A DNA stretch of 64,000 bases from a virus. The stretch covers positions 406,014 through 470,013 of the IMG/VR virus record IMGVR_UViG_3300028558_000016. The stretch is one strand, 5' to 3'. The translations under genes were made by a program, and so were the position numbers. Positions 1 through 64,000 of the stretch are shown piece by piece. Within the stretch, counting starts at the first letter, position 1, and each line of letters begins with the position of its first letter. The notes beneath the pieces were generated by a model that made no database searches, was not told the DNA's origin, and saw only the letters and a program-made list of their open reading frames with translations.

Positions 1-59
1 AAAAAACTGTAGAAAGCAAAAAACCAGCGAAGTCGGAAAGTCACAGTACAATCGCTGAA

Positions 60-650
60 TTGGAAGTACCAAAAAAATTAAATCAGAATGCTGCTTCTGT
101 AATTGAATCCTTAAATGAGGCAACAAGAAAGAAGAACAAAGAATTTAAAGAAATGTCTAAAATGGAAAAAAGAGTTTCTATTGCCAAAGACGTTATTGCA
201 TCTTTAAAATCAAAAAAATACATTGCCGAAGCTGGCATATATGTAAATCTTGTTAATGGAAAAAACGAAGATGAAGATATAGCCATCACGCTTAGCAACA
301 TGATGAAAAAAGATGTGAAATGTGAAGTATGCGCTATAGGAAGTTTATTCTTGTCTAATTTAAAAAAATCAAAAACCAGGATAGGCGCTGATGATGATGA
401 CGACATGTGTGCATCTTTGAGTGATGTGTATACTGAAGAAGAATTGAGAATACTTGAATATTGTTTTGAAGGAGATGACATTTCATCTTCTTTTAATACT
501 GACTCTTACAGAAACATGAGACGTGATGCCTGTGATTTTTATTCGGAGAATTCGGGATTCGGTTCGGATGATGATGCGAGATTAAACGCAATTATGAAAA
601 ATATAATTAAACACGAAGGACGTTTTATACACAAAAGCATTAAAGTATAA
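60..650 (+). CDS. hypothetical protein (196 aa; may extend upstream of the window)
   Basis: Long ORF at the start of the + block; acidic D-run; no recognisable motif. Confidence 0.5.
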   Translation: MEVPKKLNQNAASVIESLNEATRKKNKEFKEMSKMEKRVSIAKDVIASLKSKKYIAEAGIYVNLVNGKNEDEDIAITLSNMMKKDVKCEVCAIGSLFLSNLKKSKTRIGADDDDDMCASLSDVYTEEELRILEYCFEGDDISSSFNTDSYRNMRRDACDFYSENSGFGSDDDARLNAIMKNIIKHEGRFIHKSIKV

Positions 651-653
651 CTT

Positions 654-968
654 ATGAAACAACTTGGAGAAACAACAAAACCAATTAAGCAAGCTGGATA
701 CCTGCTTCCATGGGATAAAGAAAATGAGCAACCGTGCATGATCATGATTGAGAATGTTCGTTTCATTCCTGTATTTTCTGATAAGGATAAGCTTGATGCT
801 CATATACAATTCACTAACTATGGATTTAAACCGACAATAAAGGAAATAACAGACACAGATGATTTTCTCGATTCTGTTCAACCTTTTAGAGTTGCATTGG
901 ATCCACGACCTACGGAAAGAAACACAACACGTTTCACCGAATTATTTTTACAAAGCAAAAGGAACTAA
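654..968 (+). CDS. hypothetical protein (104 aa)
   Basis: ORF tightly packed after the preceding gene. Confidence 0.45.
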   Translation: MKQLGETTKPIKQAGYLLPWDKENEQPCMIMIENVRFIPVFSDKDKLDAHIQFTNYGFKPTIKEITDTDDFLDSVQPFRVALDPRPTERNTTRFTELFLQSKRN

Positions 969-1495
969 TGAAAGAAAAGGAAGATAAAGAAGATTTCAGA
1001 ATTGAACCTATTGATGGAGCTCCAATTTCCTTGAAGAAGGTTTCTGACCATCTATCTAAAGAAAAGAAGAGCTTGATCAATACTTATGTTCTCATTGATG
1101 GAACAGGATCTGGATTTGTCAATGATCATCCAATGATGGCGAACATAACAATAGAGGAAAGAGAACGTCAAGCTGACTATTTCCTTGGATTAAATCTTCC
1201 AATGCCAGCATATCTTCGTCCATATTTGGAATTGATGTTCCCTGATGAAAACATCGATGGCTTGTATAAGTATGCAAAAACAAATGGTGAAATGAGACAC
1301 ATCATTGCTCTTGTTCAATTGTTTGGAGGAAGCTTAAATGTTGCTAAGAAGGAAAAGGTGGGAGTTAAGATTTACATAGAAGAACCTGAAACGAGAATGC
1401 ACCCTAAGAGAGAAGCAAAAATGATGATGCTGATTGAGAAAATAAAAAAGGATTACGGCTTTAAAGAAGAAGAAAATGGAACAGACGAAAAATAA
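968..1495 (+). CDS. hypothetical protein (175 aa)
   Basis: ORF with start/stop overlap to the upstream gene. Confidence 0.5.
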   Translation: MKEKEDKEDFRIEPIDGAPISLKKVSDHLSKEKKSLINTYVLIDGTGSGFVNDHPMMANITIEERERQADYFLGLNLPMPAYLRPYLELMFPDENIDGLYKYAKTNGEMRHIIALVQLFGGSLNVAKKEKVGVKIYIEEPETRMHPKREAKMMMLIEKIKKDYGFKEEENGTDEK

Positions 1496-2195
1496 AGAAG
1501 AGCATTTGGGTCAATTAAAAAATTTAAAGTTGAACATAGACAAACCTATGACTTTAAATTTTGACATGGAATACAACAAGCTAACTTTGCTTACCGGATT
1601 AAATGGAAGTGGAAAGTCTTTGATAATGAAACTCAATTGGGCTTTTGAAACCATCATGTCAATACTCATCCACAATCCTCCTTCAGCAGATGAGACAGTA
1701 CAATACATCATGGATTCAACATTTGAGCAACAAGATTTCAACGGAGAAATAGAAGCATTCTTTCCAAAGGGATCTTTAAAAGCACAATTTGACAATGGAA
1801 AAGTAAAACGAGTTGAGTACTTTGTAGATCCTGCTGTAAAAATCATAACTCCTTCTCTTTACATGTCTACCAATACAAGAACATTCACGCAGATCAATCA
1901 ATTCCTAAAGGTTGAAAAACTAATTAAAACAGAAGAAGAGATTCTTAGCATGTACAGATTGTATGATGTCGTCTTCGTTAATGTGCTAAAACAGAAATTG
2001 GGAAATGGATTAAAACCAACAAAAAATTTCAAGGATTCAATGGCAAATGAATTCAGCATGAAATATGATTTCGATACATTTGCCATTGAAAATGAATCTG
2101 TAGTGTTCATTGATAAAGATGGAAAAAGAACTGACCTGTCAACTTTATCGGCAGGAGAACAATCATTAATTAATATGAACTTAGCAGCGATGTAA
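1476..2195 (+). CDS. P-loop NTPase (Walker A LTGLNGSGKS; ABC-like LSAGEQ motif at the extreme C-terminus)
   Basis: Walker A GxxxxGKS near residue 40; LSAGEQ resembles the ABC signature, but the ORF ends 8 aa later with no Walker B. Confidence 0.55.
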   Translation: MEQTKNKEEHLGQLKNLKLNIDKPMTLNFDMEYNKLTLLTGLNGSGKSLIMKLNWAFETIMSILIHNPPSADETVQYIMDSTFEQQDFNGEIEAFFPKGSLKAQFDNGKVKRVEYFVDPAVKIITPSLYMSTNTRTFTQINQFLKVEKLIKTEEEILSMYRLYDVVFVNVLKQKLGNGLKPTKNFKDSMANEFSMKYDFDTFAIENESVVFIDKDGKRTDLSTLSAGEQSLINMNLAAM

Positions 2196-2196
2196 T

Positions 2197-3180
2197 ATGA
2201 TTTTAGAAATTGCAATAGGAGATGCGTACGGACGTCCATTTGAATTCAACACACCAGAATTCATAGCCAAACACAATGATGTTCTTGGTTATAAGCATCG
2301 TATTGGTGAAGAAGAAAATGGAATAGGAATTTATACAGATGACACTCAAATGTCTATTGGCGTTGCAGAACAAATGGGTTCAGACCTTCCTGGTACTCAA
2401 GTAAGATTTGCTGCACACTTTGTCACCTCTTATAAGAGAGACCCAAGAAAAGGATATAGCAAAAGAATAACGAAAGCTCTCGAGGAATCAAAACCAAATC
2501 TTCCATTTGAATTTATATTGAAAGCTAAACAGGCAGGAATGTCGAGCAACGGAAGCGTAATGCGTTCTGTTCCTCTTGGCATGATGTCTGATCCAAAGGA
2601 AATAATGCACAGGAGCATTGTTCAAACATCAACATCACATGGACACATTGATGCCGTTAATTCTGCGGTTGTTGTTGCATTGACCGCACATTTCTTTTAT
2701 CACTTATATCCTCGATTGGAAGATTACATTCAATCGGATAAATTGATAATGTATAAGGAATGGATGAATGGACAAGTTGGTTCAGCTGTGTTTAACGATG
2801 TATATGACTCTTACATCTTTAAAAGGAAAAACGATAAGTTGCAATGTGATTCAAAAACAACTGCTTCATTGTCTATCAAATTAGCATGGGGAGTTAAGAT
2901 TAGTGGTGGAAATTTAAAGACATCCGCTAAACAAATATTAAAGAGAGCTGTTGATATTGGAGGAGACGTTGATTCGTCAGCATCGATTGCAATGGGATTG
3001 TACAGCTTAAGGACTGATGCAATAATGGATCTCCCTGATGTGTTATATGAAAATCTCGAGAATGGACCTTTTGGTAGAGACTTCTTGGTTGACATGGATG
3101 TTCAAATGCAAAAGAAATTTCCAAGAAATGTAAGGGAAGAGAAAGCTGAGTCTGAAAAATTAACCGACATAATAATATAA
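2197..3180 (+). CDS. ADP-ribosylglycohydrolase family protein (ARH/DraG-like)
   Basis: N-terminal IAIGDAYGRPFEF matches the GDAxGxPxEF hallmark of the ADP-ribosylglycohydrolase family; 327 aa fits; start overlaps the ATPase stop (ATGTAATATG). Confidence 0.7.
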   Translation: MILEIAIGDAYGRPFEFNTPEFIAKHNDVLGYKHRIGEEENGIGIYTDDTQMSIGVAEQMGSDLPGTQVRFAAHFVTSYKRDPRKGYSKRITKALEESKPNLPFEFILKAKQAGMSSNGSVMRSVPLGMMSDPKEIMHRSIVQTSTSHGHIDAVNSAVVVALTAHFFYHLYPRLEDYIQSDKLIMYKEWMNGQVGSAVFNDVYDSYIFKRKNDKLQCDSKTTASLSIKLAWGVKISGGNLKTSAKQILKRAVDIGGDVDSSASIAMGLYSLRTDAIMDLPDVLYENLENGPFGRDFLVDMDVQMQKKFPRNVREEKAESEKLTDIII

Positions 3181-3183
3181 CAC

Positions 3184-3399
3184 ATGGGAAAAGAAAAAAT
3201 AATATACGTTGGTCAATTAAAAAAGAAAGACGTATCAGTAGAAGATGGAGGTCAGGCAATGGTATCAGATCCTTTCAGCACTAACGGCGATAATGGAATG
3301 TTTGTGAGAATCCAATCTTGGGACGAAAATAAAAAGCATGAGGATTTTAAAAAATTCCAAGGAAGAAAAATAAAAGTTACTATTGAAACTGTGGACTAA
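3184..3399 (+). CDS. hypothetical protein (71 aa)
   Basis: Small ORF between coupled genes. Confidence 0.4.
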   Translation: MGKEKIIYVGQLKKKDVSVEDGGQAMVSDPFSTNGDNGMFVRIQSWDENKKHEDFKKFQGRKIKVTIETVD

Positions 3400-4067
3400 T
3401 GAAATATAAATTACGTGAAATAAAAGATGGAATATTCCTTGCCGAGTTCGATAATCATTACGACTTGGCAATGACCTTTTTAAGGTATCAGGAATTTTAT
3501 GAATCTGCTAATCCCAAATTCAAGGGAAGAAGATTCATCATACTTGATTACATGGAATGGTACAGCAAAAATCATAAAGGATTATTCACATATCCTGCGG
3601 ATTGGGCAGGGTTTAATATTCCAATGAGCGTGGTATTTGAAGTTCAATCCTCTTATCCTGGAATGGGACCTATAAAAGACTTCAACAAGTATGATGAGTT
3701 GATGAAGCAGATCGTTCTCAAGATAGAAAAGAAGAAGGAAAGAAAAAGCAACGGTTACCGTTCTATGGGAAAGAAATACATCATAGGAGCTTTGGAAGGA
3801 AAAAAATCAGTTATGAAGCACGAAATAGCTCATGGCTTGTATCATGTGTATCCTTATTATAAGATTGACATGGATAAGCTTTATTCAAAACTATCCAAGG
3901 AGAGCAAGAAGAAATTGGAAGTTGAATTTGAGTCAATGGGTTATCATAAATCAGTTTGGAAGGACGAAGCTCAGGCATATCTTTCAACTGGAGATTATTT
4001 GACACCTGAAGAAAGAAAACCGTTTCAGGATTTATTAAAGAAGTTTTTAAAGGATGTCAAGCTCTGA
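3399..4067 (+). CDS. putative HExxH zinc metallopeptidase (SprT-like?)
   Basis: MKHEIAHGLYH contains HExxH followed by a second His 4 residues later; 222 aa. Confidence 0.4.
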   Translation: MKYKLREIKDGIFLAEFDNHYDLAMTFLRYQEFYESANPKFKGRRFIILDYMEWYSKNHKGLFTYPADWAGFNIPMSVVFEVQSSYPGMGPIKDFNKYDELMKQIVLKIEKKKERKSNGYRSMGKKYIIGALEGKKSVMKHEIAHGLYHVYPYYKIDMDKLYSKLSKESKKKLEVEFESMGYHKSVWKDEAQAYLSTGDYLTPEERKPFQDLLKKFLKDVKL

Positions 4068-4743
4068 AAAATATAATTTTTTTCCATTTAATATACGTGA
4101 CAAGAAGTATAAGAAAGTCACTTATAAAAATAGGTGCGTTCTTGTTCCGCTTGAAGGAAATAAAGATTATCTCAGACATTTATGTGGTTATGCAGTGTTT
4201 AAGAAAACTGACATTCCAAAAGATTGGTGGGGAAATTATAACGCACCTGGATTGCAAGAATTAAATGTGCATGGTGGAATAACATATTGCAGACAATTTA
4301 AAGTTCCAAACCAAGCTAAGATAGAAAAGAAATTTCATGATCAAATTGATGCGTTATATGACATCTCAAACAGAGAAACTTATGACCATGAAAAAGTTTC
4401 TAAAAGGATGAAAGAAGTGAAGAGGCTGGAAAAAGAATGCAACGATGAATTGTCAAAGAGCGATGAAGGATATATTGTGTTTGGTTTTGACTGTGGACAT
4501 TATAGGGATGCAGAGAATCCAAATCTAAAAGATCCTAACCATGTAATGATATTGACCGAGCAGATGGATACGCTGCTCAAAAAATTTAAGGAAAGTTACG
4601 AGGATTATAGAGATGCGGATGGAGTGACAAAACATGTAGTTAGAAAATCCATCATGGCAAACGTAAACAGAGAAGCAGAAATTCAATGTGAGTTAGGTTT
4701 TGGCGGACTTATTAATTTGCTTTCAGGAGAAACAGAAGATTAA
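4054..4743 (+). CDS. hypothetical protein (229 aa)
   Basis: ORF with no recognisable motif. Confidence 0.45.
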   Translation: MSSSEKYNFFPFNIRDKKYKKVTYKNRCVLVPLEGNKDYLRHLCGYAVFKKTDIPKDWWGNYNAPGLQELNVHGGITYCRQFKVPNQAKIEKKFHDQIDALYDISNRETYDHEKVSKRMKEVKRLEKECNDELSKSDEGYIVFGFDCGHYRDAENPNLKDPNHVMILTEQMDTLLKKFKESYEDYRDADGVTKHVVRKSIMANVNREAEIQCELGFGGLINLLSGETED

Positions 4744-4760
4744 CAAATAAAATAAATAAC

Positions 4761-6056
4761 ATGAAAAAAACAGTAATCATTATTGGAGGTGGAACAGTAT
4801 CTCACGTCAGATCACATCTCGCCTTAGCTGCAGTTGCGTATGGAACTACAGCAAGACATTTAAAAGCAATTTGCGAAAGCCATTCGGATAAATTGGACGT
4901 CAAATTACATCTAACCAAAATGGCCGAAGGTTGGGCAACAAAGGATGGAATGGAAACAGCCGAAGATGTTGCAGCCTTAGTTCAAAAATTAAAAGCTGAT
5001 GTGAATGTGAAGATCATATTCTTTAATCCCGCCTTGGTGGATTTTTCTGGAGAAGTTACCGGACATGCTGCTTATAATACTAATGACTCTTTCACTAAAA
5101 TTGAAAGCGGAAAGTATTCTAAACGTTTAAACAGCAGAACTGGAAAAACAAGCATTGAGTTGTCTCCAAAAGAAAAGATCATAAAAGAAATACGCAACGG
5201 AAGAAAAGACATCTTCCTTGTTGGGTTTAAAACAACATGTGGTGCAACACAAGATGAACAATACATAGCAGGATTAAATCTTTTGAAAGAATCGAGTTGC
5301 AATCTTGTTCTTGCCAATGATACCAAAACGAGATTGAACATGATCATAACTCCAGAAGAAGCGAGATACCATGTAACAAAAAACAGGGATGAAGTTTTGG
5401 AGATGCTTGTTGAAATGGCATACTTAAGAAGCCATTTGTCTTTCACTCATAGCACAGTGATTGCCGGTGAAGCTATTCCATGGAAATCAGAATTAGTTCC
5501 AGACTCATTAAGAAAAGCAGTTGATTATTGCATTGAGAAAGGTGCATACAAAGAATTCAGAGGTTCTACTGTTGGTCACTTTGCTTGCAAGATAGATGAG
5601 AAAACCTTCTTGACGTCTAAACGTAAAACAAACTTCAATGACCTTGAGAAGAATGGTCTTGTTAAAGTTGTCGTTAATGGCAAGGACACTGTTATTGCGT
5701 ATGGAGCAAAACCTTCCGTTGGTGGACAATCACAGAGAATAATATTCTCTGAACATAATGATTATGATTGCATCGTACATTTCCATTGTCCTAAAAAAAT
5801 AAATTCACCAGTTCCTTCTGTATCACAAAGAGAATATGAATGTGGAAGCCATGAGTGTGGCAAAAACACTTCTAATGGTTTGAAACGCTTTGGTAATCTT
5901 TCTGCTGTTATGTTAGACAATCACGGGCCAAACATTGTATTCAATCATACTATTGATCCGCAGGAAGTAATTGATTTCATTGAAGCCAATTTTGACCTTG
6001 CTGGAAAAACCGGTGGTCCAGTTAAACTTGAACAAACATTACAAACTTCGTTATGA
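4761..6056 (+). CDS. two-domain protein: CoaB-like (phosphopantothenate--cysteine ligase fold) N-domain fused to a class II aldolase/adducin-like C-domain
   Basis: The N-domain (IIIGGGT...VR...; LVGFKTTCGATQDEQYIAGLNLLKESSCNLVLANDT) parallels CoaB motifs (ITAGPT...VR; VGFAAET..EYA..KNLDLICANDV); the C-domain has DCIVHFHCP and MLDNHGPNIVFNHT, which resemble the metal-binding His motifs of class II aldolase/epimerase enzymes. Confidence 0.55.
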   Translation: MKKTVIIIGGGTVSHVRSHLALAAVAYGTTARHLKAICESHSDKLDVKLHLTKMAEGWATKDGMETAEDVAALVQKLKADVNVKIIFFNPALVDFSGEVTGHAAYNTNDSFTKIESGKYSKRLNSRTGKTSIELSPKEKIIKEIRNGRKDIFLVGFKTTCGATQDEQYIAGLNLLKESSCNLVLANDTKTRLNMIITPEEARYHVTKNRDEVLEMLVEMAYLRSHLSFTHSTVIAGEAIPWKSELVPDSLRKAVDYCIEKGAYKEFRGSTVGHFACKIDEKTFLTSKRKTNFNDLEKNGLVKVVVNGKDTVIAYGAKPSVGGQSQRIIFSEHNDYDCIVHFHCPKKINSPVPSVSQREYECGSHECGKNTSNGLKRFGNLSAVMLDNHGPNIVFNHTIDPQEVIDFIEANFDLAGKTGGPVKLEQTLQTSL

Positions 6057-6271
6057 AAAAAATAATAACATGCATCCTACTTGGAGCCGCATTGTTTTCA
6101 AGCTGTGGTCCATCTGCTGAAGAATTAGCAGTAGGCAGAAAGAAAAAACAAGACAGCTTGACATTAGAAATTCTTAAAGTACAATTACGTACTCTTGATT
6201 TGATTGGAAATCTAAACAAGAAAGTTGATGCAGTAGACAAGGATCTACAGGATCATTGTAAAAATAAATGA
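6053..6271 (+). CDS. small lipoprotein
   Basis: Signal peptide with lipobox LFSSC (MKKIITCILLGAALFSSCG). Confidence 0.5.
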   Translation: MKKIITCILLGAALFSSCGPSAEELAVGRKKKQDSLTLEILKVQLRTLDLIGNLNKKVDAVDKDLQDHCKNK

Positions 6272-6876
6272 CTCTCGAAGAAGCCATAAAATCTGCAGAC
6301 TCTCGTTCGAGGAACATGAACCTTCATTGGTTTGTGTGTGAGTGGAATGATGGTTACATCATCCATTCTTCCTCGCACATGATAAGATTTCCTGACACAA
6401 AGTATGTGTGGAGTACAGGAGAACTTCAATCGTGGAAGGTGATTTACGATGAGGAAGAAAGAAAATTTAAACATGTTGTAAAGAAATTAAAAATGGAAAA
6501 AGAAGAAGCTTTAGAAATAGCAAAACAATTCATCGACGGAGAAAAATTGTTCATGCAAATGTCAAACGCAGTTCCTGCTATAATAACCCACAGAGGAAAG
6601 CAATTGCTTGGATCTGTTTCAAGCATAATTCCAGCGGATCCTGAGATTGTGTTATGCGCACATACCAGCTTTCCAGTTGGACAGGAGATCATAGATGCCG
6701 TAAAAGAAATATCTCCAGACAGATTGTTGTTATCGATAGACGATGAACTCGATTTGGCGCCTCGTCAGGATGTTATGAGATTGGTTGGAACTAATCTAAC
6801 GAAGATGACTCCGTCCCAAACTAAAGTGGCGCAAGAGGAATTAAAAGGAAAAGACATCATTGAGATCAATGGCTGA
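6268..6876 (+). CDS. hypothetical protein (202 aa)
   Basis: ORF. Confidence 0.45.
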   Translation: MTLEEAIKSADSRSRNMNLHWFVCEWNDGYIIHSSSHMIRFPDTKYVWSTGELQSWKVIYDEEERKFKHVVKKLKMEKEEALEIAKQFIDGEKLFMQMSNAVPAIITHRGKQLLGSVSSIIPADPEIVLCAHTSFPVGQEIIDAVKEISPDRLLLSIDDELDLAPRQDVMRLVGTNLTKMTPSQTKVAQEELKGKDIIEING

Positions 6877-7108
6877 TTATTACTGTGATAATAAAAGACA
6901 TCTTGTTTGCATTCCATATTCAGTGGAGAATTTACATGAGATGGCAAAGGATCTTGAAATAAAAAAATGTTGGTATTCAATCAAGCCTTGGCCGCATTAC
7001 GATATTCCATTAAGACGAATTGATGAGATACAAAGTAAATGCAATGTTGTTAATTTCAGAGACATAGTCAACATTAAAAGAGGCACTTTTAAAAATGAGA
7101 ATAAATGA
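6860..7108 (+). CDS. hypothetical protein (82 aa)
   Basis: ORF. Confidence 0.4.
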   Translation: MRSMADYYCDNKRHLVCIPYSVENLHEMAKDLEIKKCWYSIKPWPHYDIPLRRIDEIQSKCNVVNFRDIVNIKRGTFKNENK

Positions 7109-7529
7109 AGGTGACATATTAGTATGCAAGCCTGGATATTGGGGACATGAAGATAATCCAGCAAAATCAGATAATGTAAGACCAAAAGAAAATCCAACTT
7201 ATGGTGGAGCAGGGTACATAGATGGATTAATGCAAAAAGCATCATCAAGCTATAATGGTGAAGATCCATTTGATCTTCACGTTTTTTGGAAATTTCACAA
7301 TGAAGCTGGAGTATTTTCAAGAGCTGTAAGACTTGCAAACGAAGAAGAAAAGAAAGCGTATAAAGAAGGAATAAGAAATGCTAAAGATATTCAACGAACA
7401 ACTTTCAAAATATCATACGTTTCCATTGATGGTGAAAACAAGAATGTTGAAGTAGAAGCTTTTTATGAAACTGCCGCAGTAAGCTCCATAAAAGATTTAA
7501 AACGAGTCAATTATGTCATTTCTGGTTAA
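7095..7529 (+). CDS. hypothetical protein (144 aa)
   Basis: ORF. Confidence 0.45.
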   Translation: MRINEGDILVCKPGYWGHEDNPAKSDNVRPKENPTYGGAGYIDGLMQKASSSYNGEDPFDLHVFWKFHNEAGVFSRAVRLANEEEKKAYKEGIRNAKDIQRTTFKISYVSIDGENKNVEVEAFYETAAVSSIKDLKRVNYVISG

Positions 7530-7536
7530 TAGAGAA

Positions 7537-7576
7537 AATAAATTTTTTAGTTTCAGAAATAGTTCCTATATTTGCA
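7537..7576 (+). promoter_or_regulatory. Bacteroidota-type promoter (TTTG ... TAnnTTTG); copy 1 of a conserved 40-bp module
   Basis: AATAAATTTTTTAGTTTCAGAAATAGTTCCTATATTTG, with a −7-like TATATTTG at 7567–7574; near-identical to 11101–11140. Confidence 0.6.
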
Positions 7577-7579
7577 GAT

Positions 7580-7893
7580 ATAAACATTGAAACAATTTTA
7601 AAAAGAAAAGGTATATAGTTTAGAAGATTGCTTACAGCAAAACAAAATGGTTAAAGAATCACCGAAAGGTGGTTTTTTCGGTTCGATCCCGAAGCTCTGA
7701 GATTACATCAATGAGTTTTAAGGCAATCTGAAAGACATTAGAATAACAATACAATGAAGAACAGGAATCACATACACAAGCATCAGATATGGCATAGAGA
7801 TATGTCGGGCTTGGGTGTTACCTGTACTTTGAAGTAAGTATTGGTTATTTACGAAAGTAAAACCTCAAGGCCTAAAACCTTGAGGTTTTTTTT
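7580..7893 (+). ncRNA. candidate about 300-nt non-coding RNA with a 6-codon mini-ORF (unclassified)
   Basis: Lies between a promoter and a strong terminator with no protein ORF; 7-bp hairpin ACCGAAA-GGTGGTTT-TTTCGGT; mini-ORF ATGAGTTTTAAGGCAATCTGA at 7711–7731; AAGGTATATAG block shared with the 11.1-kb module. Confidence 0.4.
7858..7893 (+). terminator. rho-independent terminator
   Basis: AAACCTCAAGG-CCTAAAA-CCTTGAGGTTT followed by TTTTTTT. Confidence 0.75.
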
Positions 7894-7901
7894 ATTTACA
7901 T

Positions 7902-7984
7902 ACGTCGGTGTCCGAGCGGTCAAAGGTAGCGGTCTCCAAAACCGCGGAGTTTCTCCATCGTGGGTTCGAATCCTACCCGGCGTG
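7902..7984 (+). tRNA. tRNA-?(CCA): class II (long variable arm) tRNA with anticodon CCA, decoding UGG; G73 discriminator; Ser/Tyr-like body
   Basis: Acceptor ACGTCGG/CCGGCGT (one G·U); D region TCCGAGCGGTCAAAGG typical of Ser/Tyr/Leu; anticodon arm GCGGT-CTCCAAA-ACCGC; variable-arm hairpin GGAG-TTT-CTCC; T arm GTGGG-TTCGAAT-CCTAC. Confidence 0.6.
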
Positions 7985-8005
7985 CAAAAATTAAAAGAAG
8001 AAAAC

Positions 8006-8350
8006 ATGAATGCAACAGATGTGAAGAAAGAGCTTTACAAAAGCAAAGTGACAGCAAAGTTAACAGACATTGTTAATGGAACAATGTTTTATTCTGTTCA
8101 ATTGGAAGATGGCTTATATCGTTTCCCAATAGTTCAGGTGAAAGAAGTTGGTGGACCATTATACAGGCTTGAGGCAAAAACACAAACAAGCCCAACAGTT
8201 TCTTTGACGTACACGAAACTCGAAGAGAAATGTTATTCACTTTCTTCTGATCTCGGAAGCACTCCTTTCTATCCTGAAATGAAAGCTTCTGAATTAAACA
8301 GGTGGATTGAAAAGGCAATAAAGGATGGAGAGTTTGTGAAGTTGTATTAA
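8006..8350 (+). CDS. hypothetical protein (114 aa)
   Basis: ORF beginning MNATDVKK, downstream of the tRNA; the annotated longer ORF overlaps the tRNA, so the start was trimmed. Confidence 0.45.
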   Translation: MNATDVKKELYKSKVTAKLTDIVNGTMFYSVQLEDGLYRFPIVQVKEVGGPLYRLEAKTQTSPTVSLTYTKLEEKCYSLSSDLGSTPFYPEMKASELNRWIEKAIKDGEFVKLY

Positions 8351-8360
8351 TGGAAATTAT

Positions 8361-8450
8361 GGTGCAGGTATCCAAGGGGTTGAAGGGACCAGGCTGTGGA
8401 CCTGGTTGAAGCGAAAGCTGAACACGCGAGTTCGAATCTCGTCTTGCACC
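8361..8450 (+). tRNA. tRNA-His(GTG): tRNA-His-like (anticodon GTG) with G-1 and C73 but an unusually long variable region (about 89 nt)
   Basis: G-1 plus acceptor GTGCAGG/CTTGCAC and C73; anticodon arm CCAGG-CTGTGGA-CCTGG; extra hairpin AGC-GAAA-GCT before T arm GCGAG-TTCGAAT-CTCGT. Confidence 0.5.
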
Positions 8451-8456
8451 CACATG

Positions 8457-8530
8457 TGGATTGTAGCTCAATGGTAGAGCGCTGGTTTGTGGAACCAGAT
8501 ATGCGGGTTCGATCCCCGTCTTTCCAACCA
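8457..8530 (+). tRNA. tRNA-His(GTG): tRNA-His (anticodon GTG), class I, encoded CCA; acceptor stem with two U·U mismatches
   Basis: D arm GCTC-AATGGTA-GAGC; anticodon arm CTGGT-TTGTGGA-ACCAG; T arm GCGGG-TTCGATC-CCCGT; 3' ACCA; acceptor TGGATTG/CTTTCCA. Confidence 0.6.
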
Positions 8531-8539
8531 AAAGAAGCA

Positions 8540-9172
8540 ATGATGAAAGAGTTAAAGTTAGATAGCACGTACAAAGGAACGAGAATTCTTGTAGGAAACG
8601 AGAAGCGTGGAATGATCAATGACATGGTCATGATTTTATTGAATCAAGGCTTCACTGAGATTTCCATTCCGATCATTCAGTTGCAAGAAACATTTGCAGG
8701 AAAGGTTGGAGAAGAAAATAACAATCTAATGTTCAATTTTAAAGATCGTGGAGAAAGGAATGTTTGCTTGGCTCCTGAATACACAGCAGTGATTCAACAA
8801 TTGGCAAAGACGAAATACAAACAAGAAAAGGACGTAAAGCTTTTCTATGTGCAAGAATGTTTTAGAGGAGAAAAGCCTCAAGCAGGAAGATACAGACAGT
8901 TTACTCAATTTGGAGTTGAAATTTTAAATCCAAAGAAAGAAACTATGGAAGGATTAAAAGAATTAGCCGTCAGCCTTTTGTCCGGTTATGATTTCAAATT
9001 CAACGTCAACAGTGATGTGACGAGAGGTTTGGATTATTACAAGGACGGAAAAGGATTTGAGATCACATGCGATGAGCTTGGATCAAGCAAACAGATTTGT
9101 GGTGGAGGTTCTTATGAAGGTGGAATGGGTTTTGCAATTGGAATTGATAGGATATTAAAAACACAGTCATGA
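8540..9172 (+). CDS. compact histidyl-tRNA synthetase-like protein (class II catalytic core, about 210 aa; no anticodon-binding domain)
   Basis: Motif 2 CFRGEKPQAGRYRQFTQFGVEIL (compare HisRS FRhERPQkGRYRQFhQ); motif 3 CGGGSYEGGMGFAIGIDRIL; N-terminal GTRILVGNE...EISIPIIQLQETF matches HisRS motif 1; about half the length of canonical HisRS. Confidence 0.75.
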   Translation: MMKELKLDSTYKGTRILVGNEKRGMINDMVMILLNQGFTEISIPIIQLQETFAGKVGEENNNLMFNFKDRGERNVCLAPEYTAVIQQLAKTKYKQEKDVKLFYVQECFRGEKPQAGRYRQFTQFGVEILNPKKETMEGLKELAVSLLSGYDFKFNVNSDVTRGLDYYKDGKGFEITCDELGSSKQICGGGSYEGGMGFAIGIDRILKTQS

Positions 9173-9900
9173 AATATTTAGTAGGAATACAGCCAACAGG
9201 AAAGATCCATATTGGAAACTATATGGGTTGCTTAGCAAAGGGGTTGAGATACCAGGAGCAGGGACACGAAGTAACGTTTCTCATTGCCAACTATCACAGC
9301 ATGACGACAGACTCATACTCTGATGTGACTGAGAAGGAATTGAGAATGCTTGGATGCAAGAACATTGTGCACCAGACTCCGGCTTACACTGAATTGTTCT
9401 TCAAGCTTTGTTGCAAGATGAACCTTGGAGTTTTGCAGAAGATGCCTCAGTACAAGGATAAAAAGGAAAGTGTTGATTTCGATATGGGGATTCTTTTATA
9501 TCCAGTTCTAATGGCAGCAGACATCATCATGAATGATCCTGATGTTGTGTTGGTTGGAAGAGACCAGGTTCCACACATGGAATTGACGAACGATATTGCA
9601 AAAAGAGTTGGAGTAACAAAGAGGTTTGAATACGAGCTTGGGGATGTTGAAAAGGTGATGTCGTTAATTGATCCAACAATGAAGATGTCAAAGTCATCTG
9701 GCGAAGCTCACGTGCTTTACCTATTTGACGAGGATTACAGTAACAAATTGAAAAGAGCAAACATGAACGGAGAAGGACTCATTAATATACAAAAGATAGG
9801 AGACTTCTTTGGAATAGAAAGAAACGATATGAATTCCATATACAAAGAAAATATAGCAATAAAACTGTCATCGGTGTTCGGCACCGTCCCGGTGACTTAA
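9169..9900 (+). CDS. compact tryptophanyl-tRNA synthetase-like protein (class Ic; 243 aa; C-terminal anticodon-binding region truncated)
   Basis: GIQPTGKIHIGNYMG matches the TrpRS N-terminus (SGxQPSGelTIGNYxG); YPVLMAADI; VGRDQVPHMELTNDIAKR; KMSKS at residues 172–176; ATGA overlap with the HisRS-like stop. Confidence 0.75.
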   Translation: MKYLVGIQPTGKIHIGNYMGCLAKGLRYQEQGHEVTFLIANYHSMTTDSYSDVTEKELRMLGCKNIVHQTPAYTELFFKLCCKMNLGVLQKMPQYKDKKESVDFDMGILLYPVLMAADIIMNDPDVVLVGRDQVPHMELTNDIAKRVGVTKRFEYELGDVEKVMSLIDPTMKMSKSSGEAHVLYLFDEDYSNKLKRANMNGEGLINIQKIGDFFGIERNDMNSIYKENIAIKLSSVFGTVPVT

Positions 9901-9922
9901 ATAAAACCGGTGCCGTCCAAAT

Positions 9923-10007
9923 GGGCGTGTACCGGTGGAATCTTATACATTCTATACCCGTAGTCTGGTCGTTGAAAACGGGGGTTCAAATCCCTCCACG
10001 CCTACCA
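9923..10007 (+). tRNA. atypical tRNA-like gene (no recognisable D arm; anticodon-like hairpin with TAT; encoded CCA)
   Basis: Acceptor GGGCGTG/CACGCCT; T arm GGGGG-TTCAAAT-CCCTC; 3' ACCA; the only 5+7+5 hairpin is GGAAT-CTTATAC-ATTCT; a 26-nt extra segment precedes the T arm; 85 nt in total. Confidence 0.4.
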
Positions 10008-10011
10008 AATT

Positions 10012-10050
10012 TAGCTTCATGAATTATGATATATAGTTCATGAAGCATTT
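10012..10050 (+). promoter_or_regulatory. 9-bp inverted repeat spanning the start codon of the downstream ORF
   Basis: CTTCATGAA-TTATGATATATAG-TTCATGAAG; the ATG of ORF 10040 lies in the 3' arm. Confidence 0.4.
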
Positions 10051-10576
10051 ACAGACATATCAGCAGCTTAACGAGAGCATGATAGATTCCAATTTGAAGA
10101 AGGAATTTGCATTTACCCTAAAACAAATGGATGAAATTTCCAATGCAATACTCAATGCAAAAGATTTCAAGAACAGGGTAAAGCTTATGAAGAAAGAAAA
10201 CCCAGATATTGGAAAAGCTATGGGAGATTACAAAGAATATCTTGATCTCGCCACCAAGGTGCAAAAAATAGTAAAACAAATTAGATCAAAAGGACTTTCT
10301 TCAGACAGAAGAAAAGCGACTAAACAATTGAGAGCCATCCAGGGGTTTTCTGGTACACTTAAAACAGTTTTCGATAATTTGAATAAGTTTGATAAAAAAA
10401 CCAAAAAGGGTTTTGAAAGCAACGAAGGAATAGCAACCATCATTGGAAATACATTAAGAAATATATTGACTGGTCAGTTCATAGTTAACATATTAAAAAC
10501 CATAAAAGGAAATTTAATGGATTCACAAGCAGAACTAACTACTGTGCAAGATGTATTTGATATAAAAGATTATTAA
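10040..10576 (+). CDS. hypothetical protein (178 aa); the N-terminus MKHLQTYQQLNE weakly resembles the MKHIKLFE leader family
   Basis: ORF with a loosely similar N-terminal motif. Confidence 0.45.
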   Translation: MKHLQTYQQLNESMIDSNLKKEFAFTLKQMDEISNAILNAKDFKNRVKLMKKENPDIGKAMGDYKEYLDLATKVQKIVKQIRSKGLSSDRRKATKQLRAIQGFSGTLKTVFDNLNKFDKKTKKGFESNEGIATIIGNTLRNILTGQFIVNILKTIKGNLMDSQAELTTVQDVFDIKDY

Positions 10577-10577
10577 T

Positions 10578-10817
10578 ATGCAAAAGATTAAGGACGCTTT
10601 AAAATGGATGGTTTGTACCAAGCTTGGATGGTTGATAATATCATTCTTATGGATTGGTGTGTTCATGATAATAAACGATAACATAGAATCTGGATGGGCC
10701 TTTTGGGTTGCAATTCCAGGATTCGCATACATCATAGGTTTATTCCTTGTCATGATGTTTTATGCGGTAAAGAATACGATAGGAGACATAAAAGAAAATA
10801 GAAATGAAAAATCTTAA
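10578..10817 (+). CDS. small membrane protein (2 predicted TM helices)
   Basis: Hydrophobic stretches WLIISFLWIGVFMII and FAYIIGLFLVMMFYAV. Confidence 0.45.
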   Translation: MQKIKDALKWMVCTKLGWLIISFLWIGVFMIINDNIESGWAFWVAIPGFAYIIGLFLVMMFYAVKNTIGDIKENRNEKS

Positions 10818-11100
10818 AAAGTTCGGTGAGTTAAACGAGGGTGGATTAGGTTATGAAAACAACAAAACGCTTCCTCCATCTGGGACACACATAAAATATG
10901 TTGCTGACACAACAGATCCAAAGACCAAAAAAATTCTCAAGATTATTTGGAATTCATGGGACGAGGCAAAAAGGAAACAGATGCTTAACAAAATGGGACA
11001 CAGCGAAAAGTATTTTGATGCTTCTTTTGAAGACCTGACAGGAGAGATCCAAGGAAAGATCGTAATGCTTGATGCCTCATTGCCAGAAAACAAGCGATAA
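10804..11100 (+). CDS. MKHIKLFE-leader family member on the + strand (N-terminus MKNLKKFGELNE)
   Basis: N-terminus matches the MKNIKxFxELNE sub-variant found in the 62–64 kb array. Confidence 0.5.
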   Translation: MKNLKKFGELNEGGLGYENNKTLPPSGTHIKYVADTTDPKTKKILKIIWNSWDEAKRKQMLNKMGHSEKYFDASFEDLTGEIQGKIVMLDASLPENKR

Positions 11101-11140
11101 AATAAATTTTTTAGTTTCAAATATAATACCTATATTTGTA
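11101..11140 (+). promoter_or_regulatory. Bacteroidota-type promoter; copy 2 of the conserved module
   Basis: AATAAATTTTTTAGTTTCAAATATAATACCTATATTTG, with a −7-like TATATTTG at 11131–11138. Confidence 0.6.
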
Positions 11141-11338
11141 AAAGATTAAGAAACAAAGAAAACCGCAAGGTATATAAGATACAAATGATGAATACAGTAA
11201 ATATTACCCGAATTATTAGGATTAGACGCAGATCAGCGACTCGCCTGGGTAGTATTATTTTATCATGAAAGTTTTAAGGATTTAGAAAACTATGAATGGA
11301 ATAAGCCCAGGACGAAAGTTCTGGGCTTTTTTCATTTT
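11141..11338 (+). ncRNA. candidate about 190-nt small RNA with a 6-codon mini-ORF; paralogous to the 7.6-kb element
   Basis: Promoter followed by AAGGTATATAAG, then a mini-ORF ATGAAAGTTTTAAGGATTTAG at 11265–11285, then terminator AGCCCAG-GACGAAAGTT-CTGGGCT followed by TTTTTT. Confidence 0.4.
11306..11338 (+). terminator. rho-independent terminator
   Basis: AGCCCAG...CTGGGCT stem followed by TTTTTT. Confidence 0.7.
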
Positions 11339-11382
11339 AAAAATATCGAAAATGAAATGGTTTAAGAAATTACAGGAAATAA

Positions 11383-11466
11383 CGGCACGTACTCAGACCA
11401 TCCTGATAAGATGGATAACTTGTAGCGGTGTTGCAAACGTGGGTTCAAATCCCTCCGTGCCGACCA
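11383..11466 (+). tRNA. atypical tRNA-like gene (anticodon-like hairpin GAT; no recognisable D arm; long extra segment; encoded CCA)
   Basis: Acceptor CGGCACG/CGTGCCG perfect; hairpin CCATC-CTGATAA-GATGG (canonical Ile-GAU loop); only 6 nt between position 9 and the hairpin; 24-nt extra segment; T arm GTGGG-TTCAAAT-CCCTC; ACCA end. Confidence 0.4.
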
Positions 11467-11737
11467 TGAAAAATATGTTGTATAAAACCGCAAGAAGGTC
11501 GTTGTCAAAAAAGACAAACAGACATTTGAGACAAACCACGTTTCTCTACGAGATGTGTGGAAATGATTTTCAAAAGCTGTTAAAGGTGGAAGAGAGATTG
11601 AAAAATTATTTTCTCTTTTATTGTCCAGGCGATCCTGAAGAAGTGGAAAAAGTTTTGGCATTGCCTGAAAAATTTTTATTGAACGATAAGAAGTGGCAAG
11701 ATGGATCAAAATATTTTTGCTTAGAAGAATTTTACGA

Positions 11738-11811
11738 CGGAATGTAGCTCAGTTGGTTAGAGCACCCGCCTGATACGCGGTAGGTCGGCAGTTCGAATCT
11801 GCCCATTCCGA
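11738..11811 (+). tRNA. tRNA-Ile(GAT): tRNA-Ile (anticodon GAT), canonical cloverleaf
   Basis: Acceptor CGGAATG/CATTCCG; D arm GCTC-AGTTGGTTA-GAGC; anticodon loop CTGATAC; T arm GGCAG-TTCGAAT-CTGCC. Confidence 0.75.
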
Positions 11812-11814
11812 CAG

Positions 11815-11960
11815 ATGTCCTTAGCTCAGTGGTTAGAGTATTATGCTGATAAAAGGTTTTAGATCTTGTAATGGAAAAATATCACGGCTCATAACCGTGG
11901 TACCAAAACAAAAATTTAAAATGCACATAAGGGTCGGTGGTTCGAATCCATCAGGACATG
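11815..11960 (+). tRNA. tRNA (Ile-GAT-like) interrupted by an about 72-nt insertion in the anticodon loop
   Basis: Acceptor ATGTCCT/AGGACAT perfect; D arm GCTC-AGTGGTTA-GAGT; anticodon-stem halves TTATG ... CATAA separated by 72 nt that begin CTGATAA and contain the hairpin CACGG-CTCATAA-CCGTG; T arm GGTGG-TTCGAAT-CCATC. Confidence 0.5.
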
Positions 11961-11969
11961 CATAAAAAT

Positions 11970-12043
11970 GCCCGCGTAGCTCAACTGGATAGAGCACCTG
12001 ACTACGGATCAGGAGGTTTAGAGTTCGAATCTCTACGTGGGTA
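11970..12043 (+). tRNA. tRNA-Arg(ACG): tRNA-Arg (anticodon ACG)
   Basis: D arm GCTC-AACTGGATA-GAGC; anticodon arm CCTGA-CTACGGA-TCAGG; T arm TAGAG-TTCGAAT-CTCTA. Confidence 0.75.
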
Positions 12044-12047
12044 CATT

Positions 12048-12121
12048 GGTTTTGTAGCTCAATTGGATAGAGCAATTCCGTCCTAAGGAAAAGGTTATAG
12101 GTTCGAGTCCTATCAAGATCA
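12048..12121 (+). tRNA. tRNA-Arg(CCT): tRNA-Arg (anticodon CCT)
   Basis: D arm GCTC-AATTGGATA-GAGC; anticodon loop GTCCTAA; T arm ATAGG-TTCGAGT-CCTAT; acceptor GGTTTTG/CAAGATC with two G·U pairs. Confidence 0.65.
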
Positions 12122-12126
12122 CAAAT

Positions 12127-12199
12127 GCCTGCGTAGCTCAGTGGACAGAGCGCCGGTCTTCGGAACCGGGCGTCGGGAGTTCGAATCTCTCCGTGGGTA
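12127..12199 (+). tRNA. tRNA-Arg(TCG): tRNA-Arg (anticodon TCG)
   Basis: D arm GCTC-AGTGGACA-GAGC; anticodon arm CCGGT-CTTCGGA-ACCGG; T arm GGGAG-TTCGAAT-CTCTC. Confidence 0.75.
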
Positions 12200-12223
12200 C
12201 TGAAGTAAAATGGAATTAAATAT

Positions 12224-12313
12224 GCCCGTGTAGCCGAGGAAGTTTTCTAAACTTTTATCCGTAATTGGAGCTGCGTCTCACGACTAATGGGGGTTCGAAT
12301 CCCTCCACGGGTA
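12224..12313 (+). tRNA. atypical tRNA-like gene (anticodon-like hairpin TCT; no recognisable D arm; 33-nt extra segment; 90 nt)
   Basis: Acceptor GCCCGTG/CACGGGT; hairpin GAAGT-TTTCTAA-ACTTT; T arm GGGGG-TTCGAAT-CCCTC; same architecture as the elements at 9923 and 11383. Confidence 0.4.
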
Positions 12314-12328
12314 CTTAAAATTAAAGTT

Positions 12329-13492
12329 ATGAAAATTGATATTGATAAAATAAAACAGATCCCCAAAGAGATTTCGGAAGAATTTGGGATGTGCGTCTAT
12401 GGACCAATCTCAGATGAGATTAAGGCATGGATGGAATTCCATGGTATGCAATCGCAAAACATGGGAAATTATACAAACATCTATACAGATAAAAACATTA
12501 TTGATCTGTTCAATAAACCAGAACCATTTGAATACATCGATGGGTTCAGTCCAAACCTAAACAAGAATCTTCACATTGGACACTTCTCAAATTTAGTTCT
12601 TGCAAAGGCTTTCGTCTCTCTTGGAATAGCAAAGAAGACTGTGGCAATATTGGGAGACACGTTAGAAGGGGATGTTTCAAAGGAAGATGCGTTGAACAAC
12701 TACAATGAGATATGTGAGAAATTCTCATACCCCGTAGATAAGATGTTCATGGCTTCTGAAATGGAATCTGATTACAACCTCGTGGATGGTGTTCATGAAT
12801 ATGAAGGAACCAAAGTGTTCTATCTTGATACGCCATTAGTTGGAATCAAAAGCGATGGGTCAACAACATATTTCTATCAGGACGTTGCATTGGCACAAAA
12901 ATTAAATGCTCCAACATTATATCTTACAGGAAGCGAACAGAACGGACATTTCAACAGCTTAAAGGAAATGTTTCCTAAAATAAAGCACATTGGACTTGGA
13001 CTTGTAAAAGCAAAAGGAGGAAAGATGTCAAGCAGACTCGGAAATGTTATTTGGATGCAAGATGTCATCGATGAAATGATGAGCAACTTTCAAGACGAAA
13101 AAGTGTGCTATAATGTTTTTGCAGGATTTATTTTGAAATCAACTCCTAAGTCTGAAAAGAACATAGACATATATCAATTGGACAATCCATTGAATTCACC
13201 TGGATTGTACTTAAGCTATACGTTAGCAAAACTAAAAAGCGCTGGAGTGAAATGTGAAGGAAAAACATTCACCTCTCAAGATCTTCAATTCAAATACATG
13301 AAGGCCTTGAACTCTCTTTCTCCAAATATTTTGCTTGAAGGTTTAATTGATCATGCAAAGAAGATAAGCGGTTTATACATCACTCACAAGATAAAAGATA
13401 ATGCGGTGAACCAGTCCATGTTTGAAATATTGGGTTCAGATTTATTATTAGGAATGAGCCTCCTGGGTTTATTTGATGTTGACAAGGTTTAA
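12329..13492 (+). CDS. compact arginyl-tRNA synthetase-like protein (class I; 388 aa versus about 570 aa canonical)
   Basis: HIGH motif SPNLNKNLHIGHFSN; ArgRS-specific KMSSRLGN in place of KMSKS (compare ArgRS kkMSTRkG) followed by ...QDVIDE; starts 16 nt after the last tRNA-like gene. Confidence 0.7.
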   Translation: MKIDIDKIKQIPKEISEEFGMCVYGPISDEIKAWMEFHGMQSQNMGNYTNIYTDKNIIDLFNKPEPFEYIDGFSPNLNKNLHIGHFSNLVLAKAFVSLGIAKKTVAILGDTLEGDVSKEDALNNYNEICEKFSYPVDKMFMASEMESDYNLVDGVHEYEGTKVFYLDTPLVGIKSDGSTTYFYQDVALAQKLNAPTLYLTGSEQNGHFNSLKEMFPKIKHIGLGLVKAKGGKMSSRLGNVIWMQDVIDEMMSNFQDEKVCYNVFAGFILKSTPKSEKNIDIYQLDNPLNSPGLYLSYTLAKLKSAGVKCEGKTFTSQDLQFKYMKALNSLSPNILLEGLIDHAKKISGLYITHKIKDNAVNQSMFEILGSDLLLGMSLLGLFDVDKV

Positions 13493-13549
13493 TTAATTTT
13501 TCGTAAATTAGTCTTGCGCATCTATTTATAAACTGATAATCTAAATCAA

Positions 13550-14506
13550 ATGGCAACCAAAACATCTAAAGCCGCAACAGGAACCGTGAAAGCACGAACA
13601 GCAGGAAGAAAAGCAACGACATCAACAAAGACACCAATGAAAGCAGAAACTACATTGGAACCAAAAAAGGCCTCGAAGATTAAAATAAGTGGAAAAGAAG
13701 TTACATTGAACGGGTATTTTAAAATTGAATTGGGAACCTTTTCGATTTTAAAGCACAACATCCGAAACAACATAAGCACTCTTTTAATAGGTCCAACAGG
13801 ACTTGGAAAAACAGATGTCGCAGTTAACATTGCGTCTGTGCTCGATGTTCCTATAACCATATTTGATATGGGAACGATGACTGACCCCATCATGGGACTT
13901 GTTGGAACTCACGTCATAGAGGTTAAAGATGGAAAAACATATTCTGAATTCAAGAAAAGCAGATTCTCTGACGTCATCCAAAAACCAGGAATAGTTTTAT
14001 TGGATGAGGTCAATCGTGCTGCATCAGCCGCTAACAACTTATTATTTCCTTGTTTAGATTTCAGAAGAGAGCTTCCAATGGAATATTCGTTTGGAGATAC
14101 TAAGCCAATTCCAATTCATCCTAAATGTGTTTTCTTTGCAACGGCAAATATAGGATCTCAGTATACCGGAACTCACAAGCTTGACAGAGCATTAATCGAT
14201 AGGTTCATGATTATTGCAGTTGATAGTCTCAACACTCAACAAATTATGTCCACGTTAGAAGTGACTCATTCTAAATTAAGTGAGACTGACAGAAAAAAGA
14301 TTGTTGACATTTACAACAAGATAAACAAAGAGCATGACGATTTCAAAATAGGTTTCAATTTGTCAATACGACATTTGAAAACTGTTGCGACACTTGTGCA
14401 AAACAAGTTCACGATATATGATGCGTATTATGCAATATGCAAAGGACTTGGTGGACCAGAAGGATTAAAAGCTATTGAATCGATCTTAAGCACCTCTAAA
14501 AAATGA
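13550..14506 (+). CDS. MoxR/CobS-like AAA+ ATPase
   Basis: Walker A LLIGPTGLGKTDVA; Walker B VLLDEVNRA (the DExNRA form typical of MoxR/CobS); K/T-rich N-terminal tail. Confidence 0.7.
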   Translation: MATKTSKAATGTVKARTAGRKATTSTKTPMKAETTLEPKKASKIKISGKEVTLNGYFKIELGTFSILKHNIRNNISTLLIGPTGLGKTDVAVNIASVLDVPITIFDMGTMTDPIMGLVGTHVIEVKDGKTYSEFKKSRFSDVIQKPGIVLLDEVNRAASAANNLLFPCLDFRRELPMEYSFGDTKPIPIHPKCVFFATANIGSQYTGTHKLDRALIDRFMIIAVDSLNTQQIMSTLEVTHSKLSETDRKKIVDIYNKINKEHDDFKIGFNLSIRHLKTVATLVQNKFTIYDAYYAICKGLGGPEGLKAIESILSTSKK

Positions 14507-16242
14507 TAGGATTTGATATTACAGGAAAGAAATCAAAAAGCGTAACTAAATGGGAAGACTCATTGTTTGGAGGCTATTACAGAACTGTAATGGATTACCC
14601 GGACGTGAAAGTTCACAGCAACGTTGATTTTGATTTTGGAACCATAGCGTATGGAAGTTACTTTTTAAAAGAGAAGATCTTGAAGATTTTCTTATCTAAG
14701 GTTAAAACACACGGTTACACTACAAAGCTTTTGGATAACTGTACTGTCGAAAGAAAACGAGATGCATGGGGTGATGAAATCACTGAGGCCACCGTAGATA
14801 ATAACAGCAAGCTCAGTACAATAAGAGCTGTGATTGCAAGAGAACCAGAGTTTGCTCCTATGTTTTCCCATTATATGAAGTTTATAATGGACACCAGAAT
14901 TTACTTTTACAAAAGCAATTCTAAAGCTCCAAGCAATGGGACTGGTTCTTCAGACGACGATTTTGAAGAATTTAAGGATGAAAACGAAAATGACGAATCA
15001 TCCGGAAAATCAGAAGAAGAAAAATCTAAAAACGGAAACTCCGGTAAAGGCAAAGAGAAAGAGAAAGAAGAAGAGAAACCAGAAGAAACCAAGGATGAAA
15101 GCTCTGGTGATGGAGAAGGAGAAGAAAAAGAGGAGCCAGAAAATTCCGAATCTGATGGTTCAAATTCTGAAGAAGAAAAGGAAGAAGAAAAAGGAGATGG
15201 AGAAGGAGAAGGAGAAGAAAAATCTCCAGAGGATAAGGCGTTGGAAGATAAATTAGAAAAAGAACTTGAGAAAAGGAAACAGGAAATAGAAGAACGAGAA
15301 CAGAAGGCAAAACAAAAACCTGTCAAAAAATTAACTCAGGCTGAAATAAATCAAATCCAAGAATCTTTCAAAAAGGCCATTCAAAGTATAGTTGAAGAGT
15401 CCATTGTTCATAGCTACATTTCAGGATTTAAAAAACCTGTTAAAGTAATTTTTGAACGACCAAATGTTAGAGACACTGAGTTTAATTACGAAGACAAAAG
15501 AATAGCCGAGAATCTCGTTAAGATGCTCGACATTTCATTTGACCCAGCGAAAGAAATAGTAAAGAACTTGCGTCTTGGCAAATTGGACATATCAAAGATT
15601 GCAGAGGTTCCAGCCGGAAATATTGCCATATACAAGCAGGATGTGGAAAATCAAACGACTAAACCATTTAGCATTGTAATATTATGTGATGAGTCAGGAA
15701 GCATGGGTTCTGGACATGAATACAAAGGACGTGGCGATAAATTGTATTCGCAATATAGAATAGTCAAACAATTGTACTTGGCATTTTCTGACATCATTCC
15801 ACAGAATAAACTCTATGTGTATGGACATTCGGGATCAGAAGAACCTGAGCTTTATGTTTATCAAGATTCTTATCGTCCAAATTTTACCAAGACGATTGAT
15901 CACATGATCCACAACCATAATCACCATTCCAATTATGATGGACCTGCAATAGAAGAAGTTTACAATCAGGTAAGAAATTCCACCGATGATAGAATAATTT
16001 TTATTTGTCTTTCTGATGGTCAACCTGCTGGAAATAATTATGGAGGTCACGATGATCAATTGAAAATGAAACAAATAATTGAAAAATGTAAGAGGGATGA
16101 ATTCGTGACTGTTGGTGTTGGAATTCAATATTTCACCGTAAAGAATCTTTATCAATACAGCACGGTGGTAACTGATCTGGATGAAATGGCTAAGAAAGTG
16201 AGTCACATAGTCAATCACGTGGTCAAAAGTGAGTTTCAATAA
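14503..16242 (+). CDS. CobT-like protein: acidic low-complexity centre plus a C-terminal VWA domain
   Basis: E/K/G-rich region EEEKEEEKGDGEGEGEEK; MIDAS motif ILCDESGSM (DxSxS); the partnership with the upstream AAA+ gene mirrors CobS/CobT and other MoxR–VWA pairs. Confidence 0.6.
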   Translation: MIGFDITGKKSKSVTKWEDSLFGGYYRTVMDYPDVKVHSNVDFDFGTIAYGSYFLKEKILKIFLSKVKTHGYTTKLLDNCTVERKRDAWGDEITEATVDNNSKLSTIRAVIAREPEFAPMFSHYMKFIMDTRIYFYKSNSKAPSNGTGSSDDDFEEFKDENENDESSGKSEEEKSKNGNSGKGKEKEKEEEKPEETKDESSGDGEGEEKEEPENSESDGSNSEEEKEEEKGDGEGEGEEKSPEDKALEDKLEKELEKRKQEIEEREQKAKQKPVKKLTQAEINQIQESFKKAIQSIVEESIVHSYISGFKKPVKVIFERPNVRDTEFNYEDKRIAENLVKMLDISFDPAKEIVKNLRLGKLDISKIAEVPAGNIAIYKQDVENQTTKPFSIVILCDESGSMGSGHEYKGRGDKLYSQYRIVKQLYLAFSDIIPQNKLYVYGHSGSEEPELYVYQDSYRPNFTKTIDHMIHNHNHHSNYDGPAIEEVYNQVRNSTDDRIIFICLSDGQPAGNNYGGHDDQLKMKQIIEKCKRDEFVTVGVGIQYFTVKNLYQYSTVVTDLDEMAKKVSHIVNHVVKSEFQ

Positions 16243-16259
16243 TTTTTTGTATATTAGCT

Positions 16260-16532
16260 ATGTTCTTTGACACGATACAAAATATTCTTCTCGCAAAGAG
16301 AAAGAGAAAAGAGTATGGATATACAGCAGTAGGAGAATTGCTTAGAAATGTTCATGGAACTGAAGCAAAAATAATAGATGTTATTTTTAATCCGGCTGGA
16401 TCCATTATAAAATTTGCTTACGATGATGACATGTTCTATTATACAACAATAGAGAAGCTCCAGACAAAATATTTTAAGATGATTGAATATTCTTCTGGTA
16501 GAATGTCAAATGAAGAATATGGAAATGAATAG
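16260..16532 (+). CDS. hypothetical protein (90 aa)
   Basis: ORF ending at the tRNA-Arg(TCT). Confidence 0.4.
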   Translation: MFFDTIQNILLAKRKRKEYGYTAVGELLRNVHGTEAKIIDVIFNPAGSIIKFAYDDDMFYYTTIEKLQTKYFKMIEYSSGRMSNEEYGNE

Positions 16533-16605
16533 GTCCCGTAGCTCAGCTGGATAGAGCACAGGTTTTCTAAACCTGCGGTCCTTGGTTCGAATCCAAGCGG
16601 GATCA
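16532..16605 (+). tRNA. tRNA-Arg(TCT): tRNA-Arg (anticodon TCT)
   Basis: Acceptor GGTCCCG/CGGGATC; D arm GCTC-AGCTGGATA-GAGC; anticodon arm CAGGT-TTTCTAA-ACCTG; T arm CTTGG-TTCGAAT-CCAAG. Confidence 0.75.
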
Positions 16606-16609
16606 CAAA

Positions 16610-16849
16610 ATGGAGAAATTTTTTAGCGACATACAGAAACACATCCTAATCGTCAGAAAAGGAAAGATGATGGGAAAGGAACTCAGCGATAAAATAAAAG
16701 ATTTATCCTCAGTTACTGACAAAATGAGAAAAAATTTGTTGAACGATCTTGAAACAAAATTTGGAATAAGGATTGAAGCAATGACAACAGTGACATTCGA
16801 TAAAAATGGAAAAGTTAAAACGGAAAGAATAATAGATTTTAAGGAATAA
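16610..16849 (+). CDS. hypothetical protein (79 aa)
   Basis: ORF. Confidence 0.4.
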   Translation: MEKFFSDIQKHILIVRKGKMMGKELSDKIKDLSSVTDKMRKNLLNDLETKFGIRIEAMTTVTFDKNGKVKTERIIDFKE

Positions 16850-17190
16850 TGGAAATAATAATGTTTATACTTGGAGCAGCCACGGTGCTGTTCATTCAGT
16901 TTTTAATGAAGAACAATTCTACAAAGAAGGTGATGAAAACTATTTATAACCCAATAGTTGAAGCCACTTATGAGAAAGGAATTATGACTGTGAAATATCA
17001 CAATGGACAAGTTTCTCGATACCAGGGAAGTTCCACAGTGTGGCATTCATATCCATTGATGCACAGGATAGGAACTTTGGGAGAAGGAAGATTGTGTGAT
17101 ATTTACCAATACATTAAAACTCATGGAAATCCTTATCCAACAGCACACAAGAAATTAGAAGAAGAAAAGAAAAACGCGTTTTACGAATAA
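16849..17190 (+). CDS. membrane-anchored hypothetical protein (113 aa)
   Basis: N-terminal TM helix IIMFILGAATVLFIQFLM. Confidence 0.45.
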   Translation: MEIIMFILGAATVLFIQFLMKNNSTKKVMKTIYNPIVEATYEKGIMTVKYHNGQVSRYQGSSTVWHSYPLMHRIGTLGEGRLCDIYQYIKTHGNPYPTAHKKLEEEKKNAFYE

Positions 17191-17561
17191 TGTTCATGTA
17201 CGGATTATATGCAAATGATGAAACCATGCGACAGTATGTGGAATTCATCTGTGCTCAAATAAGCACACGCTGTGGAGCATCCGTTAATGCGACCAGCGGT
17301 TTTCCTATGAAAGGCTATTACGTTCCCGTTAAGTTGGAAATAAAAGAAAAGCTTTCAAGATCTGCTGAAATGAAAATGACCGTGTTTGGATATGAAAAAG
17401 AATTCATATTCTTCATGAGCAGACACAAGAGTCCTGATTCATTGTTGCATGAGCTCCAAAGAAAGATCGATGAATTGACTTTGGAAGTAATAAAAGAAAA
17501 TAACATGGACCAAGACAAAATATACAATGACCATCATCCTTTAAAAAATTTAAAATTATAA
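17190..17561 (+). CDS. hypothetical protein (123 aa)
   Basis: ORF. Confidence 0.45.
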   Translation: MFMYGLYANDETMRQYVEFICAQISTRCGASVNATSGFPMKGYYVPVKLEIKEKLSRSAEMKMTVFGYEKEFIFFMSRHKSPDSLLHELQRKIDELTLEVIKENNMDQDKIYNDHHPLKNLKL

Positions 17562-17562
17562 T

Positions 17563-18255
17563 ATGTCAGCATTTAATTTAGCAGTTCCACCACATCCACT
17601 ATCCTCGTTATTACTAAGAGCAATTAACTGGGCACAGCCTGATGATCCTGAAAAGAAATATCCTATTCTTGGAAGAATGAGATATGTTTGGATCGATGAA
17701 GAGAAAAATATTAAGATTCTGGTTAGAGATGCTCCTGACTCATGGTCAGAGGAAAAGGACGAAGTGATGAAACAAATCAAAGGTCATGAAACTTTTGTGA
17801 GTGTTGAAGTTTCTGAAAAAGATTCTACACATCTAATTGCCACATTCAAGCCTGTAATGGAAACTTCTTATGACAGAAGCATTCCAATGGATGAATTCCT
17901 CGATAACATCCACATATTTGATGAGGGTGCTCAATCTAAAGGTTGGCCGTCTCTTCTTGTTGGACCATGGGAATTATTTGATATTGCTATGGAGAAAATG
18001 AAAAATGGAGAGATGAGTCCCAAGATGGAGAGATTTGGTGAGCAATTAAAAGAAATGCTAAATGAGTCGGAAGCGGAAGACAAGCTTGAAGAGATGACAA
18101 AGGAAGCTGGTATTGATGGATTTGAAACTAAGAAAATAAAAGTGATGACAGTCGACAGAGTAGGAAATTTGAGTGATGAGACTGAAAGATTCATGAAAGA
18201 AAATGACAATGGAAAAACTCCTGGACAAGATACAAGCCAAGATACTCGTTCTTAA
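17563..18255 (+). CDS. hypothetical protein (230 aa)
   Basis: ORF. Confidence 0.45.
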   Translation: MSAFNLAVPPHPLSSLLLRAINWAQPDDPEKKYPILGRMRYVWIDEEKNIKILVRDAPDSWSEEKDEVMKQIKGHETFVSVEVSEKDSTHLIATFKPVMETSYDRSIPMDEFLDNIHIFDEGAQSKGWPSLLVGPWELFDIAMEKMKNGEMSPKMERFGEQLKEMLNESEAEDKLEEMTKEAGIDGFETKKIKVMTVDRVGNLSDETERFMKENDNGKTPGQDTSQDTRS

Positions 18256-18360
18256 GCGAAAGAAACTGGCTAACATTGCAGTTTATTCAAAAGCTGTAAA
18301 TGAAAGGTTTTATGGAAACATTACGGTGAAAACATTCACAATTGAATTAAAAATAAAGGA

Positions 18361-18690
18361 ATGAAAATAATTGAAAAGGAAAATAAAGAGGTAAACGTAT
18401 TAAAGGATGTCATCTGCGACTGCTGTGGGAAAAGCTGTAACATATTCTTGGAAAAAGATCACCTTGTATCAAATTTCGAGTGCATGACACTCAAAGCCAA
18501 TTGGGGATATGGCACTAAGAAGGATATGGAAAGATGGACTGCTCAAATATGCGAAAAATGCGTGGATGAAAAATTAGTTCCATTAATTAAGTTTAAAAAG
18601 GAAGATCTCGATTTCAATACCGTTATAGGAACTCAATCAGATTATGGAAATAGATTAGAAGAAGGTCCATATCCAGGAATAGAAGACTAA
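18361..18690 (+). CDS. Cys-rich (zinc-ribbon-like) protein
   Basis: CDCCGKSC ... CEKC cysteine pairs. Confidence 0.4.
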   Translation: MKIIEKENKEVNVLKDVICDCCGKSCNIFLEKDHLVSNFECMTLKANWGYGTKKDMERWTAQICEKCVDEKLVPLIKFKKEDLDFNTVIGTQSDYGNRLEEGPYPGIED

Positions 18691-18983
18691 TGGAAAAATT
18701 TGCAAATAAAATAACCGAATTGCTCGTTTTAAAGAGAAAAAATAACAAAATCTTTAAAAACGTTTCAGGAATGGAATTTATTTGGGAAATGGCAGCAAAT
18801 TTTGGAATCCATAATATACAAACTGTTTCTATAATAGCAGAAAAAGATTTTATGACGCCGATGGTAGTTATAAATGGATTGGTTGTCGGAAACATATCGC
18901 GTGAAATGCTTCAGGATATTAAATCTAAAGGTTCACCGCCGGCATGTTGGAATGAGGAAATAATGGAAATAATGGTCCCTTAG
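18690..18983 (+). CDS. hypothetical protein (97 aa)
   Basis: ORF; the stop abuts the tRNA-Met. Confidence 0.4.
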   Translation: MEKFANKITELLVLKRKNNKIFKNVSGMEFIWEMAANFGIHNIQTVSIIAEKDFMTPMVVINGLVVGNISREMLQDIKSKGSPPACWNEEIMEIMVP

Positions 18984-19047
18984 CTCAGTTGGTTAGAGCG
19001 CCTGACTCATAATCAGAGGGTCGCAGGTTCAAATCCTGCAGGGACCA
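18974..19047 (+). tRNA. tRNA-Met(CAT): tRNA-Met (anticodon CAT; could also be an Ile2/lysidine type)
   Basis: Acceptor GGTCCCT/AGGGACC perfect; D arm GCTC-AGTTGGTTA-GAGC; anticodon loop CTCATAA; T arm GCAGG-TTCAAAT-CCTGC. Confidence 0.75.
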
Positions 19048-19048
19048 C

Positions 19049-19636
19049 ATGATAACAATTGGTATAGCTGGTGGAATGGGTTCTGGTAAGAGCCACATAA
19101 GCAAAGCATTTGCAAAGAATGGAATTCCTGTTTATGACTGTGATAGCCAAACTAAGGATTTGTTAAACAGGAATGAAAGATTAAAATCCAACATGATTTC
19201 CGCGTTTGGAGAAGGATGTTATGTTAACGGAAAATACAGCAGAGATTACATAGTCGAATTGGCATCTAAAAATCCTAATGTGGTAGATGATACTGGAAAA
19301 ATAATAGGTCCGTATCTTATTGAAGACTTCAAAACATTTAAAGAAATTAATGAGTCTTTCCATACTCCATTCATTGCTATAGAATCTGCGATACTTACTA
19401 AATCAAAAAAGCTTATGAATGAAATCAATAAGCTTCTTGTGGTGACTGCCCCATTTGAAATAAGAATGGATAGAATTAAAAAGAGAGATCCATTTAGAAC
19501 TGACGATGAAATCAAATTGTTATTAAGCAAACAGCCTGAGATCAAATTGTGTGAAATAGATTTTCTTATAGATAATGATGGAACTAAAAATGTGGATGAT
19601 GCCGTTGTGACAATTATTAATGGACTTATTCCTTAA
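19049..19636 (+). CDS. dephospho-CoA kinase (CoaE)-like P-loop kinase
   Basis: N-terminal ITIGIAGGMGSGKSHISKAF...IPVYDCD matches the CoaE signature (IGLTGGIGSGKS...VIDAD); 195 aa. Confidence 0.6.
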   Translation: MITIGIAGGMGSGKSHISKAFAKNGIPVYDCDSQTKDLLNRNERLKSNMISAFGEGCYVNGKYSRDYIVELASKNPNVVDDTGKIIGPYLIEDFKTFKEINESFHTPFIAIESAILTKSKKLMNEINKLLVVTAPFEIRMDRIKKRDPFRTDDEIKLLLSKQPEIKLCEIDFLIDNDGTKNVDDAVVTIINGLIP

Positions 19637-20165
19637 CTATCTGAATGCACTTAGGATTGAAAACGATATAGCTATAAATGTCATCTCCTTTTAAAACTGT
19701 TGCTCCATCATATTTTATGTGAACCATGTTCTTGGCAAATAAATCAGGTTTCCCTTCGTAAAATTCATCAGCTAAAATCTTATAACAGTTGTGAGCACTT
19801 CCACCATTCATGATGTGATCAATGGCTTTGAAATATGCTTCCCTTGCATTGTGATCAAACTTCTTTAATGTCTCATCCTTGTCTGGCGCATAAGACAACA
19901 TGTAAACGACGTCATCTCTTTTTGGAGGTCCTTGGTCAGAAACCATTCTTCCTAATTTAAGTTGTGCTTTGGTAACATAGGCTCCATGTTTTCTTGCATC
20001 ATTTTCCTTGGACAAAAATAATATTCCAGACACCTCATCTTTGTGTTCAAACATGTTATCAAACGTGAATCCTTTTTTCACTTCAATTCCACCATGATAG
20101 CCCACGATCATTTCAGGTCCTACCTTGTCAGGAAATCTTTCTTTGAAACGTTGAATGTATCCCAT
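19626..20165 (-). CDS. hypothetical protein (179 aa); inverted relative to the surrounding + genes
   Basis: ORF on the opposite strand, converging on the CoaE-like gene. Confidence 0.45.
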   Translation of the reverse strand: MGYIQRFKERFPDKVGPEMIVGYHGGIEVKKGFTFDNMFEHKDEVSGILFLSKENDARKHGAYVTKAQLKLGRMVSDQGPPKRDDVVYMLSYAPDKDETLKKFDHNAREAYFKAIDHIMNGGSAHNCYKILADEFYEGKPDLFAKNMVHIKYDGATVLKGDDIYSYIVFNPKCIQIVKE

Positions 20166-20482
20166 TACTTTTTAAATAATTTCTTTAAATCATTGATGCA
20201 AATCCTCTTCCATACCATGGCGTGCAATTTCAATTTTTTGAAAAAAGACTTCTCGCCAACTTTCTTAATTCTCATCCTTCTTACAAGCATTCGCTTCTCA
20301 TTCAAAAGAGCATTCGACATTTCATATTCTTCAAACTGTGTGCAGCTTTTAATCCATCTGTTCAGTAATAAAATCTTTTGATTGTCGTTTAGCTTTTTTC
20401 TTTCAGCAGAGTACCAGGCAAGAATGAATTTAACTTTGTTGCGGCTATTATTTCTATCGTTATTGTTGCTCACGTTATCCAT
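20165..20482 (-). CDS. basic hypothetical protein (105 aa)
   Basis: ORF coupled to the upstream − gene. Confidence 0.4.
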   Translation of the reverse strand: MDNVSNNNDRNNSRNKVKFILAWYSAERKKLNDNQKILLLNRWIKSCTQFEEYEMSNALLNEKRMLVRRMRIKKVGEKSFFKKLKLHAMVWKRICINDLKKLFKK

Positions 20483-20661
20483 CTATTCTATATATTCGTG
20501 ATTTTACGAAGTATTTTTCTATTATGAATATCATTTATTGAATGGAAATTTGCATGGAAATGTCATTTTGTAACTATTTGATAATCAATAAGTTACGCAA
20601 TCATTTTTATATATGGAAAATAGTTAGTATATTTACATTGTAAATCAAAACCAACCAAAAA

Positions 20662-20922
20662 ATGAGTGCAACCAAAGCGTACTATGAACAGTTCTTCCAG
20701 GAAGAACATCATGATTTTGTAGATGAATCCTCTTATGAAGATTTTCTTCGTATGGAAAGAGAACATCAACAACAAGAATTAAATCTTCTTGAAATGAGCG
20801 TCGAAGAACATGATGAAGAAATCATCGTTCAAAGAAGTCCAAAAACCCAAATAAATTGGGAAGAAAAAGCCAATGAGTTTTTGGCAGGAAGCAAAACTCC
20901 AATTCGTGACTTACCATTTTAA
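20662..20922 (+). CDS. acidic hypothetical protein (86 aa)
   Basis: ORF. Confidence 0.4.
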   Translation: MSATKAYYEQFFQEEHHDFVDESSYEDFLRMEREHQQQELNLLEMSVEEHDEEIIVQRSPKTQINWEEKANEFLAGSKTPIRDLPF

Positions 20923-20932
20923 AATTTAAAAC

Positions 20933-21397
20933 ATGAAATCATTATTGACATTAAAAGATACGGATGTTATGCAAGGATATAACACCATCATGGAAAGAAT
21001 CGAAAACGGTTTTTATGACCAATACATAGGAACCAAAACTTTCGGAAGAAAAAGCCATTATAAAAAACTAATCGATAGAACTGGAATTTCTCTTACTCAA
21101 ATGGATTCGCTCCTTTCTGTAAAAGATTACACTACTATTCAATTTCATTTTGAACAAAATTATAAACCAAAAGCTGTTAGCTTGGCTCAAGATGAATTGA
21201 AAGGAAAAAATGCAGAAATTCTAATGCAAAATAACATTGAAAATTCTGAATTGGCCGATAAAGAAGAAAGAGAAAGAATCAATGGAATTCTTTCATCTAT
21301 TCCAAGCGAAGATCTTAATGGATATGGTTATTCAGAAGGAGCAGAGATTGCAATAGCTCATATTCTGAAGAACTATAATTTAACTTTTAAAAATTAA
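20933..21397 (+). CDS. hypothetical protein (154 aa)
   Basis: ORF. Confidence 0.45.
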   Translation: MKSLLTLKDTDVMQGYNTIMERIENGFYDQYIGTKTFGRKSHYKKLIDRTGISLTQMDSLLSVKDYTTIQFHFEQNYKPKAVSLAQDELKGKNAEILMQNNIENSELADKEERERINGILSSIPSEDLNGYGYSEGAEIAIAHILKNYNLTFKN

Positions 21398-22027
21398 ATG
21401 AAAAACATAAAACCATTTTCGAAAGTTTCACTTAATGTGGAACTTTCGTACGTTTCGCCGGGTGCCTTCAAAGAAGGAAGCAATTGTTGCGATTGGAATA
21501 ATCCAACTGAAGTTGCACTCGTAAAAGCAGCTCACATGAACGATGAAGCAAAAAAGGTTTTGAACTCAACAATCAGAGCTAATTTCCATGTTGAAATCAA
21601 AACAAAGGATAAAACAATGTTTGAAGTTGTTTCAGAAATGAATAGATTAAACACAGATGAAAAAATTCAAAGGGTCATTCAGTTATCTAAAGAATTACAA
21701 GAATATATTCTGTCTGTGACAAAATCTGTTTTTCCAGACCATCCTGCAACATATCCAGAAATAGTTGAGAAAGATTGGATGGATAAAATGAAGTTCAACA
21801 AAAAGACTGTTGATTATAATACCAACATTTACAGATGGAGCACCGACCATTCAATAGAAATAAAAATTCTTGATATTCTCCAAAAGTTCGTTGATGAAGG
21901 TTTAGAAAAACATATCAATCTTACAATGCACTATAATTGTTGGGCATATTTTTATAACAACAAACAAGTGTATGAGTCTCCGTTACAGGAAATAATTAAC
22001 CACAGAAGAAAACAAATAACACTATGA
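21398..22027 (+). CDS. hypothetical protein (209 aa)
   Basis: ORF. Confidence 0.45.
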   Translation: MKNIKPFSKVSLNVELSYVSPGAFKEGSNCCDWNNPTEVALVKAAHMNDEAKKVLNSTIRANFHVEIKTKDKTMFEVVSEMNRLNTDEKIQRVIQLSKELQEYILSVTKSVFPDHPATYPEIVEKDWMDKMKFNKKTVDYNTNIYRWSTDHSIEIKILDILQKFVDEGLEKHINLTMHYNCWAYFYNNKQVYESPLQEIINHRRKQITL

Positions 22028-22218
22028 AAAAAACATCATTACACCTTTCCGGATTTTGGTTTCACATCACTTGGGAAAACGATTGCGTTGGCCATGATCA
22101 GCATGGAACAAAGTGGAACAACATTAAAAATCCACAATGCAGCAATCCAGTCATCGCTCCTATATGCGAAATAATGCATGATACAATTATAAAATTAACT
22201 AAACTGCAATTACAATAA
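22024..22218 (+). CDS. hypothetical protein (64 aa)
   Basis: ORF. Confidence 0.35.
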   Translation: MKKTSLHLSGFWFHITWENDCVGHDQHGTKWNNIKNPQCSNPVIAPICEIMHDTIIKLTKLQLQ

Positions 22219-22661
22219 TGGAAATTATATTAGATTTCGACGGAACAGTCGTAGAACACAATTACCCTAAAATGGGAAGATGCAACTTCGGTTGTTTTGA
22301 AGTTTTAAAGAAGCTGCAAGATGCAGGACATAAAATCATTCTGAATACATACAGGGCTGATTGTAACAATGGAACTCTCGAACAAGCTTTGAAATTGCTC
22401 AACGAACAATATTGGATGATGCTAAAAGACAGAAGCATGAGAGAAGATTTCGAAATGAAACCGATAACGGAATTTTATAAAAGCAAAGTTGATCCACACC
22501 CATTTGATTGGGAAGCCATCAAACGCGACAACAGAATATTCATAGATGACATCGCATATAATATTCCATTGAAGAAAGCTTGCATGGTACAAAGCGATAT
22601 GGTTGATTGGGATGAGCTTGATAAGCAGTTTGAAGAAAACGGAATGTATGAAAAATTGTAG
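22218..22661 (+). CDS. HAD-superfamily phosphatase-like protein
   Basis: Motif I ILDFDGTVV (DxDGT). Confidence 0.5.
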   Translation: MEIILDFDGTVVEHNYPKMGRCNFGCFEVLKKLQDAGHKIILNTYRADCNNGTLEQALKLLNEQYWMMLKDRSMREDFEMKPITEFYKSKVDPHPFDWEAIKRDNRIFIDDIAYNIPLKKACMVQSDMVDWDELDKQFEENGMYEKL

Positions 22662-23016
22662 AGGAGAATCAATAGGACAACCCATCGTCGGTTGTGATTG
22701 CGAATATTGCTATCCTCGTTTGAGGAAATGGTATAAGGAGAAAAGAGAAAAGGAAGCTCCACACAAAGCAAACAGATTCAAATTTGTGAAAGCTGTTGTT
22801 GAGTCTGGTATTCCTGTCGATGACAATAATTGTGAGATGATAGCTAAATGGAATCAAATCATTGGAGACGAATCAAGCTTAATGACCACAACTAATATCA
22901 TGAAAGTTCCTGCGTTGCTGTCTCGATTGAAACTTTACATCCCATTTGATGGAAGAAATTTAAAACAAGAAACCAAAGATAGAGTACGCGAAATATGGAA
23001 CAGTCTAAAAAAATGA
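22648..23016 (+). CDS. Cys-rich hypothetical protein (start uncertain)
   Basis: ORF; the annotated TTG start overlaps the previous gene, so an internal ATG (MKNCRG) was chosen. Confidence 0.35.
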   Translation: MKNCRGESIGQPIVGCDCEYCYPRLRKWYKEKREKEAPHKANRFKFVKAVVESGIPVDDNNCEMIAKWNQIIGDESSLMTTTNIMKVPALLSRLKLYIPFDGRNLKQETKDRVREIWNSLKK

Positions 23017-23279
23017 AAAACAAGCAACTGGTAATAAACTTCTTTAATCATCTGGTTGAAGGAGGAATGCGCCAGGACGTTGCGGCAAGAAAGACTGCTA
23101 AAACATATTCTATTCCCGTAAAGAAGATCAGAGCGTTACTCCTGATTAAACCCAACAAAGTCACTGACCAAAGAAATGCCCTAATTAAATACCTTCATAA
23201 AGAACACAAAATGGGTGCCGACGAGATAGGAATTATCATAGGAATGGCACCAGTTTACATTAAGAGATTTCTAAAGTAA
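22995..23279 (+). CDS. hypothetical protein (94 aa), possibly DNA-binding
   Basis: ORF. Confidence 0.4.
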   Translation: MEQSKKMKNKQLVINFFNHLVEGGMRQDVAARKTAKTYSIPVKKIRALLLIKPNKVTDQRNALIKYLHKEHKMGADEIGIIIGMAPVYIKRFLK

Positions 23280-23284
23280 TAATT

Positions 23285-23335
23285 TTTTATTTGTCATAAA
23301 AATGTTATATTTGTGACAACTTATCTATTATTAAC
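23285..23335 (+). promoter_or_regulatory. promoter-like region with a TTGTCA-N17-TGACAA palindrome overlapping a TAnnTTTG box
   Basis: TTTATTTGTCATAAAAATGTTATATTTGTGACAAC. Confidence 0.4.
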
Positions 23336-23350
23336 TAAAACAAACACAAC

Positions 23351-23911
23351 ATGATCGGAATCTTATTATTTGGAACACTGTGGTTTTGGGTATTGGTTGC
23401 AGTGGCATCAATCCTCATTATCTTCTTCTTGGAAAGAGCACTTGACGATGAATATCACGACACTGGTGGAGGATTTCCATCAACAATCACCATCCTGATT
23501 TTTATTGCACTCTACTACTTCTTGGGATCAAAACAAGACGTATATGATTTCTTCGCATACATGCGAGATTACCCTTGGTTCACTATTGGCAGAGTGGCAG
23601 CTTACATTGGAATTGGAGTTATTTGGTCCATATTCAAATGGTATTTCTTCTTGCAAAATAAGAAGTATCAATTGACGAAAAAAATGGAAGACAGAGAGAT
23701 CGATGAAATAAACGAAAGCGATATTCCTCAAGCAAAGAAAAACAAAGCAAGAATTATTTCTTGGATGTCATATTGGCCATTCTCCATGTTATGGACGTTG
23801 ATCAACGAACCTGTAAAGAAAACATTCAGATTCATCTACTCGAAAATCGAAGGCATCTTCCAAAAGATGTCCGATCGTATTTTCAAGGATTTCAAAGTAA
23901 AAAAGAAATAA
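23351..23911 (+). CDS. integral membrane protein (186 aa)
   Basis: Several hydrophobic helices. Confidence 0.45.
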   Translation: MIGILLFGTLWFWVLVAVASILIIFFLERALDDEYHDTGGGFPSTITILIFIALYYFLGSKQDVYDFFAYMRDYPWFTIGRVAAYIGIGVIWSIFKWYFFLQNKKYQLTKKMEDREIDEINESDIPQAKKNKARIISWMSYWPFSMLWTLINEPVKKTFRFIYSKIEGIFQKMSDRIFKDFKVKKK

Positions 23912-23938
23912 ACCCCATCAATTAAAATCATCATTAAT

Positions 23939-25657
23939 ATGAGCACTACCAGAAGCGAACGCAATGAGAGTTTCAAGAAGGCTTTTGTAATAAAAGCCAT
24001 TCCATTTCTCAAATCAATTTTTGCAAAAACTCAACTCGGTTACAATAGCATTGACGTCAAAAGCACTTGTGACAAACATGAAATCCCGACAAATGCCGTT
24101 CCAACGATGGTTGACCTCGGCATTTTAAAGATGCAAGGAGAAAAACGATCCGCAATGTACCATTGGAAAGGTGGTCTTATTAGTGATGATATGGCGGCAA
24201 GAATTTACGAAAGAATTCAGATGAACAAGCAACACGCCAAGATTAAAAAGAAAATGGAAGAACAACACGATAATAAGCTATCGAGCAAAAAGCTTGTTAA
24301 AGTGATTGGTTCTAAAAGACCGGTTGAATTTAAAAACGATCACGAAGCTGCCGCCATATTAAGATCAATGGTTGAAGTGTATGCTGGAACCAAGAACAAA
24401 GGAATGAAAACGGCAGGAATGATCCTCGAGATTATTAGAAAGGAAGTTAATAATGATACGTTGGCCGATAGAATTTTGAAAGGGCTTGTTGATGGAAATT
24501 ACATTACGGTCAATAAGAATTTAAACACGATCGACTTATACACCTGGAACGAAGATGAACCAAACGAGGAACATGCTCTATTTATGAAGGACATGATCAA
24601 GGAAACAGTAGGAGACGACAGACCAAACAGAATATTTAATTTCCTGATGTACCTCTATAAGTTTAAGACCTTCACACACGCTAAATTACGTTCAGAGGTT
24701 GTCAAGTTTAATTTGACTTATAATGACCAATCAGTCATCACGGCAGATGTTCTTGAATTCAGAGGTTCAAAAATCGATAGAGAGTATAAATGGAAATTGA
24801 GCGAAGCTCCATCAATACAGCTCGCAGAAGTGCTTGACCGAAAAGTAAAAGCATACGGAGCCAAATACAAAAAGGATTACACTCCTAAAAAGGAATCTCC
24901 TAAAATGGATAAACACGTCAAGGAAGAAAAGCCTAAAACAGTTGGTACAACCAACTATGGAGCTTCAACATTAACCGTGTTAGAATATCTTAAAACACAC
25001 GATCAGATGACAACTGATGAAGCGTGTGAGCTTCTTAAGCAAGACAAGCATACAATTTCCAATATATTCTGGAGATTGTGTAAGGATAAATTGACATACC
25101 GAGTTAAAATGAAAACCTATGCAATGGTTGGAAATTCAGCTCCTGTTAAAAAAGAAGAACCGGTTGTTGTAGTTCAACACGTAAACAAAGAAGTAATGAC
25201 ACATGATAATGATTTCTTAAGCAGTTTAAAATCTGCTTTGGACACCATGAGAGAGAAAGAGATTAAGCTTACAAGAGAATTGAATGATGTTAAGGAAAAG
25301 ATTAAAGAAGGTGAGGATCTTCTCGCCCTTAAGGAAAGAGAACATTCTTACATGGCTTCAATAGGAAAGTTTATAGGAAAGAAGAAAAATCCTGTCATTG
25401 ACCAAATATCGACAGCTCTTATAAAGAGCCAAGATAATGGAAGAAAGAGACACGCGCATGACAAACAAACGATACTTGATACTCTTAACAGAAAAGAACA
25501 AGTAACGCTTGATGAATTCATTGAAATATTTTATCCTGGAAAAGGTTTAAACTGGAACAGCGATGAAGTTAAATCACTATCTGCAATGATATATTCTTTG
25601 AAAAAGGATGGAAAAATTGAATCTCCGGAAAAAGCAATATACAAGTTGAAAAAGTAA
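23939..25657 (+). CDS. hypothetical protein (572 aa)
   Basis: Long ORF with no clear motif. Confidence 0.5.
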   Translation: MSTTRSERNESFKKAFVIKAIPFLKSIFAKTQLGYNSIDVKSTCDKHEIPTNAVPTMVDLGILKMQGEKRSAMYHWKGGLISDDMAARIYERIQMNKQHAKIKKKMEEQHDNKLSSKKLVKVIGSKRPVEFKNDHEAAAILRSMVEVYAGTKNKGMKTAGMILEIIRKEVNNDTLADRILKGLVDGNYITVNKNLNTIDLYTWNEDEPNEEHALFMKDMIKETVGDDRPNRIFNFLMYLYKFKTFTHAKLRSEVVKFNLTYNDQSVITADVLEFRGSKIDREYKWKLSEAPSIQLAEVLDRKVKAYGAKYKKDYTPKKESPKMDKHVKEEKPKTVGTTNYGASTLTVLEYLKTHDQMTTDEACELLKQDKHTISNIFWRLCKDKLTYRVKMKTYAMVGNSAPVKKEEPVVVVQHVNKEVMTHDNDFLSSLKSALDTMREKEIKLTRELNDVKEKIKEGEDLLALKEREHSYMASIGKFIGKKKNPVIDQISTALIKSQDNGRKRHAHDKQTILDTLNRKEQVTLDEFIEIFYPGKGLNWNSDEVKSLSAMIYSLKKDGKIESPEKAIYKLKK

Positions 25658-26154
25658 TGTCCTATGACGTCATATTAAAGGAAGTAGGTCGTGCTAAATT
25701 AGGAGTGGTTAAGACGATCATGGATCTAACTGGTCTTGGATTAAAAGACTCAAAGGACTTGGCAGATGATGTGGACCCTCGTGTTGGAAAAGGAAGAGTG
25801 ATAAGAAGAACAGATTCGCTCGAAGAAGCAGAGTCAGTAAAAATACCGCTTGAAAATGCTGGAGCAACAGTTGAAATCATGAATAATACTACATTGGAAA
25901 CAATACAATCAACATTAACGAGTTTCAAAGTTGTCACCAGCGGTTCAATATTGCAATACACATCTTCCACGCCAAGTTTAACTGGAATATTTGAACCTAT
26001 CGCTGGTACTGGGATTGGCGGGAAATCATTTCGCATTAATTACAGATCTAAAGATGGCGAAGATAAAACAGAAACAATAGAAGCTCCTACTTTAGAAATT
26101 GCTAAAACAAAGATACTTGATTTAGATTATGTTAACTACCACATGGGAGGTTGA
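25657..26154 (+). CDS. protein with an N-terminal ribosomal bL12 (L7/L12) C-terminal-domain homologue plus an about 90-aa extension
   Basis: YDVILKEVGRAKLGVVKTIMDLTGLGLKDSKDLADDV...LEEAESVKIPLENAGATVEIMN aligns closely with the E. coli L7/L12 CTD ([38 protein letters not shown]...LEEAGAEVEVK); the L10-binding N-terminal domain is absent. Confidence 0.7.
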   Translation: MSYDVILKEVGRAKLGVVKTIMDLTGLGLKDSKDLADDVDPRVGKGRVIRRTDSLEEAESVKIPLENAGATVEIMNNTTLETIQSTLTSFKVVTSGSILQYTSSTPSLTGIFEPIAGTGIGGKSFRINYRSKDGEDKTETIEAPTLEIAKTKILDLDYVNYHMGG

Positions 26155-26185
26155 AACAAGTTAACATCTGTGCCATAAAATTGAT

Positions 26186-26896
26186 ATGGCATTATTACCA
26201 CATTACAGACCTGTTATGGTCTCCTCCGAACTTGTAAAAGTTCAACCGATGTCTCCTCCCGATGGAACGGCCCTGTTAGCATATATGGATGTTAAATACG
26301 AATCAAAAATGGAAAAGAAAAGCAGAAGGAAAAGCACGATGAGACGTTTTAAAATAAAATATACAAATACAAAAGGTGTTGTAAAAACTCGTAACATCAA
26401 AGCCACAAGCGAAGAGAGGGCAATGTCTGAAATTAAAGACATGGGTCAACATCATTATACTATCGTGGAATCTCTTGATGAGCCTGATCCTGTCAATCCA
26501 TGCAAAGAAGTAAAACTTGATTTATCCAAGTTCACACGTCCCGGAATTTATTCAAGAGAAAATGATCAAAATCTTGGACGGTTGGAAAGATTAGAAAAAT
26601 GGTCAACCGTTATCACTGGTTTAGCTGGTTCTGGGAAAAGTAATCTTAGTGCTGAAAAAATAGGATGGCTTAGCGAATATGCAGCAAACCATGCACAATG
26701 GGAATCATCTTCAAATTCCATTTACACTCCATATTTAGATACTTGGGATGACAGTAGCCATGCTGCGATGAAAATAGCTGACAATTCATCGTATGGAATT
26801 TTTACTGAGTTACCTATTGCGAGACGAGTATTTTCATCACTTACGCCGCAATCGGCAATTGATGTCTCTCCTTTGAACGCGGAGAAAAAGAACTAA
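26186..26896 (+). CDS. hypothetical protein with a weak P-loop-like motif
   Basis: ITGLAGSGKSNL. Confidence 0.4.
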   Translation: MALLPHYRPVMVSSELVKVQPMSPPDGTALLAYMDVKYESKMEKKSRRKSTMRRFKIKYTNTKGVVKTRNIKATSEERAMSEIKDMGQHHYTIVESLDEPDPVNPCKEVKLDLSKFTRPGIYSRENDQNLGRLERLEKWSTVITGLAGSGKSNLSAEKIGWLSEYAANHAQWESSSNSIYTPYLDTWDDSSHAAMKIADNSSYGIFTELPIARRVFSSLTPQSAIDVSPLNAEKKN

Positions 26897-27368
26897 CGAT
26901 CCTGAATTCAATGTTTGGATTTTGTTCTTCCATTTTAGTTAATCTACTTTCAAAATTTTCATCTTTTGGATTTCTTACGATCTCTATCGATGATATAAAT
27001 CTTTTTATTCCTTTGATTTCTTTCTTAGTAATTCTTTCTTCTCTTTCATCTCCATATAATTCTCTTCTCTCCTTATAATCCATGTGTTCTGGATCATAAA
27101 ACATTGGATCTTTTTCTGGGTCATAAAGGAATGGTTCAAAATGGAATTTATCACTCATGGCATCTCCGTCAAAAGTTATTCTACAATTTCTTCTATGGAA
27201 TTTGAATAATGGATTTCGTGTGAATGAAATATAATCGAACATGGCAGATGATTCCATTCTATCTTCCTCGAGTATTCCCTCAAGCGAATCAAACAAAGTA
27301 AAATGGTAAATTGAACCTACTTGTTTTTTCTCACATACAAATGACTCGAATGTTCTCAAATGCCTCAT
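26841..27368 (-). CDS. MKHIKLFE-leader family member (N-terminus MRHLRTFESFV); inverted inside the + block
   Basis: N-terminal motif; opposite strand. Confidence 0.45.
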   Translation of the reverse strand: MRHLRTFESFVCEKKQVGSIYHFTLFDSLEGILEEDRMESSAMFDYISFTRNPLFKFHRRNCRITFDGDAMSDKFHFEPFLYDPEKDPMFYDPEHMDYKERRELYGDEREERITKKEIKGIKRFISSIEIVRNPKDENFESRLTKMEEQNPNIEFRIVSSFSPRSKERHQLPIAA

Positions 27369-27548
27369 GGTCTATATATTCAAAATCATTTATCTATTCT
27401 CTATTATACAACAGCTTAATAGCCAGTTAGTTATGTACTTCTAACTGCTTGATAATCAATAGATTAGATTTCCATTTATTAATGGAAATATTTTTTTATA
27501 TGATAAAAATTTAGTAATTTTACTATGTAAATCATTATAAACCAACTT

Positions 27549-28556
27549 ATGAAAAAGCAAACTAAAAAAACAAGCAAACCTGCTGCAAAAAAACCTGCTG
27601 CAAAAAAATCAACAAAACCTGCAAAGAAAGTTACGGCTAAAAAACCGGCAAAACCTTCTGCAAAGAAACCATCTGCTAAAAAACCAGCAAAAAAAGTTGT
27701 TGCTGCGAAACCAGCGAAACCGGTTTCTAAAAAACCATTTAAGCTGGATCCCAAAGTAGGTACAATCATTGTTTTAAGCAAACCTGTAACTGCACCAGTT
27801 AGCAAAAGCAAAAAACCACACATTTCTGGTTTTATTCCAACTGTGGCTGTTGACAAAAAACAAAAGTTTAAAAAACCTGCAATCGTTCAAACTGAACATG
27901 GTCTTGGTTTAGTTTATGAACATGAACCAAAAGTTTCTGTAAAACAAGGTCCATTTAATTCAATTGAAAAAACCATTGTTCACTTGGTGAAAGATAACAT
28001 GGAGCCAAGGACAATGAATGGTCAACCTAAAAAAATTCTGACCAATAATTTCTCAGTTATTAAACCTGCTGAAGAAATTAAAGTTGAAAGAACAAAACGT
28101 GTTAAAGGTGAACCTTCAAACAAGGATTTCAGCAAGTATAAATTCCAAGGAAAACTTTTAAGCAAAGGAAGATTGATCCTTGCAGTTATCGCAAAATTCG
28201 CTGAAGACAACAATCCTTCAATGATTGAATTGAATACCGCATTCCCTCATGAATTAATTCGTCCTTACGGTAAAGGTTTATTCGTTTCTCTTGAAGAAGC
28301 TGAGAGAATTAACACTGAGTCAAAACGTACAAGGTTCTTCACAAACAAAGAAGATGTTGTGAAAATCAAAGGTGCTAAAGTTGCGGTGTCAAACCAAATC
28401 GATGGTGAACTTGTAAAACGTTTCTTACCTATCGCGGAAAAACATGGTTGCAAAATAACCATGGAGAATTCAACAGAAGTTAAACCTGTTGTCATCGGTG
28501 GCCCAAAGGTTACCAATAACATGGAAATCGGAAGCGAAGCTTATATGAGTAACTAA
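27549..28556 (+). CDS. lysine/alanine/proline-repeat (histone H1-like) protein with a C-terminal globular domain
   Basis: N-terminal 80 aa made of KKPAAKK / AKKPAKP repeats. Confidence 0.55.
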   Translation: MKKQTKKTSKPAAKKPAAKKSTKPAKKVTAKKPAKPSAKKPSAKKPAKKVVAAKPAKPVSKKPFKLDPKVGTIIVLSKPVTAPVSKSKKPHISGFIPTVAVDKKQKFKKPAIVQTEHGLGLVYEHEPKVSVKQGPFNSIEKTIVHLVKDNMEPRTMNGQPKKILTNNFSVIKPAEEIKVERTKRVKGEPSNKDFSKYKFQGKLLSKGRLILAVIAKFAEDNNPSMIELNTAFPHELIRPYGKGLFVSLEEAERINTESKRTRFFTNKEDVVKIKGAKVAVSNQIDGELVKRFLPIAEKHGCKITMENSTEVKPVVIGGPKVTNNMEIGSEAYMSN

Positions 28557-28882
28557 TGAAAGAATTATTAACTATATTGGAAACTGCTGCCAAATCGGTA
28601 GCATTTCCGCCGACGATAAAATACATTTGTGTTTGCCGTGCGAGTTTATGCGGTGCAGAAAGAGAACGCCAATTGCCATCGTTCATTCAATCTAAAAGTG
28701 CATTAACCATAAATTTGTGGTTGATGCCAGAAGTTGCCGCTGGATTCAAATACAGAGAAGCGTGCAAAATCGCGTGTGAGGAACTCCAATCCCAATTGGG
28801 AGAAGGATATAACGTTGGAACATGTCCAACGAAAAGTGATCTAATTATGTCAAATGACAATTTTATAACAATAAACAAATGA
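28556..28882 (+). CDS. Cys-rich hypothetical protein (108 aa)
   Basis: ORF. Confidence 0.4.
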   Translation: MKELLTILETAAKSVAFPPTIKYICVCRASLCGAERERQLPSFIQSKSALTINLWLMPEVAAGFKYREACKIACEELQSQLGEGYNVGTCPTKSDLIMSNDNFITINK

Positions 28883-29022
28883 AAAAGTTTTGGAAAGAAT
28901 ACTCAGAAACATTTTGGGTAGTAACAATGATGCTGGGATGCCTTTGTGGATTATTTTTTGTTCAAGCGAGCAGAAATGAAAAAGCTGAAAAAAAGCCTTC
29001 TACATTAACCATTCCAAAATAA
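28879..29022 (+). CDS. small membrane protein (47 aa; not in the ORF track)
   Basis: ATGA overlap with the upstream stop; hydrophobic core VVTMMLGCLCGLFFV. Confidence 0.3.
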   Translation: MKKFWKEYSETFWVVTMMLGCLCGLFFVQASRNEKAEKKPSTLTIPK

Positions 29023-29079
29023 TTCTCTTTGAGTAACATGGTTGGTTAACCTTGATTTACATACTCAAAGTTGAAGAGG

Positions 29080-29107
29080 AAGCCCCGAAAGGGGCTTTTT
29101 CTTTTTT
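29080..29107 (+). terminator. rho-independent terminator
   Basis: AAGCCCC-GAAA-GGGGCTT followed by TTTTCTTTTTT. Confidence 0.75.
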
Positions 29108-29153
29108 AGAAACTTTTTGTTCTGACGGTGATATTATTTATGATATTATTTAT

Positions 29154-29573
29154 ATGATCACTGCTTGCGGCATAATTGTTTTATACGAAAACAAAGTTCT
29201 TCTTTGTCACCCAACTAATTCTCGTTGGGAAGGAACTTATGGTGTTCCTAAAGGCAGAATAGAAGAAGGCGAAGAAACAATAGATTGTGCTGTAAGAGAA
29301 TTTTTCGAAGAAACAGGCATCATAATAGATAAAGATAAATTGAATGCCAAGACCATTATTGGTTATAAGAATTATCAGTCGGGCGAAGTCTACAAAGAAC
29401 TTTGCTTATTCATACACAAAATCAATCACCTATCAGAGATAGGACTCGATAATGAGGTTATCCCACAATCTCAATTACAGATAACAGAAATAGATTGGTG
29501 CGGATTCTTAACAAAAGATGAAGCAACACCAAAAATGTTTATCAAACAAATCCCAGTATTAAATTTTCTATAA
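29154..29573 (+). CDS. NUDIX hydrolase
   Basis: Nudix box GRIEEGEETIDCAVREFFEETG; start trimmed to the ATG downstream of the terminator. Confidence 0.7.
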   Translation: MITACGIIVLYENKVLLCHPTNSRWEGTYGVPKGRIEEGEETIDCAVREFFEETGIIIDKDKLNAKTIIGYKNYQSGEVYKELCLFIHKINHLSEIGLDNEVIPQSQLQITEIDWCGFLTKDEATPKMFIKQIPVLNFL

Positions 29574-29625
29574 TTTCTTTTTTACTATATTAGCTTCAAC
29601 CATCAATCACTGATAACTGAGGCGT

Positions 29626-30075
29626 ATGAAATTGTTCCTGATAAAAGAGATTAAAAGCAAAGAAGGTGAATTACACTTTCGCAGATGGAGATTGCTTTCA
29701 ACTCCTTGGTTCAATATCTACGTTCATGGAATTTATAAAGAGGATGAAGATGCACATCTGCACGATCATCCGTGGAATTATCTCTCGATCGTGTTGAGAG
29801 GTTATTTCTCCGAGAAGACTTTGAACTATGATGTAATTACGGACGAGAAAGCAAAGGAATGGAAAAGCAGAAGAATAGAAGAAATAGTTGTTGGACCAAG
29901 CTCTTTTATTTATAGAAAAGCCGAGTCATTTCACAAGATACAAAAATTGCATTCTAAATCAGTATACACTTTGTTCTTCACTGGAAAAAGAAAAAGAGAA
30001 TGGGGATATGATGTTAATGGTCGTTGGATCGATAATGTCACATATAGGAAGATGAAGAACGAAAACAAGTTGTAA
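29626..30075 (+). CDS. hypothetical protein (149 aa)
   Basis: ORF with a His-rich patch HLHDHPWN. Confidence 0.45.
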   Translation: MKLFLIKEIKSKEGELHFRRWRLLSTPWFNIYVHGIYKEDEDAHLHDHPWNYLSIVLRGYFSEKTLNYDVITDEKAKEWKSRRIEEIVVGPSSFIYRKAESFHKIQKLHSKSVYTLFFTGKRKREWGYDVNGRWIDNVTYRKMKNENKL

Positions 30076-30090
30076 CCAAAATAAACAAAT

Positions 30091-30351
30091 ATGGCAAATC
30101 TAAGAAAAAACATCGCGCGAAAAAGACAACTCGCAAAAAGAAATCACATCATTCGCAGAAATGCAGGTGAAGCGACAGAACTACAGGTTAAAAAGAACTA
30201 CACCGTTAGAGCCGGTTCAAAGGTAGGTCTTATGGAAACTATCGAGAAAGTTAAGGTTGTTAGAAAGGATAACAATATCCCACCAACAAAACCTTCTTTT
30301 GTTTTCCACAAGTATGGGAAAAATAGCGTACGTAAATTTAAAGTTGCGTAA
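30091..30351 (+). CDS. small, very basic protein (86 aa)
   Basis: R/K-rich; composition resembles ribosomal or nucleic-acid-binding proteins. Confidence 0.4.
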   Translation: MANLRKNIARKRQLAKRNHIIRRNAGEATELQVKKNYTVRAGSKVGLMETIEKVKVVRKDNNIPPTKPSFVFHKYGKNSVRKFKVA

Positions 30352-30352
30352 C

Positions 30353-30508
30353 ATGAAGAAATTTATGGATCTCCTTGACAAGGACAAAAAGAACATTGTA
30401 CCAATCATCATGGTGACTATAATGTTCGCATGCGCGATAATCATCTCATTGAAGAATGATCGTGAAGCAAAAACAAAAATGGAAAGTAAAATAAATATAA
30501 ACAAATAA
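30353..30508 (+). CDS. small membrane protein (51 aa)
   Basis: TM helix IVPIIMVTIMFACAIIISL. Confidence 0.3.
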   Translation: MKKFMDLLDKDKKNIVPIIMVTIMFACAIIISLKNDREAKTKMESKININK

Positions 30509-30520
30509 AAACAAAAACAA

Positions 30521-30712
30521 ATGAAAACAGCAGAAAGTTTAAAAGCTCTTGTTGAGACCTTAGCGTCAGACGAGCAAAAATTCAGTGATGGAAACAATTC
30601 AGCAGGTTCTCGCATGAGAAAAACCTTGCAGGAGATTAAGAAACTCGCACAAGCCGGCCGTGTGGATGTTCTTGCTAAACAAAAAGCAAACAAGCCTGCA
30701 AAAGCGAAGTAA
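30521..30712 (+). CDS. small basic (histone-like?) protein, 63 aa
   Basis: Lys-rich C-terminus KQKANKPAKAK. Confidence 0.4.
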   Translation: MKTAESLKALVETLASDEQKFSDGNNSAGSRMRKTLQEIKKLAQAGRVDVLAKQKANKPAKAK

Positions 30713-30743
30713 TTAATTAACCGTTCGTAATCACAACAATTAA

Positions 30744-33260
30744 ATGATGACTCCAACTGAAAGAATCGGCGACCTCGTGTTGCCACAGGGAACTTACGTT
30801 CTCATTCAGGATGGATCAAACGGTCAGGTCGATGTCATTGTTGGTCCAAACAAGACTGCAATGCAGGAAACAGACAAACCTGTGATCTATAAACCTGAAA
30901 CTGGTCGGTTTGAAAAAATCTCGAATGCGCTTGATGCGGTTCAGAGTTTTTCCACCGCAAACGAAGGACAGTACATCGTCCTTCATAATCCTTCCAAAGG
31001 AAACAAAGAACACCCTAACAAGGGAAGAAACACCGAGTCCACAGAATTAAGCATTGGAAATAAGATCAACATCACCGGTCCACAATCTTTCGCTTTATTT
31101 CCTGGACAACACGCGCAAATAATCGACGGACACCAACTCAAATCAAACGAATACTTGGTTGTGAGAGTGTACAACGAGGAATCTGCAAAAGAAAACATCG
31201 CAAAAGCGATAGTTAAAGCGGCAGAAGGCGCTGAGAAAAAGAAAAGCGAAATCAAAAAGGAAGATCTTGTTAATGGAAAATTGTTCATTATCAAAGGTAC
31301 TGAGATTTCGTTCTACATTCCTCCAACCGGTATTGAAGTAGTGAAAGAGCCAACAAGCAATTCTTACGTAAGGAAAGCTGTTACTCTTGAAAGACTTGAG
31401 TATTGCATTCTTCTTGAGCAAAATGGAAACAAACGTTACGTAAAAGGTCCTGATGTTGTGTTTCCTGAACCAACAGAAGAATTCATAGGACAAAACGGAA
31501 ACAACAAGTTCAGAGCTCTTGAATTAAACGATAACATGGGTATTTATATCAAGGTTATTGCGGACTACAAAGATGGAGACAATGAACACAAAGCAGGTGA
31601 TGAAATGTTCATCACCGGAAAAGAACAAAAAATTTATTACCCACAGCCTGAACATGCCATCATTAAATATGGCGATCAAATAATCCATTATGCAATTGCA
31701 ATTCCTTCCGGAGAAGGTCGTTACATTCTTAACAAGAATAACGGAGCAGTTGAAATGGTTAAAGGTCCAAAAATGTTCTTGCCAGATCCACGTAAGGAAG
31801 TTGTTGTTAAGAGAATTCTTGATGACAAGACTGTGGAATTGTTCTATCCTGGAAATTCCGAAGCGGTGGAATACAACCGCGAACTTCAAGGAGTAATGGA
31901 CACTCTTGAAGAAGATGAAAACTCACGCTCATTCTCAAATTCCGGAAGATACTTCTCTGCTGGAAATATGGGAGGAAGCAACAGAAGCCACGCACAATTA
32001 AATGAGTTCCTCGATCTTTCTGCACAAGGAAGCTTAGGATTAGAAGGTCCTTTAGGAAACTCAACACTTTCGAGATCTAAATCTGCTTCTTCGTCCACTA
32101 TGAAGCGTTCAACCAAACACACCAAACCAAGAACCATCACCCTTGATACTAAATATGAGGGAGTTGTTTCCATGAACGTTTGGCCTGGTTACGCTATACA
32201 AGTGATTAAGAAGAATGGAGAACGCGAAGTAGTGTATGGCCCTAAGGTCGTATTGCTTGAATACGATGAGACGTTAGAAGTTCTTGAGCTTTCTACTGGA
32301 AAACCTAAGAGTGATGGAAACCTCATCAAAACAGTTTACCTGCAAACAAACAACAACATTGTTTCAGACATCATCGAGGTTGAGACCAAGGATTCTGTCA
32401 CAGTGTCTATAAGATTGTCTTACAGAGTTAACTTCAAAGAAGACGATGCGAAAAAATGGTTTACCGTATCCAACTACGTGAAGCTTCTAACACAACACCT
32501 GCGTTCAGTTGTAAGAAACAGCGTGAAGAAGAACACCATCGAAGAATTCAACAACGCGGCAACAGACATCATACGTAACATAATTCTCGGAGAACCAAAA
32601 GATGGTAAGCGCGAAGGAAAATACTTCGAGGAAAATGGAATGAATGTGTATGACGTTGAAGTATTAAACATCAAAATCGGTGACGATAGAATCGCATCGA
32701 TGTTAAAAGATGCTCAGTACAACACCGTTGAAAAGAATCTTCTCATCGCAAAAGAAAAGAAGAACCTGGAGTACGTTAAGGAAACAGAGGGATTCAAAAG
32801 AGAGAGGATCAAAGAGGAAGCAAGTACGGAAGAACAACGTATGGTAAGCTTACTCGAAAAAATACAGTCCGATGCAAAAGCTGAACTTGAGAAATTAAAG
32901 AACGAAGAAGCTGCACAAGCTTCTAAGAGCAAAATCGCCGATGATGTTCTCGAAAGAGAAAGAAAATCGAAAGAAATGATCTTGAATTTCTTAAGCAAAG
33001 AAGCTGACATCGAGATTAAGAAAGTGAAAGAGAAGATGGAAGCAGTAACTCCAGGACTTATTGAAGCGATCACATCGCTTGGTACAGTTTCGTTATCAGA
33101 AATTCTTGCTAAGAACCTCAGAGCTCAAACGAGCGGATTGCATGGAATATTCCCTGAAGGCGGAATGGATGGATTAATGCACACCATCAAAGGAACAGCT
33201 CTTGAAAAACAATTTACTGACTTGCTTAACAAGCATGCAAAAACTCCAATAACCAACTAA
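30744..33260 (+). CDS. major vault protein (MVP) homologue, 838 aa
   Basis: N-terminus PQGTYVLIQDGSNGQVDVIVGPNKTAMQETDKPV matches MVP [33 protein letters not shown]; MVP-repeat-like GDEMFITGKEQKIYYP (compare GDEWLFEGPGTYIP); shoulder-domain block DIIEVETKDSVTVSIRLSYRVNF...FTVSNYVKLLTQHLRSVVRNSV matches MVP [23 protein letters not shown]...; Glu/Lys-rich coiled coil near the C-terminus. Confidence 0.75.
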   Translation: MMTPTERIGDLVLPQGTYVLIQDGSNGQVDVIVGPNKTAMQETDKPVIYKPETGRFEKISNALDAVQSFSTANEGQYIVLHNPSKGNKEHPNKGRNTESTELSIGNKINITGPQSFALFPGQHAQIIDGHQLKSNEYLVVRVYNEESAKENIAKAIVKAAEGAEKKKSEIKKEDLVNGKLFIIKGTEISFYIPPTGIEVVKEPTSNSYVRKAVTLERLEYCILLEQNGNKRYVKGPDVVFPEPTEEFIGQNGNNKFRALELNDNMGIYIKVIADYKDGDNEHKAGDEMFITGKEQKIYYPQPEHAIIKYGDQIIHYAIAIPSGEGRYILNKNNGAVEMVKGPKMFLPDPRKEVVVKRILDDKTVELFYPGNSEAVEYNRELQGVMDTLEEDENSRSFSNSGRYFSAGNMGGSNRSHAQLNEFLDLSAQGSLGLEGPLGNSTLSRSKSASSSTMKRSTKHTKPRTITLDTKYEGVVSMNVWPGYAIQVIKKNGEREVVYGPKVVLLEYDETLEVLELSTGKPKSDGNLIKTVYLQTNNNIVSDIIEVETKDSVTVSIRLSYRVNFKEDDAKKWFTVSNYVKLLTQHLRSVVRNSVKKNTIEEFNNAATDIIRNIILGEPKDGKREGKYFEENGMNVYDVEVLNIKIGDDRIASMLKDAQYNTVEKNLLIAKEKKNLEYVKETEGFKRERIKEEASTEEQRMVSLLEKIQSDAKAELEKLKNEEAAQASKSKIADDVLERERKSKEMILNFLSKEADIEIKKVKEKMEAVTPGLIEAITSLGTVSLSEILAKNLRAQTSGLHGIFPEGGMDGLMHTIKGTALEKQFTDLLNKHAKTPITN

Positions 33261-33390
33261 ATTGGAAAGATAGTAGAGTAGTGTAGTAGTTCATGTGTTA
33301 ATGTTTATTTGGTTAGCTTGAAGGCCATTCGCGAGAATGGCTTTCTCGTTTAACAACCCTGAGTCTTGAGGGGTAAATGCACCAGCAGAG

Positions 33391-33447
33391 AGATTACGGA
33401 GTCCAACCTCTGAGTGATACTGCTGGTTTTTTTGTGATATATACTTC
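33391..33447 (+). terminator. terminator within a structured intergenic region
   Basis: ACCAGCAG ... CTGCTGGT (8-bp stem) followed by TTTTTTT; two further hairpins lie upstream (GCCATTC-GCGAGA-GAATGGC and CCCT...AGGG). Confidence 0.55.
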
Positions 33448-33462
33448 ATAATAACAAACACC

Positions 33463-33759
33463 ATGAAAGTATACCTCCTAATAAACGAAGAAGGAAAATA
33501 TAAGATCGGTTTCACAGAACGAGAAACAAAGAAGCGAATAAAAGAATTACAGACAGGATCACCATCAGAAATGAGAGTCGTCCAAGAATATGAAAGCGAC
33601 AATGCAAGGAAGATAGAAACAATCCTACACAGGTTCCTAAGGTCTAAACGAATAAGTGGAGAGTGGTTTGAATTGACGAATGAAGAGGTTGCAGACTTTA
33701 AGAACAGATGCGCCAAGATCGATTACAATATAAAATTTCTCGAAGAAAATAAAATATAA
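33463..33759 (+). CDS. T5orf172 / GIY-YIG-like domain protein
   Basis: YKIGFTER...RIKELQTGSP...HRFL...GEWFELT matches the T5orf172 (GIY-YIG-related) pattern. Confidence 0.55.
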   Translation: MKVYLLINEEGKYKIGFTERETKKRIKELQTGSPSEMRVVQEYESDNARKIETILHRFLRSKRISGEWFELTNEEVADFKNRCAKIDYNIKFLEENKI

Positions 33760-33760
33760 T

Positions 33761-34036
33761 ATGGAAAACCTAAAGACATTTGAAAGCTTCAATGATCCAA
33801 ACCAGAAAACGGTTGAGAAGATCCAGCTTTCTTCCTACATCACAAAAAGTGATTTCTTTTCTATGAAGAAGAAAAATGAAAAGGATGCTATTAAGAAATT
33901 GATTGCTGTTGGCGAAGTGCTACCAGACAAATACAAGAAAGACAGTGAAGGAAACTATGTTATAGAAACTGGAAATCCTGATGTCAAAGAATTGACAATC
34001 CCAAAGAAATTCATTTACGAAATTTTTAAGAAATAA
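33761..34036 (+). CDS. MKHIKLFE-leader family member (N-terminus MENLKTFESFND)
   Basis: N-terminal motif. Confidence 0.45.
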   Translation: MENLKTFESFNDPNQKTVEKIQLSSYITKSDFFSMKKKNEKDAIKKLIAVGEVLPDKYKKDSEGNYVIETGNPDVKELTIPKKFIYEIFKK

Positions 34037-34654
34037 TTAGAATTTATTTGGAAACTCTTTTTCGAGAGTTTTTCCAATTGATTTTTGCCCAGGAGATGTT
34101 TCTACAAAAGTTTTTAGTTCTTCTGGAAACCATTCCTTGACGGCTCTATATGCAAAATCTTCCCACGAATCACCTACTTCATAAACTTTTCTAACAACCA
34201 AGATTTTCTTGACAAGCTTATTCCAATCAGGAATAGCTTTAATACGAATTTCTGCCTCGCTGTTATCCGTTAAATTGAGAACATCAAATTTTTCTAATAA
34301 ATCTTTCATAGAAAAGACTAAACAAATGTTTGACTCTCCAGTGACTCCAGCCGAAACGTAACTTGGATCTATTGTCAGACAAACTCCAGCTGCGGTAGAA
34401 ATTCCAGAAGAAATTTCATTTGTTTCTGATCCAAGAATAAATTTTGGTTTAGGTAAAGCAGGCATCTCTACTTTTTTTCCTGTGTTTGGATTCTTTCTTA
34501 AAACGTAAGGACCTGTGTTAATGTCTGGTAATTCATATATTTGACTAAAAAGATTTCCTTCATTTACCCAATGATAGGCATAATCAATAGTAGACAAGTC
34601 TTCTATCTTGCGTTGCTCATCTCTGAATTTTTCAAAAAGTTTTAAATATTTCAT
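34037..34654 (-). CDS. MKHIKLFE-leader family member (MKYLKLFEKF), 205 aa
   Basis: N-terminal motif. Confidence 0.5.
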   Translation of the reverse strand: MKYLKLFEKFRDEQRKIEDLSTIDYAYHWVNEGNLFSQIYELPDINTGPYVLRKNPNTGKKVEMPALPKPKFILGSETNEISSGISTAAGVCLTIDPSYVSAGVTGESNICLVFSMKDLLEKFDVLNLTDNSEAEIRIKAIPDWNKLVKKILVVRKVYEVGDSWEDFAYRAVKEWFPEELKTFVETSPGQKSIGKTLEKEFPNKF

Positions 34655-34878
34655 TACAGGTTTGAAATAAGAGCCCTGAACAATACGTCTTTAGCATCTT
34701 CTACAGAAAGATTTCCGTATTCTGGTTTGTTGGCAATATCGTTAGCCAATATGTTCATGTTAATATCCTGATTGTCGGAATCATTAGCATAATCTGTAAT
34801 TCTCCTTTTTACTTCAGGAGTTAATTTAGTTAAGTCGACAGATTCAAATATTTGTGTATAAGTTCTAATATGTTTCAT
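34654..34878 (-). CDS. small protein (MKHIRTYTQIFESV), family-like
   Basis: N-terminal similarity. Confidence 0.4.
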   Translation of the reverse strand: MKHIRTYTQIFESVDLTKLTPEVKRRITDYANDSDNQDINMNILANDIANKPEYGNLSVEDAKDVLFRALISNL

Positions 34879-34879
34879 G

Positions 34880-35143
34880 TTATCTGCTTCTTCCGTTTTT
34901 TAAATCATTCCAAAACTGCATAGTTTTGTATGCCACTATAGAAGCGACAGTTGGAGCTAATCCATATCCAAGAATATCCATAACAAAATCAACTCCTGTG
35001 TCCGACTTAAAATGTCCTATCACAGAACCTATTGTTATTAGTTCATAAATCGTTATTCCGAATGCTACCAAAAATATTTGGATGAATGTGTTCTGCCACA
35101 TTATCTTGAAGAAATTCTTAAAGCTGTTGTCAAATTGTTCCAT
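34880..35143 (-). CDS. small membrane protein (87 aa)
   Basis: Two hydrophobic helices. Confidence 0.4.
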   Translation of the reverse strand: MEQFDNSFKNFFKIMWQNTFIQIFLVAFGITIYELITIGSVIGHFKSDTGVDFVMDILGYGLAPTVASIVAYKTMQFWNDLKNGRSR

Positions 35144-35427
35144 TAGTCGTTCTTAATTATTTGTGACACAGTGTGTTTTTTGTTAGCTTCTGCATCCTTT
35201 TTGATTTTAGGCCAAAGTGTTTCGCAGATGTATTGTAATTGTTCGAGAGACATTACTGCTGTTCCGCTTGTTGCAATGTCAATTCTCCAATCTGATGTAG
35301 CCATTTTCTGCAAACTGTTTCTTAATGTAACAGTACAATATCCAACATCTTTTGGTTTGATGTCGTAAGATTTTCTGATTGAATCTTGCCCCTTTAAAGC
35401 TTCATTTATGTCTTTAATGTGTTTCAT
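35143..35427 (-). CDS. family-like small protein (MKHIKDINEAL)
   Basis: N-terminal motif. Confidence 0.4.
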   Translation of the reverse strand: MKHIKDINEALKGQDSIRKSYDIKPKDVGYCTVTLRNSLQKMATSDWRIDIATSGTAVMSLEQLQYICETLWPKIKKDAEANKKHTVSQIIKND

Positions 35428-35888
35428 TAGAAATCGCTAAATTTTTTTATGTTCTTCAAACCATTTGATTTTTCAAATGTTGCGGGTTCTCCAGAAGTGT
35501 AATCCATGAGTCCAGTATCTACAGGTTCTCCTTTAACTCCAGACTGATTTCCTTTATCACCGCCTTCAGCGAATTTAACGCTGCTTGGAGCCAATTCAAT
35601 AACCTCACCGTCTTCTTCTATCTCAATGGATATGTTCTCTCCTTTTTCATCCTTCTGAACTCTAACAACACTACCTGTGTGTTCTTTAGAATCTTCAACA
35701 CCTTTTCCAGTTATGAAATCTCCTTCTTCAATTCCATCGATAACGTCATTGACAGGTTTATCAATAGAGTCTGGGGCTTTCTTGTTAGAAAGAGTATCCA
35801 ATGAACGATAACGAATCTTAAAGATGTCATTAGCGTATGTTGGATCCCACATGGATGGAAGATCTTCAAAAAGTTTTATGTGCTTCAT
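35427..35888 (-). CDS. MKHIKLFE-leader family member (MKHIKLFEDL), 153 aa
   Basis: N-terminal motif. Confidence 0.5.
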   Translation of the reverse strand: MKHIKLFEDLPSMWDPTYANDIFKIRYRSLDTLSNKKAPDSIDKPVNDVIDGIEEGDFITGKGVEDSKEHTGSVVRVQKDEKGENISIEIEEDGEVIELAPSSVKFAEGGDKGNQSGVKGEPVDTGLMDYTSGEPATFEKSNGLKNIKKFSDF

Positions 35889-36467
35889 TTAGTATATACC
35901 ATTCTTCTTGTTATCCTTAATGGCCTTGTCAAGCTTTTTTAATCTTGAATGGATCACGGCTGAGAGTTCATAGTTTTCTTCCTTCACAGATTTCACGAGC
36001 ATCTCTTTAAGAACATCTCTTTCAATCTCATCGGAATTTCCTACTGGATCTTCTTCTTCTGGTGAATTATCATTCTCACACATAACAGCACGCGTCGGAG
36101 TGAATACGATTTCAAGTCTGTATCCACTTTCTTTGTTGGACCAAAAAATAATCCAATTGTTATGCTGCAATTCATTAAAATTGCTGTCAATAACAAACTT
36201 AACAAGGTCTCTTAATTCCTTCTTAATTGCAAAGACGCTCTTCGTGGTTACGCGTACTTTTTTACCCTTTTTACTCGTAGTGTCCTCGTAAGCATCTCCA
36301 TGCTGCGTTTCAAAATACCTCATGATGTGGTCCCAATCTAAACGTTTGAACACCTCATCTATCAACTTTGAATAGTTTTCCATTTTAAATTTTTCGTTCA
36401 TTTCTAATAAACGGAAAGCGCTTTCTATTCTTACTTTATATATTTGATTTTGTATGGAAATCACCAC
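35889..36467 (-). CDS. hypothetical protein (192 aa)
   Basis: ORF. Confidence 0.45.
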   Translation of the reverse strand: MVISIQNQIYKVRIESAFRLLEMNEKFKMENYSKLIDEVFKRLDWDHIMRYFETQHGDAYEDTTSKKGKKVRVTTKSVFAIKKELRDLVKFVIDSNFNELQHNNWIIFWSNKESGYRLEIVFTPTRAVMCENDNSPEEEDPVGNSDEIERDVLKEMLVKSVKEENYELSAVIHSRLKKLDKAIKDNKKNGIY

Positions 36468-36477
36468 ATTTTCCTAA

Positions 36478-36510
36478 ATAAAAACGCCTTACAAAGTAAG
36501 GCGTTAAGTA
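36478..36510 (-). terminator. rho-independent terminator (− strand)
   Basis: AACGCCTTAC-AAAG-TAAGGCGTT with a T-run on the − strand. Confidence 0.65.
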
Positions 36511-36512
36511 TT

Positions 36513-36704
36513 TTAATCAAGTCTATTTGTGTGATGATGAGGGCTTTCCTTTCTCTCATCTTCAAGAACTTTTTTGTATGATTCAAAACAATCTTCCAAA
36601 AATTGCTTGTACTCACTTTCAGTAAATTTCGTCGAACGATCTTTACAAAAACCTTTGCTGTAGAAATAAGACGCAACATAATTTGTAAATTTATCCTGAT
36701 CCAT
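36513..36704 (-). CDS. hypothetical protein (63 aa)
   Basis: ORF. Confidence 0.35.
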   Translation of the reverse strand: MDQDKFTNYVASYFYSKGFCKDRSTKFTESEYKQFLEDCFESYKKVLEDERKESPHHHTNRLD

Positions 36705-36720
36705 TTTACATTAAATTATT

Positions 36721-37065
36721 TTACAGAACAAAAGGATACTGTTGGTATCTAAATCCAATAAAGGAAGCTCCACCATCTGCAACAAGCTTTTTCAAGTACA
36801 TGTAATAAACAACTCCTTGCTTGAAAGATCCAGCTGGATAAGATACTGCGGCAGCATCACCAAGCAATTGAACTTGTGTAGTTCCTGTTGAAGTAACTGT
36901 ACAGAACAATGCAAACACAGGAGAATTTAATCCTGCTGCTACAGTTGGACCTGGAGGAGATGTTGGTCCTAAATTTGGATCAACGTGTGTTGTTGTTTGC
37001 TGTGTTGGAGTGTAATCTGTTCCCACTGCAATTGCGATTTGCGAATAAGCTGAATTTGGATTCAT
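36721..37065 (-). CDS. hypothetical protein (114 aa), possibly structural
   Basis: T/G/P-rich ORF. Confidence 0.4.
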   Translation of the reverse strand: MNPNSAYSQIAIAVGTDYTPTQQTTTHVDPNLGPTSPPGPTVAAGLNSPVFALFCTVTSTGTTQVQLLGDAAAVSYPAGSFKQGVVYYMYLKKLVADGGASFIGFRYQQYPFVL

Positions 37066-37088
37066 TATATTTTTATTATTATTTTGTT

Positions 37089-37598
37089 TTAGTTGAATGC
37101 AAGTACTTTAACTCTCACATCAAAATTTAAGTGTGGATTAAAAATCGTAATTCCACCTGGAGATTCATCGAGTCCCCAACCTGAACCTATCTTAGTTGTT
37201 CCTGACAACATCATTATCTTTCCAATGTTTAAGTAACCGCTACCCATTGTTGGATATAAGAACTTAATGTATTTTTCTGTAGTCTCAACTATGATTTGAT
37301 TTACGTCTGCCTGAGGATATTTTACTACCAATGCGATAAATTGTACTTCTCCAGCATCATTTAAAATGCTATCAATGTCTAACAACACAGAAGCATTTGC
37401 TTTCACAACATACTCTTGGCTCATCCATTGATCAGCAGGCATGAACACGTCCTTCAAAGAGAATTCAAGAAGCGTGTCAGCTCCTTTAACAATCGACATG
37501 CTTGGATTGTTATTGGTTCCATCAAATATAAATCCCTGAAACGATGAACCATCGTCGCATTTAAGATTGTTATTTGGATTTTGATTAGGAAGTCCCAT
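37089..37598 (-). CDS. hypothetical protein (169 aa)
   Basis: ORF. Confidence 0.45.
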   Translation of the reverse strand: MGLPNQNPNNNLKCDDGSSFQGFIFDGTNNNPSMSIVKGADTLLEFSLKDVFMPADQWMSQEYVVKANASVLLDIDSILNDAGEVQFIALVVKYPQADVNQIIVETTEKYIKFLYPTMGSGYLNIGKIMMLSGTTKIGSGWGLDESPGGITIFNPHLNFDVRVKVLAFN

Positions 37599-37617
37599 TA
37601 TTCTCTTTTAATTATTT

Positions 37618-38193
37618 TTACTGGTCGTGATTTGTATAAGGAGCAATGTCATCCTCATCTGTCTTATTTATCTTTTCAGACTCAACAATTTTAGGTTCTT
37701 CCACTTTTTCATTGGAGGATTCCTTCTGTCTAAGCTTATCACCAAATTTGATGTAGTAGTTTAATGCTATCAAAGACATCATAGGAATTGAACCTCCTTG
37801 TACTATAGCCAATAATCTCCTGTGATCTACAGGAGTCCAATCTTCAAAGAACGGTTGGACGAGTTCCATCCATGATTTAAACAACGAACCATTTTGGTCT
37901 ATGTCGTTAAATTCAAAGAAGACGTTACCTATGATTTGAATGGAAGTTACAAGCGCAAATAGAAACCAAACTGACGCACGATTAATGTTTATGCTTGCTG
38001 CAGAAACAGAAGCCAATGCAAATATCTCAATTGCTATTGAAAGATAAACTGCCCAGGCAAATGGGTTTCCTAAATCATACCAGCTCACAACGTGTGAAAT
38101 GGACATTGCAACAACCAATAAAATTGGCAAAAGGAAAGAATTCTTTATAAGAACGTCTCTCCTCATGCCTTTCAACCAATTTAAAATTTTCAT
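37618..38193 (-). CDS. integral membrane protein (191 aa)
   Basis: Multiple TM helices. Confidence 0.45.
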   Translation of the reverse strand: MKILNWLKGMRRDVLIKNSFLLPILLVVAMSISHVVSWYDLGNPFAWAVYLSIAIEIFALASVSAASININRASVWFLFALVTSIQIIGNVFFEFNDIDQNGSLFKSWMELVQPFFEDWTPVDHRRLLAIVQGGSIPMMSLIALNYYIKFGDKLRQKESSNEKVEEPKIVESEKINKTDEDDIAPYTNHDQ

Positions 38194-38534
38194 TTACCAG
38201 AGCTTAATTTTTCTTGAAGCTCTTTGATCTTTTGATCGTATTCATTCATCCTGTCGTCGGGTCTCACTGTGGTCCTGACGATTGCATTCTGGTCATAGAG
38301 CATTCTCTTCGAGATTTCATATCCCTCAATGGTCATTCTTGTGTCAAGCTCTTGCTTTCCATAAGTATTGTCCTTGAGAGCCTTAACTGTCGTACTCAAG
38401 CTGTCAACCTCCTTACGCAACTTAATGTTCTCTTTTTGGTGGCTGCAACTCTGACAGCTGTTTATGCCGGTCAAAATAAGCAATAAATATATTGCTATGA
38501 CCACAAATCTGTTGAGTTTATCTAAGATGTTCAT
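38190..38534 (-). CDS. lipoprotein with a coiled-coil region (spanin-like?)
   Basis: Signal peptide plus lipobox LTGINSC; heptad-like C-terminus. Confidence 0.4.
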   Translation of the reverse strand: MNILDKLNRFVVIAIYLLLILTGINSCQSCSHQKENIKLRKEVDSLSTTVKALKDNTYGKQELDTRMTIEGYEISKRMLYDQNAIVRTTVRPDDRMNEYDQKIKELQEKLSSGK

Positions 38535-38535
38535 T

Positions 38536-39066
38536 TTACTTTTCCGGAGTTTTTTCTATTTCAATTCCATTTTCAGCAGCTGCCAATTTGCTTTCAAGTG
38601 AATTAACTTTATCCGTATCCTGCTTGATTAATTTCAAAGCTTCATCCAAAGGCTTCACAAACTTAATGTGTCTTTCTGCTCTTTGAAGTCCTTTGTCCTC
38701 AACCTTTGAAAGGAAGAAGCTTAATGCTTGGATTGGAAGAGACTGTAGAAAAATGTTTCCAGATTTTAATCCTTTTGCTTTTTCTACGTGTAATGCTTTA
38801 GAAACTTCTATTATTCCAAGAGCTTCCATGTTCTTCCATGTTGCACCATTGTCGATGAAATCGATCAAAGCTATTAGAGAAATTTCGTCTTCCAATTTTA
38901 TTGGATAAACCTTATTCTTCATGTCAGCATTTAATGCGTCAAGCTCCTTTGTGATGTCATCCACAAGCTTTTGGTCTATTGCAACCGGTTTTGATTCTGT
39001 TGGATTAGCTTCCACTGTATTTTCTGTTGATACGGCGGTTAAATCTTTGTTGTCTTCTGTGCTCAT
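38536..39066 (-). CDS. hypothetical protein (176 aa)
   Basis: ORF. Confidence 0.45.
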   Translation of the reverse strand: MSTEDNKDLTAVSTENTVEANPTESKPVAIDQKLVDDITKELDALNADMKNKVYPIKLEDEISLIALIDFIDNGATWKNMEALGIIEVSKALHVEKAKGLKSGNIFLQSLPIQALSFFLSKVEDKGLQRAERHIKFVKPLDEALKLIKQDTDKVNSLESKLAAAENGIEIEKTPEK

Positions 39067-39132
39067 TTTTATATGTTTTAAACGTTATACGGTTAATAAA
39101 TTACATTGTTTCAGCTACTTTTCTATATATTC

Positions 39133-40077
39133 TTAAAATAGGAGAGGATCACCGAAATTAAGCAGATCTCCCATCTGGGTGGCCTTCTCTAATTGGTACT
39201 CTGGAATAGAAGGTCTCACATAAGGACGCACCTTAAACATGTCTGGGTTCTTCTCTTTGAACTCAAGCATCTTAAGAACTTCATTTGTCATATCTCTGCA
39301 TTCTATTATCTGTGGGTCATCGTTATGCTCATTAAACCATACGATGTACATTTTCTCATGAAGCTTAATGTTGGTGTTCTTTTCCAACAAATACTTGTAA
39401 GTGTAAAGCTGCAAAGAATAAGTGTTAAGCTCGCACGAGTCAAGATGACTTAAGCATTCCTTCATTTGGTACTTATTGGTCCATGCCAGTTTCCTGTTGG
39501 TCTTCCAATCGTAGAGTTGTAAGGCATTAAGCTGAGTGTTATAGAACAATTGATCAATCTGACCAGCAAGCTTCAGCTCCTTTGCTCCTACGACCAATTC
39601 TGATTTAACTGGAATTAGTATTCCAGTTTCAATGTATTTCTTGTAAAAGTTATTAGCAAGCTTCTTCATCATGAAGAAGGTTTTTTCGATGTCGTCGAAA
39701 GTAACAACGTCTTGGCCGGATTTATCTTCCATTACATCCTTGTTGGCCATTAGATTTTCGAGGTAGCTGTGGATCAATCTTCCTTCGTAAATTCCATGTC
39801 TGTTCTTGTAGGTCCACTCGGCTTTTAAATCTTTCTTGTGGCGTTCGAGAGCTTGATCATAAGTTTCCAATGAAAATTCGGTAATGCCTCCAGCTGCGTT
39901 TATTCTTTCGTCAGCTTTTATCTTGAGCCATTTCTCTTCATCAAATTCCTCTGTGAATCTGTGAATTAATCCTGTGACTGAAATGACTTGCTCGTCGTCT
40001 ATGAAATAAACGTGAGGCTCATCGTAGAATTTAATGTTATTAAACTTTGAAAATTCCTTAAAGATTTCGTAATTCAT
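39133..40077 (-). CDS. PD-(D/E)xK-family nuclease (YqaJ/RecB-like exonuclease)
   Basis: Motif progression HVYFID ... IDQLF ... LYDWKT (D ... D/E-x-K). Confidence 0.5.
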   Translation of the reverse strand: MNYEIFKEFSKFNNIKFYDEPHVYFIDDEQVISVTGLIHRFTEEFDEEKWLKIKADERINAAGGITEFSLETYDQALERHKKDLKAEWTYKNRHGIYEGRLIHSYLENLMANKDVMEDKSGQDVVTFDDIEKTFFMMKKLANNFYKKYIETGILIPVKSELVVGAKELKLAGQIDQLFYNTQLNALQLYDWKTNRKLAWTNKYQMKECLSHLDSCELNTYSLQLYTYKYLLEKNTNIKLHEKMYIVWFNEHNDDPQIIECRDMTNEVLKMLEFKEKNPDMFKVRPYVRPSIPEYQLEKATQMGDLLNFGDPLLF

Positions 40078-40116
40078 CGTTGGTTTTCTTTGTTATACCA
40101 ACGACAATATTAAAAG

Positions 40117-40578
40117 TTACGGATGTATGAAATTGTATAACCAAGAGAAACCCATTCCGATTTTGTGTATTAAATCGAATTTAGATTCTGCCCACCACAA
40201 TAACAATAATATTGCAGTCCACTTGATAATCCAATAGAGAGAAAGTTCTCTGAACAAAGGAATGTATTTAACACCAAACGCATAAACGCCAGCATCAGGA
40301 TTGCATTGATCGTCGATCTTAACTGTGACAACTTCTTGCAAATTCAAAGCAGCGAGATATTCGTTGATGGGTTTTAATTGCTCTATGACATAGAGCTGGT
40401 AGTATTGTTTTTCTGATTCATAAACTTCTGGTGGAAGATTTATGACGGTGTACATTATTCCGAAATAACCAACTCTCAGATTTTTGGTTTTCCAATCTTC
40501 TGTGTTCTTGTTTTTCTTTATGGTCTTCCTAATGAAGAAGTAGTTACTGATTTCCTTTAGTATTCTGAATAATTTCAT
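40117..40578 (-). CDS. hypothetical protein with a C-terminal TM segment
   Basis: ORF. Confidence 0.4.
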   Translation of the reverse strand: MKLFRILKEISNYFFIRKTIKKNKNTEDWKTKNLRVGYFGIMYTVINLPPEVYESEKQYYQLYVIEQLKPINEYLAALNLQEVVTVKIDDQCNPDAGVYAFGVKYIPLFRELSLYWIIKWTAILLLLWWAESKFDLIHKIGMGFSWLYNFIHP

Positions 40579-41374
40579 TTTGCATTACGTAATTTACGTA
40601 CCCTTTAACGGACTCTGGTACTCGACCAAGTGCTCTCGGAAGTGAATCTCCCATTGCATAACATGCCAAAGCCATTTGCCATGCTTCTCCTTGATCCTTT
40701 TTTCTTTTATACCAATACTCATACTTTTGTTTCAGCAACAAAGAACCACAGATGAGATTGTTTAGAGATGTGTTTCCTCCTTTCAGAGAAAGGACATCGT
40801 AGAAATGTTTAAATGTGATAGGCATCATTTGCATGTAACCCATTGCGCCAGAAGATGAATTGACTGCTGATGAATCAAATCTCGATTCGTGGTGAATAAC
40901 CCTCACATAAATGGAGATAGGAATGTTCATCTTCTCAGCATTATCTTTTATGGCCAACAAGTGATTGTCAGGAACTTTGCTTGGAACTAAAATTCCGCTC
41001 TTACTGTAAATCACAAATCTTATGTATGACTCGGTGTTCATCAGAGAATCCATGCATTCATCATACACGGTTTCCTTTGCGTTTGAATAGAGATTGGAAA
41101 TTTCCTTATATGTTCCTTTGAGCTCTTGATCTTTGTTGTCTATTGTATCCATCAAGACAAAGTTGTTTAAAAGGACAGCTCCCATAAAATAAATGACTGC
41201 CATGAAGGCAGTCACTTTAAAAAATCTTTTAATTGGAAATGTTTTAGTCCTGAATTCTGGATACAAAATGTACTCACAAAAAGAGATAGCGATCCTGTTG
41301 AACCGTGTATCCTTCTCATAACCCATTCTTAATCTTCTATAGAAATTTCTGATATTATTTTTCATCTTCTCCAT
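40544..41374 (-). CDS. membrane-anchored lytic transglycosylase (SLT domain)
   Basis: IHHESRFDSSAVNSSSGAMGYMQMMPIT matches the SLT catalytic motif (ES ... GLMQ); N-terminal TM helix. Confidence 0.6.
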   Translation of the reverse strand: MEKMKNNIRNFYRRLRMGYEKDTRFNRIAISFCEYILYPEFRTKTFPIKRFFKVTAFMAVIYFMGAVLLNNFVLMDTIDNKDQELKGTYKEISNLYSNAKETVYDECMDSLMNTESYIRFVIYSKSGILVPSKVPDNHLLAIKDNAEKMNIPISIYVRVIHHESRFDSSAVNSSSGAMGYMQMMPITFKHFYDVLSLKGGNTSLNNLICGSLLLKQKYEYWYKRKKDQGEAWQMALACYAMGDSLPRALGRVPESVKGYVNYVMQNEIIQNTKGNQ

Positions 41375-41569
41375 TTTAGTATCAATTGATTATCTAATAC
41401 AAATATACTAAAAAAATGTCAAAAAAGGAAATAAATTAGTTACTTTTTTCTATAGACTTTATCTTATCCTCGATTTCCACGAGTTCTTCTGTAAGAACCT
41501 CTATTAGGTCATCCGATAGCTTTTTTAACAGCTCGTCGTTCAAGGATTCATTCATTGTAGGCATTGTGC

Positions 41570-42040
41570 TCATATTTCTTGGTTGTTGTATAATATAGTG
41601 CTTGAATGTAAGTTCAATGTTATCTCTTTAGTTCTTGCAGCCTGCAGAAAATTATTTTCTTCCAGGTGTGTGAAAAAAAGAAGATCATCAAAGTCCACGC
41701 TCATGTTGCACTCCTTATATATCAAGGTGCCTATGATTTTACCCTTCTTACCATAATCATTATCCAAAATGGAAATTATGACGTCAGACTTCTTTTGGCT
41801 GTTTTTAAGCTTCAAAAGAGAATCGACAGGAACTATCTTCCTTGTGTCATTTTGGTAATAGAGTCCAAATGTTATCTCACGAGATGAAACAGACTTCACA
41901 CAATCGTGCAAGATCTGTTTATCCTCGTCAGTTAAATCTACTGAAGTGAATTCAACATCAAAGTATGTCGAATAAATCGGTTCCAGCTTCTTCACATTTT
42001 CCTCTTGCTTCAATAATTGATTGCTCGAATTCGTCTTCAT
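41570..42040 (-). CDS. hypothetical protein (start uncertain; overlaps the end of the sigma-factor gene)
   Basis: ORF. Confidence 0.35.
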   Translation of the reverse strand: MKTNSSNQLLKQEENVKKLEPIYSTYFDVEFTSVDLTDEDKQILHDCVKSVSSREITFGLYYQNDTRKIVPVDSLLKLKNSQKKSDVIISILDNDYGKKGKIIGTLIYKECNMSVDFDDLLFFTHLEENNFLQAARTKEITLNLHSSTILYNNQEI

Positions 42041-42986
42041 CGTTATGTTGGGTTTGTTTGTTTTTATTTCGTGACTGAACGAGCTTGAAGTATTCTGGAT
42101 TGTTCTCAATGATCTGAGTTCTCGCCCTCTTTATTCTCGTCTTAACGCTGTTAATGTTTATGTTGTGCTTCTCAGCAATTGCTTTATACTTCATTCCATT
42201 TAATTCTCTGTCGATCATGATCTCCTTGTAAAATCTTGAAAGGCCATTTATCTCCTTTAAAACTTTTTCATAGACAACCTGATGAACATCTTCAGACTCA
42301 TTGAGATCCCAATCAGGATCCACTTGCACCAATTCTTCGTCAGCACCACATCTTATCAAGTTGTGCTCGCTGTATTGCATTGCTTCCGAATGATTGCTTC
42401 CAGCATTTAATGAAACCAGCATCTTATTTTTTCTGATGTGTTGCATCGCCTCGTTGTGTACTATTCTATAAGCCCAAGTCGAAAAGTTCCAGTACTTGTT
42501 GTATTGATCTATCTTGCTCCAGATCTTTGTGAATGCAATAGACACAACATCTTCTGCAGAAGCTTCGTCTTTCAATATGTTCATTGCATGGAAAATCATT
42601 CCAGGTTTTAATCTTGCGTAAAGATTATTGAAATCTCTTTCTGATCTGCTCTTGTAAAATTCAAGTGCTATCTTCTGTAATCCTTTTGCCTTGATGATGT
42701 CATCCTCGGTTACTATTAATTCCTTTGGAATTTCTACTTCTATGTCTGCAACTTTTTCTGGTAAAGCAACAACTGCAGGAAGCTTTTGACAGTCGATGTA
42801 ATTATCGAACTTCAATTCACCTTTCTTAAGTTTACCTTTGTACCATGAAATATTTCCAGGTCCAGTCCTCGATCCCATTATTCTCATCACCTCATCCGCG
42901 ATCTGCTTGTTCGTCCACTCCTTGTTGTAGAAGATCAAGTGCATTGCACAATGTGCTATGCTTGGAAATTTTTGTTCTGTTGACAT
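41958..42986 (-). CDS. sigma-70/ECF-family RNA polymerase sigma factor with an about 130-aa N-terminal extension
   Basis: Region 2-like FSTWAYRIVHNEAMQHIRKNK; region 4 HTH YKEIMIDRELNGMKYKAIAEKHNININSVKTRIKRART. Confidence 0.65.
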   Translation of the reverse strand: MSTEQKFPSIAHCAMHLIFYNKEWTNKQIADEVMRIMGSRTGPGNISWYKGKLKKGELKFDNYIDCQKLPAVVALPEKVADIEVEIPKELIVTEDDIIKAKGLQKIALEFYKSRSERDFNNLYARLKPGMIFHAMNILKDEASAEDVVSIAFTKIWSKIDQYNKYWNFSTWAYRIVHNEAMQHIRKNKMLVSLNAGSNHSEAMQYSEHNLIRCGADEELVQVDPDWDLNESEDVHQVVYEKVLKEINGLSRFYKEIMIDRELNGMKYKAIAEKHNININSVKTRIKRARTQIIENNPEYFKLVQSRNKNKQTQHNDEDEFEQSIIEARGKCEEAGTDLFDIL

Positions 42987-43022
42987 TGTTGTTACTTTTA
43001 TTTTTACGTTCCGTTTATAATT

Positions 43023-43316
43023 TTACTTTAAATCTGACATCTTCGTTGTTGATCTTAACATCAATCTTATCATGATGACCAACAAATAAGTTTTGATATA
43101 AGACAGCGGATGTTCAGTGACTACGTAATTCCAAATCCACCAAATTGCAATTGATTCTGCTGCGACAATTCCTGCCGCCCAAAATATGCTTGTCACCATT
43201 GACCTGACAGAATTTTTAACCTTATCTACTGGTGATATTTTTTCTTTTTTCTCTTCTCCAATCGGACCATCTTTTTCTATTCCTCTTCCTTGTTGGTAGT
43301 GTCTCATGTTATTCAT
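43023..43316 (-). CDS. small membrane protein (97 aa)
   Basis: TM helix. Confidence 0.4.
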   Translation of the reverse strand: MNNMRHYQQGRGIEKDGPIGEEKKEKISPVDKVKNSVRSMVTSIFWAAGIVAAESIAIWWIWNYVVTEHPLSYIKTYLLVIMIRLMLRSTTKMSDLK

Positions 43317-43704
43317 TTTTAAATTGTTTTATCATTTCCACAAAAGCTGGATTCATCCAACCTCCAAAATCATCTCTCGCTTCTAACTTTAGAATTAAAT
43401 CATAAGATTCTTTTTGTCCTATTTGAACTTGCATCTCTCTTGGTTCCATTCCAACTTGACTGTCCTCGAGTTCTCCCCAAGAATCTTGTCTTGCTTTTAT
43501 GAAAGCATTTAATGGATCTGTTGGTCCGTTGCCGTTCATTCCATAAGTCATGTTCATCATGAATGCTCTCATTCTTTCGTTTGAAGCCCTGCTGACATAA
43601 GCTTGTTTTTCTTCCTCGCTCATGTGTTTAATCATGTTGATCTTGTAATGCAAAGTTCCTATTGCACCTGGTTCAAGATCGTAAAATCCTGGTTCGGTAT
43701 ACAT
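43309..43704 (-). CDS. hypothetical protein (131 aa)
   Basis: ORF. Confidence 0.45.
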   Translation of the reverse strand: MYTEPGFYDLEPGAIGTLHYKINMIKHMSEEEKQAYVSRASNERMRAFMMNMTYGMNGNGPTDPLNAFIKARQDSWGELEDSQVGMEPREMQVQIGQKESYDLILKLEARDDFGGWMNPAFVEMIKQFKNE

Positions 43705-44114
43705 TAATCAATGTTTATTTTTTCTACTAATAATCCCTGAGACTTTAAGAAATCTATTCCAGTCGTGTCTCTGTATTCTTCACAATAAACAATTCGAGTT
43801 ATCCCGGATTGGAGAATAAGCTTGCTGCACTCCTTGCACGGTGAAAGAGTGACGTATAACGTAGAACCTATAGATGATACTGGATTTTTTGCAAGCTTCG
43901 CAAGAGCGTTTGACTCAGCGTGTAGAACTTGCCAATTAGTATTATTGTTTTCATCCTCACAACAGTTGTCCATTCCTGTTGGCATTCCATTGAAGCCATC
44001 AGAGATGATCACATTGTCTTTTACGACCAATGCGCCTACTTTATTTCTATTGCAGTGAGAATTTTGGCCCCAAATGGAAGCCATTTTCATGTATGAAACA
44101 TCAAACCTATTCAT
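43704..44114 (-). CDS. dCMP deaminase (cytidine/deoxycytidylate deaminase zinc-binding family)
   Basis: VLHAESNAL (HAE) and SPCKECSKL (PCxxC) zinc ligands. Confidence 0.75.
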   Translation of the reverse strand: MNRFDVSYMKMASIWGQNSHCNRNKVGALVVKDNVIISDGFNGMPTGMDNCCEDENNNTNWQVLHAESNALAKLAKNPVSSIGSTLYVTLSPCKECSKLILQSGITRIVYCEEYRDTTGIDFLKSQGLLVEKINID

Positions 44115-44298
44115 CAGATATTCAGGGTCTGGTTATATGCAAAGATGACAGCAATGTTTCGCGGCATTTATGCAGACAACAATGTTTGGGCAATAGGGGA
44201 TTTGATATGGATTGGAGGGCTTTTGACCCATCTGAACGAGAGTTCAGAATTTCCTGACGAGACAAATATAGATTAATTACTTGAAACAAAAAAATTAA

Positions 44299-47200
44299 TT
44301 ATGCAACAGTTTGCACTTTTAACGTTCCTTGTAAAATCATTTTTATGTCCTTCAATGCGCCAGCCATACTCGCCATGTTTGTAGTTAAATCAGTCATCAT
44401 CTGAGTTAACTGAGCATTATTTTGCTGAGCACCTGGTTTTGTTTGTGTAGCAACCTCAGCTGGTTTAACAGCAGTTTTTCCTGGTTCAGAATTTATTGCA
44501 GTTGTAGGAGTTGGCTCTGTAACAGGCGTTGCAGGTTTAGCATTACCTTTTTCATAAATGAAATTGATGAGTGCTGCACCCTTATCCGTCAATGTACTGA
44601 ACGCATTTGGATCAACCTTAGCAAAAGTAACTAATGATTGAATCAACAAGTCAGAAGTCTTAACGGTCTTTCCGTCCATCTTCTTAAATGTTCCTGCAAA
44701 CTTGTCCATGCTCTTAGCAATTCTCTCAAAAGAGTCTGCGAGCTTAGTTAATGGATCAGCAGTTGCAGCCATTCTCTCGAGATAACCAACGGCTTTATCA
44801 AGAGACGTCATGTCCATGTTAGGTTTTATTCCTGCGATGGTTGCCATTATTTTGGAAAGGCTTGATGACAATCCGCTTCCAGTTTTTTCTGTTATCTTCT
44901 TCTCTTCAACCTTAGCAAGAAGGTCAATGAAGTTTTTCAAAGGATCCACGAGGGTTCCGAATATGTTTGTTACAGCCTCAAGTTTTTCTTTATTAGGCTC
45001 AATTATTTTCGCAGCATCCAAGAATGCTTGCGGAATGACCATCAACGTTAATTTAATTCTGTTTGCTACCTGAGAGAAATCTTTAACTGCAGCGACAGAT
45101 GTAACCATCGCAGCAATTCCATTTAAGTCTGCAGAAATTCCTTGTATTGCAGCTTTACCTTTTTCAATGTCGCTGTCTCTGAACCAACCTGAATTTGCTG
45201 CTTCACCAGAACCAACATCAGCTAAAGCTCCAGTAACAGCCTTGATCATGTTGATGATGTTAGTTCTAACAGAACCACCTTCAGCCAACATGGAAGGATC
45301 AATTACAGTTACTCCGGTCTGTTTACCGTTTTTGTCGTAAATAGGGAAAGTTAAGTTTGCAGCCTTCTGAACGAAATCAGCAAGACCAACAAGATCACCA
45401 CCAATTCCTCTAATTACTTCTGCACCTTTTTCTCCGTCAGATTTACTGAACCATCCTGTCTCACCTTGAGATTTTCCAACCTCAGTTAAAGTTCCTGCAA
45501 TGGCAGTGATCAACATCTTCATGTTGGTCGTAACCTGCTGGAATTGCTTGTCGCCTATTCCGAAATATCCTGTGATCTTTCCGTTCTTATCGTAAATAGG
45601 GAATTTCAAGTCTGCCATCTTGGCAACACCTTCAGCCATTCCCTTAATAATATTTCCTACACCTGAGACTGCATCAATACCATCCTCAACATCATCCCAA
45701 TCAACTGCAGTTCCTTTTCCTCTGCTAACATCAACAAACGCATTCAACACGCTCGTCAATACTGAATTGACAGATTTGCTTACGCCTTCTATTCCTCCAG
45801 GAATTCCTCTTTGGATTATGTTTGCAAATCCTGCTAAACCACCTGCGATGCTCATCAATGCAAAACCTGCCATCAACCAAGCTGGAACTGAAGCGTAGAA
45901 TCCTAATAATTTTATTGGACCCATCACCATGCCATCGACTACTGAAGAAAGAGCTGCGTCTATATTTGTTCTTCCTTTATAAGCACTCATCGTTGATTCT
46001 TCAAACAACATAGCAGATTTCTTGTAAGCAAAATTGAATGCAAGAAGTCCACCAGTCAATGTGATCAACGCAACAGATGCTACTATCAATCCAGCGGCAC
46101 CCAATAACATGAATGCACTCTTGATTGGATTTATTGTGAATGCGCTCACGATTCCTGTAATTACAGAATTCATCATGAGCTCCTCAGGATCGTTTGGATC
46201 TTGTTTTAAAATTCCGTCCTTAGCTTTATTGAACGCAAAATTTATTGCGAGCAAACCGACAGACAACGTGATCATTGCTATTGAAGCAACGAGCAACGCA
46301 GCGGCTCCGGCAAGCATGAATACCGATTTGATTGGATTTATTGCAAACGCATCTGCAATTCCTCCGATCATTACTTCCATGTTAGATTCATCTGGATATT
46401 GCGTGCTTGGTGCGAGAAGTCCTGTCATCGCTTTTTGATAAACCGCGTTCAACGTCAAAATTCCTAATGACAACGTGATCATTGCTATTGAAGCAACGAG
46501 CAACGCAGCGGCACCCAACAATATTGGAATTGCCATCAATCCTGCAAGGAACATGGCTCCACCAACCGCAACAACTGCTGCGCCAGCCATGAGAAAATCT
46601 TCTGAAGTAATCTTAAATAATTTGAATGAACCAATTCCAAGAGCAAGCGCAATCAATGCTAATCCTCCAAATGCGAGAGCCAATGCACCTTCTTCTATTT
46701 CGCTTGCAAACATTCCTACAAGACCCATTGCCAATCCTGTTACTGCAACAGCGGCTCCGGCAATCAGGACAGATTTTATATCGATCTTTAATAATTGGAA
46801 TGAAGCAATACCGAACGCAAGGGATATTAAAGCAAGTCCCATCCAAGCGGCTGCCTTTGCACCTTGCTCAATTGGATCTGCGAATTGTCCAAGGAAATAA
46901 AACGCGAGACTGAACACAGTCAATCCAGCAATAACTATCAAAGCTCCTTCGGCGTAGGCCTTCCAGGAACCTCCAGCTAATTCTTTTGTTGCGAATAAAG
47001 CGATGGAAAATCCTACGATTCCCAACGACATCCATCCTATGGATTTTGCACCTTCTGTTATGTTCTCAGCCACCTCACCTATCTTTGAGAAGGTGTAAGC
47101 GTAAAGAGCCAACATTGGAATGATTATAAGAGATCCTATCGCGCCAATGACATAAAGAGGAGTTGCTAAAAATAAAACCAATCCAAGCTGTGCGATTCCT

Positions 47201-47658
47201 AAAGCCATCACGCTTAATCCTTCGCCACCTTCTTTTATTTTCTTCGTGTCAATGCTTTGAAATTGATCTGAGATTTTCTTTAAAAATTGTATTAAATTAT
47301 CGACGGCATCCTCTGGGATTTTTGAATAAAATTTCAAAGCAACGTTTAAAGATTTTAAACCTTCCGTCAATGCCTTGAATCCTTCTTTTAGTTTTGGACC
47401 TGCCTCAGCCAAATCAGAAAGACTGCTTGTTAAATTCTTAAATTTATTTGCTATTCCTCCCAATGCGGCTTCCTCAGCTTTTCCACCAGATTTACCGCTT
47501 CCGCCTTTACCAATAGAGTCGAGCCTGTCAGCAAGTCTGTCCAACGTGGCAGCTTGTTGTTCTGCAAGGGACTCCAACTTGTTAACTACGTGGTCCATCG
47601 ATCTTGCCGAATCGACCAACATAGATGCGGCCATTAATAATGCTTTTTCTGATGCCAT
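44299..47658 (-). CDS. large (1119 aa) multi-TM protein with an N-terminal coiled coil and internal tandem repeats; possible tape-measure or ejection protein
   Basis: More than 10 hydrophobic helices; repeated about 70-aa units (…GAAALLVASIAMITLS…); C-terminal duplicated FPIYDKNGK(I/Q)TG; 41-nt exact DNA repeat at 46270 and 46470. Confidence 0.45.
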   Translation of the reverse strand: MASEKALLMAASMLVDSARSMDHVVNKLESLAEQQAATLDRLADRLDSIGKGGSGKSGGKAEEAALGGIANKFKNLTSSLSDLAEAGPKLKEGFKALTEGLKSLNVALKFYSKIPEDAVDNLIQFLKKISDQFQSIDTKKIKEGGEGLSVMALGIAQLGLVLFLATPLYVIGAIGSLIIIPMLALYAYTFSKIGEVAENITEGAKSIGWMSLGIVGFSIALFATKELAGGSWKAYAEGALIVIAGLTVFSLAFYFLGQFADPIEQGAKAAAWMGLALISLAFGIASFQLLKIDIKSVLIAGAAVAVTGLAMGLVGMFASEIEEGALALAFGGLALIALALGIGSFKLFKITSEDFLMAGAAVVAVGGAMFLAGLMAIPILLGAAALLVASIAMITLSLGILTLNAVYQKAMTGLLAPSTQYPDESNMEVMIGGIADAFAINPIKSVFMLAGAAALLVASIAMITLSVGLLAINFAFNKAKDGILKQDPNDPEELMMNSVITGIVSAFTINPIKSAFMLLGAAGLIVASVALITLTGGLLAFNFAYKKSAMLFEESTMSAYKGRTNIDAALSSVVDGMVMGPIKLLGFYASVPAWLMAGFALMSIAGGLAGFANIIQRGIPGGIEGVSKSVNSVLTSVLNAFVDVSRGKGTAVDWDDVEDGIDAVSGVGNIIKGMAEGVAKMADLKFPIYDKNGKITGYFGIGDKQFQQVTTNMKMLITAIAGTLTEVGKSQGETGWFSKSDGEKGAEVIRGIGGDLVGLADFVQKAANLTFPIYDKNGKQTGVTVIDPSMLAEGGSVRTNIINMIKAVTGALADVGSGEAANSGWFRDSDIEKGKAAIQGISADLNGIAAMVTSVAAVKDFSQVANRIKLTLMVIPQAFLDAAKIIEPNKEKLEAVTNIFGTLVDPLKNFIDLLAKVEEKKITEKTGSGLSSSLSKIMATIAGIKPNMDMTSLDKAVGYLERMAATADPLTKLADSFERIAKSMDKFAGTFKKMDGKTVKTSDLLIQSLVTFAKVDPNAFSTLTDKGAALINFIYEKGNAKPATPVTEPTPTTAINSEPGKTAVKPAEVATQTKPGAQQNNAQLTQMMTDLTTNMASMAGALKDIKMILQGTLKVQTVA

Positions 47659-47659
47659 T

Positions 47660-47692
47660 TAATAAGAGAATTCTATTCATCCTATATATTTG
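47660..47692 (+). promoter_or_regulatory. third copy of the TAnnTTTG promoter box (+ orientation), between two − genes
   Basis: GAATTCTATTCATCCTATATATTTGG resembles GAAATAGTTCCTATATTTG at 7552. Confidence 0.4.
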
Positions 47693-47693
47693 G

Positions 47694-47725
47694 AAAAAAA
47701 GAAGCCCCGAATCTCTTCGGGGCTT
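47694..47725 (-). terminator. rho-independent terminator (− strand)
   Basis: AAGCCCCGA-ATCTCT-TCGGGGCTT with AAAAAAA on the + side (a T-run on the − strand). Confidence 0.7.
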
Positions 47726-47857
47726 AAAAGTAAGAATGCAGAGTTATTCTATTGTTTCCAATTCTTTATTAACCTTACGGTCGCAGTTTTGAGCTTTTAT
47801 AAGCGGACTAATTCCTGTTATTCCAGCACCTCCATCAGATTTTCCCTGATTGCATTC

Positions 47858-48616
47858 TTATTTATTGTCTGTATCTTTTTTCAAGTCCTTGTTCAATTCT
47901 TCCTCTTTTTCTGCACCGTTGTCAGCTATCAAAGAATCCAATGAAGCAGAATACATCCTTGAATTTGAATTAGAAGATCTCAGTTTAGAAACTGAAGCGC
48001 TCATGTTCATATATGCGGTGTTGACACCTTTTCCTGTATTGGAATAAGATAGAGTGTTTCCTGCAGAAACTCCCATGCTTCCACCTGCCTGCATAGTATC
48101 AATGTTTGCTCCAATGAATACGAAAGCCCATTTGTCTTCGTCCTGTCTTTTCTTGATGGACTCAAACACGGCTTTTTGGGTGTATTCCCTGCTGGAATTT
48201 TCCTCACCGTCTGTCATGATTAATACCACAACCTTATCCGATTTGTCTGCTGCGTCCTTCCATTGATTATAGACTGTATCGATTGTAGAACCGATTGCAT
48301 CATACATCGCTGTCATTCCTTTAGGAACGTAAGTTTCTTTGGTCAATTGAGGAATGCTTTGAATGTCAGCACGATCGTGGATTATCTCGTAAGTTTTTCC
48401 ACCACCAGCAGCATCACCGTATCCGCCGTCAAATAAGCAAAGAGTCAAAGTCGCTTTGCCGACGGCTTTCTTTTGTTCTCCAAGAAATGCGTTAAATCCT
48501 TCAATTGTTTTTTCTACCAATCCAGACGTTTGGATAGAAGTAGACCTGTCGAGAATACAGATGATGTCTGTAGTTTCGTCTTCGGCATTTTTGATTGTTT
48601 TGTGTTCCGTTGTCAT
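47858..48616 (-). CDS. VWA-domain protein
   Basis: MIDAS ILDRSTS (DxSxS) and MTDGEEN. Confidence 0.65.
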   Translation of the reverse strand: MTTEHKTIKNAEDETTDIICILDRSTSIQTSGLVEKTIEGFNAFLGEQKKAVGKATLTLCLFDGGYGDAAGGGKTYEIIHDRADIQSIPQLTKETYVPKGMTAMYDAIGSTIDTVYNQWKDAADKSDKVVVLIMTDGEENSSREYTQKAVFESIKKRQDEDKWAFVFIGANIDTMQAGGSMGVSAGNTLSYSNTGKGVNTAYMNMSASVSKLRSSNSNSRMYSASLDSLIADNGAEKEEELNKDLKKDTDNK

Positions 48617-48623
48617 TTTTATT

Positions 48624-48884
48624 TTAGTTAAAGTTTTTTGCAGATTCTAATAATTTTTTTGCTATTTCCTTGTGCTCTTCCGGCGTATGTTCGATGGTTA
48701 ACAAATGCTTGTTTTCCGTCAAAAATTCCAAACATTTATCATATTCTCCGGAATGAAAATTCTGGTAATAATCAATATGTTCTGGATTCAGATAAATATT
48801 TGTATTTATCAATGCAATTTCTGACGGTTTAAATGTTGCCATTATTTTTTCCGTCAATTCTTCCTTCGTTTTTAAAATTTCCAT
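48624..48884 (-). CDS. hypothetical protein (86 aa)
   Basis: ORF. Confidence 0.4.
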   Translation of the reverse strand: MEILKTKEELTEKIMATFKPSEIALINTNIYLNPEHIDYYQNFHSGEYDKCLEFLTENKHLLTIEHTPEEHKEIAKKLLESAKNFN

Positions 48885-48966
48885 TTGGTTTGGTTTTAAT
48901 TGTTATTAGATAATTATAGCAATATACTAAAAGAATATCCCACCTTTTTTATCAGTGGGATATTTA

Positions 48967-49323
48967 TTATTTAAACTTAGATGGCATGTTTGGCATTTTA
49001 GCTGATGGCATCTTCACGCCTTTCATAAATTTGCCTGCCTCTTGACTCGGATTCATCGAACCTGATTGAGAGCTTGTGTCTTTTTCTGCTGCCTGTTTCT
49101 TTTTAAGAACGTCAGTTAAAAGTTCCACATATTCCTCGTATTCCCAATAGGGCCAATTGTCTATTTGTTCCGGAGAGATCTGCATGTGGTACATGAAGGC
49201 AAATTTAACCTTGATGTAGTTCTCGAGATTTACTTGGAATAATCCAAACAATCCCTGCACTTCAGATTCTTCCATCAAACCTTCATCACTCTCCTCCAAG
49301 TATGTCTGCGAGAGGGTCGCCAT
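48967..49323 (-). CDS. hypothetical protein (118 aa)
   Basis: ORF. Confidence 0.4.
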   Translation of the reverse strand: MATLSQTYLEESDEGLMEESEVQGLFGLFQVNLENYIKVKFAFMYHMQISPEQIDNWPYWEYEEYVELLTDVLKKKQAAEKDTSSQSGSMNPSQEAGKFMKGVKMPSAKMPNMPSKFK

Positions 49324-50323
49324 AAAGGAAGAGGGATCGAACTCCTCCGGGAAAGCTCAGAGGTGCAGAGACCTCAGCTCCGCATTTGTTACATTGTCTC
49401 GTCAATTTCGTCTTAACTCCGAATCTTATTAATTCTACAAGCTTCAACATTGCTGAAAGCTTTTTGGTGTTCCAACCAAAAGAATCCTGTTCAGCTTTCT
49501 TGTAAGAAGCATCTGTCATTGTTCTCCAATCGGCGAACGCAAACGAAGCAACCTTTGCAAAAGTTCTGTCAAAGAATTCTTGTTTTCTTCCCTTGTCTCT
49601 CAGGTAATTCTTAATGAAAGTCGTCACTCCAAGAGATGGAATATAGAGCTTTAAAGTTCCAACTTCTTTTGAGGGAATCACGAAGCATCTTTCAGAAGGA
49701 GAATAGAATCTCATCAGCTTAGGATCTATCGTGTAGTATTCAAAATTGTCGTTGTTCAATTCGATCTTCTCGTTGTAAGAACCGTCTCCAAGGCAGGTCT
49801 GTCCGCATTTTAAATTCACGAAAAGCTTGTTCTCTCCATTCTTAAATGTCAAGGCTCTTATCGCGAAAATCAAACAGAATCTGTCCTCTTCTTTTAGGTC
49901 CTTCCAGTTTGCGTGTCTGTCTGGAAATTTAACCTGAAGACATTTGTCAACAACCATGTTAAGCTTGTCGTCCAAATCCAACGGGTCATTCTCGTCAATC
50001 GTAGAGAAGTGTCTCACCTCTGCAACGGATGCCGCTCTGATGTTGAACGTTGTTCCGTCTGGGTAGAACATGCCTCTTGATGGAAGGTTCTCTGATGGGA
50101 AAGGCTTCCATCCTATCTCAACTCCTGCAGCTTCTTCCTGAATGGTTTGCTGCTGTTTCCAACCTTCTGATTTTCCGAGTGGAGCAACCGTTTCGGCAAC
50201 TTCTTCCTTGGTCAAATCTTCTGGCTGTCCTTGCGGTTCATCGTATACTATACCTGAAGCCGCTTCCTTTTGCTTGAGAAGCTTTGCAGCATCCTCGTCG
50301 CTTATTTTCTTATTGTTATCCAT
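49286..50323 (-). CDS. hypothetical protein (345 aa)
   Basis: ORF. Confidence 0.5.
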   Translation of the reverse strand: MDNNKKISDEDAAKLLKQKEAASGIVYDEPQGQPEDLTKEEVAETVAPLGKSEGWKQQQTIQEEAAGVEIGWKPFPSENLPSRGMFYPDGTTFNIRAASVAEVRHFSTIDENDPLDLDDKLNMVVDKCLQVKFPDRHANWKDLKEEDRFCLIFAIRALTFKNGENKLFVNLKCGQTCLGDGSYNEKIELNNDNFEYYTIDPKLMRFYSPSERCFVIPSKEVGTLKLYIPSLGVTTFIKNYLRDKGRKQEFFDRTFAKVASFAFADWRTMTDASYKKAEQDSFGWNTKKLSAMLKLVELIRFGVKTKLTRQCNKCGAEVSAPLSFPGGVRSLFLYGDPLADILGGE

Positions 50324-50346
50324 TTGAATCTATTATCGTTTTGTAG

Positions 50347-51144
50347 TTATACATCTGAATCATCAGATTGTTCCTCTTGGTCATTTTCGAGGATCCTTCT
50401 TATCTTGTCTCGTACCCTTGCCGCTTCCTCATAGTCTTCATTCTCAATCAGATTCTGAAGCTCTTTCTTTAGCTTTTCTATGTCATCTCTGTCTTTGAGT
50501 TTAAATGCTTCTATCTTTTCCACGCCAAGCGATTCAAGAACCTCATCAAGGACTTTCTTCCTTGCTTCAGGATCTCCGTAATAGCTCATCTCAAAAAGAA
50601 TGGAATGGATCACCTCGAATAGCGTGAAGGCCTTCGTGCAGGAGAGAACAATCGACTCTTTTTCTGCGGAGTTTACCTTTCGTACTATGTAATTTTCGTT
50701 CAACCTAACTTCCATTTTCCTGTATGATGATACCGGAGAGAATTCGACGCTAAACAGTTCTCTGTCCTTACCAACACCTCTCATTCTTGCGACGCTGTAC
50801 AATGTCATGTCGTCATCCGTAACCGGATCTATCTCATGCGCAATCTCCATCCAGGAGAGCGTTTGATCTTGTGGGGATTCTATGTTCATTTCGTTCCAGA
50901 ACTTGATGAAGCTTTGCCCTGCAAGAGACGAATCGAAAATATAATCGGTCGTCTCGGGATTCAACGCAAGTAAAAACATGATGTCTTCCACTAAGACTCC
51001 CTCGTCAACCGTCACCGGAAAGGTGAGGTATGACACTATTCCGAGGCTTGTGCCAAGTACATCCAATGATTGTCTCGTCTCGTTTCCCTCTTCATCAATC
51101 TCAACGAATTCGAAAAAGACTCCTTCCTTTGAAATTCTTATCAT
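50347..51144 (-). CDS. hypothetical protein with a UVR-like motif (265 aa)
   Basis: ENEDYEEAARVRDKI resembles the UvrB/UvrC UVR motif. Confidence 0.45.
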   Translation of the reverse strand: MIRISKEGVFFEFVEIDEEGNETRQSLDVLGTSLGIVSYLTFPVTVDEGVLVEDIMFLLALNPETTDYIFDSSLAGQSFIKFWNEMNIESPQDQTLSWMEIAHEIDPVTDDDMTLYSVARMRGVGKDRELFSVEFSPVSSYRKMEVRLNENYIVRKVNSAEKESIVLSCTKAFTLFEVIHSILFEMSYYGDPEARKKVLDEVLESLGVEKIEAFKLKDRDDIEKLKKELQNLIENEDYEEAARVRDKIRRILENDQEEQSDDSDV

Positions 51145-51224
51145 GAGGTTCGTATTATTTGAGGCGGTAACAGAATATCTGTGGCCGTCAAATTATATAT
51201 TTTCTGGAAAATTTAGGCAAAATC

Positions 51225-51758
51225 CTACTTGTCCATCAAGGACAGATTGTGCAACTCTATCTTAGCGATGAGCTTTTTAGAATAACCTGGATCTGTTGCA
51301 TATCCAGCTTTAAGCAATCCCTCGGCCCAACCCTTATAGTCGCATGGGTCCAGTTTGAAAAGGAAAGCGTATCGTTTTGCGCCTGCAAGGAAAACTGAAT
51401 GGTCTCTGTAAGAATCGAGAACCGTCGGATATTTTCTAAAGCATTCGTCTTTTAAATCGTCAGTGTATTTGTAGGTTTCTCCCCACCAATCTCCCTTGCA
51501 TTTTATTCCAAAGTGGTTGTTGGCCTTTGTGGCAAGGTCGCTCTTTCCAGCAGCACTTTCTAACAATGCCTGAGCGAGAGTTATGCTTGCCGGAATTTTG
51601 AAGATCTTCATCTCAAGTATGGCAGCATCTCTGTATTTAGAAATGTATTCGCTCTCGGTTTTAAATTCTATCTCAGCCGAAACGGCAGGTGAAAATTCTC
51701 TATAAATGAAGAAAATAACTATGAAAGAGAAGAATAATCCTATTAATAAATTTTTCAT
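51225..51758 (-). CDS. endolysin: N-acetylglucosaminidase (GH73/FlgJ-like) with an N-terminal signal-anchor
   Basis: LAQALLESAAGKSDLATKANNHFGIK ... YPTVLDSYRDHSVFL matches the glucosaminidase family (AQAxLESGWG ... NNLFGIK); N-terminal TM helix. Confidence 0.7.
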   Translation of the reverse strand: MKNLLIGLFFSFIVIFFIYREFSPAVSAEIEFKTESEYISKYRDAAILEMKIFKIPASITLAQALLESAAGKSDLATKANNHFGIKCKGDWWGETYKYTDDLKDECFRKYPTVLDSYRDHSVFLAGAKRYAFLFKLDPCDYKGWAEGLLKAGYATDPGYSKKLIAKIELHNLSLMDK

Positions 51759-52030
51759 TTTTTCTTGTAGAAATCAAATAAATCCTGCCACATGTGCTGG
51801 TTGGTTCCAGTCTTAATGTCTTCCAAATAGGCATCAAACATTCCTCTGTCCTGTCTGTATAAGTAATCACCGGCTAAACTCTTTCTTGCTCCTGTCGCTC
51901 TGCTGCTTGCGGTCTTGTTGTCTTTTCCATAAACCTCGTTCATGAGTTTTCTCAATAAAGGAGCCGTGATAATCTTTTTAAAATTCTCAAGTTCTTGGTC
52001 AAATCCCTCGAATATTTTTAGGTATTTCAT
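51755..52030 (-). CDS. MKHIKLFE-leader family member (MKYLKIFEGF)
   Basis: Conserved N-terminal motif. Confidence 0.5.
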   Translation of the reverse strand: MKYLKIFEGFDQELENFKKIITAPLLRKLMNEVYGKDNKTASSRATGARKSLAGDYLYRQDRGMFDAYLEDIKTGTNQHMWQDLFDFYKKK

Positions 52031-52380
52031 TTGATGTTATTCTTCTTGAGAACCGCTCTGTACATCTTGGCGATGTCATTGAGCTGAGGAATTCCGTCAA
52101 ATTCCATTCTCGCCTGAGTCACTCGGTCTTTCTTAAGTTTATCCTTTCCAGAACCATCATATTCAGTGTATTCTATGAAAAGATTCTTGTTCTTGTAAAC
52201 TACCGGCTTATATTTCATTGGAGCTTCCCATGTGCTCGATTTGTCGATTACTTCCAAAGGATCTCCATCAATATCAATCGCTTTAGCAATCAAAGCATTT
52301 ACCTCTGCAACCTTCTTTTGAATTGCTGCGTCTGACATCCCCTCATTTAGGAAGTTCTCATATAGTTTTATGTGTTTCAT
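52027..52380 (-). CDS. MKHIKLFE-leader family member (MKHIKLYENFLNE)
   Basis: Conserved N-terminal motif. Confidence 0.55.
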   Translation of the reverse strand: MKHIKLYENFLNEGMSDAAIQKKVAEVNALIAKAIDIDGDPLEVIDKSSTWEAPMKYKPVVYKNKNLFIEYTEYDGSGKDKLKKDRVTQARMEFDGIPQLNDIAKMYRAVLKKNNIK

Positions 52381-52985
52381 GTAATGGAAGCTTCTACGGT
52401 AGCTTTAATTATTTTTGGCATTTCGTCTTCAAAATTCTTTGCGAGATTAACGGTATCTATATTAGACAATTCGGCAATGACATCATGCGTTGACAAGAAA
52501 GAATCCAATAATTCATCAGAAAGCTTTCCAGCAACAATGCAAATCATTACTGTTAGAGCAACGTTACCGAATGTTTTCTTTTGTTCTCCGTTCAACGAAT
52601 CTATGAAATTCTTCAAAAGAGGAATCTTATTAGAAATTCTTAAAATCAATTTGAAAATTCCTGCCGTGTATATGTCTCCTTTGTGCTTCAACCATTCAGC
52701 CATTTTAAATGTGACTCTGCCAACCTTCTCGCTTGATTCCATTCCAATATATGTCAATGCAGCACTCGCGAGATGTGCTACTTTTCCAAGACTCAATGCT
52801 GCACCTATTGCTAATGTGGCCAAAACGGCTTCATTATTTCCGTCAAGCTTTGCTACAAGCACTCCGTCTTTTTTAATCTCTTTCTCGGTATCGGAAGCGA
52901 TCTTATCGTCATCAACGATTTTTAATATCTCGTCGAAGATGTTTACGTCGATCTCAAATTCCTCAAACAGTTTTATGTGTCGCAT
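52377..52985 (-). CDS. MKHIKLFE-leader family member (MRHIKLFEEFE), 202 aa
   Basis: Conserved N-terminal motif. Confidence 0.55.
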   Translation of the reverse strand: MRHIKLFEEFEIDVNIFDEILKIVDDDKIASDTEKEIKKDGVLVAKLDGNNEAVLATLAIGAALSLGKVAHLASAALTYIGMESSEKVGRVTFKMAEWLKHKGDIYTAGIFKLILRISNKIPLLKNFIDSLNGEQKKTFGNVALTVMICIVAGKLSDELLDSFLSTHDVIAELSNIDTVNLAKNFEDEMPKIIKATVEASIT

Positions 52986-53242
52986 TACTTTTCTTCTTTA
53001 TCTGTTTCTTCCCATTCTCTTATGGTGCCTTCAGCATCCCATAGAGCACAACACATTCTCTCAGAAACCTTCTGGTCAACCTGAGGATGCTTGCACATCT
53101 TTTCTTTTAGATCTATGAATTTACAATTAGCACAGTTTGTGCCTTCAACATTTTCTGGAAGCGTGACAAGATCTGCCGCTTTTGCTCTATCGAGACGGCT
53201 TGGTTTGTCCTCTTCATTCTCGTAAATCTTTAAGTGTTTCAT
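52985..53242 (-). CDS. family member (MKHLKIYENEED)
   Basis: Conserved N-terminal motif. Confidence 0.5.
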   Translation of the reverse strand: MKHLKIYENEEDKPSRLDRAKAADLVTLPENVEGTNCANCKFIDLKEKMCKHPQVDQKVSERMCCALWDAEGTIREWEETDKEEK

Positions 53243-53244
53243 TG

Positions 53245-53574
53245 TTATCCGAGTAATTTTTCAAGCTTTTTAACGAGCGTTTCTACGGTAGTTGAATATC
53301 CGTATAAACCATTAATGTCTGTTCCAAGACTTACTCCTCTGTTTGACATTGTAATTTTGAAATTGGTTCCAAGATAGGAACATTCAAAATAATCATTGGT
53401 AAAAAAGTCTATGTCATCATTTTTAATGACAGTCTTCTTTATTCTTATTCCAGCGGCCTTCAATTGAGTAGCAACAGCGCTCATGTATTCTTTCTTTGCT
53501 TCGCTGTAGATTCCACGTTTGACGTCCATAAGATTTCCAGCAGATGCAGCCTCAAATAATTGTAAGTGTTTCAT
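53245..53574 (-). CDS. family member (MKHLQLFEAA)
   Basis: Conserved N-terminal motif. Confidence 0.5.
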   Translation of the reverse strand: MKHLQLFEAASAGNLMDVKRGIYSEAKKEYMSAVATQLKAAGIRIKKTVIKNDDIDFFTNDYFECSYLGTNFKITMSNRGVSLGTDINGLYGYSTTVETLVKKLEKLLG

Positions 53575-53575
53575 A

Positions 53576-53884
53576 TTATGCTTTAGCTCTTTTTATGTGC
53601 AAGTAAACAAACTCATCCACGTCTTCCAAGCTTCCCTTTACTTTCTTTGGAAATTTGTCAGTCACCAACTTATAAATACGTCTTGCTTCTGTCTTATCTT
53701 TATCACCTGGAGTTTCATCTCCTGTGTTACCATTTTCTCTTGTAGTCAATAGGATCTCATCATCGTCTTCCTCTTCAATGTCAAACCAACTATGTTCTTT
53801 CTTTACGAAATCACATATTTCTTTCCATTCAGTCGAGGTTGTTTCTTCGTTCAAGAATCCCTCAAATAGTTTAATGTGTTTCAT
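53576..53884 (-). CDS. family member (MKHIKLFEGFLNE)
   Basis: Conserved N-terminal motif. Confidence 0.55.
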   Translation of the reverse strand: MKHIKLFEGFLNEETTSTEWKEICDFVKKEHSWFDIEEEDDDEILLTTRENGNTGDETPGDKDKTEARRIYKLVTDKFPKKVKGSLEDVDEFVYLHIKRAKA

Positions 53885-53886
53885 AT

Positions 53887-54282
53887 TTAAGATTTTTTAG
53901 TTTGGTCGCTGATGTCTCCAGGTTCTACGTCTGCTGGAATTTCTTCCACGATGTCAACCATAGTTCTGTTATACAAAGCTGCTTCCTTTTCTGAAAAAGA
54001 ATCAGATAAAGCTTTGATGAAAGCCTTTGGAGTTTTTGGATTTAAGTTGATGCTTCTCTTATGTGAGTGTCCAATCTCAAGAGTGTAACCGAAATATCCG
54101 ATCATGTCCTCAACTGTTCCCTTCACATATTTAATTCTTGTTCTTCCTTGACCCTTGTCGTAGGTTACTTTAACGATGAAAGCTTTTCCAGGTTTTGCTG
54201 GCTTTGCAGCTGATTCAGGATTAGGTGCATCAGTGAATTTATTCTCGTTGATAAATCCTTCAAACAATTTAATGTGTTTCAT
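53887..54282 (-). CDS. family member (MKHIKLFEGFINE)
   Basis: Conserved N-terminal motif. Confidence 0.55.
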   Translation of the reverse strand: MKHIKLFEGFINENKFTDAPNPESAAKPAKPGKAFIVKVTYDKGQGRTRIKYVKGTVEDMIGYFGYTLEIGHSHKRSINLNPKTPKAFIKALSDSFSEKEAALYNRTMVDIVEEIPADVEPGDISDQTKKS

Positions 54283-55267
54283 TCTTCTTGATTATTATTT
54301 CTCTGTTACCAGGTATAACGTTGTATTCTTTTCCTAAAACATCCTGTATCATTTTGATCTTGCTCGTCATGTCACCGGTTTGTTTAACCGTAAATCTTCC
54401 AGTAGCATCGAAGGTCTTGCTGTATGTTATAGGTTTCCATGTGCTGTCTGTTCCGAAATTATGTCCAAAGCTATCTCCAAGTTTTGCTCTTAATAATTTT
54501 AATACCTCTTTATATGGATGTGTTTCTGCCGTTTTTACTATTTTTACTGGAACTTTTAATCTCGATTTTATCTTCAGCATGTTAGTGTTCTCGCTCTCGT
54601 CTGGAGTGCTTAATGCTTCCAAATAAATTTTTTCTGTAAATTTCTTAGCATCTTCTATTTGGTCCTTTTCAAATCTTTTATTCATAACCATGTTTGGACC
54701 GCTGGTAGTTTGAAATGAAATCTTCCATTGGTCAAGACCGTCTCCTCCAAGATTTGAAGCTAAAAAACCAGAATTGTATAATGATGCAACAGTCTCTCCG
54801 TGAATGGTCAAATGCCAAGCTCTTAATTCATTGTCATGGCCTATTGAAGATTTTCCATATTCTTTGGCATTCTGCTTCCAAGAAAATTTAACGGATTCTT
54901 CAGCTTCATCCAATTCCTCGTTGGATTTTCTGTCTCCCATTATGGTGTAATAAGTTCCTTCACCGTTCATGCCTTCGCCAATAATGTCAAGCTTGTAATC
55001 GCTTTTTTGTAATGCTTCTATGGCATCCCATGCGTGACCTTCTGAATCGAAGTAGTCATCGGTTCCATCAAATCCTTCATAATCGTCATCAACGGTCAAC
55101 TCGTGGATGTAAAGAGTCTCACCTGCTTTCAACCTCTCTTTTACTTCTTTAACCTCTTCCTTATCGAAATATTCTTCATAATCAGAAAAACTCTGTGAAG
55201 TTAATTTTTCAAAATCTGGGCCGAGATCATTAGGATCGAAATTTTCAAATAGCTTAATGTGTTTCAT
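54269..55267 (-). CDS. family member (MKHIKLFENFDPND), 332 aa; start trimmed to the MKHIK Met
   Basis: Conserved motif at an internal Met of the annotated ORF. Confidence 0.5.
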   Translation of the reverse strand: MKHIKLFENFDPNDLGPDFEKLTSQSFSDYEEYFDKEEVKEVKERLKAGETLYIHELTVDDDYEGFDGTDDYFDSEGHAWDAIEALQKSDYKLDIIGEGMNGEGTYYTIMGDRKSNEELDEAEESVKFSWKQNAKEYGKSSIGHDNELRAWHLTIHGETVASLYNSGFLASNLGGDGLDQWKISFQTTSGPNMVMNKRFEKDQIEDAKKFTEKIYLEALSTPDESENTNMLKIKSRLKVPVKIVKTAETHPYKEVLKLLRAKLGDSFGHNFGTDSTWKPITYSKTFDATGRFTVKQTGDMTSKIKMIQDVLGKEYNVIPGNREIIIKKNETH

Positions 55268-55269
55268 TA

Positions 55270-55530
55270 TTATGCTTTGCTTGCTTTTACCCATTCATCC
55301 CAAAAGTCTTCACCGTCCATTAAATAATAACCTATGAAGTCGGCTATCTTTTCTGGAAAATCTTCGATGCCTTTTATTTTTTTAGGATCAATTCCAAATC
55401 TTTTAGCGTTATCAAACACGAATTTACCCAAAGGCTCTTTCATGTGTCCTCTGTTTCCAAGCTCTTTTGTAACTTTTTCTACAGTGTTTAATTCTGTATG
55501 GAAGTTCTCGAATAATTTAATGTGCTTCAT
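55270..55530 (-). CDS. family member (MKHIKLFENFHTE)
   Basis: Conserved N-terminal motif. Confidence 0.55.
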   Translation of the reverse strand: MKHIKLFENFHTELNTVEKVTKELGNRGHMKEPLGKFVFDNAKRFGIDPKKIKGIEDFPEKIADFIGYYLMDGEDFWDEWVKASKA

Positions 55531-55540
55531 AATTATAAAT

Positions 55541-55837
55541 TTATTTTACCCAATCCTTAGATCTTCCGGCGTTGTCATCTCCTAAATTATTCTTGTATTG
55601 CTCGTGTTCTTTCTTGTCTTCAGGTTTAAGCAAAGGTTCAACCTCTTTATAAGTTGCATCCTGACAATCGTCAAGACTCTTTCCAATCTTATACTTGATC
55701 ATGTAATTGGTTTCTCCAGCCATGTCACCAAACGGTTCTTCCCAAAAGAACACTTTCTTTCCGTTAGTTAAGTCGTAATAGTCTGGACCCATGTTTGAAT
55801 CCTGATCGAAATCCTCAAATAATTTAATGTGATTCAT
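55541..55837 (-). CDS. family member (MNHIKLFEDFDQD)
   Basis: Conserved N-terminal motif. Confidence 0.55.
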   Translation of the reverse strand: MNHIKLFEDFDQDSNMGPDYYDLTNGKKVFFWEEPFGDMAGETNYMIKYKIGKSLDDCQDATYKEVEPLLKPEDKKEHEQYKNNLGDDNAGRSKDWVK

Positions 55838-56247
55838 TATTTAAAACTTTTAGTTAAAAAATTCCATGCAGCGTTTGCTTCAGACTCTTTCTTAATATCT
55901 ACTGATGCTATAGTTCCAGCCATTGGATCGTCGTATAGAATAGAAAATTTTCCTTCTTCATTAAAGAAGAATAGTTGTCTTTCTGACTTATCTTCGTTCT
56001 CAAGGAAATATCCATCAATAGAATTACCCTGTTTAATTTCCATATCAGATGCTTCAGAGACAGTCCATTTTCCTTTTTTTGATTTTACATCATTAGAAAA
56101 ATCTTCTAAAAATTTCTTGAAGCTCTCATACTCTTCATCATAAGTAAGAACGTCCAATGCGAACTTTCCAACTTTTTCTATAGCGTTAGCAACGTCAACG
56201 AGGATCCCCTCGTTTGTAAATTGCTCAAATAGTTTAATGTGCTTCAT
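55837..56247 (-). CDS. family member (MKHIKLFEQFTNE)
   Basis: Conserved N-terminal motif. Confidence 0.55.
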   Translation of the reverse strand: MKHIKLFEQFTNEGILVDVANAIEKVGKFALDVLTYDEEYESFKKFLEDFSNDVKSKKGKWTVSEASDMEIKQGNSIDGYFLENEDKSERQLFFFNEEGKFSILYDDPMAGTIASVDIKKESEANAAWNFLTKSFK

Positions 56248-56429
56248 TATTTCTTATTAAGGATTTCTTCTATTTTTGTCCTCTGTTCAACAGACAAAGC
56301 AATTGGTTTGCCCATGTGAATGAACGAATAAACGGTTTCGCCTGAATTTTTACCTTCAGCTCTTTCTATTCTTATTTGTTCTGGGTTAAGATAGTTTGTA
56401 TCTTTTTCGAAAATTTTAATGTGTTTCAT
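56247..56429 (-). CDS. family member (MKHIKIFEKDTN), 60 aa
   Basis: Conserved N-terminal motif. Confidence 0.45.
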   Translation of the reverse strand: MKHIKIFEKDTNYLNPEQIRIERAEGKNSGETVYSFIHMGKPIALSVEQRTKIEEILNKK

Positions 56430-56430
56430 G

Positions 56431-56916
56431 TTACTTGTTCTTTAAATATGTATCAAGCAATTTCTTGCCGCTTTTCGTCCACTTCTGTTTGTATAGGTCT
56501 ATGTCCTTCCAACGTTTCAGAGCTTCCTTAAATAATTCCATACCAGTTCCCTTTGATTGTTCTTTTGGATCGACCATGACATTTATGTTTCCCTTGTCCT
56601 CGTATGGTGGAAAATCGAACGGGTAATGATTTAAAACACCTATGAGCTTTCCTGATTTATTTCTATATAAAAGACAGTCAACCCATTTGTCTCCAACCTC
56701 ACCTTTGAAATAACTTATTCCAGGTTCTCCTTTTTTATCATATTGTCCAATCTGGTGATCCCAGAATTCCTTGAAGTTTTCAATGTCTGGAATCTCAATG
56801 ACCTTCTTCTTTGAATTCGCTTTTTCCACGTTTGCTCTAACGTGAGCCAAATCATGAGACTTTGCGTATTGGTCGTCCTTGTTTTCAAATAACTTAAAAG
56901 ACGTTAGGTGTTTCAT
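56431..56916 (-). CDS. family member (MKHLTSFKLFENKDD), 161 aa
   Basis: Conserved N-terminal motif. Confidence 0.5.
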   Translation of the reverse strand: MKHLTSFKLFENKDDQYAKSHDLAHVRANVEKANSKKKVIEIPDIENFKEFWDHQIGQYDKKGEPGISYFKGEVGDKWVDCLLYRNKSGKLIGVLNHYPFDFPPYEDKGNINVMVDPKEQSKGTGMELFKEALKRWKDIDLYKQKWTKSGKKLLDTYLKNK

Positions 56917-57140
56917 AAAGATGCAATACTTTTTTTAAATGAATCAACATCAGATTGAGACTCAGATATAAAATACTTTACGCCTGAATGTGAAGCTAAT
57001 AAAAACATTTTGTGTTCTTTTGCCAGCTTGGTGATTTTCTTGTTAGTTTCTGAATCTTTCGACCATATCTTAACACCTAAAAAATCCTTTAAAAATTCAA
57101 TATTTGAGTTTTCACCCTCAAAAAGCTTTATGTGTTTCAT
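56913..57140 (-). CDS. family member (MKHIKLFEGENSN); start trimmed to the MKHIK Met
   Basis: Conserved motif at an internal Met. Confidence 0.45.
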   Translation of the reverse strand: MKHIKLFEGENSNIEFLKDFLGVKIWSKDSETNKKITKLAKEHKMFLLASHSGVKYFISESQSDVDSFKKSIASL

Positions 57141-57160
57141 TATCGTATATATTTGGTTAT

Positions 57161-57190
57161 AAAACAAAAACAGCAGGTTTCCCTGCTGTT
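57161..57190 (-). terminator. rho-independent terminator (− strand) after the tail-tube gene
   Basis: ACAGCAGG-TTTCC-CTGCTGT with AAAACAAAAA on the + side. Confidence 0.65.
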
Positions 57191-57219
57191 CCGTTAATTT
57201 TATTGAAGTAAACCGAATA

Positions 57220-57789
57220 TTAGACGAAAGTGTCCTCCCAGTAGTCAGCTGCAAATGTCAGCGACAGAATCCAAACGTCAGTAGATTGGTAATCTAATTC
57301 CATTGGATTGATAGGAGTGATAGGCCACATTACCGGTAGTCTCACTTTTCTGTGAATGTCTCCAGCTTTGTTGAATATTGTTATTAAACCTGAACCAACG
57401 TAATCCTTCTTTAATCCCATACCACCGGTATTTGGATTGTAGATAAGGTCGCTCCATTGTCTCAAAGTCTTGAAGGTGTACATGCTGTTTGCATCGTTTA
57501 AGTTAACCTCGAAATCGATTGCTACATCGATCGTGGTTGTCTCTGGACGAGCACCTGCATACCTTCTCTTAGCGAACTTGTAGTATTGTTCCACAGTTCC
57601 AGGGTTCTTGTCTATCTCTAAACCAGATACCTTCTTAACGTGTTCCAACAATAGGTTCTGCCCGTTGTTTCCTGTTCCAGCATCAATTCCAGAGGGTGGA
57701 ATCAATGTGACTTCGAACTGATTCAAAAATACAGGTTCGAAATTTTTCATCGAAGCCTTACTATTCTTATAATGCGATAAACCTGCCAT
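57220..57789 (-). CDS. tail tube protein (T4 gp19-like)
   Basis: N-terminus EPVFLNQFEVTL matches gp19 RPNLFQVEIS; C-terminus PVMWPITPINPMELDYQSTDVWILSLTFAADYWE matches gp19 GLWPTNVGELQLDWDSNNEIQTFEVTLALDYWE; has its own terminator and a 170-bp upstream region. Confidence 0.6.
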   Translation of the reverse strand: MAGLSHYKNSKASMKNFEPVFLNQFEVTLIPPSGIDAGTGNNGQNLLLEHVKKVSGLEIDKNPGTVEQYYKFAKRRYAGARPETTTIDVAIDFEVNLNDANSMYTFKTLRQWSDLIYNPNTGGMGLKKDYVGSGLITIFNKAGDIHRKVRLPVMWPITPINPMELDYQSTDVWILSLTFAADYWEDTFV

Positions 57790-57958
57790 TATTATAAAGT
57801 GTTATTTTTCTCTTTTATTATATATCTAAACAGTTTCGAATTTCCACTTAAACCCATGAGCTGTCTTTCTTTTTGTTCCAGCACAACATTCACGTATGTT
57901 TCTGTGATTATAACCTGTTTCTCTATATATCTCGTATCTTGTATATGACAGACTTCAT

Positions 57959-58210
57959 TTACTTTATATTCCCGTCTTTATCCCAAGTTTTTTCTCCAGC
58001 CAAATTATTATCAGGTTTTATTGTCTTTAGAATGTCTTGGTATTTGATCTTGTATTGTTTAGCTATTTCTTTCGCTGCCTTTATAGTTCTTGTATTGGAA
58101 CCTAAAACCTTTTTGTATAATTCCTTTTTCAAGGAATAAAAATCTCTAAGGACTTCATCCATAACAACCTCTTCGTTCAGAAAATTTTCGTATAATTTAA
58201 TATGTTTCAT
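57959..58210 (-). CDS. family member (MKHIKLYENFLNEE); start trimmed
   Basis: Conserved motif; TAATG overlap with the upstream stop. Confidence 0.5.
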   Translation of the reverse strand: MKHIKLYENFLNEEVVMDEVLRDFYSLKKELYKKVLGSNTRTIKAAKEIAKQYKIKYQDILKTIKPDNNLAGEKTWDKDGNIK

Positions 58211-58548
58211 TATTCTGTTCTTAAAGGCCAATTCTTCTTTATTCCTTCTATGTTAGCATTAAGCCATTCCTTTGCAGCCTCTAACGTCTCAGACTCATGT
58301 TTCAATGTAATCCACTTCCACTTGCAATTAGGATTGTCATCCGTTATGGTTGTCCCGTTCTTCATGACCATGAACCTAATCTTAAATGGCTTCTCTGGGT
58401 TAATACTTCCAACTTCAAAACCTTTAAGCTTAATATGATGACTTGAACTATAGAATGATCTGTAACGTCCGGTAGGTTTTTCAGTTTTGAACGTGAACTT
58501 TTCAACTGCTTCATTCAAGAAGTTTTCATATAGTTTTACGTGTTTCAT
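58210..58548 (-). CDS. family member (MKHVKLYENFLNE)
   Basis: Conserved N-terminal motif. Confidence 0.55.
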   Translation of the reverse strand: MKHVKLYENFLNEAVEKFTFKTEKPTGRYRSFYSSSHHIKLKGFEVGSINPEKPFKIRFMVMKNGTTITDDNPNCKWKWITLKHESETLEAAKEWLNANIEGIKKNWPLRTE

Positions 58549-58838
58549 TATTTAAAGTCTTTCAGCCAGCCTTTTTGCTCTGCATATTTTGCATGTTCTG
58601 TGTCAAGCTGTGTTGTATCTCCTTCAACATCGTTCACCATCAATTGAAGCGCATCATCTATGGTTGCAGGAGTTATTTCTCCTCTTAACATTCCGAAGAA
58701 GAAATATTCTGTTCCAGCTTGCATGTCATCTAAAACTTTCTTTTGTTCTGGAGTTGCAACTGACATAACCTTCTTTGCCTTTTCTGTATTATCGGTTTTC
58801 TCGTTTAAGAAACCTTCAAACAATTTAATGTGCTTCAT
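58548..58838 (-). CDS. family member (MKHIKLFEGFLNE)
   Basis: Conserved N-terminal motif. Confidence 0.55.
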   Translation of the reverse strand: MKHIKLFEGFLNEKTDNTEKAKKVMSVATPEQKKVLDDMQAGTEYFFFGMLRGEITPATIDDALQLMVNDVEGDTTQLDTEHAKYAEQKGWLKDFK

Positions 58839-58845
58839 ATATTTA

Positions 58846-59142
58846 TTAATCTATTCTTAATGCACCTTGCATGTGGCCAAACAGGTAAACCCCGTAAGCT
58901 GATGTGAACTCAATCGTATAACCAACAAGATCTCCTCCTTTGGTGTTTCTAAATTGCTTGAATTCAGATACGTGTTTCTGGTCCTTCATTTTTGTAAGAA
59001 TGTTCTCTACGTTGGAAACCTGATCCTGACCAAATGAAACATCCAGTGTTACTGGAACTTTTTCTTTTGGAAATCCATCTCTGAATTTTGTCGTATCATT
59101 TTCTGAAGCACCAAAATTTTCAAATAATTTTATGTTTTTCAT
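58846..59142 (-). CDS. family member (MKNIKLFENFG)
   Basis: Conserved N-terminal motif. Confidence 0.55.
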   Translation of the reverse strand: MKNIKLFENFGASENDTTKFRDGFPKEKVPVTLDVSFGQDQVSNVENILTKMKDQKHVSEFKQFRNTKGGDLVGYTIEFTSAYGVYLFGHMQGALRID

Positions 59143-59423
59143 TATTTAATTTTTTCTATTTGTGAAATAATATCCTTCTTCAAAGCGGCTTTTATTCCAG
59201 GAGACAAAGCATCTCCAGCTTCATCCAATGCAGCCTTTGCTTTCTTGGTGAATTCATCAAGAGCTTTAATAAGATCTTCCACGGCTTTCTTTGGTTTACC
59301 GTATTTGTAATCATCGTACGTCAACCAATGGCTCAATTCAGCTTCATTGATTCCGCTAATTTGTGCTAATCTTGCTTTTAATTCGCTGGTATCGAATTTT
59401 TCAAATTGTTTGATGTTCTTCAT
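59142..59423 (-). CDS. family member (MKNIKQFEKFD)
   Basis: Conserved N-terminal motif. Confidence 0.55.
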   Translation of the reverse strand: MKNIKQFEKFDTSELKARLAQISGINEAELSHWLTYDDYKYGKPKKAVEDLIKALDEFTKKAKAALDEAGDALSPGIKAALKKDIISQIEKIK

Positions 59424-59716
59424 TACAATTTCTTTATTTCTTGTGCTAAGTCATCGAAGTTTGAATCTTCCAATGCGTATGAAGCAACATCTATAATCTT
59501 GTCGCCATCCCACTCACAAAACTTAGATACGATTATTCCAAGAACCTGTTCGTCAGTTATCTTTCCAGACTTCTGTGCTTCAGGCGTGAATATCACACTC
59601 TTGCAATAAGCTATAATCGGAGTTAAATGTTCCTTGATATAAGCTTCTGTGTTCTCAGGAACCTTTGTGAAAGGAGCTGAAACCTCATTTAAGAATTCGT
59701 CGAATTTCTTTATCAT
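59423..59716 (-). CDS. family member (MIKKFDEFLNE)
   Basis: Conserved N-terminal motif (shortened). Confidence 0.5.
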   Translation of the reverse strand: MIKKFDEFLNEVSAPFTKVPENTEAYIKEHLTPIIAYCKSVIFTPEAQKSGKITDEQVLGIIVSKFCEWDGDKIIDVASYALEDSNFDDLAQEIKKL

Positions 59717-60240
59717 TATGCTGCTTGTTTAAATTTACCTGCTTTCATCTGTTCTTTCCATTCCTTCCATAAATCGAAATAAGATCTCTTGAAGTAATCC
59801 TTGCCATAATCCTTAAGGAGGTCAAGGTCCTTCAACATCTGCAATTTCTCATTAGCAATCTTTGCCGTTGCAGCAAACATTACTCCTGAGCTTTGTCCTA
59901 TCATCCATTCCCAATTTGCAATTCCTTTTGTGTAACCATACTTGTCAACACAAACGTAAGAAGCTTCATCTTGTAAATACAAATCAAAATACTTTGAACC
60001 TTCTGATGCCATCATGCCAACCGGTTTTGGAGCCGGAGCCATTCTTGGTCTTACCTCATCTACGTCTTTTATTTTGTCTGCATATCTTTTCTTTTCTGAA
60101 TCATCTTCATTGACAGGTGCCTTTTCCGATTTTGCATCGAATAAATCTCCAAATGCATCATCATCCCAAGTTGTGTCAGGTTTAGTTTCTCCTGGATCTT
60201 GCTCGTTGAGGAAAGCCTCATATAGTTTTACGTGTTTCAT
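59716..60240 (-). CDS. family member (MKHVKLYEAFLNE), 174 aa
   Basis: Conserved N-terminal motif. Confidence 0.55.
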   Translation of the reverse strand: MKHVKLYEAFLNEQDPGETKPDTTWDDDAFGDLFDAKSEKAPVNEDDSEKKRYADKIKDVDEVRPRMAPAPKPVGMMASEGSKYFDLYLQDEASYVCVDKYGYTKGIANWEWMIGQSSGVMFAATAKIANEKLQMLKDLDLLKDYGKDYFKRSYFDLWKEWKEQMKAGKFKQAA

Positions 60241-60241
60241 A

Positions 60242-60577
60242 TTATTCGTCTTTTTTCATTAATTGAGCTACCTGAGATCTTTCTACTTTCACTGTGTCTC
60301 CAATTTTCACATTGTGCACGACAGCAGGATCGTTATCAAGCTTTCCTTCAAAATGATCTGCGTCAACAACCTTCTCAATGTTAACCCACATCCATTCGAC
60401 TTCCTCATCTTCTATGAAAGCAATCTTAACCCAATCTCCAATTTCTACAGGAGTCTTTGCGTTATCGTCTTGCCATTTTTTAAGTCTTGCATATCCTGCA
60501 TCCTTATGAAGAATTCCAAGATTTTCAATTGGTTCTCTTTCTTCGTTAAATTCTCCGAATTGTTTAATGCGGTTCAT
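60242..60577 (-). CDS. family member (MNRIKQFGEFNEE)
   Basis: Conserved N-terminal motif. Confidence 0.5.
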   Translation of the reverse strand: MNRIKQFGEFNEEREPIENLGILHKDAGYARLKKWQDDNAKTPVEIGDWVKIAFIEDEEVEWMWVNIEKVVDADHFEGKLDNDPAVVHNVKIGDTVKVERSQVAQLMKKDE

Positions 60578-60578
60578 A

Positions 60579-60950
60579 TTATTTTCTTTGGTTTTTGAAA
60601 TGATTATTAAACTTCATCTGTTGAATAAAATCTTGTCTCTTCAATGATTTGAGAACCGCACCATACGCTTCCCACGCATCTCCAAGGTTAATGTGTTGTA
60701 AAGTGATATTATCTCCACCATTATCTTTGGTAACTCTGTATTGTGCACGTCCGTCACCCATAGGCATCTCCCAAATAAAACCAACGAGATTTTGTTCTGT
60801 TGCTTTATCAGAAGCTTCTTCCAATTCCTTTTCTACTTTGTTATATTCAGCTTCATCTTTATCCCAACCTATGAGAGTTTCTTTAGGATACGATTCCTTT
60901 TCAAGCTTTGCTTCTCCCAAGAAGCTTTCAAATAATTTTAATCTTTTCAT
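60579..60950 (-). CDS. family member (MKRLKLFESFLGE)
   Basis: Conserved N-terminal motif. Confidence 0.55.
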   Translation of the reverse strand: MKRLKLFESFLGEAKLEKESYPKETLIGWDKDEAEYNKVEKELEEASDKATEQNLVGFIWEMPMGDGRAQYRVTKDNGGDNITLQHINLGDAWEAYGAVLKSLKRQDFIQQMKFNNHFKNQRK

Positions 60951-61558
60951 TTCTTAATTTCTTTTACTTTTGGAAGAGCTAATACTTTCTTTAAATCGTC
61001 TTCGGTGATATAGAATTTTCCTCTTGCTTCTATTCCTCCACCAAGTACAATATTCCCATCAGCATCGATCTTTGACCATGAATACATTGGAAAATGCATG
61101 TTCATTGCTTCAGTTTCTTCTTCAGTTAAATCTCTCTTTATAGGTTCTTTAGGAAGTGTTGGCTTGTCAAATTGCTTTACCAACTTCATTGCTTCAGTTG
61201 ATTCGTTTACAAACGAAACCTCAGACTCATTTATTCTTACAGTCTTTTCAAAATCGTCAAAGCTTTTCATGTTGTATATATTTTGATTATTCTCGAACAA
61301 TCCAGGATATAAATGAACCATGTCAGGCATTGGAAGGGGATCAACCTCTTGCAATAAATTCAAGATGTCATCACCTATTTCCTTTGTAGGAAAACTAACT
61401 TCGTATGTGACATCCTTGCCACTTCTGCTTTCTTCCTTAACTGAAGCTCCAAGAACTTCAAGTCTCATTATGATATTGTCATCAAGATTATACATCGTGA
61501 TTATTCCTGAATTAGCAACATTGTACTCGTTAAGGAAATCTTCAAATAGCTTTATCAT
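60947..61558 (-). CDS. family member (MIKLFEDFLNE), 203 aa
   Basis: Conserved N-terminal motif. Confidence 0.5.
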   Translation of the reverse strand: MIKLFEDFLNEYNVANSGIITMYNLDDNIIMRLEVLGASVKEESRSGKDVTYEVSFPTKEIGDDILNLLQEVDPLPMPDMVHLYPGLFENNQNIYNMKSFDDFEKTVRINESEVSFVNESTEAMKLVKQFDKPTLPKEPIKRDLTEEETEAMNMHFPMYSWSKIDADGNIVLGGGIEARGKFYITEDDLKKVLALPKVKEIKK

Positions 61559-61603
61559 TTTTTAGGTTTGGTTTTAGGTTTTTTAGGAAAGCAACACATG
61601 TTA

Positions 61604-61906
61604 TTATTTGTTTATGTCTAATAGTTCTTTGATGATGTACTTCTTATTCTTCTCATACATTTTCTTTTCATCTTCGGTGAACGATGGAGCACACATTCTT
61701 TTGTACACATCTTCAATGACTTGTATCTTTGTCTTCTCTTCAAGAAACTTAAACAGCTTATTACCCTTCATTAACCCTGAAATATCATCGTTAATGTCTT
61801 TGATTAGTTTTTCTTTAGAATCTTCCACATCATTTTTTCCAATCGCATATTTACTGTGCGTTGCATAATGAGCATCCAATCCCTCGAAAGTTTTTAGGTT
61901 TTTCAT
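61604..61906 (-). CDS. family member (MKNLKTFEGLD)
   Basis: Conserved N-terminal motif. Confidence 0.5.
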   Translation of the reverse strand: MKNLKTFEGLDAHYATHSKYAIGKNDVEDSKEKLIKDINDDISGLMKGNKLFKFLEEKTKIQVIEDVYKRMCAPSFTEDEKKMYEKNKKYIIKELLDINK

Positions 61907-62313
61907 TTGTTTTTCTTTTTTAGTTCATCTTTTATCTCGATCACAAGTCTCTCTACGTTATTCAATTGCTTCTTTATTTGTCTTATCTCTTTCTCAGCCT
62001 TCATGTCAATATCCAAATCCTGCATGGATCTCTTTCTGTCTCGCTCCTCAACTCTTCTTTGGCTCATCATAATTATGGGAGCCTGTAATGCTGCCACTGT
62101 TGATAATATCAAATTCAGTAATATGAATGGATATGGATCAAACGGCTTCCAAAGAAATTGAACAGAATTTATTATCATCCACAAGAACAAAAATCCAAGG
62201 AACGATAATATGAATGCCCAGCTTCCACCAAACTTCGATATTTTGTCAGAGACTCTATCTGCAAATGAAAGAATTTCTTCTTCGTTTCCTATTGTAGAAT
62301 TTTGGTCTTTCAT
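61903..62313 (-). CDS. membrane protein (136 aa), not a family member
   Basis: Two TM helices; C-terminal coiled coil. Confidence 0.45.
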   Translation of the reverse strand: MKDQNSTIGNEEEILSFADRVSDKISKFGGSWAFILSFLGFLFLWMIINSVQFLWKPFDPYPFILLNLILSTVAALQAPIIMMSQRRVEERDRKRSMQDLDIDMKAEKEIRQIKKQLNNVERLVIEIKDELKKKNK

Positions 62314-62537
62314 TAAATACCTTCTTTTATTGATTTAGCATCTTTTTTCGTGAGATATTGATTTATGTAAACAACCAATAAATCCGCCTTAGGATTAACA
62401 CCATCAACTTCTTCTGCGTTTGATGTTAATTGTTCCAACAAATTGTCTAATTCTTTTGTATGAAAATAAGCATCATCACCATGTGGACCTGCTTCATTTA
62501 ATTCGTTAAATCCTTTTATGTTTTTCATGTTAGTCAA
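62313..62537 (-). CDS. family member (MTNMKNIKGFNELNE)
   Basis: Conserved N-terminal motif. Confidence 0.5.
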   Translation of the reverse strand: MTNMKNIKGFNELNEAGPHGDDAYFHTKELDNLLEQLTSNAEEVDGVNPKADLLVVYINQYLTKKDAKSIKEGI

Positions 62538-63018
62538 GTCTTATATCTATTATAGATGGAATTTGTTTGTGCAATGCACCTAAAGTTCCATTGTGTCCAT
62601 ACATCATACTGCTCGTGTTTCTGAACGGTTTAGGTAGATCTTCATACGCATCTGACGGATTTAATTCATCATCCAATTTAATGAAAACAGTATTAACACC
62701 ACCAGTTGATTCTCCGTCTTCGAATATATCGTATCCTTCAACAAAAATATCCAATTCTGGAATGTATCCTAAATAAGACTCTTGTCCATCAACTTCTCCT
62801 GAATCTCCTTTTAATTGGTTATCGGCAAATTCCATTAAAACTTTCATATAGATCTTATCAAAGAATTCATTTCCTCTGTATGTCAACTTATCATGGTAGT
62901 GATCGTTGATCACCTTTGTTGCTTCTGCGTGATTCATGCCTTTAGTTGCAGTAATCTCAAACTTTTCTTTTCCAACTTTTTCACCAAGGAACGACTCAAA
63001 TAATTTAATATGTTTCAT
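62530..63018 (-). CDS. family member (MKHIKLFESFLGE), 162 aa
   Basis: Conserved N-terminal motif. Confidence 0.55.
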   Translation of the reverse strand: MKHIKLFESFLGEKVGKEKFEITATKGMNHAEATKVINDHYHDKLTYRGNEFFDKIYMKVLMEFADNQLKGDSGEVDGQESYLGYIPELDIFVEGYDIFEDGESTGGVNTVFIKLDDELNPSDAYEDLPKPFRNTSSMMYGHNGTLGALHKQIPSIIDIRLD

Positions 63019-63024
63019 AAGATA

Positions 63025-63336
63025 TTAGTTTTTTGGAATTCCATAATCATTTTGAGCTGCCTCAATGTCAGATATAATAAGATCTTTTAATTGAGAAGCA
63101 ATCTTCTGGTATTCTTCATGAAGCTTGATCATCTTATCAAACGCAGATCCATTATGTTTTCTTGCTTCGATGTATTCATCGAAGTCACCGCCAAATAATC
63201 CTTCTTCTTGTGCTATTTCAAATGCACCATAGAAATTATATTTCTCGCAAGCAGCATCAAAAAGTTTTAAACCTTCTAAGTTGATTTCGTTTTCGTCATT
63301 CTCATTGAGCTCATCAAATCTTTTTATATTCTTCAT
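63025..63336 (-). CDS. family member (MKNIKRFDELNE)
   Basis: Conserved N-terminal motif. Confidence 0.55.
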   Translation of the reverse strand: MKNIKRFDELNENDENEINLEGLKLFDAACEKYNFYGAFEIAQEEGLFGGDFDEYIEARKHNGSAFDKMIKLHEEYQKIASQLKDLIISDIEAAQNDYGIPKN

Positions 63337-63348
63337 GTTAGTTATTGT

Positions 63349-63633
63349 TTATTTCAATTCAAATAATTTTACGAACTTTTTAAGTTCTCCTGAATCTCCT
63401 TCAGAATTTTTGCTTATTACAAGTACCATATTATCCGTAACGAATTGTGCATCACAGTTTGCTTGTTCAGCAACGGATCTAATCCATTTTACTTTATTTG
63501 GAATGTTCTTATTGTTAGACAAGTAAAGAACTATAGCATTATCGTATCCTGAAATCTCTTCAGATGTTTGATAACTGTTTTGTGAACCTTCATTTAGTTC
63601 ATTTAGTTCATTGAAGTTCTTAATGTTTTTCAT
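63349..63633 (-). CDS. family member (MKNIKNFNELNE)
   Basis: Conserved N-terminal motif. Confidence 0.55.
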   Translation of the reverse strand: MKNIKNFNELNELNEGSQNSYQTSEEISGYDNAIVLYLSNNKNIPNKVKWIRSVAEQANCDAQFVTDNMVLVISKNSEGDSGELKKFVKLFELK

Positions 63634-63892
63634 AGTTCTTCATTTTATTTTCGTAATCATTGATTTGCTCCATTGACAACCATTCAGGCTTTTCTTTTAA
63701 AGCATTCCATATCTTTTTCATTTCAGCGATCTGTTTTTCAACAGACCCTTGATGTAAAACTCTTTCAGAACCTTTTCCATAATTCAAGAAATATTCACAA
63801 TCTGATTGTAATCTATTAAGCATCATGTAATCAAATTCTGTACCTTCGTTTAAAAATGCTTCGTATAATTTTATATTCTTCATGGATGTCAA
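63620..63892 (-). CDS. family member (MTSMKNIKLYEAFLNE)
   Basis: Conserved N-terminal motif. Confidence 0.5.
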   Translation of the reverse strand: MTSMKNIKLYEAFLNEGTEFDYMMLNRLQSDCEYFLNYGKGSERVLHQGSVEKQIAEMKKIWNALKEKPEWLSMEQINDYENKMKNYEKH

Positions 63893-63904
63893 TTTATTTC
63901 TATC

Positions 63905-63939
63905 AAAAAAGGCGAAGAGAATTCTCCCCTCGCCTTTTT
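63905..63939. terminator. bidirectional hairpin terminator-like element upstream of the array
   Basis: AAAAAA-GGCGAAGAGAATTCTCCCCTCGCC-TTTTT. Confidence 0.5.
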
Positions 63940-64000
63940 AGCTTTTTTGTTAGTTATGTGATTACGCGATTGTAAATCCACCAGATGCAATTGCACCTGT

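What the first reader, a model, noticed from the sequence alone, without database searches (positions are those of the whole stretch)
7580..7893. Promoter-to-terminator unit with no protein ORF: candidate about 300-nt RNA with a 6-codon mini-ORF, paralogous to 11141–11338
Both units start about 30 nt after the −7 box with AAGGTATATA(A/G) and carry a related block ATGA(G/AA)TTTTAAGG... encoding six-residue peptides (MSFKAI and MKVLRI). Both end at strong terminators. The first unit also has a 7-bp hairpin that overlaps a pseudo T-arm (TTCGG-TTCGATC-CCGAA), so two alternative structures are possible. These could be sRNAs, leader-peptide attenuators for the downstream tRNA/aaRS operons, or tRNA-processing leaders.
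Basis: seen in the sequence. Interest (0 to 1): 0.55.

Follow-up and report, generated by a model that had tools for sequence, protein, structure and literature searches.

The report
Leader-peptide attenuators gating phage tRNA operons
The two "RNA units" are probably on-demand switches: each has a 27-codon mini-gene rich in the amino acids served by the phage tRNA and tRNA-charging genes just downstream, so those genes would be transcribed only when ribosomes run short of those charged tRNAs.

Summary
The sequence features are real: a shared promoter block, AAGGTATATA, strong terminators, and a hairpin overlapping a T-arm-like hairpin. The "no ORF / 6-codon mini-ORF" reading is wrong.

Each unit holds a 27-codon ORF that ends about 20 nt before the terminator:
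- Unit A, 7754-7837: MKNRNHIHKHQIWHRDMSGLGVTCTLK (4 His, 1 Trp). Downstream lie tRNA(CCA), two tRNA-His, and HisRS-like and TrpRS-like genes.
- Unit B, 11185-11268: MMNTVNITRIIRIRRRSATRLGSIILS (6 Ile, 6 Arg). Downstream lie tRNA-Ile, three tRNA-Arg and an ArgRS-like gene.

In both units the RNA just 3' of the regulatory codons can pair with the terminator's 5' arm. This gives the classical 1:2 / 2:3 / 3:4 attenuator layout.

The 6-codon mini-ORFs are destroyed in the closest relative (95% identical TrpRS-like protein), while the 27-codon ORFs are kept.

The same architecture recurs about 40 times in related huge-phage contigs, including the published 735-kb and 642-kb genomes. Leader codons match the anticodons of the following tRNA array:
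- 281 of 903 codons match, against 149±15 after permutation.
- The synonymous-codon choice also matches (z = 7.8).
- Antiterminator strands covary with their own terminators (0 of 20000 permutations reach the observed value).

The mechanism is classical; the target (phage tRNA arrays plus aaRS-like genes) appears undescribed. All evidence is computational.

The parts
7532..7574 (+). Promoter block of unit A (-7 box TATATTTG at 7567-7574); expected transcription start about 7579-7582
   Evidence: 39/43 identical to 11096-11138. TAnnTTTG is rare on this strand. The motif lies within 100 nt upstream of the leader ATG in 20/32 family members, against 8.7% of random windows.
7608..7737 (+). 5' domain of unit A, role unresolved. 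Contains the TATATA motif (7608-7617), closing stem AGATTGCTT (7625-7633) / AAGGCAATCT (7720-7729), hairpin 7658-7673 + U-run, T-arm-like hairpin 7677-7693, 17-codon ORF 7647-7700 and mini-ORF 7711-7731.
   Evidence: Fold. In L006 the hairpin changes CACC/GGTG to CTCC/GGAG (compensatory), the 17-codon ORF is frame-shifted and the mini-ORF is truncated. No tRNA-model match here at E<=10.
7754..7837 (+). Leader ORF A, 27 codons: MKNRNHIHKHQIWHRDMSGLGVTCTLK. Regulatory codons His6, His8, His10, Trp13, His14 lie at 7769-7795 (also region 1).
   Evidence: 5/26 codons are readable by the downstream anticodons against a background of 0.027 (p = 6e-4). L006 keeps the frame and gains a fifth His.
7807..7822 (+). 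Region 2 of unit A (GGGCUUGGGUGUUACC). It pairs either with the His codons (1:2) or with the terminator 5' arm at 7857-7872 (antiterminator).
   Evidence: Constrained folds: antiterminator -21.6 kcal/mol with the ribosome at His10/Trp13; terminator restored with the ribosome at the stop codon. 1:2 hairpin -18.0 kcal/mol.
7859..7897 (+). Intrinsic terminator of unit A (12-bp stem 7859-7870 / 7878-7889, U-run to 7897)
   Evidence: -16.2 kcal/mol. The stem is conserved with loop changes in L006 and L007.
7902..9900 (+). Genes gated by unit A: tRNA(CCA) 7902-7985, ORF 8006-8350, tRNA-His 8362-8451 and 8457-8530, HisRS-like 8558-9172, TrpRS-like 9169-9900
   Evidence: The tRNA starts 5 nt after the U-run, and there is no TAnnTTTG between 7575 and 10383 on this strand.
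11096..11138 (+). Promoter block of unit B (-7 box at 11131-11138)
   Evidence: nearly identical in L006.
11185..11268 (+). Leader ORF B, 27 codons: MMNTVNITRIIRIRRRSATRLGSIILS. Regulatory Ile/Arg codons 7-16 lie at 11203-11232. The 5' part (11185-11210) is region 1.
   Evidence: 10/26 codons are readable by the downstream anticodons against a background of 0.059 (p = 1e-6). The Arg codons used are CGA, AGG, AGA, CGC, AGA, CGC, although AGA is 67% of Arg codons in long ORFs.
11241..11267 (+). Region 2 of unit B (UCGCCUGGGUAG...UUAUUUUAUCAUG). It pairs with region 1, or with 11292-11316 (antiterminator).
   Evidence: antiterminator -27.4 to -17.7 kcal/mol with the A site at codons 7-16, lost at codon 20 or the stop. 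Duplex with the terminator arm is -14.3 vs -7.1±1.9 kcal/mol in shuffles.
11294..11338 (+). Intrinsic terminator of unit B (core stem 11303-11328, extended stem 11294-11337, U-run)
   Evidence: -26.0 kcal/mol.
11383..13492 (+). Genes gated by unit B: tRNA-like (GAU anticodon loop) 11383-11466, small ORF, tRNA-Ile 11738-11812, tRNA with insert 11815-11960, tRNA-Arg ACG/CCT/TCG 11970-12200, tRNA-like 12224-12316, ArgRS-like 12287-13492
   Evidence: Caveat: the TAnnTTTG at 11712 could be an internal promoter.

Best explanation
Units A and B are ribosome-mediated (leader-peptide) transcription attenuators. They gate two tRNA/aminoacyl-tRNA-synthetase operons of a huge (482-kb contig) phage of Bacteroidota.

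Proposed sequence of events:
1. A host-type promoter starts a transcript whose first translated element is a 27-codon ORF.
2. Codons 6-16 of that ORF are enriched in the codons read by the tRNA genes that follow: His/Trp in A, Ile/Arg in B.
3. If the cognate charged tRNAs are plentiful, the ribosome runs to the stop codon, about 20 nt before the terminator. It then covers region 2, the terminator hairpin forms, and transcription ends. This yields a leader RNA of about 315 nt (A) or about 195 nt (B).
4. If a cognate charged tRNA is scarce, the ribosome stalls on the regulatory codons and occupies region 1. Region 2 is then free to pair with the terminator's 5' arm (the antiterminator). RNA polymerase reads through into the tRNA genes, which start 5-45 nt after the U-run, and into the cognate aaRS-like genes.
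5. Without translation, 1:2 pairing forms and the terminator forms.

The result would be a demand-driven feedback loop. The phage makes its own tRNA-X and X-RS when decoding of X codons is slow, and stops when supply is restored.

Shown computationally: the ORFs, their codon content, the terminators, the complementary segments, and their conservation and covariation across a family.

Inferred: translation of the ORFs, stalling, the direction of the response, and its biological purpose (for example compensating for host tRNA shortage or depletion).
For: 1. ORFs and context.
- The two 27-codon ORFs carry clustered cognate codons.
- Downstream are tRNA(CCA), two tRNA-His, and HisRS-like and TrpRS-like genes for A; tRNA-Ile, three tRNA-Arg and an ArgRS-like gene for B.
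- Binomial p is 6e-4 for A and 1e-6 for B.

2. Geometry.
- The terminator is immediately followed by the first tRNA.
- No other TAnnTTTG lies on the strand between unit A and 10384.

3. Alternative folds.
- Both units show the 1:2 / 2:3 / 3:4 logic under ribosome-masking constraints.

4. Close relative L006.
- Both 27-codon ORFs are kept in frame. Gln11 becomes a fifth His in A.
- The 6-codon and 17-codon ORFs are broken.

5. Family.
- A blind scan was run over contigs fetched through the TrpRS-like gene. It looked for a terminator with a 14-45-codon ORF ending within 110 nt upstream and a tRNA downstream.
- It found about 35 units whose peptides track the tRNA arrays. Examples: KKKKK before 5 tRNA-Lys; SSRSRSS before Arg/Ser; IYIGYIAEGGYEAG before Glu/Tyr/Gly/Ile/Ala.
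- The published 735-kb and 642-kb genomes carry them too: LLNSLCLL before 5 tRNA-Leu; YNDYCIND before Ile/Cys/Asp/Asn/Tyr.

6. Statistics.
- 281/903 leader codons are readable by the array's anticodons, against 149±15 after permuting arrays among units (0/20000).
- Among synonymous codons, 96/132 are readable against 56±5 expected (z = 7.8). For Arg the figures are 27/31 against 8.4 expected.
- 42 of 49 strong terminators within 700 nt upstream of a tRNA have such an ORF.

7. Antiterminator.
- 19/32 units beat 95% of shuffles.
- Own-terminator duplexes average -9.97 kcal/mol against -6.42 for cross pairs; 0/20000 permutations reach the observed sum.

8. Stereotyped architecture.
- Median ORF length is 27 codons.
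- Stop codon to terminator stem is a median of 23 nt.
- Cognate residues sit at positions 9-17.
Against: - There are no expression data of any kind. Translation of the ORFs, termination at the hairpins and the response to tRNA shortage are all inferred.
- At equilibrium the full-length RNAs still prefer the terminator even with the ribosome mask. The model therefore needs kinetic, co-transcriptional folding, as classical attenuators do.
- For unit A the duplex test alone is marginal (shuffle fraction 0.083).
- About 40% of family members did not pass the simple duplex test at 0.05. My terminator-arm boundaries were crude.
- A TAnnTTTG match at 11712, just before tRNA-Ile and conserved in L006, could bypass attenuator B.
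- The RNA polymerase that transcribes these units during infection is unknown.
- The 130-nt 5' domain of unit A has no role in this model.
- Units are phylogenetically related, so the counts are not fully independent. The permutation tests compare among classes and are conservative in that respect.
Confidence: 0.85

Rival explanations
1. The units are genes for trans-acting small RNAs of about 300 and about 190 nt. The short ORFs are incidental.
For: Promoter-to-terminator units fold more stably than shuffles. The terminated leader RNAs would exist as discrete species and could have a second function.
Against: This does not explain several observations. ORF codon content tracks the downstream anticodons across about 40 units. 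The frame of the 27-codon ORFs is kept while other frames break. The tRNA arrays have no room for a promoter of their own after the terminator. There is no Rfam sRNA match above the gathering score.
Confidence: 0.05
2. The units are RNA-only sensors (T-box-like or another riboswitch) that bind uncharged tRNA or a metabolite directly. The pseudo T-arm or hairpins would be the sensing domain.
For: T-boxes precede aaRS genes and end in terminator/antiterminator pairs. Unit A has a structured 5' domain with one compensatory double change in L006.
Against: No T-box or other riboswitch model matches, even at E<=10. Unit B and most family members have no such 5' domain, and their leader ORF starts 15-60 nt after the promoter. 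The amino-acid specificity is encoded in-frame as codons, including multi-amino-acid sets that no single tRNA-binding specifier could read.
Confidence: 0.04
3. The 27-codon ORFs encode functional small proteins (or nothing at all). The terminators are ordinary, partly leaky operon boundaries, and the tRNA arrays are expressed constitutively by read-through or from unrecognised phage promoters.
For: Huge phages may use their own RNA polymerase and promoters that my scans cannot see. A conserved TATATA motif sits 4-10 nt before many leader ATGs (13/32) and could be such a promoter. Small proteins are common in phages.
Against: Peptide sequences are not conserved outside the cognate-codon cluster, whereas the nucleotide complementarity to each unit's own terminator is. 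The match holds at the synonymous-codon level. The fixed stop-to-terminator spacing of about 23 nt has no reason under this model.
Confidence: 0.06

Closest known systems
E. coli pheST (phenylalanyl-tRNA synthetase) operon attenuator with the pheM leader peptide (own knowledge, not tested here)
   Same: A leader peptide rich in the cognate amino acid, followed by an intrinsic terminator, controls transcription of an aminoacyl-tRNA synthetase operon according to charged-tRNA supply.
   Different: pheM senses one amino acid and controls only protein genes of a bacterium. Here the first and main regulated genes are tRNA genes, the sets are multi-amino-acid, and the element is viral. No sequence similarity was found.
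Classical amino-acid biosynthesis attenuators (trpL, hisL, and the multivalent ilvGMEDA leader) (own knowledge; general description in PMC1183508)
   Same: Same four-segment logic (1:2, 2:3 antiterminator, 3:4 terminator). Regulatory codons are clustered in a 14-30-codon ORF. Some leaders read several amino acids at once, as ilvL does.
   Different: Those regulate enzymes that make the amino acid. Here the output is the decoding machinery itself (tRNAs plus aaRS-like proteins), and leader codons match individual isoacceptor anticodons. The Rfam Thr_leader match scores only 25 bits against a gathering score of 55.
T-box riboswitches
   Same: Terminator/antiterminator control of aaRS genes in response to tRNA charging.
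   Different: T-boxes bind uncharged tRNA directly through RNA and need no translation. No T-box match here.
Bacteroid-trp leader motif (Rfam family; own knowledge)
   Same: Leader-peptide attenuation in the phylum Bacteroidota, the predicted host phylum of this phage clade (PMC7162821).
   Different: It precedes bacterial tryptophan biosynthesis genes. It gave no match in the window at E<=10.

Membership tests
Ribosome-mediated (leader-peptide) transcription attenuator | Short ORF in the leader with clustered codons cognate to the regulated genes | tested here: met
   A: 4 His + 1 Trp in codons 6-14. B: 4 Ile + 5 Arg in codons 7-16 (6 + 6 in the whole peptide). p = 6e-4 and 1e-6. Family-wide permutation gives 0/20000.
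Ribosome-mediated (leader-peptide) transcription attenuator | Intrinsic terminator between the leader ORF and the regulated genes | tested here: met
   Terminators at 7859-7897 and 11303-11338. The stop codon lies 21 and 34 nt before the stem; the family median is 23 nt.
Ribosome-mediated (leader-peptide) transcription attenuator | Antiterminator: the segment 3' of the regulatory codons pairs with the terminator 5' arm | tested here: met
   Constrained folds. Shuffle test: 19/32 units at <=0.05. Own-versus-cross terminator control: 0/20000. In silico only; unit A alone is marginal (0.083).
Ribosome-mediated (leader-peptide) transcription attenuator | Anti-antiterminator (1:2) pairing that a stalled ribosome would prevent | tested here: met
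   A: CACAUACACAAGC with GCUUGGGUG, -18.0 kcal/mol. B: the 5' third of the ORF with GGGUAGUAUUAUUUUAUCAU, -20.0 kcal/mol. Not tested across the family.
Ribosome-mediated (leader-peptide) transcription attenuator | Regulated genes have no promoter of their own after the terminator | tested here: inconclusive
   A: the tRNA starts 5 nt after the U-run and there is no TAnnTTTG until 10384. B: a TAnnTTTG at 11712 precedes tRNA-Ile. Phage-specific promoters cannot be recognised with these tools.
Ribosome-mediated (leader-peptide) transcription attenuator | The leader ORF is translated, and read-through rises when the cognate charged tRNA is limiting | not testable with these tools
   Needs Ribo-seq, Term-seq or reporter assays.
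T-box riboswitch | Match to the T-box covariance model (specifier loop, T-box sequence) | tested here: not met
   No T-box match at the gathering score or at E<=10 in 7400-12300.
Curated Rfam leader families (Thr_leader, His_leader, Trp_leader, Bacteroid-trp and others) | Score at or above the family gathering threshold | tested here: not met
   Only Thr_leader matched, at 25.1 bits against a gathering score of 55, over the unit B terminator. No other leader family matched.
tRNA or tRNA-like element (for the pseudo T-arm at 7677-7693) | Match to the tRNA covariance model or an ARAGORN call | tested here: not met
   No tRNA match in 7580-7893 at E<=10 and none from ARAGORN. Only the 10-nt T-loop-like string GGTTCGATCC is present.

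The most novel reading that the evidence does not exclude
Huge Bacteroidota phages of the Mahaphage type may split essentially their whole tRNA complement, and matching aaRS-like genes, into amino-acid-specific regulons. Each regulon would be gated by a leader peptide whose codons match the isoacceptor anticodons of that array. The phage would then measure, codon by codon, how well the infected cell decodes, and switch on exactly the tRNAs and charging enzymes that are short. The shortage could come from a codon-usage mismatch, host shut-off, or tRNA-cleaving defence systems. This would be the first case of tRNA genes regulated by leader-peptide attenuation, and a viral sensor of the translation state.
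Probability: 0.55. Interest if true: 0.9.

Novelty: new variant of a known kind. Interest (0 to 1): 0.85.

Why it matters
Why phages carry tRNA genes, and how those genes are controlled, is an open question. Proposed reasons include codon-usage compensation, host shut-off and evasion of tRNA-targeting defences.

If these units work as predicted, they give a simple answer for the largest known phages. tRNA and aaRS-like genes would be expressed on demand, controlled by the ribosome itself, at the resolution of single isoacceptors.

They would also:
- extend leader-peptide attenuation, a textbook mechanism for amino-acid biosynthesis, to tRNA genes and to viruses;
- give an annotation rule: a leader peptide predicts the identity of odd tRNAs that follow it, including the long-variable-arm and D-arm-poor tRNA-like genes seen here;
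- supply compact, programmable, codon-specific transcription switches for Bacteroidota.

The hypothesis can be tested directly with reporters.

Tried and rejected
- **Stop-codon recoding hiding a long ORF.** Six-frame translation with the three stop codons marked separately shows no frame interrupted by only one stop type. Rejected.
- **Known RNA families.** Only tRNAs pass the gathering score. Weak sub-threshold matches (Thr_leader, trpB, MicC, group II fragment) sit on the terminators. Rejected.
- **GenBank phage DNA similarity.** The only match is a tRNA.
- **Relatives through the upstream 144-aa ORF in IMG/VR.** None found.
- **Exact-pattern scan for the unit A terminator in IMG/VR.** It gave 23 loci (L011-L033), mostly bidirectional terminators in unrelated contigs. 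Not analysed further.
- **L005 (519-kb IMG/VR contig, TrpRS-like 68% identical).** Different gene order and no ARAGORN tRNAs, so not informative for these units.
- **L001-L004.** Identical to the window (L003 differs at a single base), so they give no comparative signal.
- **6-codon mini-ORFs and the 17-codon ORF as leader peptides.** Rejected because they are broken or frame-shifted in L006 and contain no cognate codons.
- **The "related block" as evidence of paralogy.** Not significant.
- **T4-type late promoter TATAAATA or a general GGTATATA motif as a window-wide signal.** Not enriched beyond the two units.
- **Literature.** Seven full-text searches for leader-peptide attenuation of phage tRNA genes found nothing relevant. 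The huge-phage paper that published the 735-kb genome does not contain the words attenuat-, leader or terminator.
Full report
**1. The observation**

- The two units share a 43-nt promoter block (7532-7574 and 11096-11138; 39/43 identical). It ends in TATATTTG, a match to the Bacteroidota -7 consensus TAnnTTTG (own knowledge).
- Only five such matches occur on the + strand between 6 and 20 kb.
- AAGGTATATA follows 29-34 nt later in both units. GGTATATA occurs three times in the window against 0.57 expected.
- Both units end in strong intrinsic terminators, at 7859-7897 and 11303-11338.
- Both fold better than shuffled sequence (z = -3.9 and -5.3).
- The hairpin at 7658-7673 and the overlapping TTCGG-TTCGATC-CCGAA hairpin at 7677-7693 are there.
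- The 6-codon ORFs MSFKAI (7711-7731) and MKVLRI (11265-11285) are there. However, the "related block" around them is not significant on its own (p = 0.07).

**2. What was missed**

Six-frame translation shows that each unit contains a 27-codon ATG ORF ending shortly before the terminator.
- Unit A, 7754-7837: MKNRNHIHKHQIWHRDMSGLGVTCTLK.
- Unit B, 11185-11268: MMNTVNITRIIRIRRRSATRLGSIILS.

So "no protein ORF" is not correct. No frame is interrupted by a single stop-codon type, so recoding does not hide a longer gene.

**3. Context**

- The window is identical to part of a 482-kb metagenomic contig (identity).
- Unit A is followed, 5 nt after its U-run, by a tRNA with anticodon CCA. Then come a 114-aa ORF, two tRNA-His, a HisRS-like gene and a TrpRS-like gene.
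- Unit B is followed by a tRNA-like gene with a GAU anticodon loop, tRNA-Ile, a tRNA with an insert, three tRNA-Arg, another tRNA-like gene and an ArgRS-like gene.
- The His/Trp-rich peptide therefore precedes the His/Trp decoding genes, and the Ile/Arg-rich peptide precedes the Ile/Arg decoding genes.
- 5/26 codons of A and 10/26 codons of B are readable by the anticodons that follow. Backgrounds are 0.027 and 0.059 (p = 6e-4 and 1e-6).
- Leader B uses CGA, AGG, AGA, CGC, AGA and CGC for Arg, although AGA makes up 67% of Arg codons in the window's long ORFs. The rare codons are those read by the tRNA-Arg ACG, CCT and TCG genes in the array.

**4. Alternative RNA structures**

Unit A:
- With no ribosome, the His codons (CACAUACACAAGC) pair with GCUUGGGUG (region 1:2, -18.0 kcal/mol), and the terminator forms.
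- With a ribosome masked at His10 or Trp13, GGGCUUGGGUGUUACC (7807-7822) pairs with GUAAAACCUCAAGGCC (7857-7872), the terminator's 5' arm (-21.6 kcal/mol on the nascent RNA).
- With a ribosome at the stop codon, region 2 is covered and the terminator forms.

Unit B behaves the same way:
- The 5' third of the ORF pairs with GGGUAGUAUUAUUUUAUCAU (-20.0 kcal/mol).
- With the A site at codons 7-16, UCGCCUGGGUAG...UUAUUUUAUCAUG pairs with CAUGAAUGGAAUAAGCCCAGG (-27.4 to -17.7 kcal/mol).
- This pairing is lost at codon 20 or at the stop codon.

At equilibrium the full-length RNAs still prefer the terminator. The switch must therefore be kinetic, as in the classical cases.

**5. Close relative**

L006 is an NCBI metagenome contig whose TrpRS-like protein is 95% identical. 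It carries both units.
- Leader A stays in frame and becomes MKNRNHIHKHHIWHGNMSGLGVTCTLK, with Gln11 replaced by a fifth His.
- Leader B becomes MMNTVNITRIIRIRRRSASSLGSIILSS.
- MSFKAI is cut to MSF by an extra T.
- The ATG of MKVLRI is lost.
- The 17-codon ORF in the 5' half of unit A is frame-shifted.
- Downstream of the unit B terminator the two genomes diverge completely, whereas the unit itself is about 97% identical.

**6. A family**

- L007 (TrpRS-like 84% identical) has a 27-codon leader, MNLFQKHNHKFNNIWFRTKVGLEYFVF, and a terminator in front of tRNA-Phe, Trp, Lys, Asn and Ile genes and HisRS/TrpRS-like genes.
- I then fetched about 40 phage-type loci through an alignment of the TrpRS-like protein.
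- I scanned them blindly for a strong terminator with a 14-45-codon ORF ending within 110 nt upstream and a tRNA downstream.
- 42 of 49 strong terminators lying within 700 nt of a tRNA have such an ORF.
- The peptides track the arrays:

| Leader peptide | tRNA array that follows |
|---|---|
| MLVVTAIVTKKKKKPWTQGTIAY | five tRNA-Lys |
| MKTTIKNTSSRSRSSKSSEVRLYS | Arg, Ser, Ser |
| MNTLIYIGYIAEGGYEAGSFVNGLVLPMRKV | Glu, Tyr, Gly, Ile, Ala |
| MYTVFNISSWSSRWSSREKSQGPGRAMC | Ser and Trp |

- The best GenBank matches of the TrpRS-like protein are the 735-kb and 642-kb genomes LR756501-3. These are the huge phages of Al-Shayeb et al. 2020, assigned to the Mahaphage clade with predicted Bacteroidetes hosts (PMC7162821).
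- Those genomes carry the same units:

| Leader peptide | tRNA array that follows |
|---|---|
| MNNILHINLLNSLCLLGIKLIG | five tRNA-Leu |
| MKNMVRKYNDYCINDKLKMLIG | Ile, Cys, Asp, Asn, Tyr |
| MKNLHNISVGVIAIGAGSVCLWLNYVS | Ile, Gly, Ala |

**7. Statistics**

- Over 37 non-identical units, unfiltered, 281 of 903 leader codons are readable by the anticodons of their own array. After permuting arrays among units the figure is 149±15 (0 of 20000 permutations reach the observed value).
- Within cognate amino acids, the synonymous codon chosen is one the array can read in 96 of 132 informative cases, against 56±5 expected from usage in long ORFs (z = 7.8). For Arg it is 27/31 against 8.4 expected.
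- The segment between codon 5 and the terminator forms a stronger duplex with the terminator 5' arm than 95% of dinucleotide shuffles in 19 of 32 units. The partner lies at about nt 55-70 of the ORF, just 3' of the regulatory codons.
- Each leader pairs better with its own terminator arm than with those of other units (-9.97 against -6.42 kcal/mol; 0 of 20000 permutations). This amounts to covariation of the antiterminator.
- The architecture is stereotyped:
  - median ORF length 27 codons;
  - stop codon to stem 23 nt (IQR 20-26);
  - stem to first tRNA 27 nt;
  - cognate residues at positions 9-17;
  - TAnnTTTG within 100 nt upstream in 20/32 units, against 8.7% of random windows.

**8. Mechanism proposed**

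This is classical ribosome-mediated attenuation.
- Plentiful cognate charged tRNA: the ribosome reaches the stop codon, region 2 is covered, the terminator forms, and a short leader RNA results.
- Scarce cognate charged tRNA: the ribosome stalls on region 1, the 2:3 antiterminator forms, and transcription reads through into the tRNA genes and aaRS-like genes.

Because the output is the decoding machinery for the very codons that are sensed, the circuit is a negative feedback on decoding capacity. The purpose (compensation for codon-usage mismatch, host shut-off or tRNA-targeting defence) is inference.

**9. The 5' half of unit A (7608-7737) is not explained**

- It begins with the family's TATATA motif. 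This motif lies 4-10 nt before the leader ATG in 13/32 units and 8 nt before it in unit B.
- In unit A, however, it is followed by a structured domain rather than the leader ORF.
- The hairpin at 7658-7673 shows a compensatory double change in L006 (CACC/GGTG to CTCC/GGAG).
- In L006 the ATG opens a 24-codon ORF, MVKEPPKGVSSVRSRSSEITSMSF, whose Ser/Arg run resembles the Ser/Arg leaders of other phages. In the window a 1-nt indel shifts this frame.
- The "pseudo T-arm" is that codon run (TCG GTT CGA TCC CGA AGC), and MSFKAI is the tail of that frame.
- It may be a decaying second leader or an accessory structure. It is not a tRNA by the covariance model.

**10. Comparison and novelty**

- The units meet every computationally testable defining feature of leader-peptide attenuators.
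- They match no curated Rfam leader family or T-box.
- The closest known cases are the pheST attenuator (an aaRS operon) and the multivalent ilv leader (own knowledge).
- I know of no tRNA genes, and no viral genes, controlled this way.
- Seven full-text searches found none, and the paper describing the related 735-kb genome does not mention it. The held library is incomplete, so prior description cannot be excluded.

**11. Caveats**

- Everything is in silico.
- The units are evolutionarily related.
- Phage-specific promoters cannot be recognised with these tools.
- The TAnnTTTG at 11712 may bypass unit B.
- The aaRS-like proteins are short and score below NCBIfam cut-offs: hisS 142 bits against 287, trpS 131 against 177, argS 48 against 262. 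Their activities are uncertain.

Noticed in passing
window 7902-7985 and 8362-8451; L007 8146-8235: tRNAs with anticodons CCA (Trp), GTG (His) and, in L007, TTT (Lys) have long variable arms, a type-II shape normally restricted to Ser, Leu and Tyr. The CCA tRNA matches a cyanophage tRNA-Ser at 78%. A normal-shaped tRNA-His sits next to the long one. Their charging identity is unclear.
   Followed up: partly
window 9923-10007, 11383-11466, 12224-12316: Three tRNA-like genes share a T-arm. The first two encode a 3'-terminal CCA and appear to lack a normal D-arm (9923-10007, 11383-11466). All three are missed by ARAGORN but score 34-37 bits with the Rfam tRNA model. Their anticodon loops read CUUAUAC (UAU), CUGAUAA (GAU) and UUCUAAA (CUA, a possible amber suppressor).
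   Followed up: partly
window 11815-11960: A tRNA match of 146 nt with an insert of about 70 nt in the anticodon-loop region (an intron-like element). It is also present in L006 at 4461-4607.
   Followed up: no
window 8558-9172, 9169-9900, 12287-13492: The HisRS-like (204 aa), TrpRS-like (243 aa) and ArgRS-like (401 aa) proteins are much shorter than cellular enzymes. The matches cover only part of the cellular enzyme models. The 240-aa TrpRS-like form is a large family: 497 proteins at E<=1e-20, many on contigs of 100-500 kb.
   Followed up: partly
window 52000-64000, minus strand: At least 15 small paralogous genes all start with nearly the same 25-40 nt (ATGAAACACATTAAACTATTTGA..., peptide MKHIKLFE...). 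This is a multigene family in tandem (repeat finder families D1-D5).
   Followed up: no
window 11712-11719 (and L006, about 4125): A TAnnTTTG match lies about 20 nt upstream of tRNA-Ile, inside the preceding small ORF, and is conserved in L006. It may be an internal promoter that bypasses attenuator B.
   Followed up: partly
window 14145-14154, minus strand: A third exact copy of CCTATATTTG (the -7 box with its 5' flank) lies on the opposite strand inside the AAA-ATPase gene, facing a 115-aa minus-strand ORF at 13546-13893.
   Followed up: no
L005 9680-9755: In a 519-kb IMG/VR contig, a tRNA-like gene with anticodon loop CUUCAAA (UCA, a possible opal suppressor) lies a few hundred nt upstream of the TrpRS-like gene. 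ARAGORN does not call it.
   Followed up: no
L007 6196-7512 and 20641-; L008 5142-6458: IS605 OrfB/TnpB (Cas12f-like) genes are inserted next to the attenuator-controlled tRNA array in a related phage.
   Followed up: no
L060 about 1238 (tRNA with anticodon CTA), after leader MYTVFNISSWSSRWSSREKSQGPGRAMC: A Ser/Trp-type attenuated array contains a tRNA with anticodon CUA, which ARAGORN labels 'Pyl'. An amber suppressor may therefore be co-regulated with the Ser and Trp tRNAs.
   Followed up: no

What the first reader, a model, noticed from the sequence alone, without database searches (positions are those of the whole stretch)
7902..7984. Class II (long variable arm, G73) tRNA carrying a Trp anticodon CCA
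The body is Ser/Tyr-like (D region TCCGAGCGGTCAAAGG, variable-arm hairpin GGAG-TTT-CTCC, discriminator G), but the anticodon loop is CTCCAAA. A Ser-like tRNA reading UGG would be a missense suppressor if charged by host SerRS, which ignores the anticodon. Alternatively it may be the dedicated substrate of the phage's own compact TrpRS-like enzyme 1.2 kb downstream, since TrpRS also uses G73 and CCA as identity elements. Either way it is a non-standard decoding component.
Basis: seen in the sequence. Interest (0 to 1): 0.75.

Follow-up and report, generated by a model that had tools for sequence, protein, structure and literature searches.

The report
Long-armed tryptophan tRNA of a huge phage
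A huge phage carries a real tryptophan tRNA with the extra long arm normally found only on leucine, serine and tyrosine tRNAs; it most likely still inserts tryptophan, and it belongs to a large group of such phage tRNAs that I could not find described.

Summary
Window 7902-7984 (+) is a tRNA by ARAGORN and Rfam (44.8 bits), with anticodon CCA, discriminator G73 and a 14-nt variable arm.

The "Ser-like missense suppressor" reading is not supported.
- The acceptor end is A1-U72, C2-G71, G3-C70, G73. That matches the normal-length tRNA-Trp of sister huge phages.
- Phage tRNA-Ser from the comparison loci is almost always G1-C72, G2-C71, A3-U70.
- C2-G71 is a published antideterminant against E. 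coli SerRS.
- The variable arm is Tyr-type (4 bp, 3-nt 3' spacer), not Ser-type.

It is not a one-off. One strict pattern hit at least 120 viral contigs, giving 82 distinct 81-92-nt tRNA-Trp(CCA). Nearly all have U72 and G73, and every helix, including the variable arm, covaries. The same pattern hit only 44 of 185,579 species genomes, mostly inside tRNA arrays.

Best reading: a cognate UGG-decoding tRNA-Trp on a class II scaffold, charged by TrpRS. A compact 243-aa phage TrpRS lies 1.2 kb downstream, but relatives pair that enzyme with class I, class II or both kinds of tRNA-Trp. The arm is therefore not its obligatory handle, and its purpose is unknown.

Novelty: new variant of a known kind.

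The parts
7902..7984 (+). Class II (long variable arm) tRNA-Trp, anticodon CCA, 83 nt up to discriminator G73, no encoded CCA end
   Evidence: ARAGORN; Rfam RF00005 44.8 bits with alignment; MFE fold; conserved in L169 and L170
7902..7908 (+). Acceptor stem 5' strand ACGUCGG. It pairs with 7977-7983 (CCGGCGU): A1-U72, C2-G71, G3-C70, U4.G69
   Evidence: Sequence. All 7 pairs covary in the family alignment. The same A1-U72, C2-G71, G3-C70, G73 set is in the class I tRNA-Trp of sister phages
7911..7927 (+). D arm with class II (Tyr/Ser-type) architecture: 3-position stem UCC/GGU (10:25 is U.U), G13...A22, loop AGCGGUCAA
   Evidence: Sequence. The 3 D-stem pairs covary in 19 relatives; the only unpaired cell is this U.U, which is kept in L169
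7929..7945 (+). Anticodon arm GCGGU-CUCCAAA-ACCGC, anticodon CCA at 7936-7938, U31-A39 closing pair
7946..7959 (+). Variable arm: 4-bp stem GGAG/CUCC, 3-nt loop UUU, 3-nt 3' spacer AUC (Tyr-type geometry)
   Evidence: The family variable-arm stem shows double (compensatory) changes at all 3 pairs
7960..7976 (+). T arm GUGGG-UUCGAAU-CCUAC
7984..7984 (+). Discriminator G73
   Evidence: Sequence. G73 in at least 72 of 81 family members; most of the rest are ARAGORN start offsets
7859..7889 (+). 12-bp hairpin followed by a T run (intrinsic-terminator-like), ending 12 nt before the tRNA. It separates the tRNA from the upstream gene
9169..9900 (+). Compact TrpRS (243 aa, against about 330 aa in bacterial TrpRS). 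HIGH-like motif (HIGN) and KMSKS present; C-terminal helical domain reduced
   Evidence: Pfam PF00579 1e-36; PDB sequence match covers only residues 6-232 of the 328-aa enzyme; AF2 model pLDDT 86, best fold matches are TrpRS with TM 0.80 (query) and 0.61 (target); family of clusters mostly about 240 aa long
8361..8450 (+). Neighbouring class II-type tRNA-His(GUG) with G-1 and C73. Same phenomenon in a second isotype
   Evidence: compensatory variable-stem change against L169

Best explanation
This is a functional tRNA-Trp that decodes UGG as tryptophan, built on a class II (long variable arm, Tyr-type) scaffold. TrpRS charges it through the usual bacterial Trp identity set: anticodon CCA, discriminator G73 and the 1:72 pair A-U. 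The enzyme may be the host's, the phage's compact TrpRS encoded 1.2 kb downstream, or both. It is one member of a large family of V-armed tRNA-Trp carried in phage tRNA clusters, mainly known from metagenomes. The variable arm is an add-on that TrpRS, EF-Tu and the ribosome tolerate. TrpRS is the paralogue of TyrRS, whose bacterial substrate naturally has such an arm. Shown here: the gene, its fold, its identity nucleotides, the family and its covariation. Inferred: charging with Trp. Speculative: the arm distinguishes phage tRNA from host tRNA, for example to escape host tRNA-targeting nucleases or to be handled by phage enzymes.
For: The acceptor end A1-U72, C2-G71, G3-C70, G73 is the same as in the class I tRNA-Trp of sister huge phages and of L110 and L175. 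[quoted passage not shown] One pattern hit at least 120 viral contigs, giving 117 long tRNA-Trp and 82 distinct sequences. Among them 1:72 is A-U (39) or G.U (30), G73 is near-universal and 2:71 is variable. Covariation on 19 relatives: 98.9% of cells paired, all 5 helices with double changes, 0 of 500 shuffles as high, slid controls 35-44%. Long-armed His, Cys and Asn tRNAs in the same loci almost all keep the discriminator expected for their anticodon, and long Lys mostly does: C73 5/6, U73 5/5, G73 6/6, A73 6/9. Only 5 of the 122 tRNA-Trp called in those loci are normal-length, so the long form is usually the only tRNA-Trp in the fetched DNA. A close relative, L169, conserves the gene with a structure-improving change. 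The window reads well in the standard code. A phage TrpRS:tRNA-Trp pair has been shown to be active experimentally (PMC12636597).
Against: There are no expression, processing or charging data. 10:25 is a U.U mismatch, which leaves only two Watson-Crick D-stem pairs. C2-G71 differs from the G2-C71 that B. subtilis TrpRS prefers, and the host's own tRNA-Trp and TrpRS are unknown. The family was collected with a pattern that fixes the Trp-type anticodon arm, so conservation of that arm across the family is circular. SerRS identity rules come from E. coli and other model organisms, not from the probable Bacteroidetes host.
Confidence: 0.7

Rival explanations
1. Private pair: the variable arm is the recognition handle, or 'self' mark, for the phage's compact TrpRS, whose anticodon-binding domain is reduced. 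In that case this tRNA is charged mainly or only by the phage enzyme and is a poor substrate for host TrpRS. The V-armed His tRNA and the mini-HisRS would work the same way.
For: The tRNA lies 1.2 kb upstream of the compact TrpRS, in a run of cognate tRNA and mini-aaRS cassettes (His-His-HisRS-TrpRS; Arg x3-ArgRS). This order is conserved in L169. In L110 a class II tRNA-Trp ends 14 nt before the compact TrpRS gene. Class I and class II copies of the same isotype sit side by side in L110 and L038, and for His in the window, L169 and L175, which suggests a division of labour. The enzyme is about 85 residues shorter than bacterial TrpRS. An orthogonal phage TrpRS:tRNA-Trp pair exists.
Against: Homologues of the same compact TrpRS are flanked only by class I tRNA-Trp in L167, L168 and L175. 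117 of 119 other class II loci have no such enzyme in the fetched DNA, and many lie on contigs of 16-60 kb. Class I and class II copies in one genome share the same acceptor identity nucleotides. Variable-arm sequence and length vary freely, from 11 to 22 nt.
Confidence: 0.15
2. Missense suppressor: host SerRS, which ignores the anticodon, charges this long-armed G73 tRNA, so Ser is inserted at UGG.
For: Long variable arm plus G73; C11-G24 is present. SerRS depends mainly on the arm. Ser-like tRNAs with a CCA anticodon do exist in cellular genomes: L148 and L165, with acceptor GGAGAGA and 98 nt. Missense-suppressor allo-tRNAs are described in Acidobacteria (PMC5389517).
Against: 1:72 is A-U and 2:71 is C-G, whereas phage tRNA-Ser in the comparison loci is G-C (45/49) and G-C (46/49), with A3-U70 (43/49). 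C2-G71 is an antideterminant against E. coli SerRS. The variable arm has a 4-bp stem with spacers of 0 and 3 nt; Ser arms have 4-7 bp (mostly 5-7) with 1 and 1. The acceptor/T configuration is 7/5, not 8/4 or 9/3. The acceptor end matches ordinary phage tRNA-Trp.
Confidence: 0.06
3. Not a working decoder: a decaying duplicate or remoulded tRNA-Tyr-like gene, or a tRNA-shaped decoy or regulatory RNA that is not used in translation.
For: U10.U25 mismatch. The Rfam score (44.8 bits) is lower than for the class I tRNAs in the window. The window holds four aberrant tRNA-like elements that ARAGORN does not call.
Against: All four canonical helices and the variable arm are intact. The conserved T loop, U8, A14 and G18G19 are present. 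The gene is conserved in L169 and L170 with structure-preserving changes. The family shows strong covariation. The long-armed form is usually the only tRNA-Trp in the fetched DNA around these phage tRNA clusters.
Confidence: 0.07

Closest known systems
Canonical bacterial tRNA-Trp (class I; E. coli and B. subtilis type)
   Same: CCA anticodon in loop CUCCAAA, anticodon-arm core GGUCUCCAAAACC, U31-A39, G73, A1-U72, 7/5 acceptor/T configuration
   Different: 14-nt variable arm instead of a 5-nt loop. Class II-type D arm (3-position stem, GAGCGGUCAAA loop). C2-G71 instead of G2-C71
Bacterial tRNA-Tyr (class II)
   Same: D-arm architecture. Short variable stem with a 3-nt 3' spacer. TyrRS and TrpRS are paralogous class Ic enzymes
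   Different: G73 instead of A73 (G73 is a published antideterminant for TyrRS). A1-U72 instead of G1-C72. Anticodon CCA instead of GUA
allo-tRNAs (Mukai et al. 2017, PMC5389517) and nematode nev-tRNAs (PMC3333845): class II tRNAs whose anticodon does not match the amino acid they accept
   Same: A long variable arm combined with an anticodon outside Leu, Ser and Tyr. Some occur in phages or in tRNA clusters
   Different: Those keep Ser (or Leu) identity elements and 8/4 or 9/3 stems, and they mistranslate. This tRNA has 7/5 stems and Trp identity elements, so cognate decoding is expected
Phage 'code change' pair AP1 TrpRS:tRNA-Trp(UCA) (Seki et al. 2025, PMC12636597)
   Same: A phage-encoded TrpRS co-located with a phage tRNA-Trp carrying G73. 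Experimentally active, and orthogonal to E. coli
   Different: That tRNA has anticodon UCA and reads UGA, and no long arm is reported. Here the anticodon is CCA. A scan for the same scaffold with UCA found only 93-95-nt Sec/Ser-like tRNAs
tRNA and aaRS repertoires of huge phages (Al-Shayeb et al. 2020, PMC7162821)
   Same: The nearest DNA relatives are the 634-735 kb Mahaphage genomes, predicted to infect Bacteroidetes. That paper already proposes that phage aaRS charge the phage's own tRNA variants
   Different: The main text I searched describes neither long-armed Trp, His, Lys or Glu tRNAs nor the compactness of these enzymes

Membership tests
tRNA (Rfam RF00005) | Cloverleaf scoring above the gathering threshold | tested here: met
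   44.8 bits against 29; ARAGORN
Class II (type II) tRNA architecture | Variable region of 10 nt or more that forms a stem-loop | tested here: met
   14 nt, 4-bp stem; covariation of the stem in relatives
Class II (type II) tRNA architecture | Short (3-bp) D stem with G13/A22 and an enlarged D loop | tested here: met
   UCC/GGU with G13...A22. 10:25 is U.U here but paired in 18 of 19 relatives
Bacterial tRNA-Trp identity (TrpRS substrate) | Anticodon C34 C35 A36 | tested here: met
Bacterial tRNA-Trp identity (TrpRS substrate) | Discriminator G73 | tested here: met
   Position 7984; identity rule from PMC9976931
Bacterial tRNA-Trp identity (TrpRS substrate) | First pair A1-U72 | tested here: met
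   A-U or G.U in 69 of 81 family members
Bacterial tRNA-Trp identity (TrpRS substrate) | Actual aminoacylation with Trp | not testable with these tools
   Needs a charging assay
Bacterial tRNA-Ser identity (SerRS substrate) | G1-C72 and G2-C71 | tested here: not met
   A1-U72 and C2-G71 here. Phage tRNA-Ser in the comparison loci: 45/49 and 46/49 G-C. C2-G71 is an antideterminant
Bacterial tRNA-Ser identity (SerRS substrate) | Long variable arm of Ser-type size and orientation | tested here: not met
   4 bp with spacers of 0 and 3 nt. Ser arms: 4-7 bp (39/49 have 5-7) with 1 and 1
Bacterial tRNA-Ser identity (SerRS substrate) | G73 | tested here: met
   shared with Trp, so not discriminating
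allo-tRNA | 8/4 or 9/3 acceptor/T-stem configuration | tested here: not met
   7/5; definition from PMC5389517
Bacterial tRNA-Tyr | A73, G1-C72, anticodon GUA (U35) | tested here: not met
   G73, A1-U72, CCA. Phage tRNA-Tyr: A73 in 25 of 27, G1-C72 in 23 of 27
Dedicated (orthogonal) phage aaRS:tRNA pair | Consistent co-occurrence of the compact TrpRS with the V-armed tRNA-Trp | tested here: not met
   Class II only: window, L169, L170/171. Both classes: L110. Class I only: L167, L168, L175. None within the flank: L001, L166, L172-174, L176-179. 117 of 119 class II loci have no enzyme in the fetched DNA
Dedicated (orthogonal) phage aaRS:tRNA pair | Host TrpRS does not charge it; phage TrpRS does | not testable with these tools
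   Needs biochemistry

The most novel reading that the evidence does not exclude
Huge phages, and many smaller ones, mark their own tRNAs with a variable arm across several isotypes (Trp, His, Lys, Glu, Cys, Asn). In the huge phages these tRNAs are paired with minimised aaRS that have reduced anticodon-binding domains (TrpRS 243 aa, HisRS 210 aa, ArgRS 401 aa). Together they would form a partly private aminoacylation circuit that keeps working when the host's tRNAs or synthetases are attacked by defence systems or by the phage itself.
Probability: 0.15. Interest if true: 0.85.

Novelty: new variant of a known kind. Interest (0 to 1): 0.55.

Why it matters
Textbooks restrict the long variable arm to tRNA-Leu, tRNA-Ser, bacterial tRNA-Tyr and tRNA-Sec. 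The known exceptions, allo-tRNAs and nev-tRNAs, mistranslate. Here the arm sits on a tRNA that keeps Trp identity elements, and the same combination recurs in at least 82 distinct phage tRNA-Trp sequences. Long-armed His, Cys, Lys and Asn tRNAs in the same loci behave in parallel.

If these tRNAs are charged cognately, three things follow.
- TrpRS and several other synthetases tolerate a class II scaffold.
- Phages repeatedly evolve that scaffold, by remoulding a class II body or by inserting a hairpin into a class I one. This points to selection on tRNA shape rather than on decoding.
- The arm is a candidate counter-measure to tRNA-targeting defences, and a ready source of scaffolds for orthogonal translation systems.

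The result also corrects an attractive but probably wrong reading (Ser at Trp codons). Genuine Ser-like and Leu-like tRNAs with a CCA anticodon do turn up elsewhere: L148 and L165; L143, L153, L154 and L162.

Tried and rejected
1. BLAST of the 84-nt tRNA against 50,697 GenBank phage records gave only weak tRNA-Ser and unannotated hits. Eight representative class II tRNA-Trp found one metagenomic gut phage and a 73-nt Rhodococcus phage tRNA-Trp. I found no cultured phage with this tRNA at that sensitivity.
2. A scan for the same scaffold with anticodon UCA, a possible UGA suppressor, gave 8 viral hits. All are 93-95-nt Sec/Ser-like tRNAs, so the scaffold is not obviously used for recoding.
3. 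Alternative genetic code: the window reads well with table 11, and TGA ends 14 of the 59 long ORFs. I saw no sign of recoding.
4. Search for the compact TrpRS, HisRS and ArgRS near the other class II tRNA-Trp: only L110 (TrpRS) and L038 (HisRS) have one.
5. Literature: 8 full-text searches and 13 papers. None describes a long-armed tRNA-Trp.
7. Three of the 44 genome hits (L122, L130, L141) are artefacts of masked N runs inside ordinary tRNA-Trp.
8. Rejected: Tyr or Leu charging. G73, a published antideterminant for TyrRS and LeuRS, is present, and A73 and the GUA anticodon are absent.

Full report
**Observation.** The feature is real and sits at the stated coordinates. ARAGORN reports tRNA-Trp(cca) at 7902-7985. 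Rfam's tRNA model matches 7902-7984 at 44.8 bits against a gathering score of 29, and opens an insert of about 10 nt in the variable region. The thermodynamic fold gives the same acceptor, anticodon, variable and T helices, with loop CUCCAAA, so CCA occupies positions 34-36.

**Anatomy, read directly from the sequence.**
- Acceptor: ACGUCGG/CCGGCGU, giving A1-U72, C2-G71, G3-C70 and a U4.G69 wobble.
- Positions 8-9: U8, G9.
- D arm: UCC-G-AGCGGUCAA-A-GGU. This is a three-position stem in which 10:25 is U.U, with G13 opposite A22.
- Anticodon arm: GCGGU-CUCCAAA-ACCGC.
- Variable region: GGAG-UUU-CUCC-AUC.
- T arm: GUGGG-UUCGAAU-CCUAC.
- Discriminator: G73. No CCA end is encoded.
- A 12-bp terminator-like hairpin (7859-7889) ends 12 nt upstream.

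**Genomic context.** The nearest DNA relatives are the 634-735 kb uncultured 'huge phages' LR745206 and LR756501-4. These belong to the Mahaphage clade, predicted to infect Bacteroidetes (PMC7162821). The tRNA opens a run of cognate tRNA and mini-synthetase cassettes:
- class II tRNA-Trp;
- a 114-aa ORF;
- class II tRNA-His (G-1, C73), then class I tRNA-His;
- a 210-aa HisRS-like gene (8540-9172);
- a 243-aa TrpRS-like gene (9169-9900);
- further on, three tRNA-Arg in front of a 401-aa ArgRS-like gene.

**The compact TrpRS.** It has the HIGH-like and KMSKS motifs. By sequence it matches only residues 6-232 of the 328-aa B. stearothermophilus enzyme. Its AlphaFold model (pLDDT 86) is a TrpRS fold, with TM 0.80 normalised to the query and 0.61 normalised to the target. 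It is therefore about 85 residues smaller, with a reduced C-terminal helical domain. Its 120 closest homologue clusters are 215-304 aa long, mostly about 240 aa.

**It is not unique.** The pattern GGTCTCCAAAACC-N(14-30)-GGTTCGAATCC cannot match a tRNA-Trp with a 5-nt variable loop.
- ARAGORN tRNA-Trp of 81-92 nt in those contigs, 82 of them distinct.
- 45 of the 120 contigs are longer than 100 kb.
- The same pattern with a relaxed T loop found only 44 places in one genome from each of 185,579 species.
- About 26 of those 44 lie in dense tRNA arrays, including phage contigs deposited as bacterial assemblies or MAGs, roughly ten Gemmata/Planctomycetes arrays and three Collinsella loci. Three are artefacts of masked bases.
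- There are at least three body types. Type A, the window's type, has a class II D arm. Type B has a longer D stem. Type C is a typical class I tRNA-Trp body with a hairpin inserted in the variable loop. The arm was therefore gained more than once.

**Is the structure supported?** I aligned 19 type A sequences and tested the class II cloverleaf on them.
- 98.9% of cells form standard pairs.
- 17 of 23 pairs show changes on both sides.
- All five helices contain such pairs, including all three variable-stem pairs (CUC/GAG, UCC/GGA, AGC/GCU, AGG/CCU, GGC/GCC and others, often capped by GNRA loops).
- None of 500 shuffles reached the observed values, and slid controls gave only 35-44% pairing.
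- The anticodon-arm core is invariant by construction of the search pattern and says nothing.

The closest relative (L169, whose compact TrpRS is 95% identical, with the same gene order) keeps the tRNA. Its differences are U4 to C4, which turns U.G into C-G, and two D-loop changes. L170 (84%) keeps an 84-nt version with a different variable stem (CUC-GAAA-GAG) and A73.

**Which synthetase?** Published identity rules (PMC9976931) are as follows.
- Bacterial tRNA-Ser almost always has G1-C72 and G2-C71, and depends on the size and orientation of the arm.
- C2-G71 is an antideterminant against E. coli SerRS.
- G73 is an antideterminant against TyrRS and LeuRS.

Measured in the viral loci collected by the pattern:

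| tRNA group | 1:72 | 2:71 | 3:70 | Position 73 |
|---|---|---|---|---|
| tRNA-Ser (49) | G-C 45 | G-C 46 | A-U 43 | G 40 |
| tRNA-Tyr (27) | G-C 23 | G-C 22 | G-C 18 | A 25 |
| Long tRNA-Trp (81) | A-U 39, G.U 30 | variable, C-G commonest (30) | G-C commonest (40) | G at least 72 |

Most remaining long tRNA-Trp in the 1:72 and 73 columns are ARAGORN start offsets.

The window's A1-U72, C2-G71, G3-C70, G73 set is the same as in the 72-74-nt class I tRNA-Trp of sister huge phages and of L110 and L175.

Variable-arm geometry:

| tRNA group | Stem length | 5' spacer | 3' spacer |
|---|---|---|---|
| Ser | 4-7 bp (mostly 5-7) | mostly 1 nt | mostly 1 nt |
| Leu | mostly 4-5 bp | mostly 0 | mostly 1 nt |
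| Tyr | 2-4 bp | mostly 0 | often 3-5 nt |
| Long Trp | mostly 3-4 bp | 0-1 nt | mostly 3-4 nt, or 1 |
| Window | 4 bp | 0 | 3 nt |

The body is therefore Tyr-like, not Ser-like, and the acceptor end and anticodon are Trp-like.

The same logic holds for other isotypes. Long-armed tRNAs in these loci mostly keep the discriminator expected for their anticodon: C73 for His (5/6), U73 for Cys (5/5), G73 for Asn (6/6) and A73 for Lys (6/9). That argues for cognate charging as the general rule for V-armed phage tRNAs.

**Is it the dedicated substrate of the phage TrpRS?** Adjacency is suggestive. In L110 a class II tRNA-Trp ends 14 nt before the compact TrpRS gene, with a class I tRNA-Trp just upstream. 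L038 has a class I/class II tRNA-Trp pair next to a mini-HisRS. The coupling is not consistent, however:

| tRNA-Trp near a compact TrpRS homologue | Loci |
|---|---|
| Class II only | window, L169, L170/171 |
| Both classes | L110 |
| Class I only | L167, L168, L175 |
| None within the flank | L001, L166, L172-174, L176-179 |

In addition:
- 117 of 119 other class II loci show no such enzyme in the DNA fetched around the tRNA (at most about 14 kb per locus), and many lie on contigs of 16-60 kb.
- Class I and class II copies in one genome share U72, G73 and C2-G71.
- Only 5 of the 122 tRNA-Trp called in those loci are normal-length, so the long form is usually the only tRNA-Trp in the fetched DNA.

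The arm is therefore not an obligatory handle for this enzyme. The enzyme may well charge this tRNA, as a phage TrpRS:tRNA-Trp(UCA) pair does experimentally (PMC12636597).

**Most likely mechanism.**
- Shown: a structurally sound tRNA gene, conserved in relatives, with Trp identity nucleotides on a class II scaffold.
- Inferred: it is transcribed from its own start downstream of the terminator, and processed by RNase P and 3'-end trimming. A CCA end is added. It is charged with Trp by host TrpRS, the phage compact TrpRS or both, and it reads UGG.
- Tolerance of the arm is plausible because class Ic synthetases bind tRNA in the mode that accommodates the arm of bacterial tRNA-Tyr. This rests on established knowledge of TyrRS and was not tested here.
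- Speculative: recurrent, multi-isotype gain of the arm in phages reflects selection to make phage tRNAs differ in shape from host tRNAs. That could mean escape from tRNA-targeting defence nucleases or selective handling by phage factors. I have no direct evidence for this.

**Comparison and novelty.** By identity elements this is a tRNA-Trp, by architecture a class II tRNA. It fails the tests for tRNA-Ser, tRNA-Tyr and allo-tRNA. I found no description of long-armed tRNA-Trp in 8 full-text searches and 13 papers, including reviews of non-canonical tRNAs (PMC7609411), tRNA identity (PMC9976931), novel cloverleaves (PMC5389517) and the huge-phage paper (PMC7162821). The library lacks most subscription-journal papers, so earlier mention cannot be excluded. 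I rate it a new variant of a known kind. It is less exotic than the proposed missense suppressor, but it is a widespread and apparently overlooked structural class.

**Limits.**
- There are no expression or charging data.
- The host's tRNA-Trp, TrpRS and SerRS are unknown.
- The family sample is defined by a pattern that fixes the anticodon arm and T loop.
- The share of class II among all phage tRNA-Trp could not be measured.
- Absence of TrpRS was checked only in the DNA fetched around each tRNA (at most about 14 kb per locus).

Noticed in passing
window 8361-8450 (+), next to class I tRNA-His at 8457-8530: A 90-nt class II-type tRNA-His(GUG) with G-1 and C73 lies directly before a normal tRNA-His and a 210-aa HisRS-like gene. 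L169 keeps it with a compensatory variable-stem change (AGC/GCU to GGC/GCC). L175 and L038 also have long tRNA-His near a mini-HisRS.
   Followed up: partly
window 9923-10007, 11383-11466, 11815-11960, 12224-12313 (+): Four tRNA-like elements pass the Rfam tRNA threshold (33.8-48.7 bits) but ARAGORN misses them. Three share the T arm GGGGGUUC(A/G)AAUCCCUCC and have A73, two of them with an encoded CCA end, and all three have aberrant D or anticodon regions. One follows the compact TrpRS directly and one overlaps the start of the ArgRS-like ORF. The 146-nt element has an insertion of about 70 nt before a CAU anticodon arm.
   Followed up: partly
window 8540-9172, 9169-9900, 12287-13492 (+): Three minimised aminoacyl-tRNA synthetase homologues (HisRS-like 210 aa, TrpRS-like 243 aa, ArgRS-like 401 aa) each sit just downstream of tRNAs of the matching isotype. 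The TrpRS-like family has many clusters about 240 aa long, on contigs up to 438 kb. These could be natural near-minimal synthetases.
   Followed up: partly
L166 19411-19680 and 34911-34996; L168 17862-18127; L170 4146-4235: Sister huge phages carry long-armed tRNA-Lys (82-90 nt, UUU and CUU) and tRNA-Glu (86 nt), often beside normal-length copies. In the 120 viral loci, long versions also occur for Cys, Asn, Met, Ile(UAU), Phe and Pro. I saw none for Ala, Asp or Gly.
   Followed up: partly
L148, L165 (Acidobacteria MAGs); L143, L153, L154, L162: Single genomic tRNAs carry a CCA anticodon on a full Ser-like body (acceptor GGAGAGA, 98 nt; G73 in L165, U73 in L148) or on Leu-like bodies (A73). 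These, unlike the window tRNA, are real candidates for Ser or Leu insertion at UGG, as described for allo-tRNAs.
   Followed up: no
L124, L127-L129, L131, L138-L140, L151, L160: Planctomycete contigs (Gemmata, Singulisphaera, Frigoriglobus), including the isolate Gemmata algarum JC673, hold arrays of 8-20 tRNA genes. Each array includes an 82-84-nt tRNA-Trp and several unusually short (69-nt) tRNAs.
   Followed up: no
L180-L187: Eight viral contigs carry 93-95-nt tRNAs with anticodon UCA and very long variable arms, which ARAGORN calls SeC. They may be UGA suppressors or true tRNA-Sec in phages.
   Followed up: no
L170/L171 2196-3512 (-): An IS605 OrfB / Cas12f-like TnpB gene is inserted between the tRNA cluster and the mini-HisRS/TrpRS pair in an 84%-related phage contig.
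   Followed up: no
L170 3917-4000; L023; L167 20913-20985: Some phage tRNA-Trp next to the compact TrpRS have A73 instead of G73, including one class II copy. This hints at relaxed or different discriminator reading by the phage enzyme. The AP1 and HF2 phage pairs also differ in this way (G73 against A73).
   Followed up: no
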